Positions 1-52,043 of a stretch of 52,043 nt of DNA are shown here, one piece after another (positions within the stretch are counted from its first letter, which is position 1; every line of letters starts with the position of its first letter). The stretch comes from Bifidobacterium breve. Its GTDB lineage: Bacteria > Actinomycetota > Actinomycetes > S36-B12. The stretch lies in contig CAMAVT010000002.1 in NCBI GenBank assembly GCA_945861775.1, positions 1 to 52,043 of the forward strand, read 5' to 3'. Below the pieces are notes generated by a model, which was given only the letters and a program-made list of their open reading frames with translations, was not told the DNA's origin and did no database searches. The translations under genes were made by a program, and so were the position numbers.

Positions 1-886
1 CTGCGGCACTTGCCCAACGCAGTGCTTCGTTCAATGGCTGGCCTTCATTGAGCGCAACGGCAAGTCCGCCACAAAATGCATCACCTGCCGCAACAGAGTC
101 AACGGGAACAATCCGGAATGCGGCGGCCTGGCCAGATGCCGTAGCCGTGGACCACACGGCACCTTTTTCGCCGCGCGTGATTACGACAGTGCCAACACCC
201 AAATTCACAATTGATGATGCCAATTCGACAAAATCCAACATGGAATTAAATGAGTTGCCTTCTAATTCGACAAGTTCCTTCGCTTCGTGCTCATTAGGAA
301 TCAAGTAATCAACTAGGGGAAACAGTGATGCAGGGAAATTACGAATTGGGGCGGGATTCAGAATTGTTATGGCGCCTAGTTCTTTAGCAACATTCAGAGC
401 CCTGTGGGTTGCGGCGACAGGTACTTCACCTTGGGTGAGCACGAGACCGATTTGTTGGTGGCTGGCGATCTCGCGCAGTGAAGATTCCACTATTTCTTCC
501 GAGAGCATGCTGTTTGCGCCAGAGACCACGATGATCTTGTTTTCACCGGACGTAGCCACTTCAATCAGAGCAATTCCTGTGCTGGACTCTGAAATTTTGC
601 CGACATGGGAAGTGATGGCTTCAGTGGCGAGAGTGGCGAGGAGTGCGTCCCCGAAGGAGTCGTTCCCGACCGCGCCAATCATCGCGACATTGGCGCCCAA
701 TCGTGATGACGCGACGGCTTGGTTGAGACCTTTGCCACCGGGGAACTGCTCGAATGTTTCTCCCAAAACAGTCTCACCAGTTTGTGGAAAGGCGCCAAGT
801 GTGACAACAAAGTCTGTGTTCAGGCTTCCCACGACAACGATCACTTTTTTACCGGGCCGCGATTCATTGTTTAGGGGTTCATTCAC
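1..886 (-). CDS. rbsK: Ribokinase (PfkB family), C-terminus runs off the window start
   Basis: Minus-strand translation from GTG at 886 gives VNEPLNNESRPGKKVIVVVGSLNTDFVV...FPGGKGLNQAVA...IPNEHEA...DSVAAGDAFCGGLA, which are typical ribokinase motifs. It is absent from the ORF track because it is open at the window edge. An internal GTG about 40 nt downstream (KKVIVVVG) is an alternative start. Confidence 0.8.
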   Translation of the reverse strand, partial: MNEPLNNESRPGKKVIVVVGSLNTDFVVTLGAFPQTGETVLGETFEQFPGGKGLNQAVASSRLGANVAMIGAVGNDSFGDALLATLATEAITSHVGKISESSTGIALIEVATSGENKIIVVSGANSMLSEEIVESSLREIASHQQIGLVLTQGEVPVAATHRALNVAKELGAITILNPAPIRNFPASLFPLVDYLIPNEHEAKELVELEGNSFNSMLDFVELASSIVNLGVGTVVITRGEKGAVWSTATASGQAAAFRIVPVDSVAAGDAFCGGLAVALNEGQPLNEALRWASAA

Positions 887-947
887 GGCAGGATACTGTC
901 ATGGCAGGCTAGGCGGAGCGAAGGCAATACGTAGCTGGGAGAAGTAC

Positions 948-1382
948 ATGAAAATCGCAGTAGCAAGTGACCATGCGGGATTTGAGTTAAAGAGTGCTTT
1001 GAGCTCCTGGCTGCTCGAGATGGGCCATGAGGTCTACGACGCTGGGGTATTCACGCAAGAGCGCGCCGATTACCCAGAGTTTGGGGCTGAACTCGGAAGG
1101 TTGGTCGCAGCGGGCGAAGCGGAAGTAGGCGTTGCCGTGTGCGGGAGCGGTCAAGGAATCTGCATGGCCGCAAACAAGATTCATGGGGTTCGTGCGGTGG
1201 TGATTCGCACCGTCGAAGATGCGCAACTTTCACGGGCACACAATGATGCGAATGTTGCTTGTTTTGGCGGCCGCGTGAGCGATCCCACAACAGCTCAAGA
1301 AGCCTTGGCGGTCTTTCTGTCCACTACATTTGAAGGCGGTCGGCATGCAGCTCGTGTTGACCAACTCAACTCATTAATTTAG
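948..1382 (+). CDS. rpiB: Ribose-5-phosphate isomerase B
   Basis: MKIAVASDHAGFELK...VAVCGSGQGICMAANK...RAHNDANV matches the RpiB/LacAB family. It is in frame with track ORF 369-1382, whose N-terminal part is antisense to rbsK and spurious. Confidence 0.9.
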   Translation: MKIAVASDHAGFELKSALSSWLLEMGHEVYDAGVFTQERADYPEFGAELGRLVAAGEAEVGVAVCGSGQGICMAANKIHGVRAVVIRTVEDAQLSRAHNDANVACFGGRVSDPTTAQEALAVFLSTTFEGGRHAARVDQLNSLI

Positions 1383-1453
1383 TGGAACCGATTCTTCCAT
1401 TAAATCGTCTAACACATACCTGGCTAATACGGCCAACGACTTAGGAGAAATAC

Positions 1454-1840
1454 ATGAAAACCATGAATAAGTTCGCTGCAATTGGTGCCATTGGCATCCT
1501 TGGTGTGACAGTTCTTGCCGGTTGTTCAAGCAGCGAGGAAACCGCAACCGATACCGCGACTGCTTCAGAGTCAACCCAGATGCTTCCACCCGTGATTATT
1601 ACCGTTGATCAGATGGATGCGGCTGCAGTTGTTGGCGACATGATCGACATCGTGGTTGACGATCCAGTAAACACGGTCATTGCGGTCGACAATGCCGATG
1701 TCCTCGAAATCACTCAAGGCTCCGACGACGGCAGCGCAATATTTAATCCAGGTGCAAAGGCACTTGCTGCAGGAACTGCAACAATCACGGTAACGAATCC
1801 TGACGGTTCAACCCGTAACATCGTGGTTGTCGTTTCCTAA
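1454..1840 (+). CDS. Secreted lipoprotein, possibly with an Ig-like (Big_2-type) domain
   Basis: Signal peptide with lipobox LAGC|SSS. An AGGAG Shine-Dalgarno lies 6 nt upstream. The C-terminal ATITVTNPDGS motif resembles bacterial Ig-like domains. Confidence 0.6.
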   Translation: MKTMNKFAAIGAIGILGVTVLAGCSSSEETATDTATASESTQMLPPVIITVDQMDAAAVVGDMIDIVVDDPVNTVIAVDNADVLEITQGSDDGSAIFNPGAKALAAGTATITVTNPDGSTRNIVVVVS

Positions 1841-1860
1841 AGATAAAGACTAAGTACCAT

Positions 1861-2739
1861 TTGCCGGTGTCCCCTCACATAGCCCTCGCGACCTGCGAGG
1901 AACTGCCTGATCTTGATCCTGATGACCAACCTTTGGTTGAGCTCTTTCACAAGATAGGTATTGAGGCGACACCGGCTATTTGGTCTGATCCAACAATTCA
2001 TTGGGCTGGCTTTGATCACATCATTGTTCGAAACACGTGGGACTACACGAATCGGCTTGACGAGTTCCTCACTTGGGTAAAGACCTACCAATCTCGCATC
2101 CAGAATTCATATGAAATTATTTTATGGAATTCCAACAAGACTTATCTCAAAGATTTGGCCGTTGCTGGATTCCCAATAGTTGAGACGCAATTCGTCACCG
2201 ACCCCCACAGTGATTGGGAGCCACCACTCCTCGGAGATTTCGTGGTGAAACCGACCGTCTCCGCTGGCAGCCAGGACACCATGCGGATGAGAACCAGCGA
2301 TCCTGATTGCACAAGCAGGGCGAACGAATTAATTGAGCGAATTATTTCTCAAGGGAAAACCGCTATGGTGCAGCCATACATGATGGCCGTTGACGAAATC
2401 GGCGAAACGGCACAACTTTTCATTGGTGGCGAATACTCGCACGCAATCCGCAAGGGCCCGTTACTTGTACCCAATGTCGAGGGGGAGAAAGAACATGGGC
2501 TATTTCTCAAAGAAGACATTTCACCCCGTGAGCCAAAGCCGGAACAGCGAGAATTGGCTACGGCGGTAATGGGTTACGTCTCACAACGATTTGGGGTGCC
2601 TTTATACGCTCGAGTTGACCTGCTCGAAGACTCGGAGGGCAAACCGGTCATTCTGGAACTCGAACTCGTGGAACCATCGATGTTCTTTGCCACCGCTCCT
2701 GAATCAGCAGCCCGGCTTGTTCATCAGTTTCAGCAGTAA
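1861..2739 (+). CDS. ATP-grasp domain protein (RimK/DcsG-like), substrate unknown
   Basis: IALATCEELPDLDPDD...VVKPTVSAGS...YARVDLL...PVILELELVEPS is the usual pattern of small actinobacterial ATP-grasp ligases. The start may be TTG 1861 or GTG 1867. Confidence 0.65.
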   Translation: MPVSPHIALATCEELPDLDPDDQPLVELFHKIGIEATPAIWSDPTIHWAGFDHIIVRNTWDYTNRLDEFLTWVKTYQSRIQNSYEIILWNSNKTYLKDLAVAGFPIVETQFVTDPHSDWEPPLLGDFVVKPTVSAGSQDTMRMRTSDPDCTSRANELIERIISQGKTAMVQPYMMAVDEIGETAQLFIGGEYSHAIRKGPLLVPNVEGEKEHGLFLKEDISPREPKPEQRELATAVMGYVSQRFGVPLYARVDLLEDSEGKPVILELELVEPSMFFATAPESAARLVHQFQQ

Positions 2740-2857
2740 GTTCACATCCGGATTGGAACCTACGGATCAATCCTTGATCATTCATAAGCCATTCCTGATC
2801 GCCATCGGGACCAGATTCATTCACGTGTGAGCAGCCAATAGGATTCATTGGTACGTT

Positions 2858-2894
2858 GGGGTTGCGGGACTGGTCTGAAATTCAATTTCCCTCA
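2858..2894. repeat. Repeat A, copy 1 (GGGGTTGCGGGACTGGTCTGAAATTCAATTTCCCTCA), left boundary of the precursor-array segment
   Basis: About 33/38 ungapped identity to 5361-5397, in the same orientation. Confidence 0.7.
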
Positions 2895-3127
2895 CAAAAA
2901 TGACCCACGTTGAGTGCTTCCGGAACGCCAAAACTCTTTTTTGGAACGCGCCACGAGGAAAACCGGGTTTTCTAGAGCAAAACAATGACTCAGCCTCAAC
3001 TTCACAGGTCGGGTGCTTGTCGACCACTGACGCTGCGAACGACTAACTGAGTGATCAGCAGATTGCTTCCCCCAATCGCTGCATGCGTTATATCGTTTGG
3101 CTAAGTACTTAGCGATGCGGAGGAATT

Positions 3128-3394
3128 ATGGATGCTCAGGGTTTTTTAGCAGCACTCACCCCAGCGGTGACGGATGCGGATGCGCGGGAACGTTTTCTTG
3201 CTGACCCCAAAGCAGTATTAGCGGCTGCTGGGTTGGACCTACCGGAGTCGTTCAAGGTGACTGCACGGGAAGGTGATGCAGCCGAAATCACCATCACTCT
3301 GCCGGCCCTACTCGACCCGGATACTGACCTCAGCGAGGAACAGCTCGCAGCGGTAGGCGGGGGTTCGGAACGATGGATTGGGGGTGGCACGTGA
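3128..3394 (+). CDS. NHLP-like leader peptide precursor 1, predicted core SERWIGGGT
   Basis: MDAQGFLAALTPAVTDADARERFLADPKAVLAAAGLDLPESFKVTAREGDAAEITITLPALLDPDTDLSEEQLAAVGGG|SERWIGGGT. GGAGGA lies 6 nt upstream of the ATG. Confidence 0.8.
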   Translation: MDAQGFLAALTPAVTDADARERFLADPKAVLAAAGLDLPESFKVTAREGDAAEITITLPALLDPDTDLSEEQLAAVGGGSERWIGGGT

Positions 3395-3556
3395 ATCTGT
3401 ATGGGTAGAGGGTAAGTAAATGGGCGTGGTTGACTAACCCGCCCGTCTTGGTGTGGAGTGTGGGCGGGGATGTTCGCTGAGTGATACGCAGATTGCTTTC
3501 CCCAAGTGGTTAATGCGGACTATCGTTCCGGTAACTACTTAACATGTGGAGGATGT

Positions 3557-3826
3557 ATGGATGCTCAAAGTTTTTTAGCGGCTCTTACCCCGGCGGTGAC
3601 TGATGCGGATGCGCGGGAACGTTTCCTTGCCGACCCGAAAGCAGTACTAGCAGCCGCGGGTTTGGATTTACCGGAGTGGTTCACGGTGACTGCACGTGAA
3701 GGTGATGTAGCCGAAATCACCATCACCGTGCCGGCCCTACTTGACCTTGAAGCTGACCTCAGCGAGGAACAGCTGGCGGGGGTTTTTGGTGGATGCTGTG
3801 ATTGCGACGCCTGGGGGGGTAGGTAG
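3557..3826 (+). CDS. NHLP-like leader peptide precursor 2, predicted core CCDCDAWGGR
   Basis: Same leader, ending ...LSEEQLAGVFGG|CCDCDAWGGR. The start is set at the conserved ATG, because the track's GTG 3506 extension is not conserved as coding in the other units. Confidence 0.8.
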   Translation: MDAQSFLAALTPAVTDADARERFLADPKAVLAAAGLDLPEWFTVTAREGDVAEITITVPALLDLEADLSEEQLAGVFGGCCDCDAWGGR

Positions 3827-3995
3827 AGGGTTATGTGTAGGTAGTAGGTGAGTGGGCGTGGTTGGCTAACCCACCCGTCTTGGTGTGGAGTGTGAGCGCG
3901 TGCAGGCGGGCGTTCACTAAGTGATCGGCAGATTCCTTCCCCCATTGGTTAATGCGTTGTATCGTTCCGGTAACTACTTATCATGCGGAGGAATT

Positions 3996-4259
3996 ATGGA
4001 TGCTCAAGGTTTTTTAGCAGCTCTTACCCCGGCGGTGACTGATGCGGATGCGCGGGAGCGTTTCCTTGCTGACCCGAAAGCGGTGCTGGCAGTTGCGGGG
4101 CTGGATCTACCGGAGTGGTTCACGGTGACTGCACGTGAAGGTGATGCGGCTGAACTGATCATCACCGTGCCCCACCTAGGCCTCCCGGATGCTGACCTCA
4201 GCGAGGAACAACTCGCAGCGGTGGCTGGGGGGGTCGTGGATCAAGGTTCTGCTTTTTAA
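3996..4259 (+). CDS. NHLP-like leader peptide precursor 3, predicted core VVDQGSAF
   Basis: Same leader, ending ...LSEEQLAAVAGG|VVDQGSAF. Conserved ATG with GGAGGA upstream. Confidence 0.8.
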   Translation: MDAQGFLAALTPAVTDADARERFLADPKAVLAVAGLDLPEWFTVTAREGDAAELIITVPHLGLPDADLSEEQLAAVAGGVVDQGSAF

Positions 4260-4418
4260 AATAGTAGGTGAGTGGGCGTGGTTGGCTAACCCACGCGTCT
4301 TGGTGGTGGGGGGTGAGCGCGGGTCGGCGGGCGTTCACGGAGTGATAGGAAGATTGCCTCCCCCCATTGGTTAATGCGTTGTATCGTTTCGGTAACTACT
4401 TAATGTTGTGGAGGATGC

Positions 4419-4685
4419 ATGGATGCTCAAGGTTTTTTAGCAGCGCTCACCCCAGCGGTGACTGATGCGGATGCGCGTGAACGTTTCCTTGCTGACCCCA
4501 AAGCAGTACTGGCAGCTGCGGGGCTGGACCTACCGGAGTCCTTCAGGGTAAGTGCACGTGAAGGTGATGCAGCCGAAATCACCATTACTCTGCCGGCCCT
4601 ACTCGACCCTGATGCTGACCTCAGCGACGAACAACTAGCCGCTGTCACGGGAGGGGTTGGGCCCGAAGACGTTAATGCAACTTAG
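4419..4685 (+). CDS. NHLP-like leader peptide precursor 4, predicted core VGPEDVNAT
   Basis: Same leader, ending ...LSDEQLAAVTGG|VGPEDVNAT. Confidence 0.8.
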   Translation: MDAQGFLAALTPAVTDADARERFLADPKAVLAAAGLDLPESFRVSAREGDAAEITITLPALLDPDADLSDEQLAAVTGGVGPEDVNAT

Positions 4686-4835
4686 GTGGTAGGTGAGTGG
4701 GCGTGGTTGGCTAACCCGCCCGCCTTGGTGGTGTGTGGTGTGGACGGGGATGTGCACTGAGTGATATGAAGATTGCTTTCCCCATTGTTTGTCGCGGTGT
4801 ATCGTTCCGGTAACTACTTATCATGCGGAGGAATT

Positions 4836-5102
4836 ATGGATGCTCAAAGTTTTTTAGGAGCTCTTGCCCCAGCGGTGACGGATGCGGATGCGCGTGAACG
4901 TTTTCTTGCTGACCCGAAAGCGGTGCTGGCAGCTGCGGGTCTGGATTTACCGGAGTCGTTCAAGGTCAGTGCACGTGAAGGTGATGCGGCTGAACTCACC
5001 ACTACGCTGCCGGCCCTACTTGACCCTGAAGCCGACATCAGCGAGGAACAACTAGCCGCTGTCACGGGAGGGATGGCTCCAAAAGACCTTATTGCCGGGT
5101 AG
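4836..5102 (+). CDS. NHLP-like leader peptide precursor 5, predicted core MAPKDLIAG
   Basis: Same leader, ending ...ISEEQLAAVTGG|MAPKDLIAG. Confidence 0.8.
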   Translation: MDAQSFLGALAPAVTDADARERFLADPKAVLAAAGLDLPESFKVSAREGDAAELTTTLPALLDPEADISEEQLAAVTGGMAPKDLIAG

Positions 5103-5262
5103 GTGGCAGGTGAGTGGGCGTGGTTGGCTGGCCCACCCGCCTTATAAAGCGGCTCACACCTTCACTTCACTCAACACCTTCTCTCGCGTAAGCGTGCCTC
5201 GATTCACCGATATATTGGTGGTTCTACCTTTTGTAAGTGAAATCTCGACTTAATGGCCTCGA

Positions 5263-5367
5263 GACAGGCCCCTTTGCAGTCAGCACTTCTCACAGATAAC
5301 CTTGCCCCGGCGATTGGTTCAATTTCAGACCGAATTTCGGTCCAAATACCCACCAGTCCCGGGGTCG
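5263..5367. repeat. Repeat B, copy 1: a duplicate of the tRNA-Lys upstream leader plus its first 6 nt, with no tRNA attached
   Basis: 105 nt align without gaps to 8067-8171. The 3' 78 nt (5290-5367 against 8094-8171) differ at one position. Confidence 0.85.
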
Positions 5368-5397
5368 TGGGACTGGTCTGAAATTCATTTCCCCTCA
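5361..5397. repeat. Repeat A, copy 2 (GGGGTCGTGGGACTGGTCTGAAATTCATTTCCCCTCA)
   Basis: Direct repeat of 2858-2894. Its first 7 nt (GGGGTCG) overlap the end of repeat B, and the same heptamer spans the 5' boundary of tRNA-Lys. Confidence 0.7.
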
Positions 5398-5507
5398 TTA
5401 AATAGGTTAGTGAACCGACCGCTAGGAACGTGAAGGCCCTTATCCGCGAGCGTCTATCCCTGGGTTTGAGAACGCAGGACCGGTGATACAAGCAGCGGAA
5501 TCAGGAT

Positions 5508-6428
5508 TCAATCAGTTAGGTCCGCAAGAACGTCATTCCACAGGGGCTTGGCTTCTTCCCGAAAGTAGCCCATGTGACCCAGTGATGACACCCCAAGAGC
5601 GCTGGGACGAAGATCGCGAGTGGTGACCTTCGCATTGACGTAGAAGGACATGAATGCATCCCGGGATCCGGGAGGGATCCAACGGTCATCAGTTGAGTTG
5701 ATTGCCACGATGGGAACATCAACCCTTTCGAACAGGGCAATCATTTCAGAACTTATGTCAGGATCCTCGAAGAAGTGGTGTGGGTATCGGCACCAACGCT
5801 TCCACTGTTGGTACACGTCAAGTGGAAGGTCTTCGCCGAGACCTAGACGGCTCCACGCGAGATAACCTGCGCTGCGCGTGATCACGGGTCCGGCGAGGTC
5901 CCAGAGAAGGCGGACTCGTAACCGTTCTAGTCGAGGCATGTACCCGCTCCATCCGGTACCTGTGCCAAAGGCATGCATGGACTGCAGACGCGAAGGGTCA
6001 GGTAGCAGCCCGAGCGCCTGACCACCGAATGAGTGGGCCACGAGATGGGTGCTCAGGTGATCATCGGCGGTGTCTTCGACGATGGCAGCGAGGTCTAGAC
6101 GACCCCAGTCCCGGTAATCCATGCGGAACCCGCGAAGTGTGGCAGGCGCGGAATCCCCGATACCTCGGTAGTCAAACGTGACAACGTCGAACCCAGCATT
6201 GGCTGCATGGGTGGCGAATCGTCGGTAGAACCCCTGCGGAACACCGGTGGCGCCCGCCATCACAATGCGTGCGCGTGGGTCAGGTGCCGAATAGCGGCGA
6301 ACAGCGAGCCGGTAGCCGTCGGCTGCAGTTACCTGATATGTCATTGGTTCAACGTCAGGGGTATGTCCGCCGGCACGGTTCGTGCTCACGCTGGCCACTG
6401 GATCGCGCAAGGCCCAAGCGCCGGCCAC
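5508..6428 (-). CDS. Alpha/beta-fold hydrolase
   Basis: Nucleophile elbow VAHSFGGQA, length typical of alpha/beta hydrolases, GC-rich. An alternative start at 6344 (MTYQVTA) is possible. Confidence 0.7.
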   Translation of the reverse strand: MAGAWALRDPVASVSTNRAGGHTPDVEPMTYQVTAADGYRLAVRRYSAPDPRARIVMAGATGVPQGFYRRFATHAANAGFDVVTFDYRGIGDSAPATLRGFRMDYRDWGRLDLAAIVEDTADDHLSTHLVAHSFGGQALGLLPDPSRLQSMHAFGTGTGWSGYMPRLERLRVRLLWDLAGPVITRSAGYLAWSRLGLGEDLPLDVYQQWKRWCRYPHHFFEDPDISSEMIALFERVDVPIVAINSTDDRWIPPGSRDAFMSFYVNAKVTTRDLRPSALGVSSLGHMGYFREEAKPLWNDVLADLTD

Positions 6429-6516
6429 TCGTATAACGAGCAGGGCAGCTCGAGGGTATGGATTGGGATTACAAGCACGGCAACTCCTTGCGCTGTTAAA
6501 CGAACAACAAATAAAC

Positions 6517-6559
6517 TATGATAAGCGTCATATTTGTACACTATGCACATTGTCATAGT
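6517..6559. promoter_or_regulatory. Two short palindromes in the divergent hydrolase/TetR intergenic region, candidate TetR operator
   Basis: TATGA-6 nt-TCATA (6517-6532) and ACTATG-8 nt-CATAGT (6540-6559) share the half-site CTATG/CATAG. Confidence 0.3.
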
Positions 6560-6579
6560 CAAGGGGAAGGGGCGCATAG

Positions 6580-7137
6580 GTGTCCTCGGAGTCGCGCAAC
6601 CGCATGATCGCCGCAGCAACCAGGCTCCTTGCCCGAGAGGGACTCGAGGGGACGTCTTTTTCGACCGTGCTCGCCGAGAGTGGGGCCCCGCGCGGTTCGA
6701 TCTACCATCACTTTCCCAAAGGTAAGGATCAACTCGTGCGCGAGACCGTCGAGGTCGTCGGCAGCCGCTTTGTGACCTACCTCGACAGTTTGGCGCCGTC
6801 AACACCGCTCGATGCGGTGCGTGAGGTTACCGCCGTGTGGCGAAACGTTCTTGAGACCTCGCAGGTGACGTCGGGTTGCGCTATCGCAGCAGTCGCTGTG
6901 GCAGGTGACAGAGGTCCGCGCACGGCGACGGGCGAGGTTTTCATCGTCTGGCAGGCTTCAATCTCAGCGCTGCTCCAAAGATCGGGTCTAAATAAGCCCT
7001 CCTCGGATGCGATCGCGCCAATGATGATCGCCGCGATCGAGGGAGCTCTGGTGATCTCCCGAGCGCAGGAATCCCTGATTCCGTTCGATTCCGTCGTCGC
7101 CCAACTTGAGCGACTCGTCATGATTGAGTTGCCATAG
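6580..7137 (+). CDS. TetR/AcrR family transcriptional regulator
   Basis: N-terminal helix-turn-helix NRMIAAATRLLAREGLEGTSFSTVLAESGAPRGSIYHHFP. Divergent from the hydrolase gene. Confidence 0.85.
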   Translation: MSSESRNRMIAAATRLLAREGLEGTSFSTVLAESGAPRGSIYHHFPKGKDQLVRETVEVVGSRFVTYLDSLAPSTPLDAVREVTAVWRNVLETSQVTSGCAIAAVAVAGDRGPRTATGEVFIVWQASISALLQRSGLNKPSSDAIAPMMIAAIEGALVISRAQESLIPFDSVVAQLERLVMIELP

Positions 7138-7277
7138 CGTTCAAATGCCGAGGTCTAAACACCCGCGCACCGCTCACAACTCTCTGCACCACCTGGTCAA
7201 TGAATGTGAAGAGTAGATCCATTAGATGAACCACCGAATTACCCGCGAGAAACAATGATATTTGTTATATTTTATTG

Positions 7278-7985
7278 ATGGCTATTCGGATTGCGGACAA
7301 TCTATATCGACTCCCAACTCTTGGTCCATTCATTAATTCATATGCACTACTCAACACTGATTCTTCAATCACTCTCGTTGACTGCGGATTAGCAGGTTCC
7401 TCCAAAAGGCTTATCAAGGATCTGGCAAGAATCGGTAAGCACCCGAGTGATGTTGTCAATATCGTCTTAACCCATGCCCATGATGATCACGTTGGAGCGG
7501 CATCTCAGATGATCAAGGAATGTGAAGTTCAAAATGTAATGATGCATGAAGAAGATTCTCATTTACCTCCAACCGGTAAAACGCCACCAATAGATGATTC
7601 ACGCCTCTCTGGCAAAATAATGAAGATTCTTCCAGAACGAAGTTATGAACCTTTTTCTATCACAAATAAGTTGAAGGACAATGAAATCATTGACACAGCA
7701 GGTGGATTGCAGGTGATTCACACCCCTGGGCACACTGCCGGGCACATATCTTTACTACATTTTGAAAGTGAAACGCTAATTACAGGTGATTCCATTTTCA
7801 ATATGACCTCAAGAATGACCTGGGCACTTAGTGGCTTCTGCGTGAATTACAAACAGTCTCAGGAGAGCGCAGAAAAGTTCTCAGATTTGGACTTCAAAAA
7901 TGCCTGCTTCACCCACGGGCCAGAAATCAAGAACTTGGGCAAAAGCAAAATAAGGCAATTCCTGAGCAAAAAAGGTTTGAATTAA
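7278..7985 (+). CDS. MBL-fold metallo-hydrolase
   Basis: THAHDDHVG (HxHxDH) and a later HTPGHTAGH motif. The gene is visibly AT-rich compared with its neighbours. Confidence 0.8.
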   Translation: MAIRIADNLYRLPTLGPFINSYALLNTDSSITLVDCGLAGSSKRLIKDLARIGKHPSDVVNIVLTHAHDDHVGAASQMIKECEVQNVMMHEEDSHLPPTGKTPPIDDSRLSGKIMKILPERSYEPFSITNKLKDNEIIDTAGGLQVIHTPGHTAGHISLLHFESETLITGDSIFNMTSRMTWALSGFCVNYKQSQESAEKFSDLDFKNACFTHGPEIKNLGKSKIRQFLSKKGLN

Positions 7986-8066
7986 TTTTGGCGTGCAGTG
8001 ACAAACTTGAATCTCCGGAGATGTTTCTACCGCTTTGGCGCTTAAGTCTTGTCGTGATGGCAACTA

Positions 8067-8171
8067 GACAGGCCCCCTTTCACTCACCACCGCTCACAGA
8101 TAACCTTGCCCAGGCGATTGGTTCAATTTCAGACCGAATTTCGGTCCAAATACCCACCAGTCCCGGGGTCG
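8067..8171. repeat. Repeat B, copy 2: the leader immediately upstream of tRNA-Lys, running into its first 6 nt
   Basis: See 5263-5367. Confidence 0.85.
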
Positions 8172-8237
8172 CTAGCTCAATGGCAGAGCTGCGGACTTTT
8201 AATCCGTAGGTTCCCGGTTCGAGCCCGGGGCGACCCA
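8166..8237 (+). tRNA. tRNA-Lys (anticodon UUU)
   Basis: Manual cloverleaf: acceptor GGGTCGC/GCGACCC, D arm GCTC-AATGGCA-GAGC, anticodon stem GCGGA/TCCGT with loop CTTTTAA, T arm CCCGG-TTCGAGC-CCGGG, discriminator A. CCA is not encoded. Confidence 0.92.
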
Positions 8238-8501
8238 CCGCGAACAAACCGGAGTTCATTGCCGCGCTGATGTAAGCCATATTCCTGGATAGGAAAGTCA
8301 AAGCTTCATACCGTGGGGAGAGCGTGTAGAGGTTCCTCAATTGGGTCTCCCGAGCCACTCGACTGACTAGTCAGCGAAAACTGATGTCGGTCATGCTCGT
8401 CACACCTCATTGCGCTAACGTCCGACCATTCCCTTGGTTCCGGTTGGCAGGCCGCGGGCGACGGGAACAGTCATGATGACTTCGTCACGAAGGAGCACCT
8501 C

Positions 8502-9383
8502 TTGACACTCGCGATCATTCTTGCCTACGTAATCGGAGCCACAGCGGGGTTCGCGATTGCCCGAACTGGCAAGTTCGCGACAGAGTGGCGAGTCTTCATT
8601 CGCACCCAATTGCTCTTGTCAAGCGCGCTCATCTCATTACTAGCAGGATGGCAACTGGGCGGCTGGTCGGACTTGCTTTGGCCGGTGCTCGTGACCGCTG
8701 TGTGCGTGCTGCTGATCGGCATCGCCTATCTTCTGACACCGGCATCGCCGAGTCGGCCAGCGCATGCCGTTCTGGGCGGGTGGTCCGCCATCCCCAACCC
8801 CGGGTTTTGGCTGGTCCCGATGTCAGACGCGATCGCCGGCGGACCTGGCGTCATCGTGGCGGTCTTCATCGACCGACTAGCCCGTGCCGTTTTCGGAGTA
8901 TTCGTCTGGATCCTGCGTCGCCACGCACCCATCCGTCAACGAAAGCGCACGTCCTTCATCGACGAGGCGCCTTTCATTGCCCTGATCGCTGGGCTGGTGC
9001 TCAACTACTTCTCCGATGCTCCCGAGTGGACATGGACAGTCATTAACTTTGCGGCACCAGTTCTGGCAGCTACGGGTGCGGCCGTGTTCATTGGCTCGGT
9101 CATGCACCCCAGTCAGCAGATTGCGTGGCGGCCCGGTGTCCGAGTGTGGGTCATCCTCACTCTCGTGCGCATCGCCTTGATGGTGCCGATGGTCCTGCTG
9201 GCTCCCACGCCGGCCATCGCGGTTGTTCTCGCCTTGGGCGCCTTCAGTATCCCTGCGTTCTTCCCCCCACAGTTCTCAGTGTTGTACGGGTACACCGACT
9301 CTGTGGTGGCGGCTTCTGTTCGTCTGGCCTGGTTCCTGGCTCCGATTGGCGTGGTCTGGGCATTGCTGATCATGCGGGTGTAG
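8502..9383 (+). CDS. Polytopic membrane protein, probably an AEC (auxin efflux carrier) family transporter
   Basis: About 10 hydrophobic segments over 293 aa. IPNPGFWLVPM resembles the AEC NTGF.G.P motif. The gene is GC-rich. Confidence 0.5.
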   Translation: MTLAIILAYVIGATAGFAIARTGKFATEWRVFIRTQLLLSSALISLLAGWQLGGWSDLLWPVLVTAVCVLLIGIAYLLTPASPSRPAHAVLGGWSAIPNPGFWLVPMSDAIAGGPGVIVAVFIDRLARAVFGVFVWILRRHAPIRQRKRTSFIDEAPFIALIAGLVLNYFSDAPEWTWTVINFAAPVLAATGAAVFIGSVMHPSQQIAWRPGVRVWVILTLVRIALMVPMVLLAPTPAIAVVLALGAFSIPAFFPPQFSVLYGYTDSVVAASVRLAWFLAPIGVVWALLIMRV

Positions 9384-9486
9384 CTGCCCCGTTGGGGTGC
9401 AGTGCACTGCAAACCAAATGGGCGCTGACCGCGAGCCCTGCAAGACACCCTTCCATGTCCCGGTATTTTTGTAGTACGATATTCAA

Positions 9487-9636
9487 GTGCGTGAAGTTGG
9501 CATCAACGCCAGTGCCCGACGGCACCGGATCGAGGATGCCGACATCAGGCACGCGATCGCTCACGCTGTCTTCAGCGACGACATCGACCCCGAGCCCCCG
9601 GTTCGTCGACTCCTGGGAGGACACCGCAATGACTAA
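9487..9636 (+). pseudogene. Truncated toxin-like small ORF paired with the downstream RHH gene
   Basis: VREVGINASARRHRIEDADIRHAIAHAVFSDDIDPEPPVRRLLGGHRND*. The ...ARRH.I...DI.HA... start resembles small actinobacterial proteins found upstream of CopG-type partners, but it stops after 49 codons. It overlaps the RHH start by 8 nt. Confidence 0.3.
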
Positions 9637-9904
9637 GAAGAAAGTCCTTGGCGCCTCAGGCGGTCAAGCAATCACTCAGGCCGATGTTGAACGAATGGCC
9701 GACGAGGCCGAACGTGGCTACAGCGACGCCCATCTGCGTCACGTAGGACGAGGCCGGCCCGCAATGGGCGACGGTCCTGCAAAGGCAGTCCAGGCCAGAC
9801 TGGACCCGGAGCTGCATGCGGCACTTGAGCGACGCGCCAAGGCCGATCAGAAGACATCGAGCGAGATTGTTCGCGAAGCTCTCCAAGAATATCTTTTTGC
9901 GTAA
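9629..9904 (+). CDS. Ribbon-helix-helix (CopG-like) antitoxin-type protein
   Basis: The C-terminus VQARLDPELHAALERRAKADQKTSSEIVREALQEYL is an RHH signature. GGGAGG lies 8 nt upstream of ATG 9629. The rest of track ORF 9125-9904 overlaps the preceding transporter gene and is spurious. Confidence 0.7.
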   Translation: MTKKKVLGASGGQAITQADVERMADEAERGYSDAHLRHVGRGRPAMGDGPAKAVQARLDPELHAALERRAKADQKTSSEIVREALQEYLFA

Positions 9905-9973
9905 GCCGAAACCCATCGCAATCGTTCAATATTCAGGTTTCTAAGGTGTCATTGGAAAGGCTTCTAATTCTTG

Positions 9974-10002
9974 GGTTCTCGGATCGAGTCCGGGGTGACC
10001 GA
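9974..10002 (+). repeat. Degenerate direct copy of the tRNA-Lys 3' half (T arm plus acceptor), att-like
   Basis: GGTTCTCGGATCGAGTCCGGGGTGACCGA against tRNA 8209-8237 GGTTCCCGGTTCGAGCCCGGGGCGACCCA: 24/29 identical, same orientation. Confidence 0.55.
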
Positions 10003-10044
10003 CTTTCCGGTGGTACGTTTGATGAGCCTGAGGGAGGTTGATTC

Positions 10045-10344
10045 ATGCCACAGTTGGCGACACAGTCAGAGATAACGTCTTTTCTTGATCTCAATGCGAA
10101 CTGGTCGAGAAATGAAAATGCACTTACTTCACAGTTCACGGCACCAAGTTTTCTCGCGGCCATTGATTTTTTTAATGCGGTTGCGGTGATCGCTGAAGGG
10201 TTGGATCATCATCCTGATATTGATATTCGTTGGAACAAAGTGATTTTTGCCCTGAGCACGCATTCCGCTGGCGGAATTACAACTCTTGACTTTGAGTTAG
10301 CCGTAGCGATTGACGCAGCAGCCGGCAAATTGTTGGAAGGTTGA
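10045..10344 (+). CDS. Pterin-4-alpha-carbinolamine dehydratase
   Basis: AEGLDHHPDIDIRWNKVIFALSTH is the PCD/DCoH signature. Confidence 0.85.
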   Translation: MPQLATQSEITSFLDLNANWSRNENALTSQFTAPSFLAAIDFFNAVAVIAEGLDHHPDIDIRWNKVIFALSTHSAGGITTLDFELAVAIDAAAGKLLEG

Positions 10345-10347
10345 GCG

Positions 10348-10803
10348 GTGGGTTCTAAGGCTTATGACCGTTTGTGGGGGACAGCGCTGCGCACAACAAC
10401 GATTCTTCACCGTGCTGTTTATTCGGTAAGTGGTGGAAAACTTGGTCGTCACTTCCCCGGTGGTGCACAGGTCGTGTGGATTACAACCCTGGGTCGAAAA
10501 AGTGGTGAGTGGCGAAAAACTCCCCTGCTTGCCGTTCCAGATCTCGGTGGCTGGGGAATTGCCGGTTCTAATGCGGGTCAGGAAAAAATCCCTGGTTGGG
10601 TTTTCAACGTGAAAGCACACAATAAAGGCCGCGTTGAGATTGATGGTGAAGTGAGTGAAGCCGAATTCACCGAGGTTCACGGCGAGGAAGCAGCACGTAT
10701 TTATGCGGCTCTTGGTGATACATGGTCCTCATATCGCATGTATGAGCGCAATATAGAAAGGGATATTCCCGTATTTCGAGTGAGCAAAATCCCCACGATT
10801 TAG
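10348..10803 (+). CDS. Deazaflavin (F420)-dependent nitroreductase-family oxidoreductase
   Basis: ITTLGRKSGEWRKTPLL...GSNAGQEKIPGWVFNVKAH matches the DDN-like family pattern. Confidence 0.75.
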   Translation: MGSKAYDRLWGTALRTTTILHRAVYSVSGGKLGRHFPGGAQVVWITTLGRKSGEWRKTPLLAVPDLGGWGIAGSNAGQEKIPGWVFNVKAHNKGRVEIDGEVSEAEFTEVHGEEAARIYAALGDTWSSYRMYERNIERDIPVFRVSKIPTI

Positions 10804-10851
10804 CCTCAATATTGGTCCGCCATGCATGGACATAATTGATATCGGCATGAT

Positions 10852-12672
10852 GTGTCGGTGTCCTCCCCCCAACAAGTCAATCTGCTTAGCTGCGAAAACG
10901 TCTCGAAATCATTCGGGGACCGCCCATTATTGAGTGATGTTTCCCTCGGCGTGAGCAAAGGCGAACGAATCGGTGTTGTCGGTCGCAATGGTGCTGGCAA
11001 GAGCACCTTGCTTCGAGTCCTCGCTGGAGCAGAACCTGCCGATTCGGGTCGGGTGACCCGCGGTGCAAGTGTTGTGGTCGGCGAACTGGACCAGGTCGGG
11101 ATTAGCGCGGAGAACGCGACAATTCGCAGTCACGTGATGGGGGATCGTGATGAACATGAATGGGCGAGTGATGCGGCTGTCCGCGAGATCTTGACGGCGC
11201 TATTGGGTGGTTTTGGACCCGAGGAACTCGATCGCAGGATTGCTGATCTTTCCGGCGGGGAGCGCCGCCGCGCCTACTTGGCCGAGCAATTAATCCGCGA
11301 AGTCGACGTTTTATTTCTTGATGAACCAACTAACCACCTCGACGTTGAAATTATTGCCTGGCTTGCTGCGCATCTTAAAAATCGTCCAAAAATTGCGATC
11401 GTCACCGTCACCCATGATCGCTGGTTCCTTGATGAAGTCTGTGACCACATGTGGGAAGTCGTCGGTGGCAAAGTCGAAGAGTATGAAGGCGGTTACTCCG
11501 CTTTCGTTCTTGCGAAAGCCGAGCGCATGCGCCAGGAATCAGCGAGTGAAGCGCGCCGGCAGAATCTCATGCGCAAGGAGCTTGCATGGTTGCGCCGCGG
11601 CCCACCCGCACGAACCACCAAACCACAGTTCCGCATTGACGCAGCGAATGAACTCATTGCAGCGGAGCCACCACCGCGCAACGCAGTCGAGTTGTTGGAG
11701 TTTGCTAGTGCTCGTTTAGGTAAAACTGTCTATGAACTCCATGACGCCAAAATAGGTTTTGAGACGAAAACCCTGATTAATCACATCACGTGGAATATCG
11801 CCCCGGGTGGTCGTATTGGGATCTTGGGACCAAACGGTGCCGGTAAAACATCCGTGTTGCGATCAATCCTTGGTGAAATCCCGCTCCTTGCTGGCAAACG
11901 TGTTGAGGGTGTCACGGTTAAGCCGGGGGTCTTGAGTCAACATTTGGCTGATTTGGATCTGAGTAAAACTGTTATTGACACGGTCTCTGACGTAGCTAAT
12001 TACATTGAACTGGGCAAAGGAAAGCAAATGAGCGCCAGTCAAGTGTGTCAGCGACTTGGATTTGATCATGATGGACAATTCACGCGAGTGGGTGAACTTT
12101 CCGGTGGGGAACGTAGACGCTTGGAGTTGACTCGGATCTTGATGTCAGAGCCCAATGTGTTAGTGCTCGACGAACCAACAAATGATTTTGACGTTGAAAC
12201 GTTGGCTGCGTTGGAAGACCTGCTCGACGGTTTCCCAGGAACACTTCTCATTATTTCCCATGATCGGTATTTCTTAGAACGGGTCTGCGACAACTTTGTT
12301 GCCGTGATCGGTGACCTCAACTTCACAGATCTTCCTGGCGGAATTGAACAGTATTTGGACCTTCGAAAGAAAATGCTGGCCGGGGCATCCGGCAAGCCCA
12401 CTTCAGGTGGTGCAGGTGAGGGCAAGGGCACCTCTAAGTTGACCCCTGCTAGGGAGCGGGAGCTTCGCAAATTGACCGACAAATATAAGCGCCAACTGGC
12501 AAAACTCGAGGCTTCGATTGGGTTGATCCACGACCAAATGCTCGAGTTTGCGAGTGATTTTGAACGCGTTGCCCAACTTGATAGGGAACTTCGGGACCTA
12601 AATGAGTCAAAAGAAACTATTGAGTTGCAGTGGCTTGAGGCCGCTGACGAACTTTCAGACGGGCGTCAATAA
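10852..12672 (+). CDS. ABC-F family ATPase (two ABC domains, no transmembrane domain)
   Basis: Two Walker A motifs ([18 protein letters not shown]), two LSGGERRR signatures and a coiled-coil C-terminal tail. Confidence 0.9.
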   Translation: MSVSSPQQVNLLSCENVSKSFGDRPLLSDVSLGVSKGERIGVVGRNGAGKSTLLRVLAGAEPADSGRVTRGASVVVGELDQVGISAENATIRSHVMGDRDEHEWASDAAVREILTALLGGFGPEELDRRIADLSGGERRRAYLAEQLIREVDVLFLDEPTNHLDVEIIAWLAAHLKNRPKIAIVTVTHDRWFLDEVCDHMWEVVGGKVEEYEGGYSAFVLAKAERMRQESASEARRQNLMRKELAWLRRGPPARTTKPQFRIDAANELIAAEPPPRNAVELLEFASARLGKTVYELHDAKIGFETKTLINHITWNIAPGGRIGILGPNGAGKTSVLRSILGEIPLLAGKRVEGVTVKPGVLSQHLADLDLSKTVIDTVSDVANYIELGKGKQMSASQVCQRLGFDHDGQFTRVGELSGGERRRLELTRILMSEPNVLVLDEPTNDFDVETLAALEDLLDGFPGTLLIISHDRYFLERVCDNFVAVIGDLNFTDLPGGIEQYLDLRKKMLAGASGKPTSGGAGEGKGTSKLTPARERELRKLTDKYKRQLAKLEASIGLIHDQMLEFASDFERVAQLDRELRDLNESKETIELQWLEAADELSDGRQ

Positions 12673-12696
12673 ACGTTGGGGCGATAGACTGCGCTT

Positions 12697-13653
12697 ATGA
12701 ACGCTGTCATTACACCCCTGCCCCAGCGTCAACTTGGACCATGGCAGGTCTCTGCAGTTGGTCTTGGCGCTATGCCCCTTTCATTTAGCGACATGGTGAC
12801 GCATCGCGATCAGGCAATTGCCACCATTCATCGCGTACTCGATTCGGGCATCACATTCATTGATTCGGCAAATATTTATGCGCCGACATGGGACACAATT
12901 GGGCACAATGAAGAGTTGATCGCAGAAGCCCTGTCCTTGTACACCGGGCCGGCAAATATCGCGAACATCCTTGTCACGACTAAAGGTGGCATTACCCGCG
13001 GCGAGGGTGAGACTTGGATGCGAGATGGAAGTTCGTCAGGATTAAAGGCGGCGTGTGAGGCCAGCATGACGGCACTGGGTGTCTCTGTCATTGATCTTTA
13101 TCAGTTTCACCGACATGATCCACGCGAGACCTACACCGATCAAATGCGGGGCATCTTGGCCTTGCGCGATCTCGGTTGGGTTCGGGAGGTAGGAATTTCA
13201 AATGTAATCCTGCCGGAACTGGAGGTAGCCCTCGAAATTTTGGGAGGACCGGGTAGCGGTGGTGTTGTTTCTGTGCAAAACGAATTCTCGCCACGTTACC
13301 GTGAGAATCGTGATGTATTGGACCGATGCACCGAACTGGGAATAGCTTTCCTGCCCTGGTCGCCGCTAGGCGGATCAGACAACGCTAAAAATGTCGACTC
13401 TCAATTCAGTGAGTTTGCTGCTGTCGCGCAAGAACACGATTCAACAGCTCAGGAGATCACCCTTGCTTGGTTATTGAAACTTTCACCGGTTGTGATTCCC
13501 ATTCCGGGTGCAACGAAGCCGGTAACCGTGGACTCAATTATTCGTTCATTGAGCATTGAACTCACAGATTCTCAATGTGAGCGTCTCAGTGCCACGGAGT
13601 CCATCGGGGAAAGTTTCTATCCCGACCCTGGACCAAGGAGCCCACTTAAGTGA
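12697..13653 (+). CDS. Aldo/keto reductase
   Basis: LGAMPLSF...IDSANIY...FHRHDP...LPWSPLGGS is the AKR pattern. Confidence 0.85.
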   Translation: MNAVITPLPQRQLGPWQVSAVGLGAMPLSFSDMVTHRDQAIATIHRVLDSGITFIDSANIYAPTWDTIGHNEELIAEALSLYTGPANIANILVTTKGGITRGEGETWMRDGSSSGLKAACEASMTALGVSVIDLYQFHRHDPRETYTDQMRGILALRDLGWVREVGISNVILPELEVALEILGGPGSGGVVSVQNEFSPRYRENRDVLDRCTELGIAFLPWSPLGGSDNAKNVDSQFSEFAAVAQEHDSTAQEITLAWLLKLSPVVIPIPGATKPVTVDSIIRSLSIELTDSQCERLSATESIGESFYPDPGPRSPLK

Positions 13654-14885
13654 ATGCCCAGTCTGAAATAGCGAAAACAAAAATTCTAGTTATCGGAGCG
13701 GGTTTTGGCGGCCTTACCGCCGCAGCTAAATTGGCAAAGCAGGAAAATGTTCACGTGACCGTGATTGACCGTCACTCCTATCAACTGTTCGCTCCACTGC
13801 TTTATCAGGTGGCGACAGGCGGGCTGCCAGAAGACGACATTGCCTACCCTGTTCGTTCGGCCATTCCTGGTGTCGACTTCATTCGTGGTGATGTAATTAA
13901 AGTTTCATTGGAAGCAAATAACATTCGATTAGAAGATGGTCGGGTCCTTTATTTTGATCAGTTGGTTTTAGCTGTTGGCAGTGGCGGAACAACATTTGGT
14001 ATCCCTGGCGTGCAGGAAAACGCCATGCAGATGAAAGATTTGTATCAGGCGCGGGCTATCAGAAACAAACTTTTACAAACGTATGAAGATGTTGAAACAG
14101 GTTTAAAGCCAAAAGAATCACTGCGTGTTGTTGTTGTCGGTGGAGGGCCCACGGGCGTCGAAATTGCTGGTGCCGTTGCAGAACTGCAGAAAAGCATGCA
14201 CCGTGAGTTTCTTAAAGTTGCCAAACATGGTGCGGTGACATTGGTCGAAGCTGGGCCCAGGCTCCTTCCTTCTTTCGCGGAGAAGTCTTCCGCACATGCG
14301 AAAAGTGAATTGGAAGAGTTGGGTGTGAACGTGATGGTGGACAGTGCGGTTGACCGCATGTATCCCGGTGACGTTCACCTAAAGTCTGGCGAGGTTCTCC
14401 CCGCGGGAACCATCATTTGGGCGGCGGGGGTGGCGGCACCGGCCGAGTGGAATGTTTTAGGGAATACAGATCGATCTAATCGACTCATGGTCTCGGACAC
14501 ACTTAGGTTGCAACCCAATGTTTGGGTGTTAGGAGACATGGCCCATGTTGTTGATGCTGACGATCGCCCGTTACCCATGGTCGCATCCGTTGCTATGCAG
14601 CAGGGACGTTATGTAGCGGCTGGTATCGAAAAAATACTCAAAGGTGAAGAGCCGCAACCATTCACTTATAAAGACAAGGGCCAGATGGCGACTATTGGTC
14701 GACGCCGTGCTGTTGTTGAAATGCCAAACGGCATCAAGTTACACGGCACGATCGCTTGGTTTGCGTGGTTAGGGTTGCATGTGTTCTATCTTGCGGGAGG
14801 TCGAAACCGAATTTCGGTAATGGCTGACTGGTTCTGGAATTACATCTTTTGGGGTGTTGGCCCCAAGAGACCCGTTATTGACTGA
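13650..14885 (+). CDS. ndh: Type II NADH dehydrogenase (NAD(P)/FAD-dependent oxidoreductase)
   Basis: Two dinucleotide-binding motifs: ILVIGAGFGGL and VVVGGGPTGVE. Confidence 0.8.
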   Translation: MNAQSEIAKTKILVIGAGFGGLTAAAKLAKQENVHVTVIDRHSYQLFAPLLYQVATGGLPEDDIAYPVRSAIPGVDFIRGDVIKVSLEANNIRLEDGRVLYFDQLVLAVGSGGTTFGIPGVQENAMQMKDLYQARAIRNKLLQTYEDVETGLKPKESLRVVVVGGGPTGVEIAGAVAELQKSMHREFLKVAKHGAVTLVEAGPRLLPSFAEKSSAHAKSELEELGVNVMVDSAVDRMYPGDVHLKSGEVLPAGTIIWAAGVAAPAEWNVLGNTDRSNRLMVSDTLRLQPNVWVLGDMAHVVDADDRPLPMVASVAMQQGRYVAAGIEKILKGEEPQPFTYKDKGQMATIGRRRAVVEMPNGIKLHGTIAWFAWLGLHVFYLAGGRNRISVMADWFWNYIFWGVGPKRPVID

Positions 14886-15699
14886 CGGTGTTCCTAACAA
14901 ATTCGCTATAAGGAACGAAACACTGCGCCGTCCTGTCACCGCGGGACCAGCCGGCTGAATCTGGCCAAATTGCCCACCACGGGTAGTACTTCTTTAATGT
15001 GACGTAGGGCTTGGCTGCATTTTCACAAATCCGTTTTGTTTGATTTTCCACGGTTCGCGCACCTGGGAATTTTTTAGTCGGAGTTGTTCCTAGATTTCGT
15101 TCAAGGATCATGATCCAGTTTTTGTTGACGTTCGTGCACGGGTAGGCGCTTGTCGTTCTATTCCCAGGAACTGCTGATGTGCAAAAATTTAATTGGCTTG
15201 AAGGGGTTGCGGCAACGAACTCGGCCATGGTTGTTGACAGCTGCTTGTAGCTCTTTCCCTCTCGAAAGACAACATCACAGCGAACCCAACGCTGACCCGC
15301 ACCCCATTGTGTTTTTGATGGAAAAATTGAGACGCTCTGCAATCGAGTCGGCAGTTTTGGATCCGCAATATTCACGAAAGCATTGATGTTTTTCACCGTG
15401 CAGGGTTGGGTCGCCTTGAGTCGGCGGGCTGCTGAGGCTTTCTCAGGAACACCGAAACTCTCTGGCAAAGCGCCCACCCAGTAGGTCTGCGCGGTATGTG
15501 GCGTGGCGCACTCAACTGCCGGAGCACTCGCCGCCTGGTCCTTTGTCCCACTGGATTTGTAGTCGAAGCAGTTGCCGACCGTGGCCGCGACCGCCTCTGA
15601 GGCGCGGGCACTGGGAAGGGGGGTGGCAGCGAGGGTAATTCCAGCGATCAGACCGATACAGGCTGTGACGGCGGTGTATTTGGGAAGGGCGAGGAGCAT
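14875..15699 (-). CDS. Secreted septum-formation-family protein
   Basis: Signal peptide, then the repeated Cys-containing pattern NCFDY...VECATPHTAQTYW / VRCDV typical of that actinobacterial family. Confidence 0.55.
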   Translation of the reverse strand: MLLALPKYTAVTACIGLIAGITLAATPLPSARASEAVAATVGNCFDYKSSGTKDQAASAPAVECATPHTAQTYWVGALPESFGVPEKASAARRLKATQPCTVKNINAFVNIADPKLPTRLQSVSIFPSKTQWGAGQRWVRCDVVFREGKSYKQLSTTMAEFVAATPSSQLNFCTSAVPGNRTTSAYPCTNVNKNWIMILERNLGTTPTKKFPGARTVENQTKRICENAAKPYVTLKKYYPWWAIWPDSAGWSRGDRTAQCFVPYSEFVRNTVSQ

Positions 15700-15811
15700 G
15701 GTTTCACACTACCTTCTGGGGCCAGAATTTCTCAAAAGGGTCAATTAGTTGGGTGACCCAGATTGTGCAGGTCGCTTGCGCTCGACTTGAGAACCCAGAA
15801 AGATAAGCCCC

Positions 15812-16585
15812 ATGCCCGTTATTAGTGTTGTGAGTCTTAAAGGTGGAGTCGGTAAAACATCGGTAACTTTGGGTCTGGCGGGGGCGGCAACGGCCCGCGG
15901 TCTGGCCTCACTCGTGATTGACCTTGACCCCCAAGGCAATGCAACCTCCATTTTGCGAGCACACCCATCCAAGACATCGGTGGCCAATGTCCTCGAGCAC
16001 CCCACGCGTGCTGAAATTGAGGCAGCGCTGACTCCCTGTGATTGGGAGATAGGTCCGGGTGAAGTTGACGTGTTGGCTTCTCACCCAAGTGTGATCCGAT
16101 TCGACTCATGGACGCAGCCGGGAGCAGTATTCAAACCAAAGTTGGCGAAAGCATTGCAGCAACTTGAAGGCTACGATCTTGTTTTGATTGATTGCCCACC
16201 ATCATTGGGTGCGCTTACCCGCGAGGCGTTGGCCGCTTCTGACTTTGCCCTCATCGTTACAACGCCTTCCTACTTTGCTACCAAGGGAGTCGAGAAGGCC
16301 GTTGCAGAGGTGGAAGAGATTCGCAAAAGTGTCAACCCGGGTCTGAAACTTGCTGGAATCGTGGTTAACCGAGTGCGCTCAGTTGCCGAGGAACACCAGT
16401 ACCGTGTGGACGAGTTGGGAACTATTTACGGAAAGGCTGCAATTCTCAAGCCCTTTATGCCCGAGCGCATTGCGGTCACTCAAGCTGAAGGATTTGGTAC
16501 ACCCGTTTACGGAGTGAAAACCCCCGGTGGACGCGAAGTTGCCGGAATCTTCGACCGGTACCTCTCGACCTTATTGCGCAAGTGA
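15812..16585 (+). CDS. ParA/Soj-family ATPase (orphan)
   Basis: Deviant Walker A SLKGGVGKTS, DLDPQGN, LIDCPPSLG. Confidence 0.85.
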   Translation: MPVISVVSLKGGVGKTSVTLGLAGAATARGLASLVIDLDPQGNATSILRAHPSKTSVANVLEHPTRAEIEAALTPCDWEIGPGEVDVLASHPSVIRFDSWTQPGAVFKPKLAKALQQLEGYDLVLIDCPPSLGALTREALAASDFALIVTTPSYFATKGVEKAVAEVEEIRKSVNPGLKLAGIVVNRVRSVAEEHQYRVDELGTIYGKAAILKPFMPERIAVTQAEGFGTPVYGVKTPGGREVAGIFDRYLSTLLRK

Positions 16586-17257
16586 TTTATTTTCGCCCAT
16601 TCGGCGCTCAACAAAGTAGGCGATAACTGCGGCTAGGACTCCGAGTCCCAAGACAAGTGCCCAGCCAACGACATCGCCGAGATCGGCACCCGGAGGCGGA
16701 TCATCGGGACACATCCCTAGTCCACATTGTGGAATGATCGAGATTCCAATAACGAGAAGATCAACCAATAGCCACATCAGTCCCCAGATAGTGATGAACA
16801 GGGTTAATGTTCGATGCCAATGGCGTGTGCCAAGTACGCCCGTGTCACCGAGGTCAAATGGTCGGTTCCACATCAACAGGACCGCGCAGCCGGCAACCGC
16901 GATGACGAAGGTGATGAAAGCCCACGTGTAGAGGTGCAAACCGAAGACTGCTGGACCGAATCCAGGATCACCCGGTGTTGCAATGTGTAACAGAATCTGT
17001 CGGGCGCTCCCTGCTCCACCGACAAGTGCGGCCAAAATACTCAAGGCGTAATGGCGGGCCCTCATGCCCCAGAGCAGATTCATCGCGGGACCTACGGCCA
17101 GGCCGATCATGGCCGAACGTTGAACAAGACACAGTGGGCAGGGCAGCTCGCCCGCACCGAACTGAAGGTGCAGTGAACCTGCTAGCACACCGAGTAGTGC
17201 GAAAAGGGCCGCAATGTTGATCAGTCTGGCGATAGTAAGTGTTTGCTTATCTGACAT
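16571..17257 (-). CDS. DsbB-family disulfide bond formation protein
   Basis: Membrane protein with LPCPLCLVQR in the first loop and a second Cys pair, CGLGMC, near the C-terminus. Confidence 0.7.
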   Translation of the reverse strand: MSDKQTLTIARLINIAALFALLGVLAGSLHLQFGAGELPCPLCLVQRSAMIGLAVGPAMNLLWGMRARHYALSILAALVGGAGSARQILLHIATPGDPGFGPAVFGLHLYTWAFITFVIAVAGCAVLLMWNRPFDLGDTGVLGTRHWHRTLTLFITIWGLMWLLVDLLVIGISIIPQCGLGMCPDDPPPGADLGDVVGWALVLGLGVLAAVIAYFVERRMGENKSLAQ

Positions 17258-17281
17258 GACGGCTCCTCGTGAAAATCTTGG

Positions 17282-17431
17282 TTAAAAGTTCAGCGGGATC
17301 GGGTCGGTCATATGTAAGCGCAAAATGATGAGAGTCCAGACCAGGGTCAGCACAGCCAACCCGGGCGTCCACTTCCATTTACGAGCAATCCCCGTAAAGA
17401 CGATTAACCAGAGAACGAACATGGAGAGCAT
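17282..17431 (-). CDS. Possible 49-aa two-TM membrane peptide upstream of the DsbB-like gene
   Basis: MLSMFVLWLIVFTGIARKWKWTPGLAVLTLVWTLIILRLHMTDPIPLNF. It falls below the ORF-track length cutoff and has no clear Shine-Dalgarno. Confidence 0.3.
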   Translation of the reverse strand: MLSMFVLWLIVFTGIARKWKWTPGLAVLTLVWTLIILRLHMTDPIPLNF

Positions 17432-17494
17432 CACGGTTAAAGGTTAAAGGACGAGGGGAGAAATGAGAAACAGGACACGTAAAAAATGCAGGTA

Positions 17495-18133
17495 TTACAC
17501 GGTTCCGTAAAGACGGTCACCCGCGTCACCGAGCCCAGGAACGATGTAACCCTTTTCATTGAGTCGTTCATCGAGTCCTGCAATGACGAGGGTTACGTTT
17601 TCTGGCCTGTCTCCATAAGCCTGCTCAAGTCGCGCCAAGCCTTCAGGTGCAGCGAGCAGACAAATTGCAGTGACATCTTTGGCGCCGCGCTCCAACAGGA
17701 TGTCAATTGCGGCAATGAGGGTTCCGCCGGTGGCTAGCATCGGGTCAAGGACGAAGACCTGGCGGTTGTGAATGTCGGCGGGCAGTCGATCCGCGTAGAT
17801 TGATGCGGTTAAGGACTCCTCATCGCGGACGAGTCCAAGGAACCCAACTTCAGCTGTTGGCATGAGGCGCATCATGCCATTTAGCATGCCCAGCCCGGCC
17901 CGCAAAATGGGTACGACCAGCGGCAAGGGCTCAGACATTTCCCGGCCCGTTGTGGGGCTAACAGGCGTTGTGATTGCTACTTCACCCACCTCCAGTCCAC
18001 GCGTTGCTTCATAGGCCAGCAGGGTGACCAGTTCCTCGGTCAGGAGGCGAAATGTGGCCGATGAAGTCTGCTCACGGCGCAGTCTCGACATCTTGTGGGC
18101 AACGAGTGGATGGTCAATTACAAGAGTGTGCAT
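17495..18133 (-). CDS. upp: Uracil phosphoribosyltransferase
   Basis: [16 protein letters not shown]...[13 protein letters not shown]...[11 protein letters not shown]. The start is set at the conserved MHTLV. Confidence 0.9.
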
Positions 18134-18221
18134 GCGGGCAAGACTAGTGCAATGTCGGCACCCACCCATGAATAATGGATAGAGGTCGCGTTCTCCGTGG
18201 GCCTCATGTCACTATTAAGAC

Positions 18222-18710
18222 ATGGCAACAGAACAGGTACGTATCGAAGACCTTGATTACAGTGCCATTTTGTGGCGGGAAGAGGGGATATGGAATGCGA
18301 TTAAGGTCCCCGCCCGTCAAGCAATCGTGCTTGATGACCTGCTAGATCTATGCAGGCAATACCCGGGTGAAGGCGGCGTATACGCGGTAATTGGAGTGTC
18401 GGGTGAGTTCTTTATTTTGTTGCGGAGTGATCCTCGAAAGACGGAAGCATTCATCAGTGACGGCATTGCATTGCTTGACTGGGATATTGCTGAAGACGCG
18501 GCCGACCTAATCGATTTGCAGTGGCAGGAAGAGGACCTCGAAGAGTATGAAGCTGTGGGCGATCTCAGTATTTTGGCTAACTTTGGTTTGAAAGCAGAAG
18601 ATTTATCGATGATCTGCGAAAACCCTGATCTTGAACCAGATCAACAAATCTCGGAAATCTTCAAGCGCATTGGCGCCGAACTTGCATGGAAGAAGATCAT
18701 TAACAAGTGA
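18222..18710 (+). CDS. tRNA adenosine deaminase-associated protein
   Basis: Acidic protein immediately upstream of tadA and overlapping it, which is the usual actinobacterial arrangement. Confidence 0.7.
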   Translation: MATEQVRIEDLDYSAILWREEGIWNAIKVPARQAIVLDDLLDLCRQYPGEGGVYAVIGVSGEFFILLRSDPRKTEAFISDGIALLDWDIAEDAADLIDLQWQEEDLEEYEAVGDLSILANFGLKAEDLSMICENPDLEPDQQISEIFKRIGAELAWKKIINK

Positions 18711-19153
18711 ACGAAGTGTTTATGCGTGAAGCGTTGGAGCAAGCAAAGCTTGCAGGTGCGAGAGGGGATATCCCTATCGGCGCAGTGATTGTTACCGACC
18801 AGGGTGAAGTGATTGCCCGCGCAGGGAATTCCCGCGAGCAACTCAAGGATCCGACCGCGCACGCGGAGATTCTTGCGCTGCGTGAAGCGGGAATGAAATT
18901 GAATGACTGGCGAATTCTCAATTCGACAATGTATGTGACCCTGGAACCGTGTCCGATGTGTGCTGGGGCGATCACCATGTCGCGAATACCGCGGCTGGTG
19001 ATTGGCGCTTGGAATGAAGAATACGGAGCTGTCGGATCACGGTGGGACCTAGTTCGCGACCCACGGATGAATCACCAGGTCGAAGTAATTCCCGGCGTCC
19101 TGGTGAGTGAATCGTCTCAATTACTAAAAGAATTTTTGCGCGAGAAACGGTAA
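18707..19153 (+). CDS. tadA: tRNA-specific adenosine deaminase
   Basis: HAEILALREAG ... TLEPCPMCAGAI zinc motifs. ATG 18722 is an alternative start. Confidence 0.9.
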   Translation: MNEVFMREALEQAKLAGARGDIPIGAVIVTDQGEVIARAGNSREQLKDPTAHAEILALREAGMKLNDWRILNSTMYVTLEPCPMCAGAITMSRIPRLVIGAWNEEYGAVGSRWDLVRDPRMNHQVEVIPGVLVSESSQLLKEFLREKR

Positions 19154-19163
19154 AGTTAACGCG

Positions 19164-19823
19164 ATGTCAACCCGTGGAATAAACCGACCCAAGACCCGGC
19201 CCGCCCAGCGGCCGCTCTGGCTAACCGTCCTGCTCATTCTGGTCGCGATGCTGGTTCTTTTTGGTATTGGATTTGGGATTGCCACGCTACTTAAGGGCTC
19301 CGGTGGAACTGATAGCGCTGATGCGAGCGCGTCTCCCAGTAGTCCGACATCCATTCCCGGCTGCACCACCATCATGGTTACTCCGGCTGAAGTGTTACCG
19401 CTGGCCTCCCGAGTAAACGTCAATGTCTATAACTCAACCAAGCGGGTTGGTCTTGCGGGAGATTTATCCAAGATACTTAGTGTTCGTGGTTTCCCGATAG
19501 CTAAGGTTGAGAACGATCCACTCGGTGTAGTGATTGAAGGCCAAGGAGAGATTCGTTACGGACCCAAAGGTGAAGCAAGTGCCGAACTCATGTCGTATCA
19601 CTTCCCTGGCGCAACCCTGGTAAATGATGGTCGCGCCGGAAAACGAATTGACGTTGTCCTCGGCACCCAATTTGTCGACCTGGCCAATGACGCCGAAGTA
19701 GTTGCTCAACTTGCGCAACCATCACCGAGTGCTTCGCCTGCAGGCTGCCCAATTCCCGATGTCCTCCCGAGTGAGTCAGCAAGTGAATCTGCTGCTGCTT
19801 CAGAGTCACCGAGTCAGGGTTAG
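19164..19823 (+). CDS. LytR C-terminal domain-containing membrane-anchored protein
   Basis: N-terminal TM segment, then VNVYNSTKRVGLAGDLSKILSVRGF, which is LytR_C-like. Confidence 0.7.
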   Translation: MSTRGINRPKTRPAQRPLWLTVLLILVAMLVLFGIGFGIATLLKGSGGTDSADASASPSSPTSIPGCTTIMVTPAEVLPLASRVNVNVYNSTKRVGLAGDLSKILSVRGFPIAKVENDPLGVVIEGQGEIRYGPKGEASAELMSYHFPGATLVNDGRAGKRIDVVLGTQFVDLANDAEVVAQLAQPSPSASPAGCPIPDVLPSESASESAAASESPSQG

Positions 19824-19910
19824 TCCACACTCCAAGAGTGTGAATGTAAATGTGGCGGTGGGAACCGTCAGCAACTTGCGTTGCTTCCTCCCAAATCCCT
19901 CGAAAAATAA

Positions 19911-20000
19911 TGGCGGTGGCGGTGGGATTTGAACCCACGGTGAGGTTGCCCCCACACGCGCTTTCGAGGCGCGCTCCTTTGGCCGCTCGGACACGCCACC
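19911..20000 (-). tRNA. tRNA-Ser (anticodon CGA), CCA encoded
   Basis: Reverse complement GGTGGCGTGTCCGAGCGGCCAAAGGAGCGCGCCTCGAAAGCGCG...GTGGGTTCAAATCCCACCGCCACCGCCA. Long variable arm; acceptor GGTGGCG/CGCCACC. Confidence 0.9.
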
Positions 20001-20081
20001 GCGGAGAACTGTACAAATGCCGGGCTCGGAGGATTCTTTCGCCCTTCGTCTGACCTTCGGGCTGAAGGCAGACCCGGTCTG

Positions 20082-20627
20082 CTAGTTCGGAGTTGTGCTG
20101 AGCGAATCAAATGCGGCGGGATCTTCAGGTCTGAGCCTAATCAACCAGGAGCCATAAGGATCCCCGTTGATTCTCTCTTCGTTTCCGATCAATCCTGTAT
20201 TTGTTTCCATGACGGTGCCCTTAAATGGTAAGAAAATGTCAGTCATAGTTTTCGTTGACTCAATGAGGCCACAGGGTTTATCAGGTGTGCAGGGGGAACC
20301 AAGTTGTGGAAAATTCAAATAGACAATGTCACCCAGTGCTGATTGAGCGAAGTTGGTTAGCCCAAATTCCACTATCCCGTCAGATAACTTCTTTGCCCAC
20401 ACGTGTTCGGCGGTGTATCGGTAATCAATCCCTGCTGGTGCGCCGGACTCCATGAGGCTCTCCAATGGAGTGGAGACGCCCTTGACAGCGCTTCCCTTTA
20501 ACCGTGTTGAGGTGGAGGCATCCGATGCATCTGAAGCTTCGGGCGTATCTGAATCGCATGCTGCAAGACTGCTGGCGATTACCGCTGCTGACACAATTGC
20601 GGTCATTCGACGAGATGATGGTTTCAC
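20082..20627 (-). CDS. Lipoprotein with a glycine-cleavage H-protein (lipoyl carrier) domain and a Tat-like signal
   Basis: GTG start. Signal MKPSSRRMTAIVSAAVIASSLAAC|DSD has an SRR twin-arginine and a lipobox. The GcvH core is YTAEHVWAK...GLTNFAQSALGDIVYL...IESTKTMTDI, where the Lys corresponds to the lipoyl-lysine position. Confidence 0.7.
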   Translation of the reverse strand: MKPSSRRMTAIVSAAVIASSLAACDSDTPEASDASDASTSTRLKGSAVKGVSTPLESLMESGAPAGIDYRYTAEHVWAKKLSDGIVEFGLTNFAQSALGDIVYLNFPQLGSPCTPDKPCGLIESTKTMTDIFLPFKGTVMETNTGLIGNEERINGDPYGSWLIRLRPEDPAAFDSLSTTPN

Positions 20628-20790
20628 AACTTGTCCCCCTGTTCTCCCGTGGAGTAATCAGCAGCGTAACCCACGGGCACGCCATCGCCAAGAACGGTAC
20701 AAATTCAGGGCTTGATGGCTGCGCTATAGGGCTACACTCACAACCTGAGTGGCAGATTACGTTCGCTGCATTCCTACGAAGGAGGAACAC

Positions 20791-21105
20791 ATGTTCGTCA
20801 TTTCTGTCCTGTATCCGTTAACCCCGGGTACGACATTTAATCTGGACTACTACGTGAATTCGCATGTCCCACTTGTCAAGCGGCTGTTCGAGCCGATGGG
20901 CCAACGCGAAGCGCGCGTATTCAAAGGTGTCTCCGATGGCGGCGCAGGCACACCCACATTCGGAGTCATCGCGGAACTCTTTTTCGACGACATGGAAAGC
21001 TTGATGGCTGCGCTGTCCGCTCATGGAGCAGAGACACAAGCCGATATCCCAAACTTCACGGATTCAATCCCGGTGATTCAGATTAGCGAAATGCTCGACC
21101 TCTGA
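20791..21105 (+). CDS. EthD-family protein
   Basis: MFVISVLYP....FNLDYYVNSHVPLV matches the EthD domain. GAAGGAGG Shine-Dalgarno lies upstream of ATG 20791. Confidence 0.75.
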   Translation: MFVISVLYPLTPGTTFNLDYYVNSHVPLVKRLFEPMGQREARVFKGVSDGGAGTPTFGVIAELFFDDMESLMAALSAHGAETQADIPNFTDSIPVIQISEMLDL

Positions 21106-21256
21106 ACTAACACAATAAAAATTGGCAAGTGAAAACTGGGGTGTTGAGAACGACTCGGTCTGTTCATGAAGATTTAAGTCTTCTTGGGGCTTTTAAAATT
21201 CTAAAATTTACCCGCCGCATATTGGATGAGGACTTCCAATCCGAAAGGAACACCAT

Positions 21257-22879
21257 ATGCGCATCTCGAAACCAGTCATAGCTGGTCTTGTTGGCATCAC
21301 CGCAATAACGCTGGCCATCCCGGCGAGCGCCGAATCAACGATTATCTACATGGAGCCGGTAGCTGCCGGAGTAAGCCTTAAGGCCCTAGCTACTTCAGGA
21401 GATAACTTTGGTGGGGTCATCTGGCCCGGCACGCCTGATGGCATGGGCGCACTCAAGGACAAAAACGGTAACTTGACCATCTTCACCGGGCATGAGTTTT
21501 CCGCCACCAACGCCGTGGCTTCCAAACTCTCACATGCTAATGGCGCAGCCTCGGCGTCAACCATTTACGCATTGAACTACGATATTAAAAATGGCGCGAT
21601 AACTGCTGCTCGAAATGTCTTGAACTCAGTTAGCTGGTACAACTACGCAACCGGCGAGTACAGCACATCAACGCCGACGGCTCCTGCTGGCGCTGCGGCC
21701 AAGGATGAATATGGCACCGCCAATCACACCAAAGCGTTAAACCGATTCTGCTCAGCGAACATGATGCAGCCAGGTGAGCTGGCCTATCGGACGACCGACA
21801 AGGATGGCAAAGTCACCACCTATGGCTACACCGGTCCGGCGTTCTTCACCGGTGAAGAGGGCAGCGATGAATCGCGGGCCTTCGCAATGGACAACTCGGG
21901 CAATCTTGTCCAACTGCCTCGCCTTGGGCTTGCTGCCTGGGAGAACCTAATCGTCGCGCCCAATAGCGGCATGTCAACGGTGGTAATGGCGAACGAAGAT
22001 GGTTCGGCAACTGACAGCCAACTGTGGATGTACACGGGTACCAAAACAACCGAAGGGCACTGGACAGATAAAGCCGGATTAAACAACGGTTCGCTCTACG
22101 TAATGTCGGTTGACGGTATCGCCAATGACAACGTATTCCGCAACTCGGTGGGCAAGGGTGTCGCGGTTAACGTGAATTTCAAACCAATTGACTACACGTT
22201 AAATGGCAAGGCGCAAAATGCTGCAGCTAAGGCAGCCGGAACAGTCATGGCACGCGTCGAAGATGGATCATTTGACCCGAACCGTCCAAATGACTACTAC
22301 TTCGTCACCACTGAGTCGAATAAGGATCCGAAGGCGACCGCGCCGAACCCCGCTACCCCCACGGTAAGCCGTGACGGTGGAGCGCTGTGGCGTCTTCGTT
22401 ACAACGATGTGAAGACACCGCTTGCGGGAGCAACCCTCACCATGCTCCTTGACGGAAGCGAGGCTCCCTACATGAGCAAGCCAGACAATATGACGGTTGA
22501 TGCCACCGGAAATATCCTTATCCAGGAAGATCCAGGCGGCAACGACCAAGTTGCCCGGGTATTTGCCTACCGCATTTCCGATGGCAAGGTTGCCACGGTA
22601 GCCAAGTTCGTCGATAAGTACTTCAAGGTGGGCGGTACGAACTTCATCACCAGAGATGAAGAGTCAAGCGGCATTCTTGATGCTACTGAAATGCTGAAGA
22701 CGAGCCCAACGGACAAGTCAAGTTACTACCTGCTTGACGCACAGGTGCACGCATCTCCCGTGGCTTCGCGGCCAGATCTTGCGGGCAATGCGGCTGCTCT
22801 AGCGTTACTCGGAGATGTGGTCGAAGGTGGTCAACTACTGCTGATGACCATTAGCGACTGGGCTGCGGTCTATAGCTAG
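21257..22879 (+). CDS. Secreted PhoX-like / DUF839 family protein (putative phosphatase)
   Basis: Signal peptide, then PDGMGA...NRFCSAN...FTGEEG...LPRLG...WEN...EDG..DP...PDNMTVD..GN..IQED, the pattern of the PhoX/DUF839 beta-propeller family. Confidence 0.65.
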   Translation: MRISKPVIAGLVGITAITLAIPASAESTIIYMEPVAAGVSLKALATSGDNFGGVIWPGTPDGMGALKDKNGNLTIFTGHEFSATNAVASKLSHANGAASASTIYALNYDIKNGAITAARNVLNSVSWYNYATGEYSTSTPTAPAGAAAKDEYGTANHTKALNRFCSANMMQPGELAYRTTDKDGKVTTYGYTGPAFFTGEEGSDESRAFAMDNSGNLVQLPRLGLAAWENLIVAPNSGMSTVVMANEDGSATDSQLWMYTGTKTTEGHWTDKAGLNNGSLYVMSVDGIANDNVFRNSVGKGVAVNVNFKPIDYTLNGKAQNAAAKAAGTVMARVEDGSFDPNRPNDYYFVTTESNKDPKATAPNPATPTVSRDGGALWRLRYNDVKTPLAGATLTMLLDGSEAPYMSKPDNMTVDATGNILIQEDPGGNDQVARVFAYRISDGKVATVAKFVDKYFKVGGTNFITRDEESSGILDATEMLKTSPTDKSSYYLLDAQVHASPVASRPDLAGNAAALALLGDVVEGGQLLLMTISDWAAVYS

Positions 22880-22891
22880 GAAATAGTGTGT

Positions 22892-22933
22892 TAATGCGGG
22901 TGCAGGCCAATGGCCTGCACCCGCATTACTTTT
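22892..22933 (+). terminator. Rho-independent terminator
   Basis: Perfect 17-bp stem TAATGCGGGTGCAGGCC-AAT-GGCCTGCACCCGCATTA followed by CTTTT. Confidence 0.85.
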
Positions 22934-23040
22934 CCTCAGGGTGAAGCCTCTCTCCACTAAACGCGGCTTGGGTTAGACCGCCACGGTGAATTCGCGGTCA
23001 GGTCATCAGGACTTCGTTCACAGCGCAGTAGGTTGAGACT

Positions 23041-24516
23041 GTGAGCCGCCGACTGTTGACTTTGACGTGGGTATGGCTTCCTATTTCATTCTTTTTATTA
23101 GGCTGCGCGTGGGCAGTAACCTCTCCGGTGGGAGCTGCTCCTGACGATGATTACCACTTAGCTTCTATTTGGTGCGCCCAAGGCGACCGGGATCAGGTAT
23201 GCCAGGACACGGGCCTGGTACCGCAAAAATTTATTGTCGCCGCGGGCGCCGTGAATTCCGCATTTTGTTTTGCGACAAAACCTGATGTGACCGGTGACTG
23301 CACAGCGAGTGAATTGAATTCCACGGAAATGATCTTGACCGATCGAGTGAACAACATTGCCCAGTTGTACCCGGGTGGTTACTACCGCGTCATGTCTGTA
23401 TTTACGGGAAGTGACGTAGAGAAATCTGTCTATCTCATGCGGTTGTTTAGCGTGTTCGTGGTGTCGGCACTCATGACTGCGTTGATTCGATTTGTTCCCA
23501 ACGGAATCCGCCAAGCAACATTGGTTGCAATCGCTGTGACGTTTATTCCGCTCGGGATGTTCTTGGTGGCATCCACTAATCCCAGTGGCTGGGCGATCGC
23601 AGGGACTCTCTACTTCTTTGCGTTTGGATTGGCGTTGCTTTATCGAAGTTCATGGCGAACCCCGGGTACATGGGTGATCGCGGTGGCCATGTGCATAAGC
23701 GCGATCATGGCAATGTCTTCACGTGTTGATTCCGCTGCATTTCTTAGTGTGGTCACCATTGCGGTATTTGCCCTGGCTGGGAGGCGCAGGATCATCAGTC
23801 ACGCTCCGGCTTCACTGCTGCTGCTGGTGTTAGCAGTTGCTGGAGTGGTGACGTATTTCATGGTGACTCCGATCGAAGCCTCCGGTGAACTCGGTACATC
23901 CGAACAGAGCTCGAACTTGTTGTGGTCCAATCTCGTGGAGTTCCCAAATCTGGTGCAGGGGATAGTGGGCGGTTGGCCACTGGGGTGGAATGACACTGCG
24001 CTCCCTGCATTCGTTTCAGTTATTGGTCTTCTTGTCATCGGAGCTATCGCCTATGTAGGACTTTCGCACGTGTGGGCGAAGAAAGCGGTTGCACTGACCG
24101 TCACCTTCATTGCCTTTATTGGTTTTCCATTGGTTTTTATGCAAACCCAGGGAATTGCAGTTGGCGAGGTAGTGCAATCCCGTTACCTCTTACCGCTCTT
24201 CGCAGTGCTGATTGCCACGGTGATGATTCCTGAGCGAGTCAAGAAACCTATTCGGATTCAGCGAGTTCCCGTGACCCTGATCGCTTGTGGACTTTGGATC
24301 TCCAGCAGTTTGGCTATTTGGGTCAACGCACACCGCTATTCATCTGTTGCAGTGGATGGATCACGTGGTGTCAGTAGCCTGTTCTCAGCAGACATCGTCT
24401 GGTCCTATGGCCCCCCATTAGTTGTCACAATCACCGTTGCAGTTTTGGCCGGCGCGGTATTCATTGCGGGGATATTCATCGGGAGTTCGGAGAAGCACGA
24501 AAAAGCCCTCGCCTGA
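23041..24516 (+). CDS. Large polytopic membrane protein, possibly a glycosyltransferase-C-like (DUF2142-type) enzyme
   Basis: 491 aa with 12 or more hydrophobic segments. The N-terminal loop SPVGAAPDDDYHLASIW resembles the PD(E/D)..H motif of that family. Confidence 0.45.
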   Translation: MSRRLLTLTWVWLPISFFLLGCAWAVTSPVGAAPDDDYHLASIWCAQGDRDQVCQDTGLVPQKFIVAAGAVNSAFCFATKPDVTGDCTASELNSTEMILTDRVNNIAQLYPGGYYRVMSVFTGSDVEKSVYLMRLFSVFVVSALMTALIRFVPNGIRQATLVAIAVTFIPLGMFLVASTNPSGWAIAGTLYFFAFGLALLYRSSWRTPGTWVIAVAMCISAIMAMSSRVDSAAFLSVVTIAVFALAGRRRIISHAPASLLLLVLAVAGVVTYFMVTPIEASGELGTSEQSSNLLWSNLVEFPNLVQGIVGGWPLGWNDTALPAFVSVIGLLVIGAIAYVGLSHVWAKKAVALTVTFIAFIGFPLVFMQTQGIAVGEVVQSRYLLPLFAVLIATVMIPERVKKPIRIQRVPVTLIACGLWISSSLAIWVNAHRYSSVAVDGSRGVSSLFSADIVWSYGPPLVVTITVAVLAGAVFIAGIFIGSSEKHEKALA

Positions 24517-24532
24517 GGAGGCGAGGGCTTGC
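24505..24532 (+). terminator. Hairpin spanning the stop codon of the membrane protein gene
   Basis: GCCCTCGCC-TGAGGA-GGCGAGGGC followed by TTGC. Confidence 0.5.
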
Positions 24533-24533
24533 T

Positions 24534-24618
24534 CTGGCGAAGGATAGGGGATTTGTCCTCTTCAGCCTGGGTAATTCCCCGTTTTCTAGGTAAACGGGTC
24601 ATAAATGCAACCTAGCAC
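24534..24618. repeat. Repeat U, copy 1: tRNA-Ser(GGA) 3'-end-like segment plus hairpin
   Basis: CTGGCGAAGGATAGGGGATTTGTCCTCTTCAGCCTGGGTAATTCCCCGTTTTCTAGGTAAACGGGTCATAAATGCAACCTAGCAC. About 85% identical to 25665-25750. Confidence 0.75.
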
Positions 24619-24673
24619 GCATTATCGATTGCGACTGCTTGACTTTTTCAAGATAAAGATGCAAGGTCGTGGG

Positions 24674-25597
24674 ATGAAGCGAGCCCATTTTGTTTCTATC
24701 GTTCTCGCTTCTTTGGTGCTTTCTCTCTTATGGCCTAGCGCAATCGCAGCTGTCAAAGCAGGAGGGGAATGCAAGAAACTAGGTAACACAGTTGTTGACT
24801 CAGGGTTCAAATATAAGTGTGTTAAATCTGGAAACAAATTAACTTGGAGCAAGGGCGTGCGGATTACAAAGCCAGCCCCTGCCTCTACTTCCAATAAAAC
24901 TCCAGTTGTTTGGCGCTTTGATGGTAAAGAGTGGATCTCTCAAGGAAGTGTTCCTCAATGTCCATCCCCATTGATTCCAACCGGGGAGCTATTAGATTTT
25001 TCAAAAGTTCTTTCGATTGTTCAACCTGGTCAAATCCGAGGTGGAAGTTACAAACCACATGGCGGTCTTCGCTGGTCTGAATTTGGAGGCGTTGTAAAGG
25101 GGATCTCCATTAAAGCACCTTTTGATGGTGAGATTGTTGCTGCTGCCCAGTATATTTCTGAAGGTAATTATCAATTTACAATCAATATTATTCACCCGTG
25201 CGGGATTCTGCTTCGACTTGGTCATCTATTAGAGCCATCAGATTCAATTATGAAGATTTTAAATACAATCCCACCTGCAATTGAAAATGACTCGCGTGAA
25301 AGCTTTTTATCGGGCATCTTTATCAAGAAAGACCAATTAATTGCATCTGAAGTCGGCATGGTGCCACCGGCGTCCCCTGATTCCCTTGGCACTTTCATGG
25401 ATTTAGGAATAGTGGATTTGCGTAAAAAGAATCCGGCTCTTGATTCAAGCTTTAAGTCAAATGCAGATGTTAAATACGCTCTTTACTCTGTTTGCTGGTA
25501 TGAGGGAAACTACTTTTCTGATTCAGATCGTGCAAGAGTATTAAATCTGCCATTTTCTAATGGGGATGCAAACAGTGACTACTGTAAACGTCGTTGA
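24674..25597 (+). CDS. Secreted protein with an N-terminal Cys-Lys-rich module and a degenerate LytM/M23-like domain
   Basis: Signal peptide MKRAHFVSIVLASLVLSLLWPSAIA. Module GECKKLGNTVVDSGFKYKCVKSGNKLTWSKGV. M23-like HGGLRW...APFDGEIVAA...INIIHPCGILLRLGHL. AT-rich gene. Confidence 0.55.
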   Translation: MKRAHFVSIVLASLVLSLLWPSAIAAVKAGGECKKLGNTVVDSGFKYKCVKSGNKLTWSKGVRITKPAPASTSNKTPVVWRFDGKEWISQGSVPQCPSPLIPTGELLDFSKVLSIVQPGQIRGGSYKPHGGLRWSEFGGVVKGISIKAPFDGEIVAAAQYISEGNYQFTINIIHPCGILLRLGHLLEPSDSIMKILNTIPPAIENDSRESFLSGIFIKKDQLIASEVGMVPPASPDSLGTFMDLGIVDLRKKNPALDSSFKSNADVKYALYSVCWYEGNYFSDSDRARVLNLPFSNGDANSDYCKRR

Positions 25598-25656
25598 AAG
25601 ACCTACTGCTTCATACTTCGCCAAGTCAGAGACCTTAGTGAAGAATTTATTCAGAG

Positions 25657-25750
25657 CCACCTTCGAGCGGAGGATAGGGGTTTTTTCCTATTCAGCCTGG
25701 GTAATTTCCCGTTTTTTTAGGTGAACGGGTCATAAACGGCAACTTAGCAC
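25657..25750. repeat. Repeat U, copy 2
   Basis: The first 24 nt, CCACCTTCGAGCGGAGGATAGGGG, are identical to 26726-26749. That target covers the last 14 nt of tRNA-Ser(GGA) plus 10 nt of its 3' flank. Confidence 0.8.
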
Positions 25751-25825
25751 TGATCACATTGGTGTTGAATTTAATTTTACCCGAATGCATTGACATGCGT
25801 TTATATGCATCAATAATATTTCGGC

Positions 25826-26650
25826 ATGAGAAAAGCCCTAATAGCAATTGGAATCACGTCATTACTATTAGCATTTGGCATTTCGCCGGTGGCAAATTCT
25901 GCGCCAATTGCAGGGTCAACATGTAAAGTTAAGAACGAGGTTGCTTACGTCGGAAAAAAGAAATTTACCTGCATTAAATCGGGCAGTAAATTGATCTGGA
26001 ATAAGGGTGTTTCTGGGGGGAAAGAACCAACCGCAACTTCAAACTCAAGCGGTGATGAAATTGAATCACTTCCGATTAATGCAACCGCTCCACTTAATGT
26101 CGATTTAAAGGGTGCAGGCCAGGGCAAAGGATTAACTTACGTTCCATTTGGTTTTGACACTGGCCCACGAGGTGAAGGAGCGGTTGGTTCTGGATCAATT
26201 AACCCACAACCGGGGCTGTATGCACCACTTGGTACGGATGTCCTCGCAATTAAAACTGGAACAGTAATAAAAATTTCAAAACTTTATTCAAATGACTACA
26301 ACATAATGATTGCTGCAAAAAATGATCAGAAAAATATTTGGGGAGTAGAACACGTAATTGACGTGAAAGTAAAGGAAGGTGATCAAGTAAAAGCGGGTCA
26401 GCCAATTGCCAAAGTGGGTGACTTTGATGAACGTTACACCCCAGGAATTGGGTTGGTTGAGTTTGGTTTACTAATTAATTCCGGTGGCCCACCAACACAT
26501 GTCTGCCCATTTACTAAGATTGCTGCTTCGGCAAAAAGTCGAATAACTGCGGAATTAAATGCAATTATTTCAGCAGATAAGAAACGCGGATATGACAGTG
26601 GGCCAATGGAAGTTATTGGATGCACAGCTTTGGTTTCAGTTGAAGGTTGA
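25826..26650 (+). CDS. Secreted paralog: same N-terminal Cys-Lys module plus a LytM/M23-like barrel lacking obvious catalytic His residues
   Basis: Signal peptide. Module GSTCKVKNEVAYVGKKKFTCIKSGSKLIWNKGV. M23-like APLGTDVLAIKTGTVIK...VEHVIDVKVKEGDQVKAGQPIAKVG. AT-rich gene. Confidence 0.55.
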   Translation: MRKALIAIGITSLLLAFGISPVANSAPIAGSTCKVKNEVAYVGKKKFTCIKSGSKLIWNKGVSGGKEPTATSNSSGDEIESLPINATAPLNVDLKGAGQGKGLTYVPFGFDTGPRGEGAVGSGSINPQPGLYAPLGTDVLAIKTGTVIKISKLYSNDYNIMIAAKNDQKNIWGVEHVIDVKVKEGDQVKAGQPIAKVGDFDERYTPGIGLVEFGLLINSGGPPTHVCPFTKIAASAKSRITAELNAIISADKKRGYDSGPMEVIGCTALVSVEG

Positions 26651-26654
26651 GTCT

Positions 26655-26735
26655 GGCCGAGGATGAGGGCTTTATCCTTTTCGCCGTGGGTAATTCCCCG
26701 TTTACCTAAAAAACGGGGAATTACCCACCTTCGAG
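26655..26735. repeat. Repeat U, copy 3 (degenerate), merged with a strong hairpin that abuts the tRNA-Ser 3' end
   Basis: GGCCGAGGATGAGGGCTTTATCCTTTTCGCCGTGGGTAATTCCCCGTTT aligns to copies 1 and 2. GGGTAATTCCCCGTTT-loop-AAACGGGGAATTACCC (26688-26725) is a perfect 16-bp stem and a probable bidirectional terminator. Confidence 0.7.
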
Positions 26736-26820
26736 CGGAGGATAGGGGATTCGAACCCCTGAGGGCGTTAACCCAACCCGCTTTCCAAGCGAGCGCCATA
26801 GGCCACTAGGCGAATCCTCC
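26736..26820 (-). tRNA. tRNA-Ser (anticodon GGA)
   Basis: Reverse complement GGAGGATTCGCCTAGTGGCCTATGGCGCTCGCTTGGAAAGCGGG...AGGGGTTCGAATCCCCTATCCTCCG. Acceptor GGAGGAT/ATCCTCC; long variable arm. Confidence 0.9.
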
Positions 26821-26879
26821 GTGGGGGAGGTTACCCGTAACCACTGTGCGCGGAATTACTGCCCTACGCGTAACCTCTT

Positions 26880-26975
26880 CCTTGACTCCCCGCGCGGTGT
26901 CATCTCGCTGAATCCCCCAGGGCCGGAAGGCAGCAAGGGCAGGTGGGCTCTGGTAGGTGCGCGGGGAGTCCCATG
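26880..26975 (+). ncRNA. ffs: Signal recognition particle RNA (small bacterial 4.5S type)
   Basis: The domain IV core CCCAGGGCCGGAAGGCAGCAAGGGCAGG matches E. coli 4.5S CAGGUCCGGAAGGAAGCAGCCAAGGCAG, including the GGAA tetraloop. It is closed by a perfect 12-bp helix GACTCCCCGCGC/GCGCGGGGAGTC (26884-26970). Its position between tRNA-Ser and dnaX matches the arrangement I recall for actinobacteria. The ends are approximate. Confidence 0.8.
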
Positions 26976-27034
26976 TGTTCACCTGCTTCGTTTCACCGCA
27001 ACGCCAAAAAACGACACTCCTCGAAGGGAAAATT

Positions 27035-28159
27035 ATGAACCTCCATGTACTCAAGACCGCAGGAATCGTGGCTCTAGCCTCGACCCTGGCATTTGGGGTG
27101 TCAGTGCTTCCCGCCCAAGCTACGCATTCGGGCGAAATCGTCATTGCACTCGAAGCACCTCTCACGGGTGATCAGTCCAATAACGGCAAGGACCAACTGC
27201 GTGGGGCTCAACTCGCAGCCATGCAGATCAACGCTGCTGGCGGAGTCCTCGGCGAAAAAATTAAGATTGTTGGTATCGATGACCAAGCAAATCCTGACGA
27301 AGCCGAAGCGGCCGTCACGGCAGCGATAAAGGCTAGCGCCGACGCAGTCGTTGGTCCGTACAACTCGGGTGTTGGTGTTGTGAACCTGCCAATCTATGTC
27401 AAAAACAAGATTTTCCCGATGCGCATGACTTCGTCCTTGGCAACCCAAGGGCTTGGCGCGACCACGCAGCCGATGAACTCACAAATCTCACCTGCTGAAA
27501 TCGATTACATCAGCTCAACGGGTGTGAAATCAGTTGTCATGCTGGTCGATCCTTCCGACTACACGGCCTCAATTGCATCCCAGACTGCAGCAGGGCTGAC
27601 GGCAAAGGGCATCTCGGTTACTCAAATTTCAGTCCCCGAAGGCAGTGCAAGTTACTCCGCACAGGTTGCTCAAGCAATTGCATCAAAACCAGGGATGGTG
27701 TATTCCAGCACTTACTATCCATCAGGTGCCATCATCGCCAAAGCGCTGTTGAGCACGGCGCCAACAACTCCATGCTTCATGGGTTTGGCCAATGTTGACC
27801 CAGCGTTTGTGACAGAGGCTGGGCTTGCAGCCGCACAGCACTGCATTTTCAGTGGTGTTCCCGCGGCGCCTCAATTGCCTACAGCTAAGGCGTACACCAA
27901 GGCATACATCAAAGAGTTCGCAAAGAAGCCAGGCGTTTGGGGCAGCTTCACCTATGACTCTGTCTATGTACTCGCTGCAGCAATGAAAAAGGCAGGTACC
28001 ACGAACTACAAGGCGCTCAAGAACGCAGTTCTTGCAACCAAGAACTACGAGGGAGCCACAGGTTCAATTACATTCAAGAAAAAGACTGGCAACCGCACGG
28101 AGGTTCCTGTCGAAATCCTTGTGGTCAGCAACAAGGGTGCATTCGTCCTGGCTGACTAA
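27035..28159 (+). CDS. ABC transporter substrate-binding protein (LivJ-like, branched-chain amino acid type)
   Basis: Signal peptide MNLHVLKTAGIVALASTLAFGVSVLPAQA, then IVIALEAPLTGDQSNNGKDQLRGAQLA..INAAGGVLG.KI, the type I periplasmic binding protein pattern. Confidence 0.8.
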   Translation: MNLHVLKTAGIVALASTLAFGVSVLPAQATHSGEIVIALEAPLTGDQSNNGKDQLRGAQLAAMQINAAGGVLGEKIKIVGIDDQANPDEAEAAVTAAIKASADAVVGPYNSGVGVVNLPIYVKNKIFPMRMTSSLATQGLGATTQPMNSQISPAEIDYISSTGVKSVVMLVDPSDYTASIASQTAAGLTAKGISVTQISVPEGSASYSAQVAQAIASKPGMVYSSTYYPSGAIIAKALLSTAPTTPCFMGLANVDPAFVTEAGLAAAQHCIFSGVPAAPQLPTAKAYTKAYIKEFAKKPGVWGSFTYDSVYVLAAAMKKAGTTNYKALKNAVLATKNYEGATGSITFKKKTGNRTEVPVEILVVSNKGAFVLAD

Positions 28160-28175
28160 TTGGCATTTCAACGCT

Positions 28176-28207
28176 CTGCCCGGCTTTCCTAACAGGAAGC
28201 CGGGCAG
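28176..28207 (+). terminator. Rho-independent terminator candidate
   Basis: CTGCCCGGCTT-TCCTAACAGG-AAGCCGGGCAG, an 11-bp stem. Confidence 0.6.
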
Positions 28208-28296
28208 CGTCATTATTGGGGTTGCCCCGCATAGTGACTGTGTAGAGTGGCGGGGTGGCAAAAAAGAGCGAAACGGCGTCCCCCGCCGCATCGCAT

Positions 28297-30036
28297 ATGG
28301 CTCTCTACCGGTCGTATCGCCCAGCGACATTGGGTGAAGTAGTTGGCCAAGACCACGTAACGGGACCACTGCGCAGGGCTTTGGAAAACAATCGGATGCA
28401 CCACGCTTACTTGCTTTCTGGTCCCCGTGGGTGTGGAAAAACTTCAACAGCACGAATTTTGGCTCGTTCTTTGAACTGCGAGCAGGGGCCAACTCCTGAT
28501 CCATGTGGTGTCTGCGAGAGTTGCATTGACCTATCGGCTACGGGTTCAGGCTCCATCGATGTTATTGAACTTGATGCCGCCAGCCACGGTGGAGTTGATG
28601 ACACCCGTGATTTGCGGGAACGCGCAATGTTTGGCCCAGCGAAGTCGCGGTACAAGGTGTACATAATCGACGAGGCACACATGATTTCAACGGCTGGTTT
28701 CAATGCGTTGCTTAAGTTGGTTGAAGAACCACCAGAGCATGTGCGTTTCATTTTTGCAACAACAGAGGCAGACAAAGTGTTGCCAACGATTCGCTCACGC
28801 ACTCACAACTACGGGTTCCGTCTTGTCCCCGTCAAAATTCTGCAAGAACATTTGGCGAAGATTTGTGCAAGTGAAAACATCCCTGCTGATCCCGCAGCGC
28901 TCGCACTTATCGCCCGCGCCGGAGCCGGGAGTGTTCGCGACTCACTCTCAATTCTTGGTCAAGTTATTTCTGGTTGCGGTCCAGAGGGTGTGACCTACCA
29001 AGAAGCAGTACTCCAGTTGGGCATGACTGACTCAGCGTTGCTGGATGAAACAGTCAACGCACTCATCGATCGTGACGGTGCCGCACTGTTTAACGCTGTT
29101 GATCGTGTTATTGAATCCGGTAATGAACCAAGAAGATTCGTCACTGACTTGCTTGAAAGAATCCGTGACCTTATTGTTTTGCAGAGCATCCCGGGGGCGG
29201 CGGAGAGCGGATTAATTCATGCACCGGAAGACGTGATTGCAACCGAAGTGGAGCAAGCATCGCGTATTGGCGCAGCTGAGTTGGCGCGCGCTGGCGAACT
29301 CGTTAACCGCGCGCTGAGTGACATAAAGGGCGCGACTGCGCCTCGACTTCAACTTGAATTACTCATGGCAAAACTCCTCCTACCGGCAACCGATGATTCA
29401 ACCGATGGGCTGCGGGTTCGTATTGAGCAACTAGAACGCACTGGAGTTGTAAGTCACCCAGTAGTGAGTGCGCCCGCAAGCGCGCCCGGACCCGCGCCCG
29501 GACCCGCACCCGCACAGGCTGAAGTAAGTATCCCTGCGCCACCCAAGAAGCCGGGTAAGCCAAAAGATGCTGCACCGCAGGAAACGCCTGTGGCAGAAGT
29601 GGTCACTCCGGCTCCTGCTTCGAATCCTGGTACTACAAATGTTTCTTCATTTACCGTCATGTGGCCCGCGGTCATGGATGCGCTACTGAAATATTCGCGG
29701 GTGGCCTGGATGGGTTTCACCGAGTCAACACCGCTGTCCTTTGAGAACGGTGTCTTGGCAGTTGGTGTCAAGGACTCGGGCCGCTACAACAATGTGAAAT
29801 CTGGCGGACATGACGAGCGATTGCGTCAGGCAATCCTTGACGTATTGCAGGTTGATACAAAGATCGATGTTGTGTTGGGTGCAATGGGAACTATCGGTGG
29901 GGGTGCGGTTGTCACGCAGGTCGAAGAGGATGACACTCCCAGAATGGATGACTCCGCTTCGGAGGAAGTAACCGGCGCTGACCTGATCGCGAAAGAGCTG
30001 GGTGGCGTGTCAATAGGTGAGATTGAGAACGGTTAA
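28297..30036 (+). CDS. dnaX: DNA polymerase III subunit gamma/tau
   Basis: [17 protein letters not shown]...L......[14 protein letters not shown]...VYIIDEAHM. Pro/Ala-rich linker. GTG 28255 is an alternative start. Confidence 0.92.
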
Positions 30037-30041
30037 TTCAC

Positions 30042-30641
30042 ATGTATGAGGGAATTGTTCAAGACTTAATTGATGAACTGGGACGTTTGCCGGGTGTTGG
30101 TCCTAAGAGTGCCCAGCGCATTGCATTTCACATTTTGAGCGCCGACTCTGAAGATGTGAAGCGTCTTGCTGAAGTACTGCTTGAAGTCAAAGAAAAAGTC
30201 AAGTTCTGTGAGATCTGCGGGAACGTCGCTCAGAGCACACAGTGTCGAATTTGTATTGACCCTAAGCGTGATCCCAGTGTGATTTGCGTTGTGGAAGAAC
30301 CCAAAGACGTTGTGGCAATTGAAAAGACGCGTGAGTTTCGTGGTCGGTACCACATTCTTGGTGGGTCAATAAATCCGATTGACGGCATCGGTCCCGACGA
30401 CCTTCGGATTAGAGAGTTAATGCCCCGCCTCGCTGATGGAAGTGTTACCGAGGTCATTTTGGCAACTGATCCCAACCTTGAAGGCGAAGCCACCGCGACG
30501 TACCTGTCCCGAATGCTGGTGCCGTTGGGTTTGACCGTCTCGCGACTCGCGAGTGGGCTTCCTGTTGGTGGGGATTTGGAGTACGCCGATGAAATTACTT
30601 TAGGTCGCGCATTCGCCGGTCGGCGAACGGTTGGCTCTTAG
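30042..30641 (+). CDS. recR: Recombination protein RecR
   Basis: [15 protein letters not shown], a C4 zinc finger CEICGNV...CRIC and a Toprim domain. Confidence 0.95.
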
Positions 30642-31465
30642 TTCTTACCTCGCGGTGTCCATCGGAAAAAGAAGGTAGCGAGCAGGGCGCCGAGAATAAT
30701 CCAGATTACGAGAACAATTGCGGTCATGCCCAGTTCCCATGAACCGCTCACTTCCATGGCGGCTGCGGAGTCGGGTAAAAAGACACTTCGCATTGCTTGA
30801 GTGAGCCACTTCAGTGGGAATAGTGATGCGAAGGACTGCATCCACTGCGGCAGGTCGCTGAAAACAAAGAACACGCCCGATGTGAATTGCAAAACTAGGA
30901 CAACTGGACTAACCAAAGCGGCGGCGCCACGTCCTTGTTTAGGCACAACCGAGTACGCAATCCCGAGCAGGGTGAAAGCAATCAGTCCCAGAATGCTCAC
31001 CCAGATGAAGGTGAAGATTGCAAGGGGTGTTCGGGGAATATCGATCCCAAACAAGAGGACTCCCACCGCGATCAAGATGGTGACTTGAGCTATGTAGGCA
31101 ACAAAAACCATGCCGATTTTGCCGATAAAGAATGCGGCGGGTGGCAAAGGTGTTCCTTGGAGGCGCTTGAGTGTTCCGTCTTCACGTTCCATCGGTATTG
31201 CAATCGCAAGATTTTGAAAGGACGTGTAAAGAATTCCGGAGGCGATCATTCCTGCTACGAAGTACTGCGAAAATGTGATACCCGAGTTACCGAGTACCTG
31301 TCCGCTGAATACGGAACCAAAAATTACCAACAGGATCATGGGTAGAAGGAAATTGAAAACTGCTGATTCGCGGTCTCTAAAGAATTGTTTTAGTTCAATT
31401 CCGACTCGACCAATGCCCATGGTAAACGCGCTTATTGGGACAGTGCGAATGAGATTTTGGTTCAT
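30638..31465 (-). CDS. ABC-2 type transporter permease
   Basis: Six hydrophobic segments. Translationally coupled to the upstream ATPase gene. Confidence 0.8.
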
Positions 31466-32328
31466 GCTTGATCACCACCGTTGAGGTCACGGTCTTGGGC
31501 GATCAACTCAAGGTACGCGTCTTCTAAACTGGACCGACGTACCGAGAGGTTGGGGATTTCGGCATCAAACCTGAGTCCGAGTTGCGCAATGAATGCGGTG
31601 GGTTCGTTGGTGGGGACACTCATCTCGCGTCCGTCTTCACTCCAACCCACGATTGCATCACTTCGGTTACCGATTGCTTCGGGTGGTCCTTCAGCGACAA
31701 TGCGTCCCCGTGCAATCACCGCGACTCGATCTGCAAGGTATTGGGCTTCGTCCAAATAGTGGGTTGTGAGCAGAATGGTGGTGCCTTCAGATTTGAGTCG
31801 GTCGATCAGTACCCAGAATTCACGGCGAGCCTCGGGGTCGAAACCCGTCGTCGGTTCATCGAGAAAAAGCACATCAGGGTTGCCGATTATTCCCAGAGCA
31901 ACATCGAGTCTGCGTCGTTGTCCACCGCTAAGTTTTCCATTGCGTGAACGTGATTTCTCGGTCAAACCGACTGCGGCAATCACGAGTTCGGGATCGGCTG
32001 GGTTGGGGTAGTAACGGGCAAACTGAGCGACCGTTTCCTCAACGGTGAGGTCTGCCATGTCGCTTGCATTCTGCAAAACGATCCCAAGTTTTGCCCTCCA
32101 CGCGCCGGTTGGTTTCCCCGGGTCAACGCCGAGAACCTCCGCCTCCCCGCCATCGCGCTGTCGGTAGCCTTCGAGAATTTCGGTCAGCGTGGTCTTTCCG
32201 GCTCCATTTGGTCCAAGTAGGGCAAGGCATTCGCCGGTAGCCACCTGTAATGAGACACCGGCCAGTGCGGTGAAATTCCCATATTTCTTGGTGACTTTAT
32301 GCGCCGAGATTGCATATGTGCTGGCCAT
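31462..32328 (-). CDS. ABC transporter ATP-binding protein (DrrA-like)
   Basis: [32 protein letters not shown]. Confidence 0.9.
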
Positions 32329-32391
32329 TTGCTCCCCACTCCCGATTGGCGCTTATTACCTACGATACCGGCTGCGACTAAACTTCTGTCC

Positions 32392-35467
<3,076 letters not shown>

Positions 35468-35503
35468 CCTGAAACTTTAGGCAACGCCGCTTAACAGATT
35501 TTG

Positions 35504-35577
<74 letters not shown>

Positions 35578-35721
35578 CAATAATCGAGTATTTTTCTGCT
35601 TCGAGAATCACTTTCATCGAGCAGTGTGATTGAGCCCCCCAAGTCTAGCGAGCCTAAAGTTTGATGAATAATTCGGTGACCCGAGGGCAATATATTCACA
35701 AAGTTGTCCTGGTCATGAAAG

Positions 35722-36303
35722 GTGGCGAATATGAGCACCGCGGATGTCACCAGATATCTCAAGGGTTTTGACGCCCCACAACGATCAGCCCTTCAAACAG
35801 TCCGCTCAGCCATCGTCGCTGCGTTACCCACCGGTGAGGAAGTAATTGCGTGGGGAATGCCAAGCATTCGGATCTCCGGAGTTTTGGTACTGAGCTATGC
35901 GGGGTTTAAGAATCACAACACGATCTTCCCCGGAGTTGGTGCACCATTTGAAGGATTTGGACCAGAGGTAGAAAAGTATCGGGCAACAAAGGGTGCCTTG
36001 AAGTTTGCAAAAGATGAAGCGTTCCCAGCACCCTTGATAAAGAAAATCATTCGGTATCGAATCGTCGAGATCAATGCAAGTTTTCCCAAAAAGAGCGGGG
36101 AGTTTAAAGAGTTTTATTCGTCTGGGAAGCTGAAAGCTGAAGGCACCATGAAAAAGGGTGAACTACATGGCGCTTGGAAGTGGTACCGAATTGATGGAAG
36201 CCTGATGCGTTCGGGGAGTTTTAAACATGGTGTCAAGGCGGGTGAGTGGGTGACATACACACGTGAGAGTAAACCGCACAAGGTAACCAAGTTCTCCGTG
36301 TAG
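35722..36303 (+). CDS. DUF1801 (YdhG-like) domain fused to MORN-type repeats
   Basis: N-terminus VTRYLKGFDAPQRSALQTVRSAI...W.MPS. C-terminus GKLKAEGTMKKGELHGAWKWYRIDGSLMRSGSFKHGVKAGEW is MORN/YwqK-like. Confidence 0.55.
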   Translation: MANMSTADVTRYLKGFDAPQRSALQTVRSAIVAALPTGEEVIAWGMPSIRISGVLVLSYAGFKNHNTIFPGVGAPFEGFGPEVEKYRATKGALKFAKDEAFPAPLIKKIIRYRIVEINASFPKKSGEFKEFYSSGKLKAEGTMKKGELHGAWKWYRIDGSLMRSGSFKHGVKAGEWVTYTRESKPHKVTKFSV

Positions 36304-36315
36304 ATCGCGAAAGAC

Positions 36316-37200
36316 TTATGCCCGGGAAGTGAGCGTGATCAGGGTCGCTTCTGGCGGACACGCAAATCTAAAGGGTGCATAACGCGAACACCCCAGCCCG
36401 GCAGAAACATGGAGCGCAGAGTTGTGGTGACTGGACAGTCCGCGTGCCCGTTTGGTATCAAGATCGCAATTGGTTACGAGGGCTCCGTAGCTCGGAACCC
36501 GAAGCTGTCCGCCATGAGTATGACCGGCAAGAATTAATTGGGTGTTGTCCGCTGCCATTGCGTCGAGTACTCGAAGGTAGGGCGCGTGAACAACTCCAAG
36601 AGTGAGATCGGCTTCACCATTGAAATCGTTTGTGATTGAGTTGTAGTCATCCCGGTCAATGTGTGGGTCGTCGACACCTTTGACACTGATGAGTCGACCG
36701 TCTACTTTCCAATCCACTTGAGTGTTGGTTAAGTCGAGCCATCCACGACCTGTCATGCCGCTGGCCAGGGGTTCCCAATCCAACATCTGTCGTGTTGGCG
36801 TGAGTTGGCTTGGCCCAGAAAAGTATTTAATCGGGTTAATTGGTCTTGGTGCGTAGTAGTCGTTGCTGCCCAAAACGAAGGCGCCGGGAAGGTCCATAAG
36901 AGGATCAAGTGCTTCTAGTGCACTGGGAACACCGTTTTCATGTGAGAGGAAATCACCGGTTGCCACAACGGCATCGGGGGAAAGTGATGCTAATGAGGAC
37001 ACCCACTGGGATTTGATTTTTTGTCCGGGGATCATGTGCAAATCAGAAATATGAAGGAGACGAATTGGTGCTTGGCCCGGTGAAAGCACGGGAACATGAA
37101 TTCGGCGAAGGGTGAATCTCTTTGTCTCAAGGTGTGCGTAGGTCAACGCCCCAATGCCGGCGGCGGCGGTCACTCCCAGCGCCTTGATTGTTGAAACCAT
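36316..37200 (-). CDS. Metallophosphoesterase
   Basis: LLHISDLHM, TGDF, GSNDY, AGHTHGGQ. Confidence 0.85.
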   Translation of the reverse strand: MVSTIKALGVTAAAGIGALTYAHLETKRFTLRRIHVPVLSPGQAPIRLLHISDLHMIPGQKIKSQWVSSLASLSPDAVVATGDFLSHENGVPSALEALDPLMDLPGAFVLGSNDYYAPRPINPIKYFSGPSQLTPTRQMLDWEPLASGMTGRGWLDLTNTQVDWKVDGRLISVKGVDDPHIDRDDYNSITNDFNGEADLTLGVVHAPYLRVLDAMAADNTQLILAGHTHGGQLRVPSYGALVTNCDLDTKRARGLSSHHNSALHVSAGLGCSRYAPFRFACPPEATLITLTSRA

Positions 37201-37245
37201 GTGACCATATTCCCACCCGGCACAACGCAGTGGAACAATGCCCGT

Positions 37246-37713
37246 ATGTCTACTGACCTAAAGGCTCAACTAAAAGCTGATTTGACCACCTCGATCAAAG
37301 CGCGTGATGAACTCAAGTCGGCGACCCTGCGCATGGTGCTCACGGCAATCACAAATGAAGAGGTCTCTGGGAAAGAGTCAAAGGTTCTCACAGAGGAAGA
37401 AGTGCTGACGGTACTTGCGCGCGAAGGAAAGAAGCGGCGCGAGAGCGTTGTGGCCTATACGGATGCAAATCGCCCAGAGCTGGCGGCGCGCGAGAATGCA
37501 GAGCTCGAAATTATCTCCGCGTACCTGCCAGATCAGTTAAGCGAGGCGGAGGTGGAAGCAATTGTTGCGGCAGCGGTGGACCAAATCTCCGGAAATGGAG
37601 TTACCGGTGGGGCCGCGATTGGTGCGGTCATGAAAATTGTTCAGCCGCAGGTGAAAGGGCGTGCCGATGGCGGGCTCGTGGCGAGTTTGGTGAAGAAAGC
37701 CCTCAACAGTTAG
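37246..37713 (+). CDS. GatB/YqeY domain-containing protein
   Basis: LKADLTTSIKARDELKSATLRMVLTAI... is typical of YqeY. Confidence 0.8.
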   Translation: MSTDLKAQLKADLTTSIKARDELKSATLRMVLTAITNEEVSGKESKVLTEEEVLTVLAREGKKRRESVVAYTDANRPELAARENAELEIISAYLPDQLSEAEVEAIVAAAVDQISGNGVTGGAAIGAVMKIVQPQVKGRADGGLVASLVKKALNS

Positions 37714-39935
37714 GGAGCTGGGTTCTCAAATACTTCATCGGCAGGTCTTGATGGTTCACCCGGCCTTTGGAGTGAGTCCGGATCGGAATTGTCAAAAGTT
37801 GTTTCACCTTCGGGAATGAAAATCTCTTGGGAAAGTTGTTCCGGCGAAAGCGTTCCGTAAGGCGCAACCGTGAACTGGGTGCGCAAGTCAAAATTGACAA
37901 TTGGGAGATTGGCAGATGCAGCCAACATGGATTCTCTCCAAATAGGACCGGGGAGTGTCCCACCGTAAACCTGTCGGTAATACGTCCCATTAATGGTGAT
38001 GTCTTTGAGAGGGAAAGCGTAACCTCCGCGCGGATCGCCAACCCACACGGCTGAGGCGACTTGAGGTGTAAAGCCGGCGAACCAGACCGCCGCTGATTCA
38101 TTTGTGGTTCCCGTCTTTCCGGCGACCGGCCGGTCACCCAGATTCATTGCGGCACCTGTTCGTCCGGGGATGAATCCGTCGACGACTCCGTTGAGCATCA
38201 CGGTGACACCGTCAGCAACTTCCCGTTCCAACACTTGGCGGCAGTCACCATTGGGAATCGGGAGTTTCGCTCCATCACGATCTCGAATTTCAAGAATGGG
38301 AACAGGTTCGCAATAGCGACCGTGGGCTGCAAAAGTTGCATAAGCATTTGCCAAGGAAAGTGGCGCAATCTCCATGGTTCCTAGGGTGAAAGAAGGTACA
38401 CGCAGGAGCGGTTCACCGTTGCCGAGTGTGACTCCAAGTGATTCAGCGATGTCTGCGGGCCGACAAATGCCGGTGCGTTCCTCAATTGCCATGAAGTAAG
38501 TATTTGTTGAATATGCCGTTGCCTGCGGCATATTAAGAGTGCCGGAGGTCGTTGAATTGTTCACTGTTACCGGTTCGTAGATCGCGCCTGTCTCACAGTT
38601 TCTAAAGTTGACAAATGTGTTGGGACTTGGTGCATCGATGTATTCATTCGGTGAGATACCCGCCTCAAGGGCTGCGGCAAGAGTGAATATTTTGAATGTC
38701 GAGCCGGCCTGCATTCCAATAGTGCCACCCATGCTTTGCGGTGCGTTGTAGTTGTAGGTGGTATTCCCTTTTCCAGCCGTTCCCCAGTCGCGGTTTTGGG
38801 TCATGGCAATTATTTGTCCGGTGCCAGGTTGGATCATTGAGATGGCTGCAGCTTTGCCACTCAGGTCATCAATGGGAATCGTTGTGTTAACGATCTGGGT
38901 TACTGCTTTTTGTACCGTGGGGTCAAGTGTGGTTGTGATGGTATAGCCGCCTCGACGAAGGAACGCTTCCCGCGCTTCGGGGGTCTCGCCGAAAATACTG
39001 TTTTGACGGATTGATTGCAGAACGTAATCGCAGAAGAACGGTGCGTAACTTGATGTGCAGCCATTAGAGACCTGAGCAGGTTTGAGGAGTTCCTGCATCG
39101 GAATTTTTTGGGCACGTTCGGCATCGTCCTGTGAAATGTAGCCCAGGGAAGCCATACGATTTAGGACAACATCGCGGCGCTCTGCAGAGAGCTCCGGATT
39201 GCGAATGGGATCGTAGGAAGTTGGCCGCTGAACAATTCCGGCGAGGGTGGCGGCTTCAGCGAGGGTGAGGTTGGCTGCTGGTTGTGAAAAATAGCGCCGT
39301 GAAGCGGCTTCGATTCCATAAGCACCAGATCCGAAGTAGGCAATATTGAGATAGCGGGAGAGGATTTCACCTTTGGTAAATCGTTTCTCTAGGGCCAGTG
39401 CCAACCGAACTTCTTTGATTTTGCGGGCGGAGCTGTCACCACGCGCGGCGTCAAGTTCCTCGGCGCTGGTCGCCTGATTAACCAAAACATTCTTGACGTA
39501 CTGCATGGTCAGGGTGGAGGCACCTTCAGAGATCTCACCGGAGCTGGCATTAGATGCTGCCGCCCGCACGATCCCTCGGAAGTCCACGCCATTGTGGTCA
39601 AGGAAGCGCGCGTCTTCCACCGCGACCATTGCTTGGCGCATAATTGGGGCAATACTTTCCAGAGGGACTTCAATTCGATTTTGGTAGTAAATGGTGGCCA
39701 GAACGGAGCCGTCGGAAGCAAGAATGACACTGCGCTCAGGTAGGGGCGGCGTGTTCAGTTCGTCAGGGAGCGACTCGAAGTCCCGGACCACGTCGCGGGT
39801 GAGCACTCCGAGGCTGCCTGCGAACGGGATGAGCATGAGCCCCACCAGCAGGCCGGCAAGGACGGAAATCCCCGCAATTGCCCCTATCGAGGCCGCAAGT
39901 GCGCCTGTGGTGCGTCGCTCCGGGGGCATAATCAT
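37710..39935 (-). CDS. ponA: Class A penicillin-binding protein (transglycosylase/transpeptidase)
   Basis: Glycosyltransferase motifs EDARFLDHNGVD and GASTLTMQYVKN. Transpeptidase motifs STFK and KTGTT. Confidence 0.92.
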   Translation of the reverse strand: MIMPPERRTTGALAASIGAIAGISVLAGLLVGLMLIPFAGSLGVLTRDVVRDFESLPDELNTPPLPERSVILASDGSVLATIYYQNRIEVPLESIAPIMRQAMVAVEDARFLDHNGVDFRGIVRAAASNASSGEISEGASTLTMQYVKNVLVNQATSAEELDAARGDSSARKIKEVRLALALEKRFTKGEILSRYLNIAYFGSGAYGIEAASRRYFSQPAANLTLAEAATLAGIVQRPTSYDPIRNPELSAERRDVVLNRMASLGYISQDDAERAQKIPMQELLKPAQVSNGCTSSYAPFFCDYVLQSIRQNSIFGETPEAREAFLRRGGYTITTTLDPTVQKAVTQIVNTTIPIDDLSGKAAAISMIQPGTGQIIAMTQNRDWGTAGKGNTTYNYNAPQSMGGTIGMQAGSTFKIFTLAAALEAGISPNEYIDAPSPNTFVNFRNCETGAIYEPVTVNNSTTSGTLNMPQATAYSTNTYFMAIEERTGICRPADIAESLGVTLGNGEPLLRVPSFTLGTMEIAPLSLANAYATFAAHGRYCEPVPILEIRDRDGAKLPIPNGDCRQVLEREVADGVTVMLNGVVDGFIPGRTGAAMNLGDRPVAGKTGTTNESAAVWFAGFTPQVASAVWVGDPRGGYAFPLKDITINGTYYRQVYGGTLPGPIWRESMLAASANLPIVNFDLRTQFTVAPYGTLSPEQLSQEIFIPEGETTFDNSDPDSLQRPGEPSRPADEVFENPAP

Positions 39936-40163
39936 CAGACGTCAAGGGTAGAACCCTCGTTCCCGATTTCCAAAGCCATCCCGTCTTTCCTGACCCCGAC
40001 GGCTTTTCAAGTGAATTCTTGGGGGACTTTGTGCAAACTTTCCCAAAACAAAAACCTATTGACTCTGAGTTGTCAGCGGAGCATAGTTCGACCTGAAGTA
40101 GTGACCGGCAAATATACCCCCAGGGTTTTGCAGGGGGTATCTAAATGAGGGGTTTGCGCACAT

Positions 40164-40475
40164 ATGTCGATTGCAACCGAATGGGCCATCAATGCCGCTT
40201 GTCGCAACACCGACCCGGACACACTTTTTGTTCAAGGGGCCGCTCAGAACCGGGTAAAGGCCATTTGTTTGGGCTGTGAAGTTCGCACCGAGTGTCTCTC
40301 TGACGCTCTAGATAACCGGGTTGAATTTGGGGTGTGGGGCGGCATGACTGAACGGGAGCGTCGGGCACTGCTTCGTCGTCGACCCAATGTGAGTTCCTGG
40401 AAGACACTTCTCATGAGCGCTCAAAACGAATATGAGCGCCAGTCATTCCTGAGCGCAACTGACCGCGCTTCTTAA
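40164..40475 (+). CDS. WhiB-family transcriptional regulator (whiB4-like by synteny)
   Basis: Four Cys (C..., CLGCEVRTEC) followed by GVWGG. Confidence 0.9.
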   Translation: MSIATEWAINAACRNTDPDTLFVQGAAQNRVKAICLGCEVRTECLSDALDNRVEFGVWGGMTERERRALLRRRPNVSSWKTLLMSAQNEYERQSFLSATDRAS

Positions 40476-40491
40476 CTGCGAGGCAAGTGAA

Positions 40492-41616
40492 TTACCAGGT
40501 TATCCCCTGGTTAGCCAAAGCTGCACCAATTTCGCGCAGCCCGGCTAAATCATGCACATCCTGCGCCATTGCCGGAATTGGCTGCACGGCAACATCTGGG
40601 TGAGCAGCCGTGAAACGCATCGCAAGATGTTTTTGTCGTTCTTTAATTTCCATCCGCTGCGCATGAAGTTCTAGGAGTGCTGCGGTCAGGGGTCCTCGAC
40701 CCTCTGCCGTTAATTTCTGGGCGGCCGCTAGTACTTGATCTTGGGTGAGACCAGTTTCGGGAACTTCTTGCACTCGATTCAGAATCAATCCACCCAGTGG
40801 CATCGAATCTTGGTTGAGTCGCTCCACAAAATAAGCAGCCTCGCGCAAAGCGTCACGCTCGGGCGCGGCAACAACAATAAATTCGGTACCGGAGTCTTTG
40901 AGAAGAGCGTAGGTTGCATCAGCTCTTTCGCGAAAGCCACCAAAAGTTGTATCGATATCAGCGACAAAGTTCCCGACGTCAGCGAGCACTTGCGCACCGA
41001 GGAGTTTGCTCAGGACATTGGTGAAAATCCCAAAACCCATTGCTGCGATCCTGCCAATTCCGCGGCCTGCACCGCGCGCGGGTGCGGTAATGATTCGAAT
41101 CAATCGCCCGTCAAGAAATGATCCGAGTCGGGCTGGCGCATCAAGGAAGTCGAGTGCATTTCGACTTGGAGGTGTGTCAACGATGATCAAGTCCCACTGG
41201 GATTGCGCACGCAACTGCCCGAGTTTCTCCATTGCCATGTATTCCTGAGTGCCAGCAAATGAAGAGGAAAGTGCCTGGTAAAACGGATTACTGAGAATCT
41301 GCTCAGCGCGCTCAGGGTCGCTGTGAGACTCAACAACCTCGTCGAATGTGCGCTTCATGTCGAGCATCATGGCGCTCAAGGATCCGTTGGCAATGCCGGC
41401 AACGGCACGCGGAGTGTTATCAAGTTCGGTGAGTCCCATGGCCTGCGCCAGTCTGCGAGCGGGATCGATTGTGAGTACGCACACATTGCGGCCAAGTTCG
41501 GCAGCTCGCAGTCCCAGCGCTGCTGCTGTTGTTGTTTTGCCAACTCCACCTGAGCCAGTACACACGATTATGTGCTTTTCAGGGTTAGTGAGAATTGCAT
41601 CAATGTCTAATGTCAT
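40492..41616 (-). CDS. ArsA-family ATPase (second of pair)
   Basis: P-loop CTGSGGVGKTT. The start is set at MTLDIDA, 5 nt after the stop of the upstream gene. Confidence 0.8.
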   Translation of the reverse strand: MTLDIDAILTNPEKHIIVCTGSGGVGKTTTAAALGLRAAELGRNVCVLTIDPARRLAQAMGLTELDNTPRAVAGIANGSLSAMMLDMKRTFDEVVESHSDPERAEQILSNPFYQALSSSFAGTQEYMAMEKLGQLRAQSQWDLIIVDTPPSRNALDFLDAPARLGSFLDGRLIRIITAPARGAGRGIGRIAAMGFGIFTNVLSKLLGAQVLADVGNFVADIDTTFGGFRERADATYALLKDSGTEFIVVAAPERDALREAAYFVERLNQDSMPLGGLILNRVQEVPETGLTQDQVLAAAQKLTAEGRGPLTAALLELHAQRMEIKERQKHLAMRFTAAHPDVAVQPIPAMAQDVHDLAGLREIGAALANQGITW

Positions 41617-41620
41617 GTCA

Positions 41621-42607
41621 TTACTCCCCACCAATTCCGGAGGCGGACATGATTGCGGAAAGTTCATAGAGTCCGCCTAAGTCAATCCCGCTCGGCAACA
41701 ATGGCAAAGTGAAGATGGGCAGTCCTCGCTCTGTCAAACGCTCAAGTTCGGTTATTTCCAAATCAACCCGCTCGGAGTGGTCACTTGCTTCGTTCAGCAA
41801 CGCATCAATGAGTTGATTCGTTGCAGTTAGGCCGGATTGTGAAATTTCACTTTCAATTTCTGACCTGGGAAGTTGACCTGCAATTGCCATTACGCGCTGC
41901 TGCGCATCAAGTTGAGGAGGTCTGGTCATATTGACAAAGATTGCACCAACAGGAAGTGCGGCTGCTTCGAGCTCGCTCACGCCGTCGAGGGTTTCTTGCA
42001 CGGGCATTTCTTCAAGGAGTGTTACCAAGTGAATCGCGCTCTGTTCTGAGGCAATCACGCTCATCACCGAATCGGCGTGTGACTTAATGGGCCCAACTTT
42101 GGCAAGACCAGAAACCTCGCCATTCACATTTAAAAACCGTGTGATGCGTCCGGTTGGGGGAGCATCGAGAATTACATAGTCGTATGCGTTGTCTTGCTTC
42201 TTCTCCTTGCGTTTAACAACTTCGCAAGCTTTTCCAGTGAGCAGTACGTCACGCAGCCCCGGTGCGATTGTGGTAGCAAAATCCACAGCACCCATCTTTC
42301 TCAGTGCTGAGCCAGCCCGACGCAATTTATAAAACATCTCGAGGTAGTCCAGAAGCGCATCTTCGGTGTCAACAGCGAGAGCCCACACTTCGCCACCGCC
42401 GGGTGCTACCGCGATCTTGCGCTCTTCATAGGGCAGTGGGGGAGTATCAAAGAGTTGAGCGATTCCTTGACGACCTTCAACTTCCATGAGGATGGTCCGG
42501 TGACCGTTTTTGGCAAGGGCGATCGCTAGCGCTGCGGCGATGGTTGTCTTGCCTGTCCCGCCCTTTCCGGTTACAACATGAAGGGTCGCATTGGGCCAAT
42601 TTTGCAC
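41621..42607 (-). CDS. ArsA-family ATPase (first of pair)
   Basis: P-loop VTGKGGTGKTT. Confidence 0.8.
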   Translation of the reverse strand: MQNWPNATLHVVTGKGGTGKTTIAAALAIALAKNGHRTILMEVEGRQGIAQLFDTPPLPYEERKIAVAPGGGEVWALAVDTEDALLDYLEMFYKLRRAGSALRKMGAVDFATTIAPGLRDVLLTGKACEVVKRKEKKQDNAYDYVILDAPPTGRITRFLNVNGEVSGLAKVGPIKSHADSVMSVIASEQSAIHLVTLLEEMPVQETLDGVSELEAAALPVGAIFVNMTRPPQLDAQQRVMAIAGQLPRSEIESEISQSGLTATNQLIDALLNEASDHSERVDLEITELERLTERGLPIFTLPLLPSGIDLGGLYELSAIMSASGIGGE

Positions 42608-42647
42608 ATGTGCACTGTACCTACCCCTTCCGCGTTACGCTCATCTC

Positions 42648-42803
42648 ATGACCAAATGGGAATACGTGACCGTGCCGCTCTTAATTCATGCGACTAAGCA
42701 AATCCTTGATACGTGGGGAGATGACGGCTGGGAACTGATTCAGGTAGTTCCGGGCCCCAATCCTGACAACATGGTTGCCTATCTCAAGCGGCCAAAGGCT
42801 TAA
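42648..42803 (+). CDS. DUF4177 domain protein
   Basis: MTKWEYVTVPL...GDDGWELIQVV. Confidence 0.7.
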   Translation: MTKWEYVTVPLLIHATKQILDTWGDDGWELIQVVPGPNPDNMVAYLKRPKA

Positions 42804-42813
42804 GGGGCTGCAC

Positions 42814-43269
42814 ATGTCTGCGGTTGAAAATCGTCTGGCTGAATTGGGTTTGAGTGTCCCGGAGGTGGTGGCACCTCTAGCCGCCTATGTGCCCGCGGTG
42901 ATCAGTGGCTCCTACGTCTACACATCCGGCCAGCTACCGATGGTTTCAGGAGCGCTGCCGGCGACAGGTCGACTGGGCGCAGAGATTGATCTAGATCAGG
43001 GCGCATCCCTGGCTCAGATCTGTGCACTTAACGCCATCGCAGCGATTAAAAGCGTAATTGGAGATTTGGACCGAGTAGTCCAGGTGGTTCGAGTTACCGG
43101 TTTTGTTGCTTCGACACCGGAATTCACTTCGCAGCCTGCCGTGATCAATGGGGCAAGTAATTTACTGGGTATCGCTTTTGGTGGGTCGCACTCCCGTTCA
43201 GCAGTGGGTGTTGCAGCGCTGCCCCTTGGGGCACCTGTCGAGGTCGACATGATTGTTGAATTCAAGTAA
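42814..43269 (+). CDS. RidA/YjgF family protein
   Basis: YVYTSGQLP...V.V.GFV... matches the RidA fold pattern. Confidence 0.8.
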   Translation: MSAVENRLAELGLSVPEVVAPLAAYVPAVISGSYVYTSGQLPMVSGALPATGRLGAEIDLDQGASLAQICALNAIAAIKSVIGDLDRVVQVVRVTGFVASTPEFTSQPAVINGASNLLGIAFGGSHSRSAVGVAALPLGAPVEVDMIVEFK

Positions 43270-43272
43270 GAC

Positions 43273-43962
43273 GTGGAACTTCTTTCACTCAACGATCGTG
43301 TGCGATCCGTTGCTGCCGGCGACGGGCGTTGGCAAGTTCCCGTCGCGGAACCGGCATCAACCGTAGTGATCGCACGACCGGGGACTTCTGGTTTTGAGGT
43401 GCTGCTCATGCAGCGCAGTTCCACCATGGCCTTCGCGCCAAATATGGCGGTGTTCCCGGGAGGGAAAGTCGACCCAAAAGATCATGAATTCCCTGACCCA
43501 TTTATGGCGTGTGCAATCCGTGAGGTTCATGAAGAAGTAGGACTAAAACTTACTTCTTTGGTTGCCCTTGATCACTGGATCACTCCAGAGGTTGAACCAC
43601 TTCGATACGACGTGCGCTTCTATTTATCTATTGTGGAAGAGCATGTAGAAGGTGCCTTGGTAACAACAGAGGCGGACACCATTTTGTGGTTGACGCCCGC
43701 GCAAGCTCACGCAAGGTCACTCGACGGATCACTCCCCATGCTGCGTCCAACGCAGATCGCCCTTGCCGAGTTAGACATGTGCAAAAATCTTGAAGAACTT
43801 ACCGACTTTGCACGTGCGCGAGATATCGCACCCAAACTTCCTATACCTACACTCAAGCCAACAGGAGAGATTCGTTGGGATTTGGTGAACGGTTACACGG
43901 GGGAACCCATCCAAACGAATGTCGGGATGGCGAAGCAGGAAACCACAGGCCGACATGAGTGA
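43273..43962 (+). CDS. NUDIX hydrolase
   Basis: Nudix box FPGGKVDPKDHEFPDPFMACAIREVHEEVGL. Confidence 0.8.
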   Translation: MELLSLNDRVRSVAAGDGRWQVPVAEPASTVVIARPGTSGFEVLLMQRSSTMAFAPNMAVFPGGKVDPKDHEFPDPFMACAIREVHEEVGLKLTSLVALDHWITPEVEPLRYDVRFYLSIVEEHVEGALVTTEADTILWLTPAQAHARSLDGSLPMLRPTQIALAELDMCKNLEELTDFARARDIAPKLPIPTLKPTGEIRWDLVNGYTGEPIQTNVGMAKQETTGRHE

Positions 43963-44731
43963 GCAGGAAGCGGTGCAGGCATGGACCGGAGGAGTGATTG
44001 CGCCTGACGTTCAATGCGTGTTGGCTCCTAATCCTTCACCGTGGACACTTGAAGGAACAAATACGTATGTCATCGGTGAAGTGGGTGGTCGACAGGTGGT
44101 CGTTGACCCTGGCCCGGCGAACCCTGAGCATTTACAGCGGGTTTCCCAATTAGCTCAGGGCCCCATTGCGGCAATTCTGTTAACCCACGCCCACATTGAT
44201 CACTCCGAAGGTGCACCTGATTTGTCAGAACTCGTTGGAGCGCCAGTCATCTCGAGCAGGGAGATATCTGGACTTGATTTAGGTTCGGTCGAGTTACTCA
44301 TGCACCGCACACCCGGGCATAGCTCGGACAGCGTCTGTATCACCGTTGTCTCGCCTTCGGGTCGATACCTTCTCAGCGGTGACACAATTTTGGGTCGTGG
44401 AACCACACTTGTTGCTCATCCTGATGGTGTACTGGGTGAATACTTCGACTCGTTGCGACTACTCCGCGATCATTGCAATGACCTAGGGATCACCATGCTT
44501 TTGCCCGGGCATGGCCCCACATCAGAATCACCTGTCGCACTCATTGATTTTTATGAAAAGCACCGACGTGAAAGACTCGAGCAAATCCGCGCAGCAATAA
44601 AAGATGGCAAGACAACCGTTGAATCAATTACCGATTTGGTTTATGCCAGCGTTGATCCAAATGTACGGATCGCCGCTGAGGTCACGGTTGCAGCCCAACT
44701 GCATTACTTAAAGTCAGACGCTCTGGGCTGA
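43955..44731 (+). CDS. MBL-fold metallo-hydrolase
   Basis: LLTHAHIDHSEGA and later TPGHSSDS. Confidence 0.85.
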   Translation: MSEQEAVQAWTGGVIAPDVQCVLAPNPSPWTLEGTNTYVIGEVGGRQVVVDPGPANPEHLQRVSQLAQGPIAAILLTHAHIDHSEGAPDLSELVGAPVISSREISGLDLGSVELLMHRTPGHSSDSVCITVVSPSGRYLLSGDTILGRGTTLVAHPDGVLGEYFDSLRLLRDHCNDLGITMLLPGHGPTSESPVALIDFYEKHRRERLEQIRAAIKDGKTTVESITDLVYASVDPNVRIAAEVTVAAQLHYLKSDALG

Positions 44732-44771
44732 CTAGTTGTGTTTAATAACGCCATGCGTTACTATATTGTCT

Positions 44772-45050
44772 ATGATCGTGTCGTTTGCTAATAAAGAGAC
44801 GGAACGTCTTGCTACCGGGCAGCGGGTGCGAAGGCTCATGTCCATTGAATTGATCGCCAGAAGAAAACTCCGACAGTTAGACATTGCTGGTGGTCTAGAC
44901 GACTTGAGGGTCCCTCCGGGGAATCGACTGGAGGCACTCAAAGGAAGCCGAAAGGGTCAGATGAGCATCCGCGTAAATGACCAATGGCGAGTATGTTTTC
45001 GATGGACGGCAGCAGGTCCGACAGAAGTTGAGATCGTTGATTACCACTAA
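44772..45050 (+). CDS. higB: HigB-type (RelE/ParE superfamily) toxin
   Basis: MIVSFANKETERL...L..L....L.DL.VPPGNRLEALKG.RKGQ.SIR.N.QWR.CF.W, the plasmid-maintenance killer family pattern. Confidence 0.85.
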   Translation: MIVSFANKETERLATGQRVRRLMSIELIARRKLRQLDIAGGLDDLRVPPGNRLEALKGSRKGQMSIRVNDQWRVCFRWTAAGPTEVEIVDYH

Positions 45051-45070
45051 AAGTGTGAAGGGAGCAGGAG

Positions 45071-45373
45071 ATGGCACGCGTACTTGAGCCGGTAACTCCG
45101 GGGGAGTTGCTATGGGAAGAATTCATGGCACCGATGGGTTTATCGCGATACCGCTTAGCCAAGGAAATTGGTGTCCCCGCGCAACGCATCGGCGACATCG
45201 TCAACGGAAAGCGAGCGATCACCGCAGACACTGACTTGAGACTGTGTCGCTTCTTTGGTTTATCCAATGGGTACTGGATGCGTGCCCAGACTGCTTACGA
45301 GATTGAGGTTGCCCAACGTGAATTGGCACCGGTGCTGAAGAAAATCAAGCCGTGGGCCAGTACTGCTGCCTGA
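45071..45373 (+). CDS. higA: HigA-type antitoxin (XRE helix-turn-helix)
   Basis: PGELL.EEF..P.GLS...LAKEIGVPAQRI.DIVNGKR.ITADT.LRL..FFG.S..YW...Q..Y. Confidence 0.85.
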   Translation: MARVLEPVTPGELLWEEFMAPMGLSRYRLAKEIGVPAQRIGDIVNGKRAITADTDLRLCRFFGLSNGYWMRAQTAYEIEVAQRELAPVLKKIKPWASTAA

Positions 45374-45391
45374 GCGCGAACACGGATTGAA

Positions 45392-46075
45392 TTAACGAGC
45401 GCGCTTGCCCAGTCTTTCAACGTCAAGGATTAATACTTGACGAGATTCCAAGGAGATCCAGCCGCGTTGGGCGAAGTCTGCGAGTGCCTTGTTTACTGTT
45501 TCGCGCGATGCACCGACGAGCTGTGCGATTTCCTCTTGGGTCATGTCGTGGGTAACAAGTAGGCCACCGGGGACCATCGTTCCAAACTTCTCACCAAGTT
45601 CCATGAGTGCTTTGGCGACTCGACCGGGGACATCACTGAAGACGAGGTCAGCCATCGCTTCATTGGTGCGTCGAAGCCGGCGAGCGAGTGCTTGTAAAAG
45701 TGATGCTGCAACTTCGGGGCGACCAGCCAACCATGGCATGAGTTGTGTATTGCCCAACCGAACAACGCGCGCCTCGGTAAGCGCTGTCGCGGATGCTGCT
45801 CGCGGACCTGGATCAAACAGGCTGAGTTCACCGAACATTTCACCTGGGCCAAGGACCGCCATCAGTGATTCACGCCCGTCAGCGGATGCGTGTCCAAGTT
45901 TGACTTTTCCTTCAATAATGAGAAAGAGTTGATCCCCGGGCTGACCTTCGTGGAAGAGAACCCCACCTTTGGGCACAACCTGCTCGGTGAGTAACTCCAT
46001 TAGGGCTGCGGCGCCGTCTTCATCCACGCTGGCAAACAATGGAGACTGATGTAGGACAGAATCCATGTGGTCCAT
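45392..46075 (-). CDS. crp: Crp/Fnr family transcriptional regulator (Crp/GlxR ortholog)
   Basis: cNMP-binding domain FGELSLFDPGPR and C-terminal helix-turn-helix TQEEIAQLVGASRETVNKAL. The start is uncertain: ATG 46075 or TTG 46093. Confidence 0.9.
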   Translation of the reverse strand: MDHMDSVLHQSPLFASVDEDGAAALMELLTEQVVPKGGVLFHEGQPGDQLFLIIEGKVKLGHASADGRESLMAVLGPGEMFGELSLFDPGPRAASATALTEARVVRLGNTQLMPWLAGRPEVAASLLQALARRLRRTNEAMADLVFSDVPGRVAKALMELGEKFGTMVPGGLLVTHDMTQEEIAQLVGASRETVNKALADFAQRGWISLESRQVLILDVERLGKRAR

Positions 46076-46210
46076 GTGTGATCCTTTCGGCAAATCGTGC
46101 TAGTTGAAGCAAACTCTGCGCCCCCCGTAAGGGGCACTTTATTGGATACACGGGAACCTCATTGCAGGTCGGGGGGCGTGAACCACTTCGCGGGGACTTA
46201 ATCTAGGAGG

Positions 46211-46930
46211 GTGTCAGCCCTCCCAACCCCCCTCAAAGTGCCAGATCCGGTGCTGGTGAAGGACGCCCGTTGGATTTTGCGCGAGTTGGCCAGGACCTAC
46301 CCGGACGCTGGGCCGGAGCTCGATTTCACCTCGCCGTTAGAGCTCCTGGTTGCCACAATTCTGAGCGCCCAGTGCACAGATCGCCGGGTAAACGCGGTCA
46401 CCCCGGCACTTTTCACCAGGTACCCCGACGCCGCGGCCTACGCATCAGCCAAGCAAGAAGAGGTTGAGGAACTCATCCGTCCCACCGGTTTTTATCGAAC
46501 TAAGGCGACGACGATTATTGGGATGGGGGCCAAACTCACACACGATTTTGGCGGTGAAGTTCCCTCAACAGTTGAAGAACTTGTCAAGCTGCCGGGCGTT
46601 GGTCGTAAGACTGCATTCGTCGTGATGGGAAATGCCTTTGGCCTTCCCGGAATTACAATTGACACACATTTTGGCCGGTTGGCTCGAAGGTTCGGCTGGA
46701 CCATCAACACCGATCCGGTCAAAATCGAGCGCGATATTGAACTTCTTTTTCCGGCAAAAGATTGGACTCGGCTTTCACATCTTGTTCTGTGGCATGGGCG
46801 TCGGGTCTGTCATGCACGTAAGCCCGCGTGCGGAGCATGCGTCGTTGCCAAAAGATGCCCGTCATTCGGTGAAGGACCAACGGATTTTGCGGAAGCGGAA
46901 AAACTAGTGAAGTTACAAGGTCGAGCATGA
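46211..46930 (+). CDS. nth: Endonuclease III
   Basis: Hh[10 protein letters not shown] and the C-terminal 4Fe-4S cluster [17 protein letters not shown]. Confidence 0.92.
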
Positions 46931-47577
46931 AAAATTGCCGAGGCATTGTGCTAGGACTGACGGTGATGGCCCTCTCATTGAGCGCTTGTTCAAGTTCAGA
47001 AACTGCCGGCGAGTTATTAAGTCAACCAAGTTCTGACATGAAAAGTAGTGATAGTCAACAAGCTGCAATTGATCGAGATTCGGATTTGCTGACGCTTATG
47101 CAAGAAGTGAATTTGGACCCGTGTCCCACTGCCGCGCTCAACCCTGATGCTGCTATTCCTGGATTACCTGATCAAGTTTTTGACTGTCTCGGTGACACTT
47201 CGGTTGTCTCACTATCACAACTTCGGGGGACACCCATGGTCGTCAACGTGTGGGCGACTTGGTGCCCGCCATGCATTGAAGAGTTGCCACTGCTGGAAAA
47301 AGTTTCGCGCGAACTTGAAGGTGAAGTTGATTTTATTGGTATAAATCTTGAAGATGATCCCACGAAGGCACTCCAGTTAATGCAGGACTTTGGTGTTTCT
47401 TATCCATCGGTGATTGATCAATCGGGGGATACTCGGGCTCCGCTGACGATTCCTGGACCACCTGTCACCTTTTTCGTGACCGCGCAGGGTGTTATCGCCG
47501 GGCGTTGGGATGGCGCGATTCCCAACGAGAAGACATTTAACTCTCTACTACAGAAAAATTTAGGAATTAACAGGTGA
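46927..47577 (+). CDS. TlpA-family thiol-disulfide oxidoreductase lipoprotein
   Basis: Lipobox LSAC|SSS and a thioredoxin motif WATWCPPC. Confidence 0.85.
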
Positions 47578-48224
47578 ATTGGTTAACCCACGGGACGCTC
47601 ATCCCAGAGTCACTGGACTCCTTGCCACCGTGGCTGGATCCGGTAGTAAGCGCGGTCGACGGACTCGAAGCTAAAGATCTAAGCCGGTTCACGCCAACAA
47701 GAGGTGAGGGGGTTCACTCTGCTGTACTTGTACTTTTTGGGGATCAACAGGACATTCTCATCATTGAACGCGCCACCAACAACCGGTCTCATAGTGGGCA
47801 ACCGGCCTTTCCTGGTGGTCGAGTTGAAATCAGTGACCAATCGGCGATTGCGGCGGCGCTACGTGAAGCCAATGAGGAAACGGGACTGGATCCACGCGGT
47901 GTTACCCCATTTGCCCAACTCCCTGACGTGTTGATTCCGGTGAGCAATTACGTGGTGTCTCCGGTCTTGGGATGGTGGCATGAAAGCAGTCCGGTGGGTC
48001 CAAGGGATGCCGAGGAAGTTGCTAGCGTTCACCGAATCCCGATCGCTGACTTCATCAACCCGGACAACCGAGTCCAAATTCGCCACCCAAAGGGCTACAG
48101 GGGCGATGCTTTCCAGGTTAATCAACTTTTAGTGTGGGGATTTACGGCAGGGTTGCTCTCAACCCTGTTTGAGCTCTCGGGTTGGAGTGTTCCTTGGGAT
48201 AAAGATCGGGTTGTAGCCCTGTGA
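47574..48224 (+). CDS. NUDIX hydrolase (CoA pyrophosphatase-like)
   Basis: Nudix box FPGGRVEISDQSAIAAALREANEETGL. Confidence 0.8.
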   Translation: MNWLTHGTLIPESLDSLPPWLDPVVSAVDGLEAKDLSRFTPTRGEGVHSAVLVLFGDQQDILIIERATNNRSHSGQPAFPGGRVEISDQSAIAAALREANEETGLDPRGVTPFAQLPDVLIPVSNYVVSPVLGWWHESSPVGPRDAEEVASVHRIPIADFINPDNRVQIRHPKGYRGDAFQVNQLLVWGFTAGLLSTLFELSGWSVPWDKDRVVAL

Positions 48225-48266
48225 CGTGGAACCCCATGACGTGGAAACTGTGACGAGAGAACTCGC

Positions 48267-49466
48267 GTGAATACGGTTGACTGGATTTTGTTGGGAGCCC
48301 TGGCCGTATTTGCTTGGGCCGGTTGGCGCCAGGGATTTGTGGCTGGCGTATTGAGTTTTGCGGGATTCATTGGCGGCGGTATCGCAGCCTTACTGTGGTT
48401 GCCAAATCTGATTAAGTCATTTGTAACTGATCAAAGTTTCTCGGTCATCATTTTGGGGGTAGCGGTCTTCACGAGTGCCATTCTTGGGCAAGTGTTGTTT
48501 TCTATTGTTGGTCGACGGCTACGGGCAAGCCTCACATGGCGACCGGTGAAATTTGTTGACTCTTTCGCTGGATCAGCACTCAATGTTTTGGCCTTTGCTT
48601 TAGTTGGTTGGGTTATTGCCAGTGTTCTGGTATTTCTGCCCAGTAATTCAATAGCGGGCCAAATTGGCCAATCCCAAGTTCTGTCGACCCTTGACGCGAT
48701 TGTTCCTAATCAGGCCCGTACTTTGTTCAAAAACGTTAGCAATCTCGTCGGACAAAAAGGAATACCGAGAATCGTTACCGGATTTGGTCAGGAACCGTCC
48801 ACTGAAGTTGCGGAGCCGCAAGCAGGAATTTCCCAAAGTGTTTTTCCGGTCGTTGAAACTTTCACGGTTCGCCTAACCGGTGATGCGCAGGAATGTAATC
48901 AGAGGGTTTCGGGTTCTGGCTTCTACTTTGCACCCGGTCGACTTCTCACTAATGCACACGTAGTCGCAGGCGTACAAGATATGCAAATTCGCCTTCCCGG
49001 CTTGGAGAGTTCGGTGCCCGGTCAGGTGATCTACTTTGATCCAGAAAAAGATGTCGCCGTGATCGCAACGCGAGAACTTGACACTCGAGTCTCCCTCTTT
49101 GCACGGGGACGGGCGAAAATTGGTGACAATGCCGCGGTGGCGGGGTATCCCGGTGGTGGAGATCTCACGGTCACACCAGCCCGCGTTAGCGGGATTTTGA
49201 GTGCCCGTGGTGAGGACATCTATGGTGACAGCGGAGTGCAGCGGAAGGTCTATTCACTCAGATCCAATGTAATTCCGGGAAATAGTGGCGGCCCATTGGT
49301 GAATAGCGATGGCCAAGTCCTTGGACTGGTATTCGGTTCCAACATTGACTCCGATGTCGGTTACGCGTTAACCAATAGTGAATTACAGGATGCTATTGAT
49401 TTTTCAAACGACTGGGAAAAAACTGATGGTGTAGCAGAAACGGGAAGCTGCCAAATAAGGGAGTAA
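48267..49466 (+). CDS. marP: MarP-family membrane serine protease (CvpA domain plus trypsin-like domain)
   Basis: N-terminal TM region (CvpA-like). Protease motifs LTNAHVV, DVAV and GNSGGPL. Confidence 0.88.
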   Translation: MNTVDWILLGALAVFAWAGWRQGFVAGVLSFAGFIGGGIAALLWLPNLIKSFVTDQSFSVIILGVAVFTSAILGQVLFSIVGRRLRASLTWRPVKFVDSFAGSALNVLAFALVGWVIASVLVFLPSNSIAGQIGQSQVLSTLDAIVPNQARTLFKNVSNLVGQKGIPRIVTGFGQEPSTEVAEPQAGISQSVFPVVETFTVRLTGDAQECNQRVSGSGFYFAPGRLLTNAHVVAGVQDMQIRLPGLESSVPGQVIYFDPEKDVAVIATRELDTRVSLFARGRAKIGDNAAVAGYPGGGDLTVTPARVSGILSARGEDIYGDSGVQRKVYSLRSNVIPGNSGGPLVNSDGQVLGLVFGSNIDSDVGYALTNSELQDAIDFSNDWEKTDGVAETGSCQIRE

Positions 49467-49494
49467 TTGCTCAACCCGGGAGTGACTTCAGGTT

Positions 49495-50721
49495 TTAGGC
49501 TTGATCGAGAGTGCGCATTGCTTTCGTACATAGCGTAAGGATGCTCCCCACCGCCACCAAAAGAGCCAGAACCGGGTACACGACTTCAACTCCAGCACCG
49601 TCAATTGCAAATCCGGTAATGAGCATCGCAACCGGGGGAAATGCATAGAACAGTGAAAGTTGAATGGAGAAAACTCGTCCCTGCAAGTCGGCCGGCACCC
49701 TACTTTGGACGAGCGAGTTGATCAACGGATTCATTGGTCCCCAGGCCAACCCCAGTAAGAATCCGAATCCAGCCAAAATAGGCAATGGGGGGAGAAATGA
49801 CATGGGAATGAGCGCAATAATTGTGGCGATCAATACGAACCGCGCGATTGCTTTATAGGTTAATCGCTTTGCGAGAAAACCAAATGAGAAGGCTCCGAGT
49901 ACCCCGCCCGCGGCCATTGCCGAGATGACAATCCCCAGTCCCAAAGCGTTCTCTGTCGATTCGAAATACACCGGTAAAACCAAACTCTCGGTTGGCAAGT
50001 AAACACCGGCCAGAAAAATCATTGCGATTGTGATTGTCCGCAGGTATCGATCACGCCACAGGACAGTGAATCCTTCGGTTGCTTCACGCCAGAAACCCGG
50101 TTGCGCCTCCGTCCGTTCTGCTCTGGCGTCTTGTCCCGCGTCACCTACACGTAGTGCCACGATGCATAGGCCAGCAAAAACAAAGAGTGCCCCAGGAATC
50201 CAAAAAGAATTTACCGGTCCGAAGACGGCAATGGACAGTGCGCCGATCAGTGGACCGATTGTCCATCCCAGGGCGAAAAGTCCTTCGTGTATTCCATTTA
50301 GGGAATCCCGGTCCACATGGGAGGCTGCAGCTGAATCGGGAATTATTGATTTTCGTGCCGTGTAGCCGGCGGGGTCAATCGTTGCTCCCAGTACGGCAAG
50401 GACAAGGATGAGGGCGAAGCTGAGGTCTGTAAAAAAAGCAAGTATCGGAAATGCGATCACGCTCACCGCAGAGGCAAGATCAGCGATCACGCTGACAAGT
50501 CGCCTACCAAATCGGTCAACCGCGTAACCAACAAGTGGCGTTACGACCAGCGCGGGTAGTGCTGAGAGAGCCGCGACGATTCCGGCAGCAGAGGCCAATC
50601 CGGTATTGCTCAGCACCAGCCAAGGAATCGTGACCATAACAATGCCATTCCCCATTGAAGAGGCGACATTTGAGCTTTGTAAAAGAACAACCGGACGTGA
50701 CAGGTAACTGCGTGACATCAA
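49495..50721 (-). CDS. MFS transporter
   Basis: 12 hydrophobic segments and the loop motif AVDRFGRR. Confidence 0.8.
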   Translation of the reverse strand: MMSRSYLSRPVVLLQSSNVASSMGNGIVMVTIPWLVLSNTGLASAAGIVAALSALPALVVTPLVGYAVDRFGRRLVSVIADLASAVSVIAFPILAFFTDLSFALILVLAVLGATIDPAGYTARKSIIPDSAAASHVDRDSLNGIHEGLFALGWTIGPLIGALSIAVFGPVNSFWIPGALFVFAGLCIVALRVGDAGQDARAERTEAQPGFWREATEGFTVLWRDRYLRTITIAMIFLAGVYLPTESLVLPVYFESTENALGLGIVISAMAAGGVLGAFSFGFLAKRLTYKAIARFVLIATIIALIPMSFLPPLPILAGFGFLLGLAWGPMNPLINSLVQSRVPADLQGRVFSIQLSLFYAFPPVAMLITGFAIDGAGVEVVYPVLALLVAVGSILTLCTKAMRTLDQA

Positions 50722-52043
50722 CTAAATTTCACCGGCCTCGAGACCATTAAGAACAAGCAGTGCACGCTCACGAATCGCCGGGAGGTCTTCGCGTGCGGCT
50801 GCCGCAGCGACCGGTCGCGACATTCGGTGATTACTAGCGAATTGATTCGCGTTGCGGTCCAAATAGTCCCAGTACAGGGTGGTGAAAGGGCATGCATCGT
50901 CGCCGGTCCGTTTTTTGGGGTCAAATCGGCAACCACCGCAGTAGTTGCTCATCCGGGAAATGTAGGCACCGCCCGCGATGTAGGGCTTTGTCATCATGGC
51001 GCCTCCGTCAGCGTGCATGCCCATCCCGATCACGTTGGGAACCATCACCCAATCCGCCGCATCAATGAAATGGGTGCGCATCCAGTTGAGAAGTTCCTGC
51101 GGTTTCACGTCAGCAAGTTGAGCCAAATTACTCATCAGCATTAATCGCGGAATGTGATGCACCCATGCGCGCTCGTGAACGTCGGTGATCACTGAACTCA
51201 TGCAATTCATTTTCGTGGCTTGCGGATCCATAAACAATGGTAAAAGTTTTCGGTCACTGTTAAGCGTATTTTCATTTCTATATGTTTCAGGGAAGTGCCA
51301 ATAGATTCGATTGATGTACTCGCGCCAGCCAATAATCTGTCGAATGAAGCCCTCAATTGATGAAAGCGGGATGCCCCCTTGCTCGTACTTGCGTAAAGCT
51401 GCTTCAAGCACTTCATTTACATTCAATAATCCAATGTTGAGATACGGACTTAACACGGAGTGATTCACGGTCCATGAATCCGTGGGCATGGCGTCTTCAT
51501 ATGGCCCAAAGCCAGCAAGTGCATTCTCGGTGAAGTGTTCAAGTTGTTGGAGTGCACCTGAGCGAGTGGTGGCCCATGTTCCGTTTGGGGGTTGACCCCA
51601 AGTCTCGAACTCACCGAGTCGATCAATTACACCTTGATCGATCGCATCAGGTGCGAAGTACAGGGGCTGTGGCCACGAGTGCGGTGCTTGACCCTTTTTG
51701 GCGCGTGGTGGGGGAAGGCGATTGTCTTCATCAAAATTCCATTGGCCACCGACGGGCTCATTTCCATCCATCAATATGTTCAATCTTTTGCGCTGCCAGC
51801 GGTAAAAATATTCCATGGTTAAGGACTTGTAGCCACTTGCCCATTGTGAAAATTGTTCCGACGTTGTCAAAAAGTTGTCATTGGGAAAGAGGTCAATATT
51901 GAGTGAGGTGAGTACTTCAGTCTGCGGTCGCGAACTTGGAGTTGTTGAAACAATCGGAACATCGGGGTAAGTCAGTCGCAGCGAGTTGACACCCTCACGC
52001 ATGGTTGCCGCATTAATCGAGCGGACCGTGAACCCACTAGCTT
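50722..52043 (-). CDS. Cryptochrome/photolyase-family protein of the Fe-S (FeS-BCP / PhrB-like) type, N-terminus runs off the window end
   Basis: The C-terminal Cys pattern YCGGCRFDPKKRTGDDACPFTTLYW matches the four-Cys cluster region of FeS-BCPs. The frame stays open from 52002 to the window edge. Confidence 0.75.
   Translation of the reverse strand, partial: ASGFTVRSINAATMREGVNSLRLTYPDVPIVSTTPSSRPQTEVLTSLNIDLFPNDNFLTTSEQFSQWASGYKSLTMEYFYRWQRKRLNILMDGNEPVGGQWNFDEDNRLPPPRAKKGQAPHSWPQPLYFAPDAIDQGVIDRLGEFETWGQPPNGTWATTRSGALQQLEHFTENALAGFGPYEDAMPTDSWTVNHSVLSPYLNIGLLNVNEVLEAALRKYEQGGIPLSSIEGFIRQIIGWREYINRIYWHFPETYRNENTLNSDRKLLPLFMDPQATKMNCMSSVITDVHERAWVHHIPRLMLMSNLAQLADVKPQELLNWMRTHFIDAADWVMVPNVIGMGMHADGGAMMTKPYIAGGAYISRMSNYCGGCRFDPKKRTGDDACPFTTLYWDYLDRNANQFASNHRMSRPVAAAAAREDLPAIRERALLVLNGLEAGEI

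Follow-up and report, generated by a model that had tools for sequence, protein, structure and literature searches.

The prochlorosins of marine picocyanobacteria are encoded by dozens of precursor genes and are modified by the promiscuous enzymes ProcM/SyncM, and promiscuity of the ProcM type is marked by a Cys-Cys-Gly zinc-ligand motif. The Nanopelagicales and their relatives, which are among the most abundant bacteria of lakes and estuaries, are thought to be streamlined and poor in secondary metabolism. Combinatorial sets of RiPP precursors have also been described with a nitrile-hydratase-alpha-like leader peptide (NHLP); the precursors (TIGR03793) are linked with the export genes TIGR03794, TIGR03796 and TIGR03797, and are present in 12 copies in Pelotomaculum thermopropionicum and in 8 copies in Azospirillum sp. 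B510 (Haft, Basu & Mitchell 2010). Here, we have analysed a stretch of DNA of 52,043 nt (the window) carrying five tandem genes. We propose that this array is probably a satellite set of five RiPP precursor genes from a divergent, Nanopelagicales-specific subfamily of the NHLP clan, the products of which are processed in trans. This family of precursors is apparently undescribed; a literature search on lanthipeptides or RiPPs of the Nanopelagicales and on a link between reverse transcriptases (RTs) and RiPP precursors, incomplete in its coverage and weak as evidence, returned no description of it.

The distances between the starts of successive genes are 429, 439, 423 and 417 bp, and Tandem Repeats Finder (TRF) detected one array with a period of 417/439, 4.7–4.9 copies and 78% matches (Table 1). 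Each unit is composed of an upstream region, a Shine-Dalgarno site (GGAGGA, 5–7 nt ahead of the ATG in 5/5 copies), a leader of 79 amino acids that is nearly identical among the copies and ends in Gly-Gly, a core and a 3′ element. From the unit alignment, we obtained mean pairwise identities of 70–81% for the 90 nt upstream of the genes, 79–93% for the leader, ∼30% for the core and 87% for the 45 nt past the stop codon. Residues G78 and G79 are invariant, and the identity falls from ∼80–90% to ∼30% right after them. The anatomy proposed in the earlier note, namely five tandem ORFs spaced by 417–439 bp, each having its own GGAGGA and a leader–GG–core layout in which a common N-terminal region gives way to unrelated tails, was thus reproduced with exact coordinates and the same tails of 8–10 residues, which cannot be aligned. 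A consensus scan of the array found neither a sigma-70 promoter nor an intrinsic terminator for the individual units, and tRNA-Lys was the only known RNA family found in or around it (Rfam, E ≤ 1).

Table 1. Positions of the array, its units and the adjoining features in the window
Feature	Position	Strand	Remarks
42-nt direct repeat, left copy	2858..2899	+	86% identical to 5361–5402; repeat D6; brackets the array
Tandem array of five precursor units	3046..5143	+	TRF, repeat families D1–D3, unit alignment
Copy 1	3128..3394	+	Leader 3128–3364, SFKV subtype; core 3365–3391, SERWIGGGT; TIGR03793 E = 5.2e-12, 45.5 bits
3′ motif after copy 1	3420..3440	+	21-nt core of the conserved post-stop element
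Copy 2	3557..3826	+	Leader 3557–3793, WFTV subtype; core 3794–3823, CCDCDAWGGR; TIGR03793 E = 1.3e-8
3′ motif after copy 2	3852..3872	+	21-nt motif match
Copy 3	3996..4259	+	Leader 3996–4232, WFTV subtype; core 4233–4256, VVDQGSAF; TIGR03793 E = 2.2e-10
3′ motif after copy 3	4272..4292	+	21-nt motif match
Copy 4	4419..4685	+	Leader 4419–4655, SFRV subtype; core 4656–4682, VGPEDVNAT; TIGR03793 E = 3.1e-12
3′ motif after copy 4	4697..4717	+	21-nt motif match
Copy 5	4836..5102	+	Leader 4836–5072, SFKV subtype; core 5073–5099, MAPKDLIAG; TIGR03793 E = 6.9e-11
3′ motif after copy 5	5114..5134	+	21-nt motif match
Right array boundary	5240..5402	+	Duplicate of the tRNA-Lys upstream region plus 42-nt repeat; repeats D4, D6
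tRNA-Lys(UUU), anchor of the variable region	8166..8239	+	ARAGORN; Rfam tRNA, 68 bits

The best NCBIfam match of all five ORFs was the NHLP model TIGR03793 (E = 1.3e-8 to 3.1e-12), with alignments spanning model positions 12/13–77 of 77 in each case. The scores (34.6–46.2 bits) are under the curated cutoff of 50.9, and the array therefore represents a divergent subfamily of the NHLP clan that would not be named by NCBI's pipeline. The earlier assignment to the NHLP family is right as to the best, full-length match, but it does not reach the cutoff of the model. We also observed weak matches to the C-terminus of the nitrile hydratase (NHase) alpha subunit, at positions ∼115–174 and all under the cutoffs (TIGR01323, E = 8.5e-4 to 0.12; PF02979, E = 2e-4 to 0.025). 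The Nif11 leader model, TIGR03798, did not match any of the five copies at E ≤ 10, and Cys is absent from all five leaders; NHLP leaders in general are similar to the nitrile hydratase alpha subunit but have no CxxCSC metal site. Possible homology of the leader to a folded enzyme subunit, together with a window devoid of a peptidase, would suit 88-aa products that stay uncleaved and work as small proteins of the NHase-alpha type, each tagged with a variable C-terminus (e.g. in immunity, regulation or as scaffolds). This is extremely unlikely, as the invariant Gly-Gly lies exactly at the end of conservation and the family is co-localised with exporters that have a C39 peptidase and with modifying enzymes that depend on a leader.

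The dN/dS ratio of the leader is 0.07–0.27 (mean 0.15) and drops to ∼0.04 over codons 1–40. In these codons, dS among the copies is ∼0.5 and dN is 0.02, which indicates long-term purifying selection on each copy. Between copies 1 and 2, the same stretch has 17 codon differences, 16 of them synonymous; this count had been made before and we reproduced it, and the conclusion drawn at that time, of a leader under purifying selection with a tail free to vary, agrees with our ratios and with the low identity of the cores. Such selection is hard to reconcile with an array that is mere debris, or a selfish cassette copied by recombination or by a retroelement, in which short tails came from premature stops and serve no present function. 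Window cores are indeed among the shorter ones of the family (range 4–27 aa, median 12); copy 2 is one stop/sense codon away from its CCDCDA relative, its WGGR extension being due to a single TGG versus TGA difference; truncated and frameshifted members of the family occur in loci L013, L025 and L030; and the array resides in a recombination hotspot between tRNA-derived repeats. However, none of the five ORFs is disrupted, each has its Shine-Dalgarno site and core types are kept between genomes, and we regard an origin as debris as very unlikely.

The hotspot could be followed in detail at the right boundary, where 5240–5367 duplicates 8044–8171 (88% identity), that is, the 128 nt upstream of tRNA-Lys including the first bases of the tRNA, and is fused to the 42-nt repeat at 5361–5402. 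The related locus L009 is devoid of window positions 5368–8043, so that the array abuts tRNA-Lys there; it has two copies at the same site, as against five in the window, and the core of copy 4 is identical at this site, with flanking DNA ∼90% identical. In natural populations, cassettes have been replaced between identical flanks in L042–L045. The survey of related genomes suggested in the earlier note thus revealed both a change of copy number and a turnover of cores. The strain of L008 is 99.99% identical to the window over 215–15102 and has the same five cores. L008 overlaps L005 at 100%, and by a contig walk we placed a YcaO gene and a sixth precursor there, ∼13.5 kb upstream of the array. 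The match between the window and the L008/L005 strain ends on the left at a recombination breakpoint, at ∼215, and the nearby YcaO gene is therefore established for that strain and not for the window genome. Relatives of the family were absent from the viral contigs that we searched for a phage origin.

At the family level, we obtained 717 database matches at E ≤ 1e-3, and in the best 120 of these the leaders are 78–100% identical and the tails diverse. From a genome scan, the family was observed almost only in MAGs of 'Candidatus Nanopelagicales', one of which, M30B76, has at least eight members at five loci. The lineage is uncultured and lives in freshwater and estuaries.

Next to these genes in relatives, we found the enzymes of RiPP maturation. 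LanM is directly upstream of members in L018, L021 and L023 and is also present in the L001 cluster; YcaO adjoins members in L005, L012, L013, L018 and L027; SagB is directly upstream of members in L001 and L012; and export genes are present in L001, L028 and L030. The LanM of L021 (10506–13841) scored 542 bits with TIGR03897 (cutoff 304) and has the motif HVCCGNSG. SagB scored 97 bits with TIGR03605 (cutoff 78), whereas for YcaO we obtained 76 bits with TIGR03882 (cutoff 37) and 218.9 with TIGR03604 (cutoff 219.25). In L001, a HlyD-like gene and the TIGR03796 and TIGR03797 exporters lie 2–8 kb from a member; these are the best matches of the exporters (766 bits against a cutoff of 853, and 532 bits against 709), both below the equivalog cutoffs, and the C39 catalytic signature is intact. 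In the 52-kb window, a Pfam search of essentially all ORFs ≥150 aa yielded housekeeping genes only, with no maturation enzyme or exporter. As the family stands beside LanM, YcaO, SagB and an export set in relatives and the window has no such enzyme, it is likely that the array is served in trans, as the prochlorosins are. The product class, which had been left open, is narrowed by this context to LanM, YcaO with SagB, and an NHLP-type C39 exporter. A DcsG-like ATP-grasp upstream of the array (1861–2739) is a real member of its fold (PDB 6jil, E = 1.7e-37); we rejected it as a tailoring enzyme, since it is confined to the syntenic site and does not accompany the family at other loci.

We then considered the chemistry that the cores could undergo. 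Among 131 distinct family tails, 65% have Cys and 52% have Cys together with Ser/Thr. None of the five window cores has both; judged from their residues, none can form a lanthionine and they are not standard lanthipeptide substrates, as had been suggested. Copy 2, with three Cys in CCDCDA, is likely to be an azol(in)e substrate, and a gene with a CCDCDA core is directly downstream of the SagB dehydrogenase gene in L001. The remaining cores have no Cys and 0–2 Ser/Thr, and that of copy 5 has neither Cys nor Ser nor Thr, so the known chemistries cannot explain most of the array. Several of these short core types are kept across MAGs and samples, e.g. VGP[EG]DV..T and M..KD[VL]..[GT]: the type of copy 1 was seen again as SESVWLGGGT and SEWKSIGGGT, and that of copy 5 as MGQKDVIAG, MGYKDVIAG and MDQKDLGAT. 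For the copy 3 core, no close relative was found among the 131 distinct tails.

These features leave room for another explanation, in which most of the array encodes unmodified peptides: the Cys-free 8–9-mers of copies 1, 3, 4 and 5 would be cleaved from a double-glycine leader and secreted linear, as signals or class-II-bacteriocin-like peptides, and the SF[KR]V leader subtype would mark this route. The leader end, LSEEQLAAVxGG, fits the classical double-glycine motif LSxxELxxIxGG (Haft 2010); copy 5 offers no target residue to LanM or YcaO; the core types are kept, as seen for copy 4 in L009; and Cys-free cores are found in 20/24 cases on the SF[KR]V subtype versus 38/125 on the WF subtype, although these counts are inflated by sequence relatedness and by the use of copy 1 as the search query. 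On the other hand, a 79-aa NHase-like leader far exceeds the need of export alone. Moreover, in L021 the nonapeptide-type MDQKDLGAT lies immediately upstream of LanM and the Cys-free SGVWYVGIS immediately downstream, which suggests that the enzyme does see such substrates. We consider the secretion of unmodified peptides possible, but not the likely explanation. It agrees with the trans-processed RiPP set on export, and modification is the sole difference.

We favour the trans-processed RiPP set, and it may operate as follows. Each gene would be translated by means of its own Shine-Dalgarno site, giving a 79-aa leader followed by a core of 8–10 aa. Maturation enzymes whose genes lie at other places in the genome would recognise the precursors by the conserved leader; they would comprise a LanM resembling ProcM, a SagB-type dehydrogenase and a fused YcaO cyclodehydratase that has a leader-binding domain. 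An NHLP-type ABC exporter would cut the precursors at the LSEEQLAAVxGG end of the leader with its C39 peptidase domain, and would thereby free and secrete the short core. Copy 2 would probably receive azolines or azoles; copies 1, 3 and 4 could undergo at most dehydration at Ser/Thr; and copy 5 might be exported unmodified or be altered by other chemistry. Diversity of the cores would come from the turnover of whole cassettes, by recombination in the leader and in the 3′ motif flanking the core, to which fast non-synonymous change of the core would add.

This 3′ motif, a conserved element of ∼45–75 nt, is present past nearly every stop codon of the family, including 5/5 in the window, and is exclusive to the 3′ ends of precursors. 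Its 21-nt core occurs five times in the window versus none in 100 shuffles, and the array pattern therefore cannot be due to chance. We rejected it as a hairpin or terminator (single-sequence folds were no better than shuffles, z = −1.5 to +0.8) and as a conserved RNA structure (RNAalifold of 36 versions gave −4.3 kcal/mol and no compensatory pair), and because folding gave no support we treat it as a sequence motif. It is also not read-through coding, as its frame relative to the stop differs between copies. A sequence-conserved motif after the stop codons of the family appears to be a new feature.

The most interesting lead is the RT that accompanies this motif. To our knowledge, the UG4 class of RTs has no known function and is unusual in its family in having no defence-island enrichment. 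In published reports, UG4 is described only as lacking enrichment in defence islands, as lying close to fimbrial genes in some cases and as a possible retromobile element. In 16/16 RT-seeded loci, we observed a UG4-class RT (PADLOC, 194 bits) convergent to a precursor of the family, with a stop-to-stop gap of 55–111 nt that is filled exactly by the post-stop motif. This link appears to be new; the window itself has no RT gene. The RT is under purifying selection, and its motif, SLSPLL, reads as group-II/retron-like, in contrast to the SQ motif of diversity-generating retroelements (DGRs). Internal RT fragments are all 5′-truncated and keep the 3′ end beside the post-stop motif, as in target-primed reverse transcription, and between otherwise identical contigs the varying core is the RT-adjacent one. 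We rejected a DGR, as the RT is of the UG4 class, no TR/VR-like repeat pair was found in L012 or L025 and core lengths vary; cores that are unequal in length and unalignable cannot be produced by adenine mutagenesis. A group II intron was also rejected, with no intron RNA match in L012 or L025 (Rfam, E ≤ 1). It is conceivable, though on the whole unlikely, that the UG4 RT and the post-stop motif form a retroelement-like module by which RiPP core cassettes are copied, moved or replaced, with the window array as an RT-less product in which each unit keeps the 3′ terminal motif of the element. If true, reverse transcription would be one way in which natural combinatorial diversity of peptides arises. 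More simply, the RT may just be carried along, or be a parasite, targeting the motif, and homologous recombination in the leader and the motif may do all the shuffling. The all-or-none linkage of RT and precursor nevertheless provides a hypothesis for the function of UG4 as well as for the generation of RiPP core libraries.

Finally, we compared the array and its family with the known systems. With the NHLP sets (Haft 2010), they share the long NHase-alpha-like leader, the Gly-Gly at the end of conservation, the hypervariable tail, several paralogues per genome and, in the relatives, a fused cyclodehydratase, SagB, LanM and the three-gene HlyD/C39-ABC/ABC export set. They differ in precursors and exporters that score under the curated cutoffs, in the uncultured freshwater/estuarine Nanopelagicales as hosts, in many very short, Cys-free cores with their own leader subtype, and in their own 3′ motif and linked UG4 RT, neither of which is mentioned in the accessible part of that description. 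A fused leader-binding/YcaO enzyme and SagB beside members, and the Cys-rich CCDCDA, resemble the linear azol(in)e peptides (TOMMs); unlike these, only 1/5 window cores is Cys-rich, and in L012 the gene flanked by SagB and YcaO has the Cys-free core IVGHLVFMSVR, in which Ser occurs once. With double-glycine class II bacteriocins and pheromones, the family has in common an LSxxELxxIxGG-like motif, a C39 peptidase-ABC exporter in relatives and mature peptides that may be short and unmodified, whereas its 79-aa NHase-related leader exceeds the usual 15–30 aa and modifying enzymes are co-localised. That some very short Cys-free core types are conserved between genomes and have their own leader subtype points to a class of products, or a role in signalling, that the known chemistries do not cover. 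As in DGRs and other RT-based diversifiers, there is a tight linkage between the RT and the 3′ end of a gene with hypervariable C-terminal codons, and the 3′ boundary of the variable region is fixed beside a conserved motif; the UG4 class, the SLSPLL motif in place of SQ and a locus without a template/variable repeat pair set it apart.

The prochlorosins/synechococsins (ProcA/SyncA, with ProcM/SyncM) also have many precursors with a conserved leader and a hypervariable core, many of them encoded at a distance from the enzyme and frequently in tandem, in an abundant planktonic host. The family-linked LanM has the Cys-Cys-Gly motif, as does ProcM, and in both systems a gene for a nucleic-acid enzyme and C-terminal fragments are found among the precursors (tnpA_REP there, the UG4 RT here). 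Unlike the prochlorosins, the family has an NHLP-type and not a Nif11-type leader, the leader family is common to at least two classes of enzyme (LanM and YcaO/SagB), 0/5 window cores are predicted to form a lanthionine, and the gene found in association encodes a reverse transcriptase and not an ssDNA transposase. The function and the diversification of the prochlorosins are open questions, and the short Cys-free core types and the RT linkage of this family could make open questions testable. A leader family with hundreds of distinct cores, common to lanthipeptide and azoline machineries, would give the marine prochlorosins a counterpart in freshwater Actinobacteria.

The five tandem precursor genes (copies 1–5, numbered 5′ to 3′) lie exactly where the earlier note had placed them. 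Its reading of this array as RiPP precursors with a leader–Gly-Gly–core layout was also upheld; the observation holds, and we regard these genes as a satellite set of RiPP precursors of the NHLP (nitrile-hydratase-like leader peptide) clan in a freshwater actinobacterium. Start-to-start spacing was 429, 439, 423 and 417 bp. Tandem Repeats Finder reported a single array at 3046–5143 (period 417/439; 4.7–4.9 copies; 78% matches), and five copies of the unit were also resolved by a separate repeat search. We aligned the five units and used the mean pairwise identity to describe their anatomy. The ~90 nt upstream of the ORFs showed 70–81% identity, with GGAGGA placed 5–7 nt before each of the five ATGs, and the 237-nt leader showed 79–93%. 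The core (~30 nt) showed ~30% identity with length differences, and the ~45 nt directly 3′ of the stop codon showed 87%.

Within codons 1–40, copies 1 and 2 differ at 17 codons, 16 of them synonymously, precisely as had been counted before. The accompanying claim of purifying selection on the leader was borne out by dN/dS values of 0.07–0.27 (mean 0.15; Nei–Gojobori, ten pairs); in leader codons 1–40, dS was 0.54 and dN 0.02. These values indicate that the copies are old paralogues, each under purifying selection.

The leader had been likened to the NHLP family, and TIGR03793 was the best NCBIfam match for every copy (E 1.3e-8 to 3.1e-12), with alignments spanning model positions 12/13–77 of 77 in all five and scores of 34.6–46.2 bits, under the curated cutoff of 50.9. 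Other NHLP-clan models matched more weakly, as did the C-terminal region of the nitrile hydratase alpha subunit; the Nif11 models gave no match to the array ORFs in the NCBIfam profile search. The leader end, LSEEQLAAVxGG, agrees with the classical double-glycine motif LSxxELxxIxGG, and when 12 diverse leaders were aligned, G78 and G79 did not vary. The defining paper (Haft et al.; PMC2887384) describes an NHLP by a nitrile-hydratase-like leader without the metal site, a Gly-Gly where conservation ends, a tail that is hypervariable and an export system of its own. By these criteria, the array leaders are a divergent NHLP-clan subfamily, which automatic annotation would leave unnamed.

A Pfam scan of essentially all window ORFs of at least 150 aa found actinobacterial-type housekeeping genes only, including rpiB, an ABC-F protein, NDH-2, upp, gcvH, dnaX, recR, ask and asd, and also a class A PBP and an F420H2-dependent reductase. 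The same scan gave no match in the window to LanM, YcaO, radical SAM enzymes or C39 exporters. A DcsG-like ATP-grasp gene ends 389 bp upstream of the start codon of the first precursor. We do not regard it as belonging to the peptide system, as it is present at the syntenic site only and absent beside the family elsewhere, and it is probably unrelated to the peptides. At 48267–49466 (+), 43 kb from the array and without evident link to it, a colicin V production (CvpA) membrane domain is fused to a trypsin-like protease domain.

In a protein search, 717 relatives passed E ≤ 1e-3, and among them the best 120 have 78–100% leader identity and very different tails. Most relatives are on short contigs, which would be expected where repeats break up an assembly. 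Scanning one genome per species gave 32 family loci, whose hosts are almost all 'Candidatus Nanopelagicales' or unclassified Actinobacteria MAGs from lakes and estuaries (loci or contigs of related genomes are denoted L001–L061). An 87%-identical leader fragment at a contig end of a Rubricoccaceae bin (L035, Bacteroidota-type) is probably mis-binned. A Solirubrobacterales MAG (L040) holds a relative with 41% identity, which indicates more distant NHLP-like kin in other Actinomycetota.

Modification and export genes were observed beside family members in these relatives (see table). The cyclase domain of the LanM carries Cys-Cys-Gly at the position of Cys-His-Gly in most LanMs, a mark of ProcM-like, substrate-tolerant enzymes. 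The fused YcaO scored 218.9 bits against TIGR03604 (cutoff 219.25). The best matches of the exporters are the NHLP export models, with both scores under the cutoffs, and the exporter's C39 domain (L001:13241 to ~13700) retains its catalytic signature. A long-read MAG, M30B76, holds at least eight family members at five loci. The enzyme adjacency and this spread together indicate a system in which a single leader type serves several enzymes and is spread over several loci. Directly 3′ of the LanM–precursor pair in L021 (14535–17332), we also noted a type III polyketide synthase (DpgA/chalcone-synthase-like) and a FAD-dependent geranylgeranyl-reductase-like gene, which may have tailoring roles or form a small-molecule cluster of their own.

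Features of the array, its surroundings and related loci (window positions unless a locus is named)
Feature	Location	Strand	Remarks
Precursor ORFs, copies 1–5	3128-3394, 3557-3826, 3996-4259, 4419-4685, 4836-5102	+	
Motif GTGGGCGTGGTTGGCTAACCC after copies 1–5	3420-3440, 3852-3872, 4272-4292, 4697-4717, 5114-5134		≤3 mismatches
DcsG-like ATP-grasp enzyme	1861-2739	+	PDB 6jil E 1.7e-37; NF058666 213 bits, under cutoff
42-nt direct repeat bracketing the array	2858-2899 and 5361-5402		
Duplicate (128 nt) of the sequence immediately 5′ of tRNA-Lys	5240-5367 / 8044-8171		tRNA-Lys at 8166-8239
LanM, 1112 aa	Immediately 5′ of members in L018, L021 (10506-13841), L023; also L001 cluster		TIGR03897 542 bits (cutoff 304)
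YcaO, 711 aa, fused leader-binding domain	Adjoins members in L005 (2385-4517), L012, L013, L018, L027		TIGR03882 76 bits (cutoff 37)
SagB-type dehydrogenase	Immediately 5′ of members in L001 (8635-9897), L012		TIGR03605 97 bits (cutoff 78)
HlyD-like gene and two ABC transporters	L001, L028, L030		Best matches TIGR03796 766 bits, TIGR03797 532 bits
UG4-class reverse transcriptase	L012:6060-6932; L025:10362-11234 and 9411-9790	-	

Contig overlaps connect the array to one of these enzymes. L008 carries the same five cores and differs from window positions 215–15102 by two mismatches only (5002 and 5209), and it overlaps L005 over 5354 bp with 0 mismatches. On L005 there is a YcaO as well as a sixth precursor with the core FSGGVGDRCGWK; by this overlap they would lie ~13.5 kb and ~13 kb, respectively, upstream of the first array gene. 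L008 and the window differ at 22 positions in total, and the other 20 cluster at 22–214, in the 3′ end of a pfkB-like gene (−), indicating a recent recombination breakpoint there. The upstream YcaO is thus established for a near-identical strain, and we infer it for the genome of the window. The array precursors are most likely served in trans.

Next, we considered what the cores could become. Among 131 distinct family tails, length ranged from 4 to 27 aa with a median of 12, and the window cores fall at the short end. Cys occurs in 65% of these tails and makes up 9.8% of their residues; 52% combine Cys with Ser/Thr, and 9% lack Cys, Ser and Thr. None of the five window cores has both Cys and Ser/Thr, and lanthionine is therefore excluded for all five. 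The sole plausible azol(in)e substrate among them is copy 2 (CCDCDAWGGR), the core of which is shared with the gene directly behind SagB in L001; its WGGR extension comes from a single TGG versus TGA difference from that relative.

The core types of copies 1, 4 and 5 (SE.W.GGGT, VGP[EG]DV..T and M..KD[VL]..[GT]) were found in many samples, and the copy 4 core is identical in L009, where the flanking DNA has ~90% identity. In the alignable nonapeptide type, pN was 0.32 in the core versus 0.07 in the leader. On these sequence patterns, we concluded that the short recurrent cores would be functional. Leader residues 41–44 read SF[KR]V in copies 1, 4 and 5 and WFTV in copies 2 and 3. Family-wide, 20 of 24 cores behind an SF[KR]V leader are Cys-free, versus 38 of 125 behind the WF subtype (Fisher p = 1.6e-6, which is overstated as the sequences are related). 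This hints that the two leader subtypes may mark separate processing routes. LanM or YcaO chemistry does not account for the short cores; the candidates are dehydration only, no modification, or a further enzyme.

The conserved stretch behind the stop codons contains a motif, GTGGGCGTGGTTGGCTAACCC, with five occurrences in the window, one per gene, where none is expected by chance. Related loci totalling 508 kb contain it 70 times, and in 67 instances a family stop codon precedes it by no more than 120 nt; the remaining three are located at degenerate copies or contig edges. It follows 71 of the 92 members having enough downstream sequence. The motif showed no sign of being a structured RNA or terminator: folding energies were no better than those of shuffles, no pair showed a compensatory change among 36 versions, and no T-tract terminator was called at it. 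It is more conserved than synonymous sites of the adjacent leader, which argues that it is under selection as sequence.

The family is further linked to a reverse transcriptase (RT) of class UG4 (PADLOC, 194 bits). L012 has a 291-aa RT between two precursors. Whole or fragmented, the RT is convergent to and just 3′ of precursors in L013, L017, L018, L025, L027, L028 and L032; a fragment occurs in L001, and the RT or its 5′-truncated fragments are convergent to a family precursor also among L041–L061. A reverse search seeded from the RT, not the precursor, gave 21 loci with close relatives (≥82% identity). A convergent family precursor was present at all 16 of these with at least 300 nt past the RT stop, several being the same locus in different metagenomes (~10 distinct configurations). 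The stop-to-stop gap at the 16 loci is 55–111 nt, and the conserved post-stop element exactly fills it. Two distant RTs (27% identity) had no precursor nearby. We found no intron RNA around the RT (Rfam) and no template/variable repeat pair in L012 or L025. Full-length RT copies show dN/dS of 0.13–0.32, and the contig-internal fragments are all 5′-truncated, retaining the end that abuts the motif. UG4 RTs are not enriched in defence islands and have a predicted non-defence function (PMC9226505); group II introns aside, no other class of bacterial RTs shows hints of retromobility (PMC2602772). The window itself contains no RT, so that this linkage bears on the family and not directly on the array.

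The rpiB/tRNA-Lys site holding the array varies between relatives. It contains five precursors in the window and L008, two in L009 (GSPIGAIPRK and VGPEDVNAT), and another core in the more distant L002. Both sets of direct repeats around it derive from tRNA-Lys, namely from its 5′ flank together with the first bases of the gene. The 128-nt repeat brackets the next 2.7 kb, encoding an abhydrolase, a TetR regulator and a metallo-beta-lactamase-fold protein; L009 lacks this segment, and its array abuts the tRNA. No integrase was found near these repeats in the window. The bracketing repeats and the absence of the segment from L009 mark the site as a recombination hotspot. Partial rpiB-like sequence (residues 74–150, 61% identity) was observed at L012:4294-4524, L041:3489-3719 and L045:6403-6633, where, in other lineages, it adjoins the precursor–RT–SagB–YcaO cluster. 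The hotspot near rpiB that carries the window array thus appears to be the one occupied elsewhere by the biosynthetic cluster.

The clearest instance of cassette exchange comes from L042–L045. Rightwards from one precursor's stop codon, these loci are 100% identical for >1.5 kb; left of it, an entirely different core is present, preceded by a mosaic leader with 84–100% identity. Most parsimoniously, cassettes are shuffled by recombination between leaders and motifs, and the RT is either a passenger or an element that targets the motif; we consider it unlikely that the RT itself causes cassettes to be duplicated or replaced. As a separate observation, L025 has a 4.85-kb island (6976–11901) between perfect tRNA-Gln duplicates (73-nt direct repeat, 6976–7048 and 11829–11901), containing one intact and two truncated family members together with an IS3-type integrase ORF (8348–9061), an RT fragment and a full RT.

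We found no description of the family in the full-text literature on the lineage or on an RT–precursor link, within an incomplete coverage. The RT–precursor arrangement resembles that in Prochlorococcus, where tnpA_REP genes and their C-terminal fragments face procA genes, with a causal role unproven (bioRxiv 10.1101/2020.03.09.984088). The array may be likened, by analogy, to the prochlorosins of the ProcA/ProcM system of marine picocyanobacteria. The closest system is that of the NHLP combinatorial systems of Haft et al. The family is distinguished by its lineage, by one leader family common to LanM and YcaO/SagB, by very short, conserved cores that lack Cys and follow a leader subtype of their own, by a dedicated 3′ motif and by the linkage to a UG4 RT.
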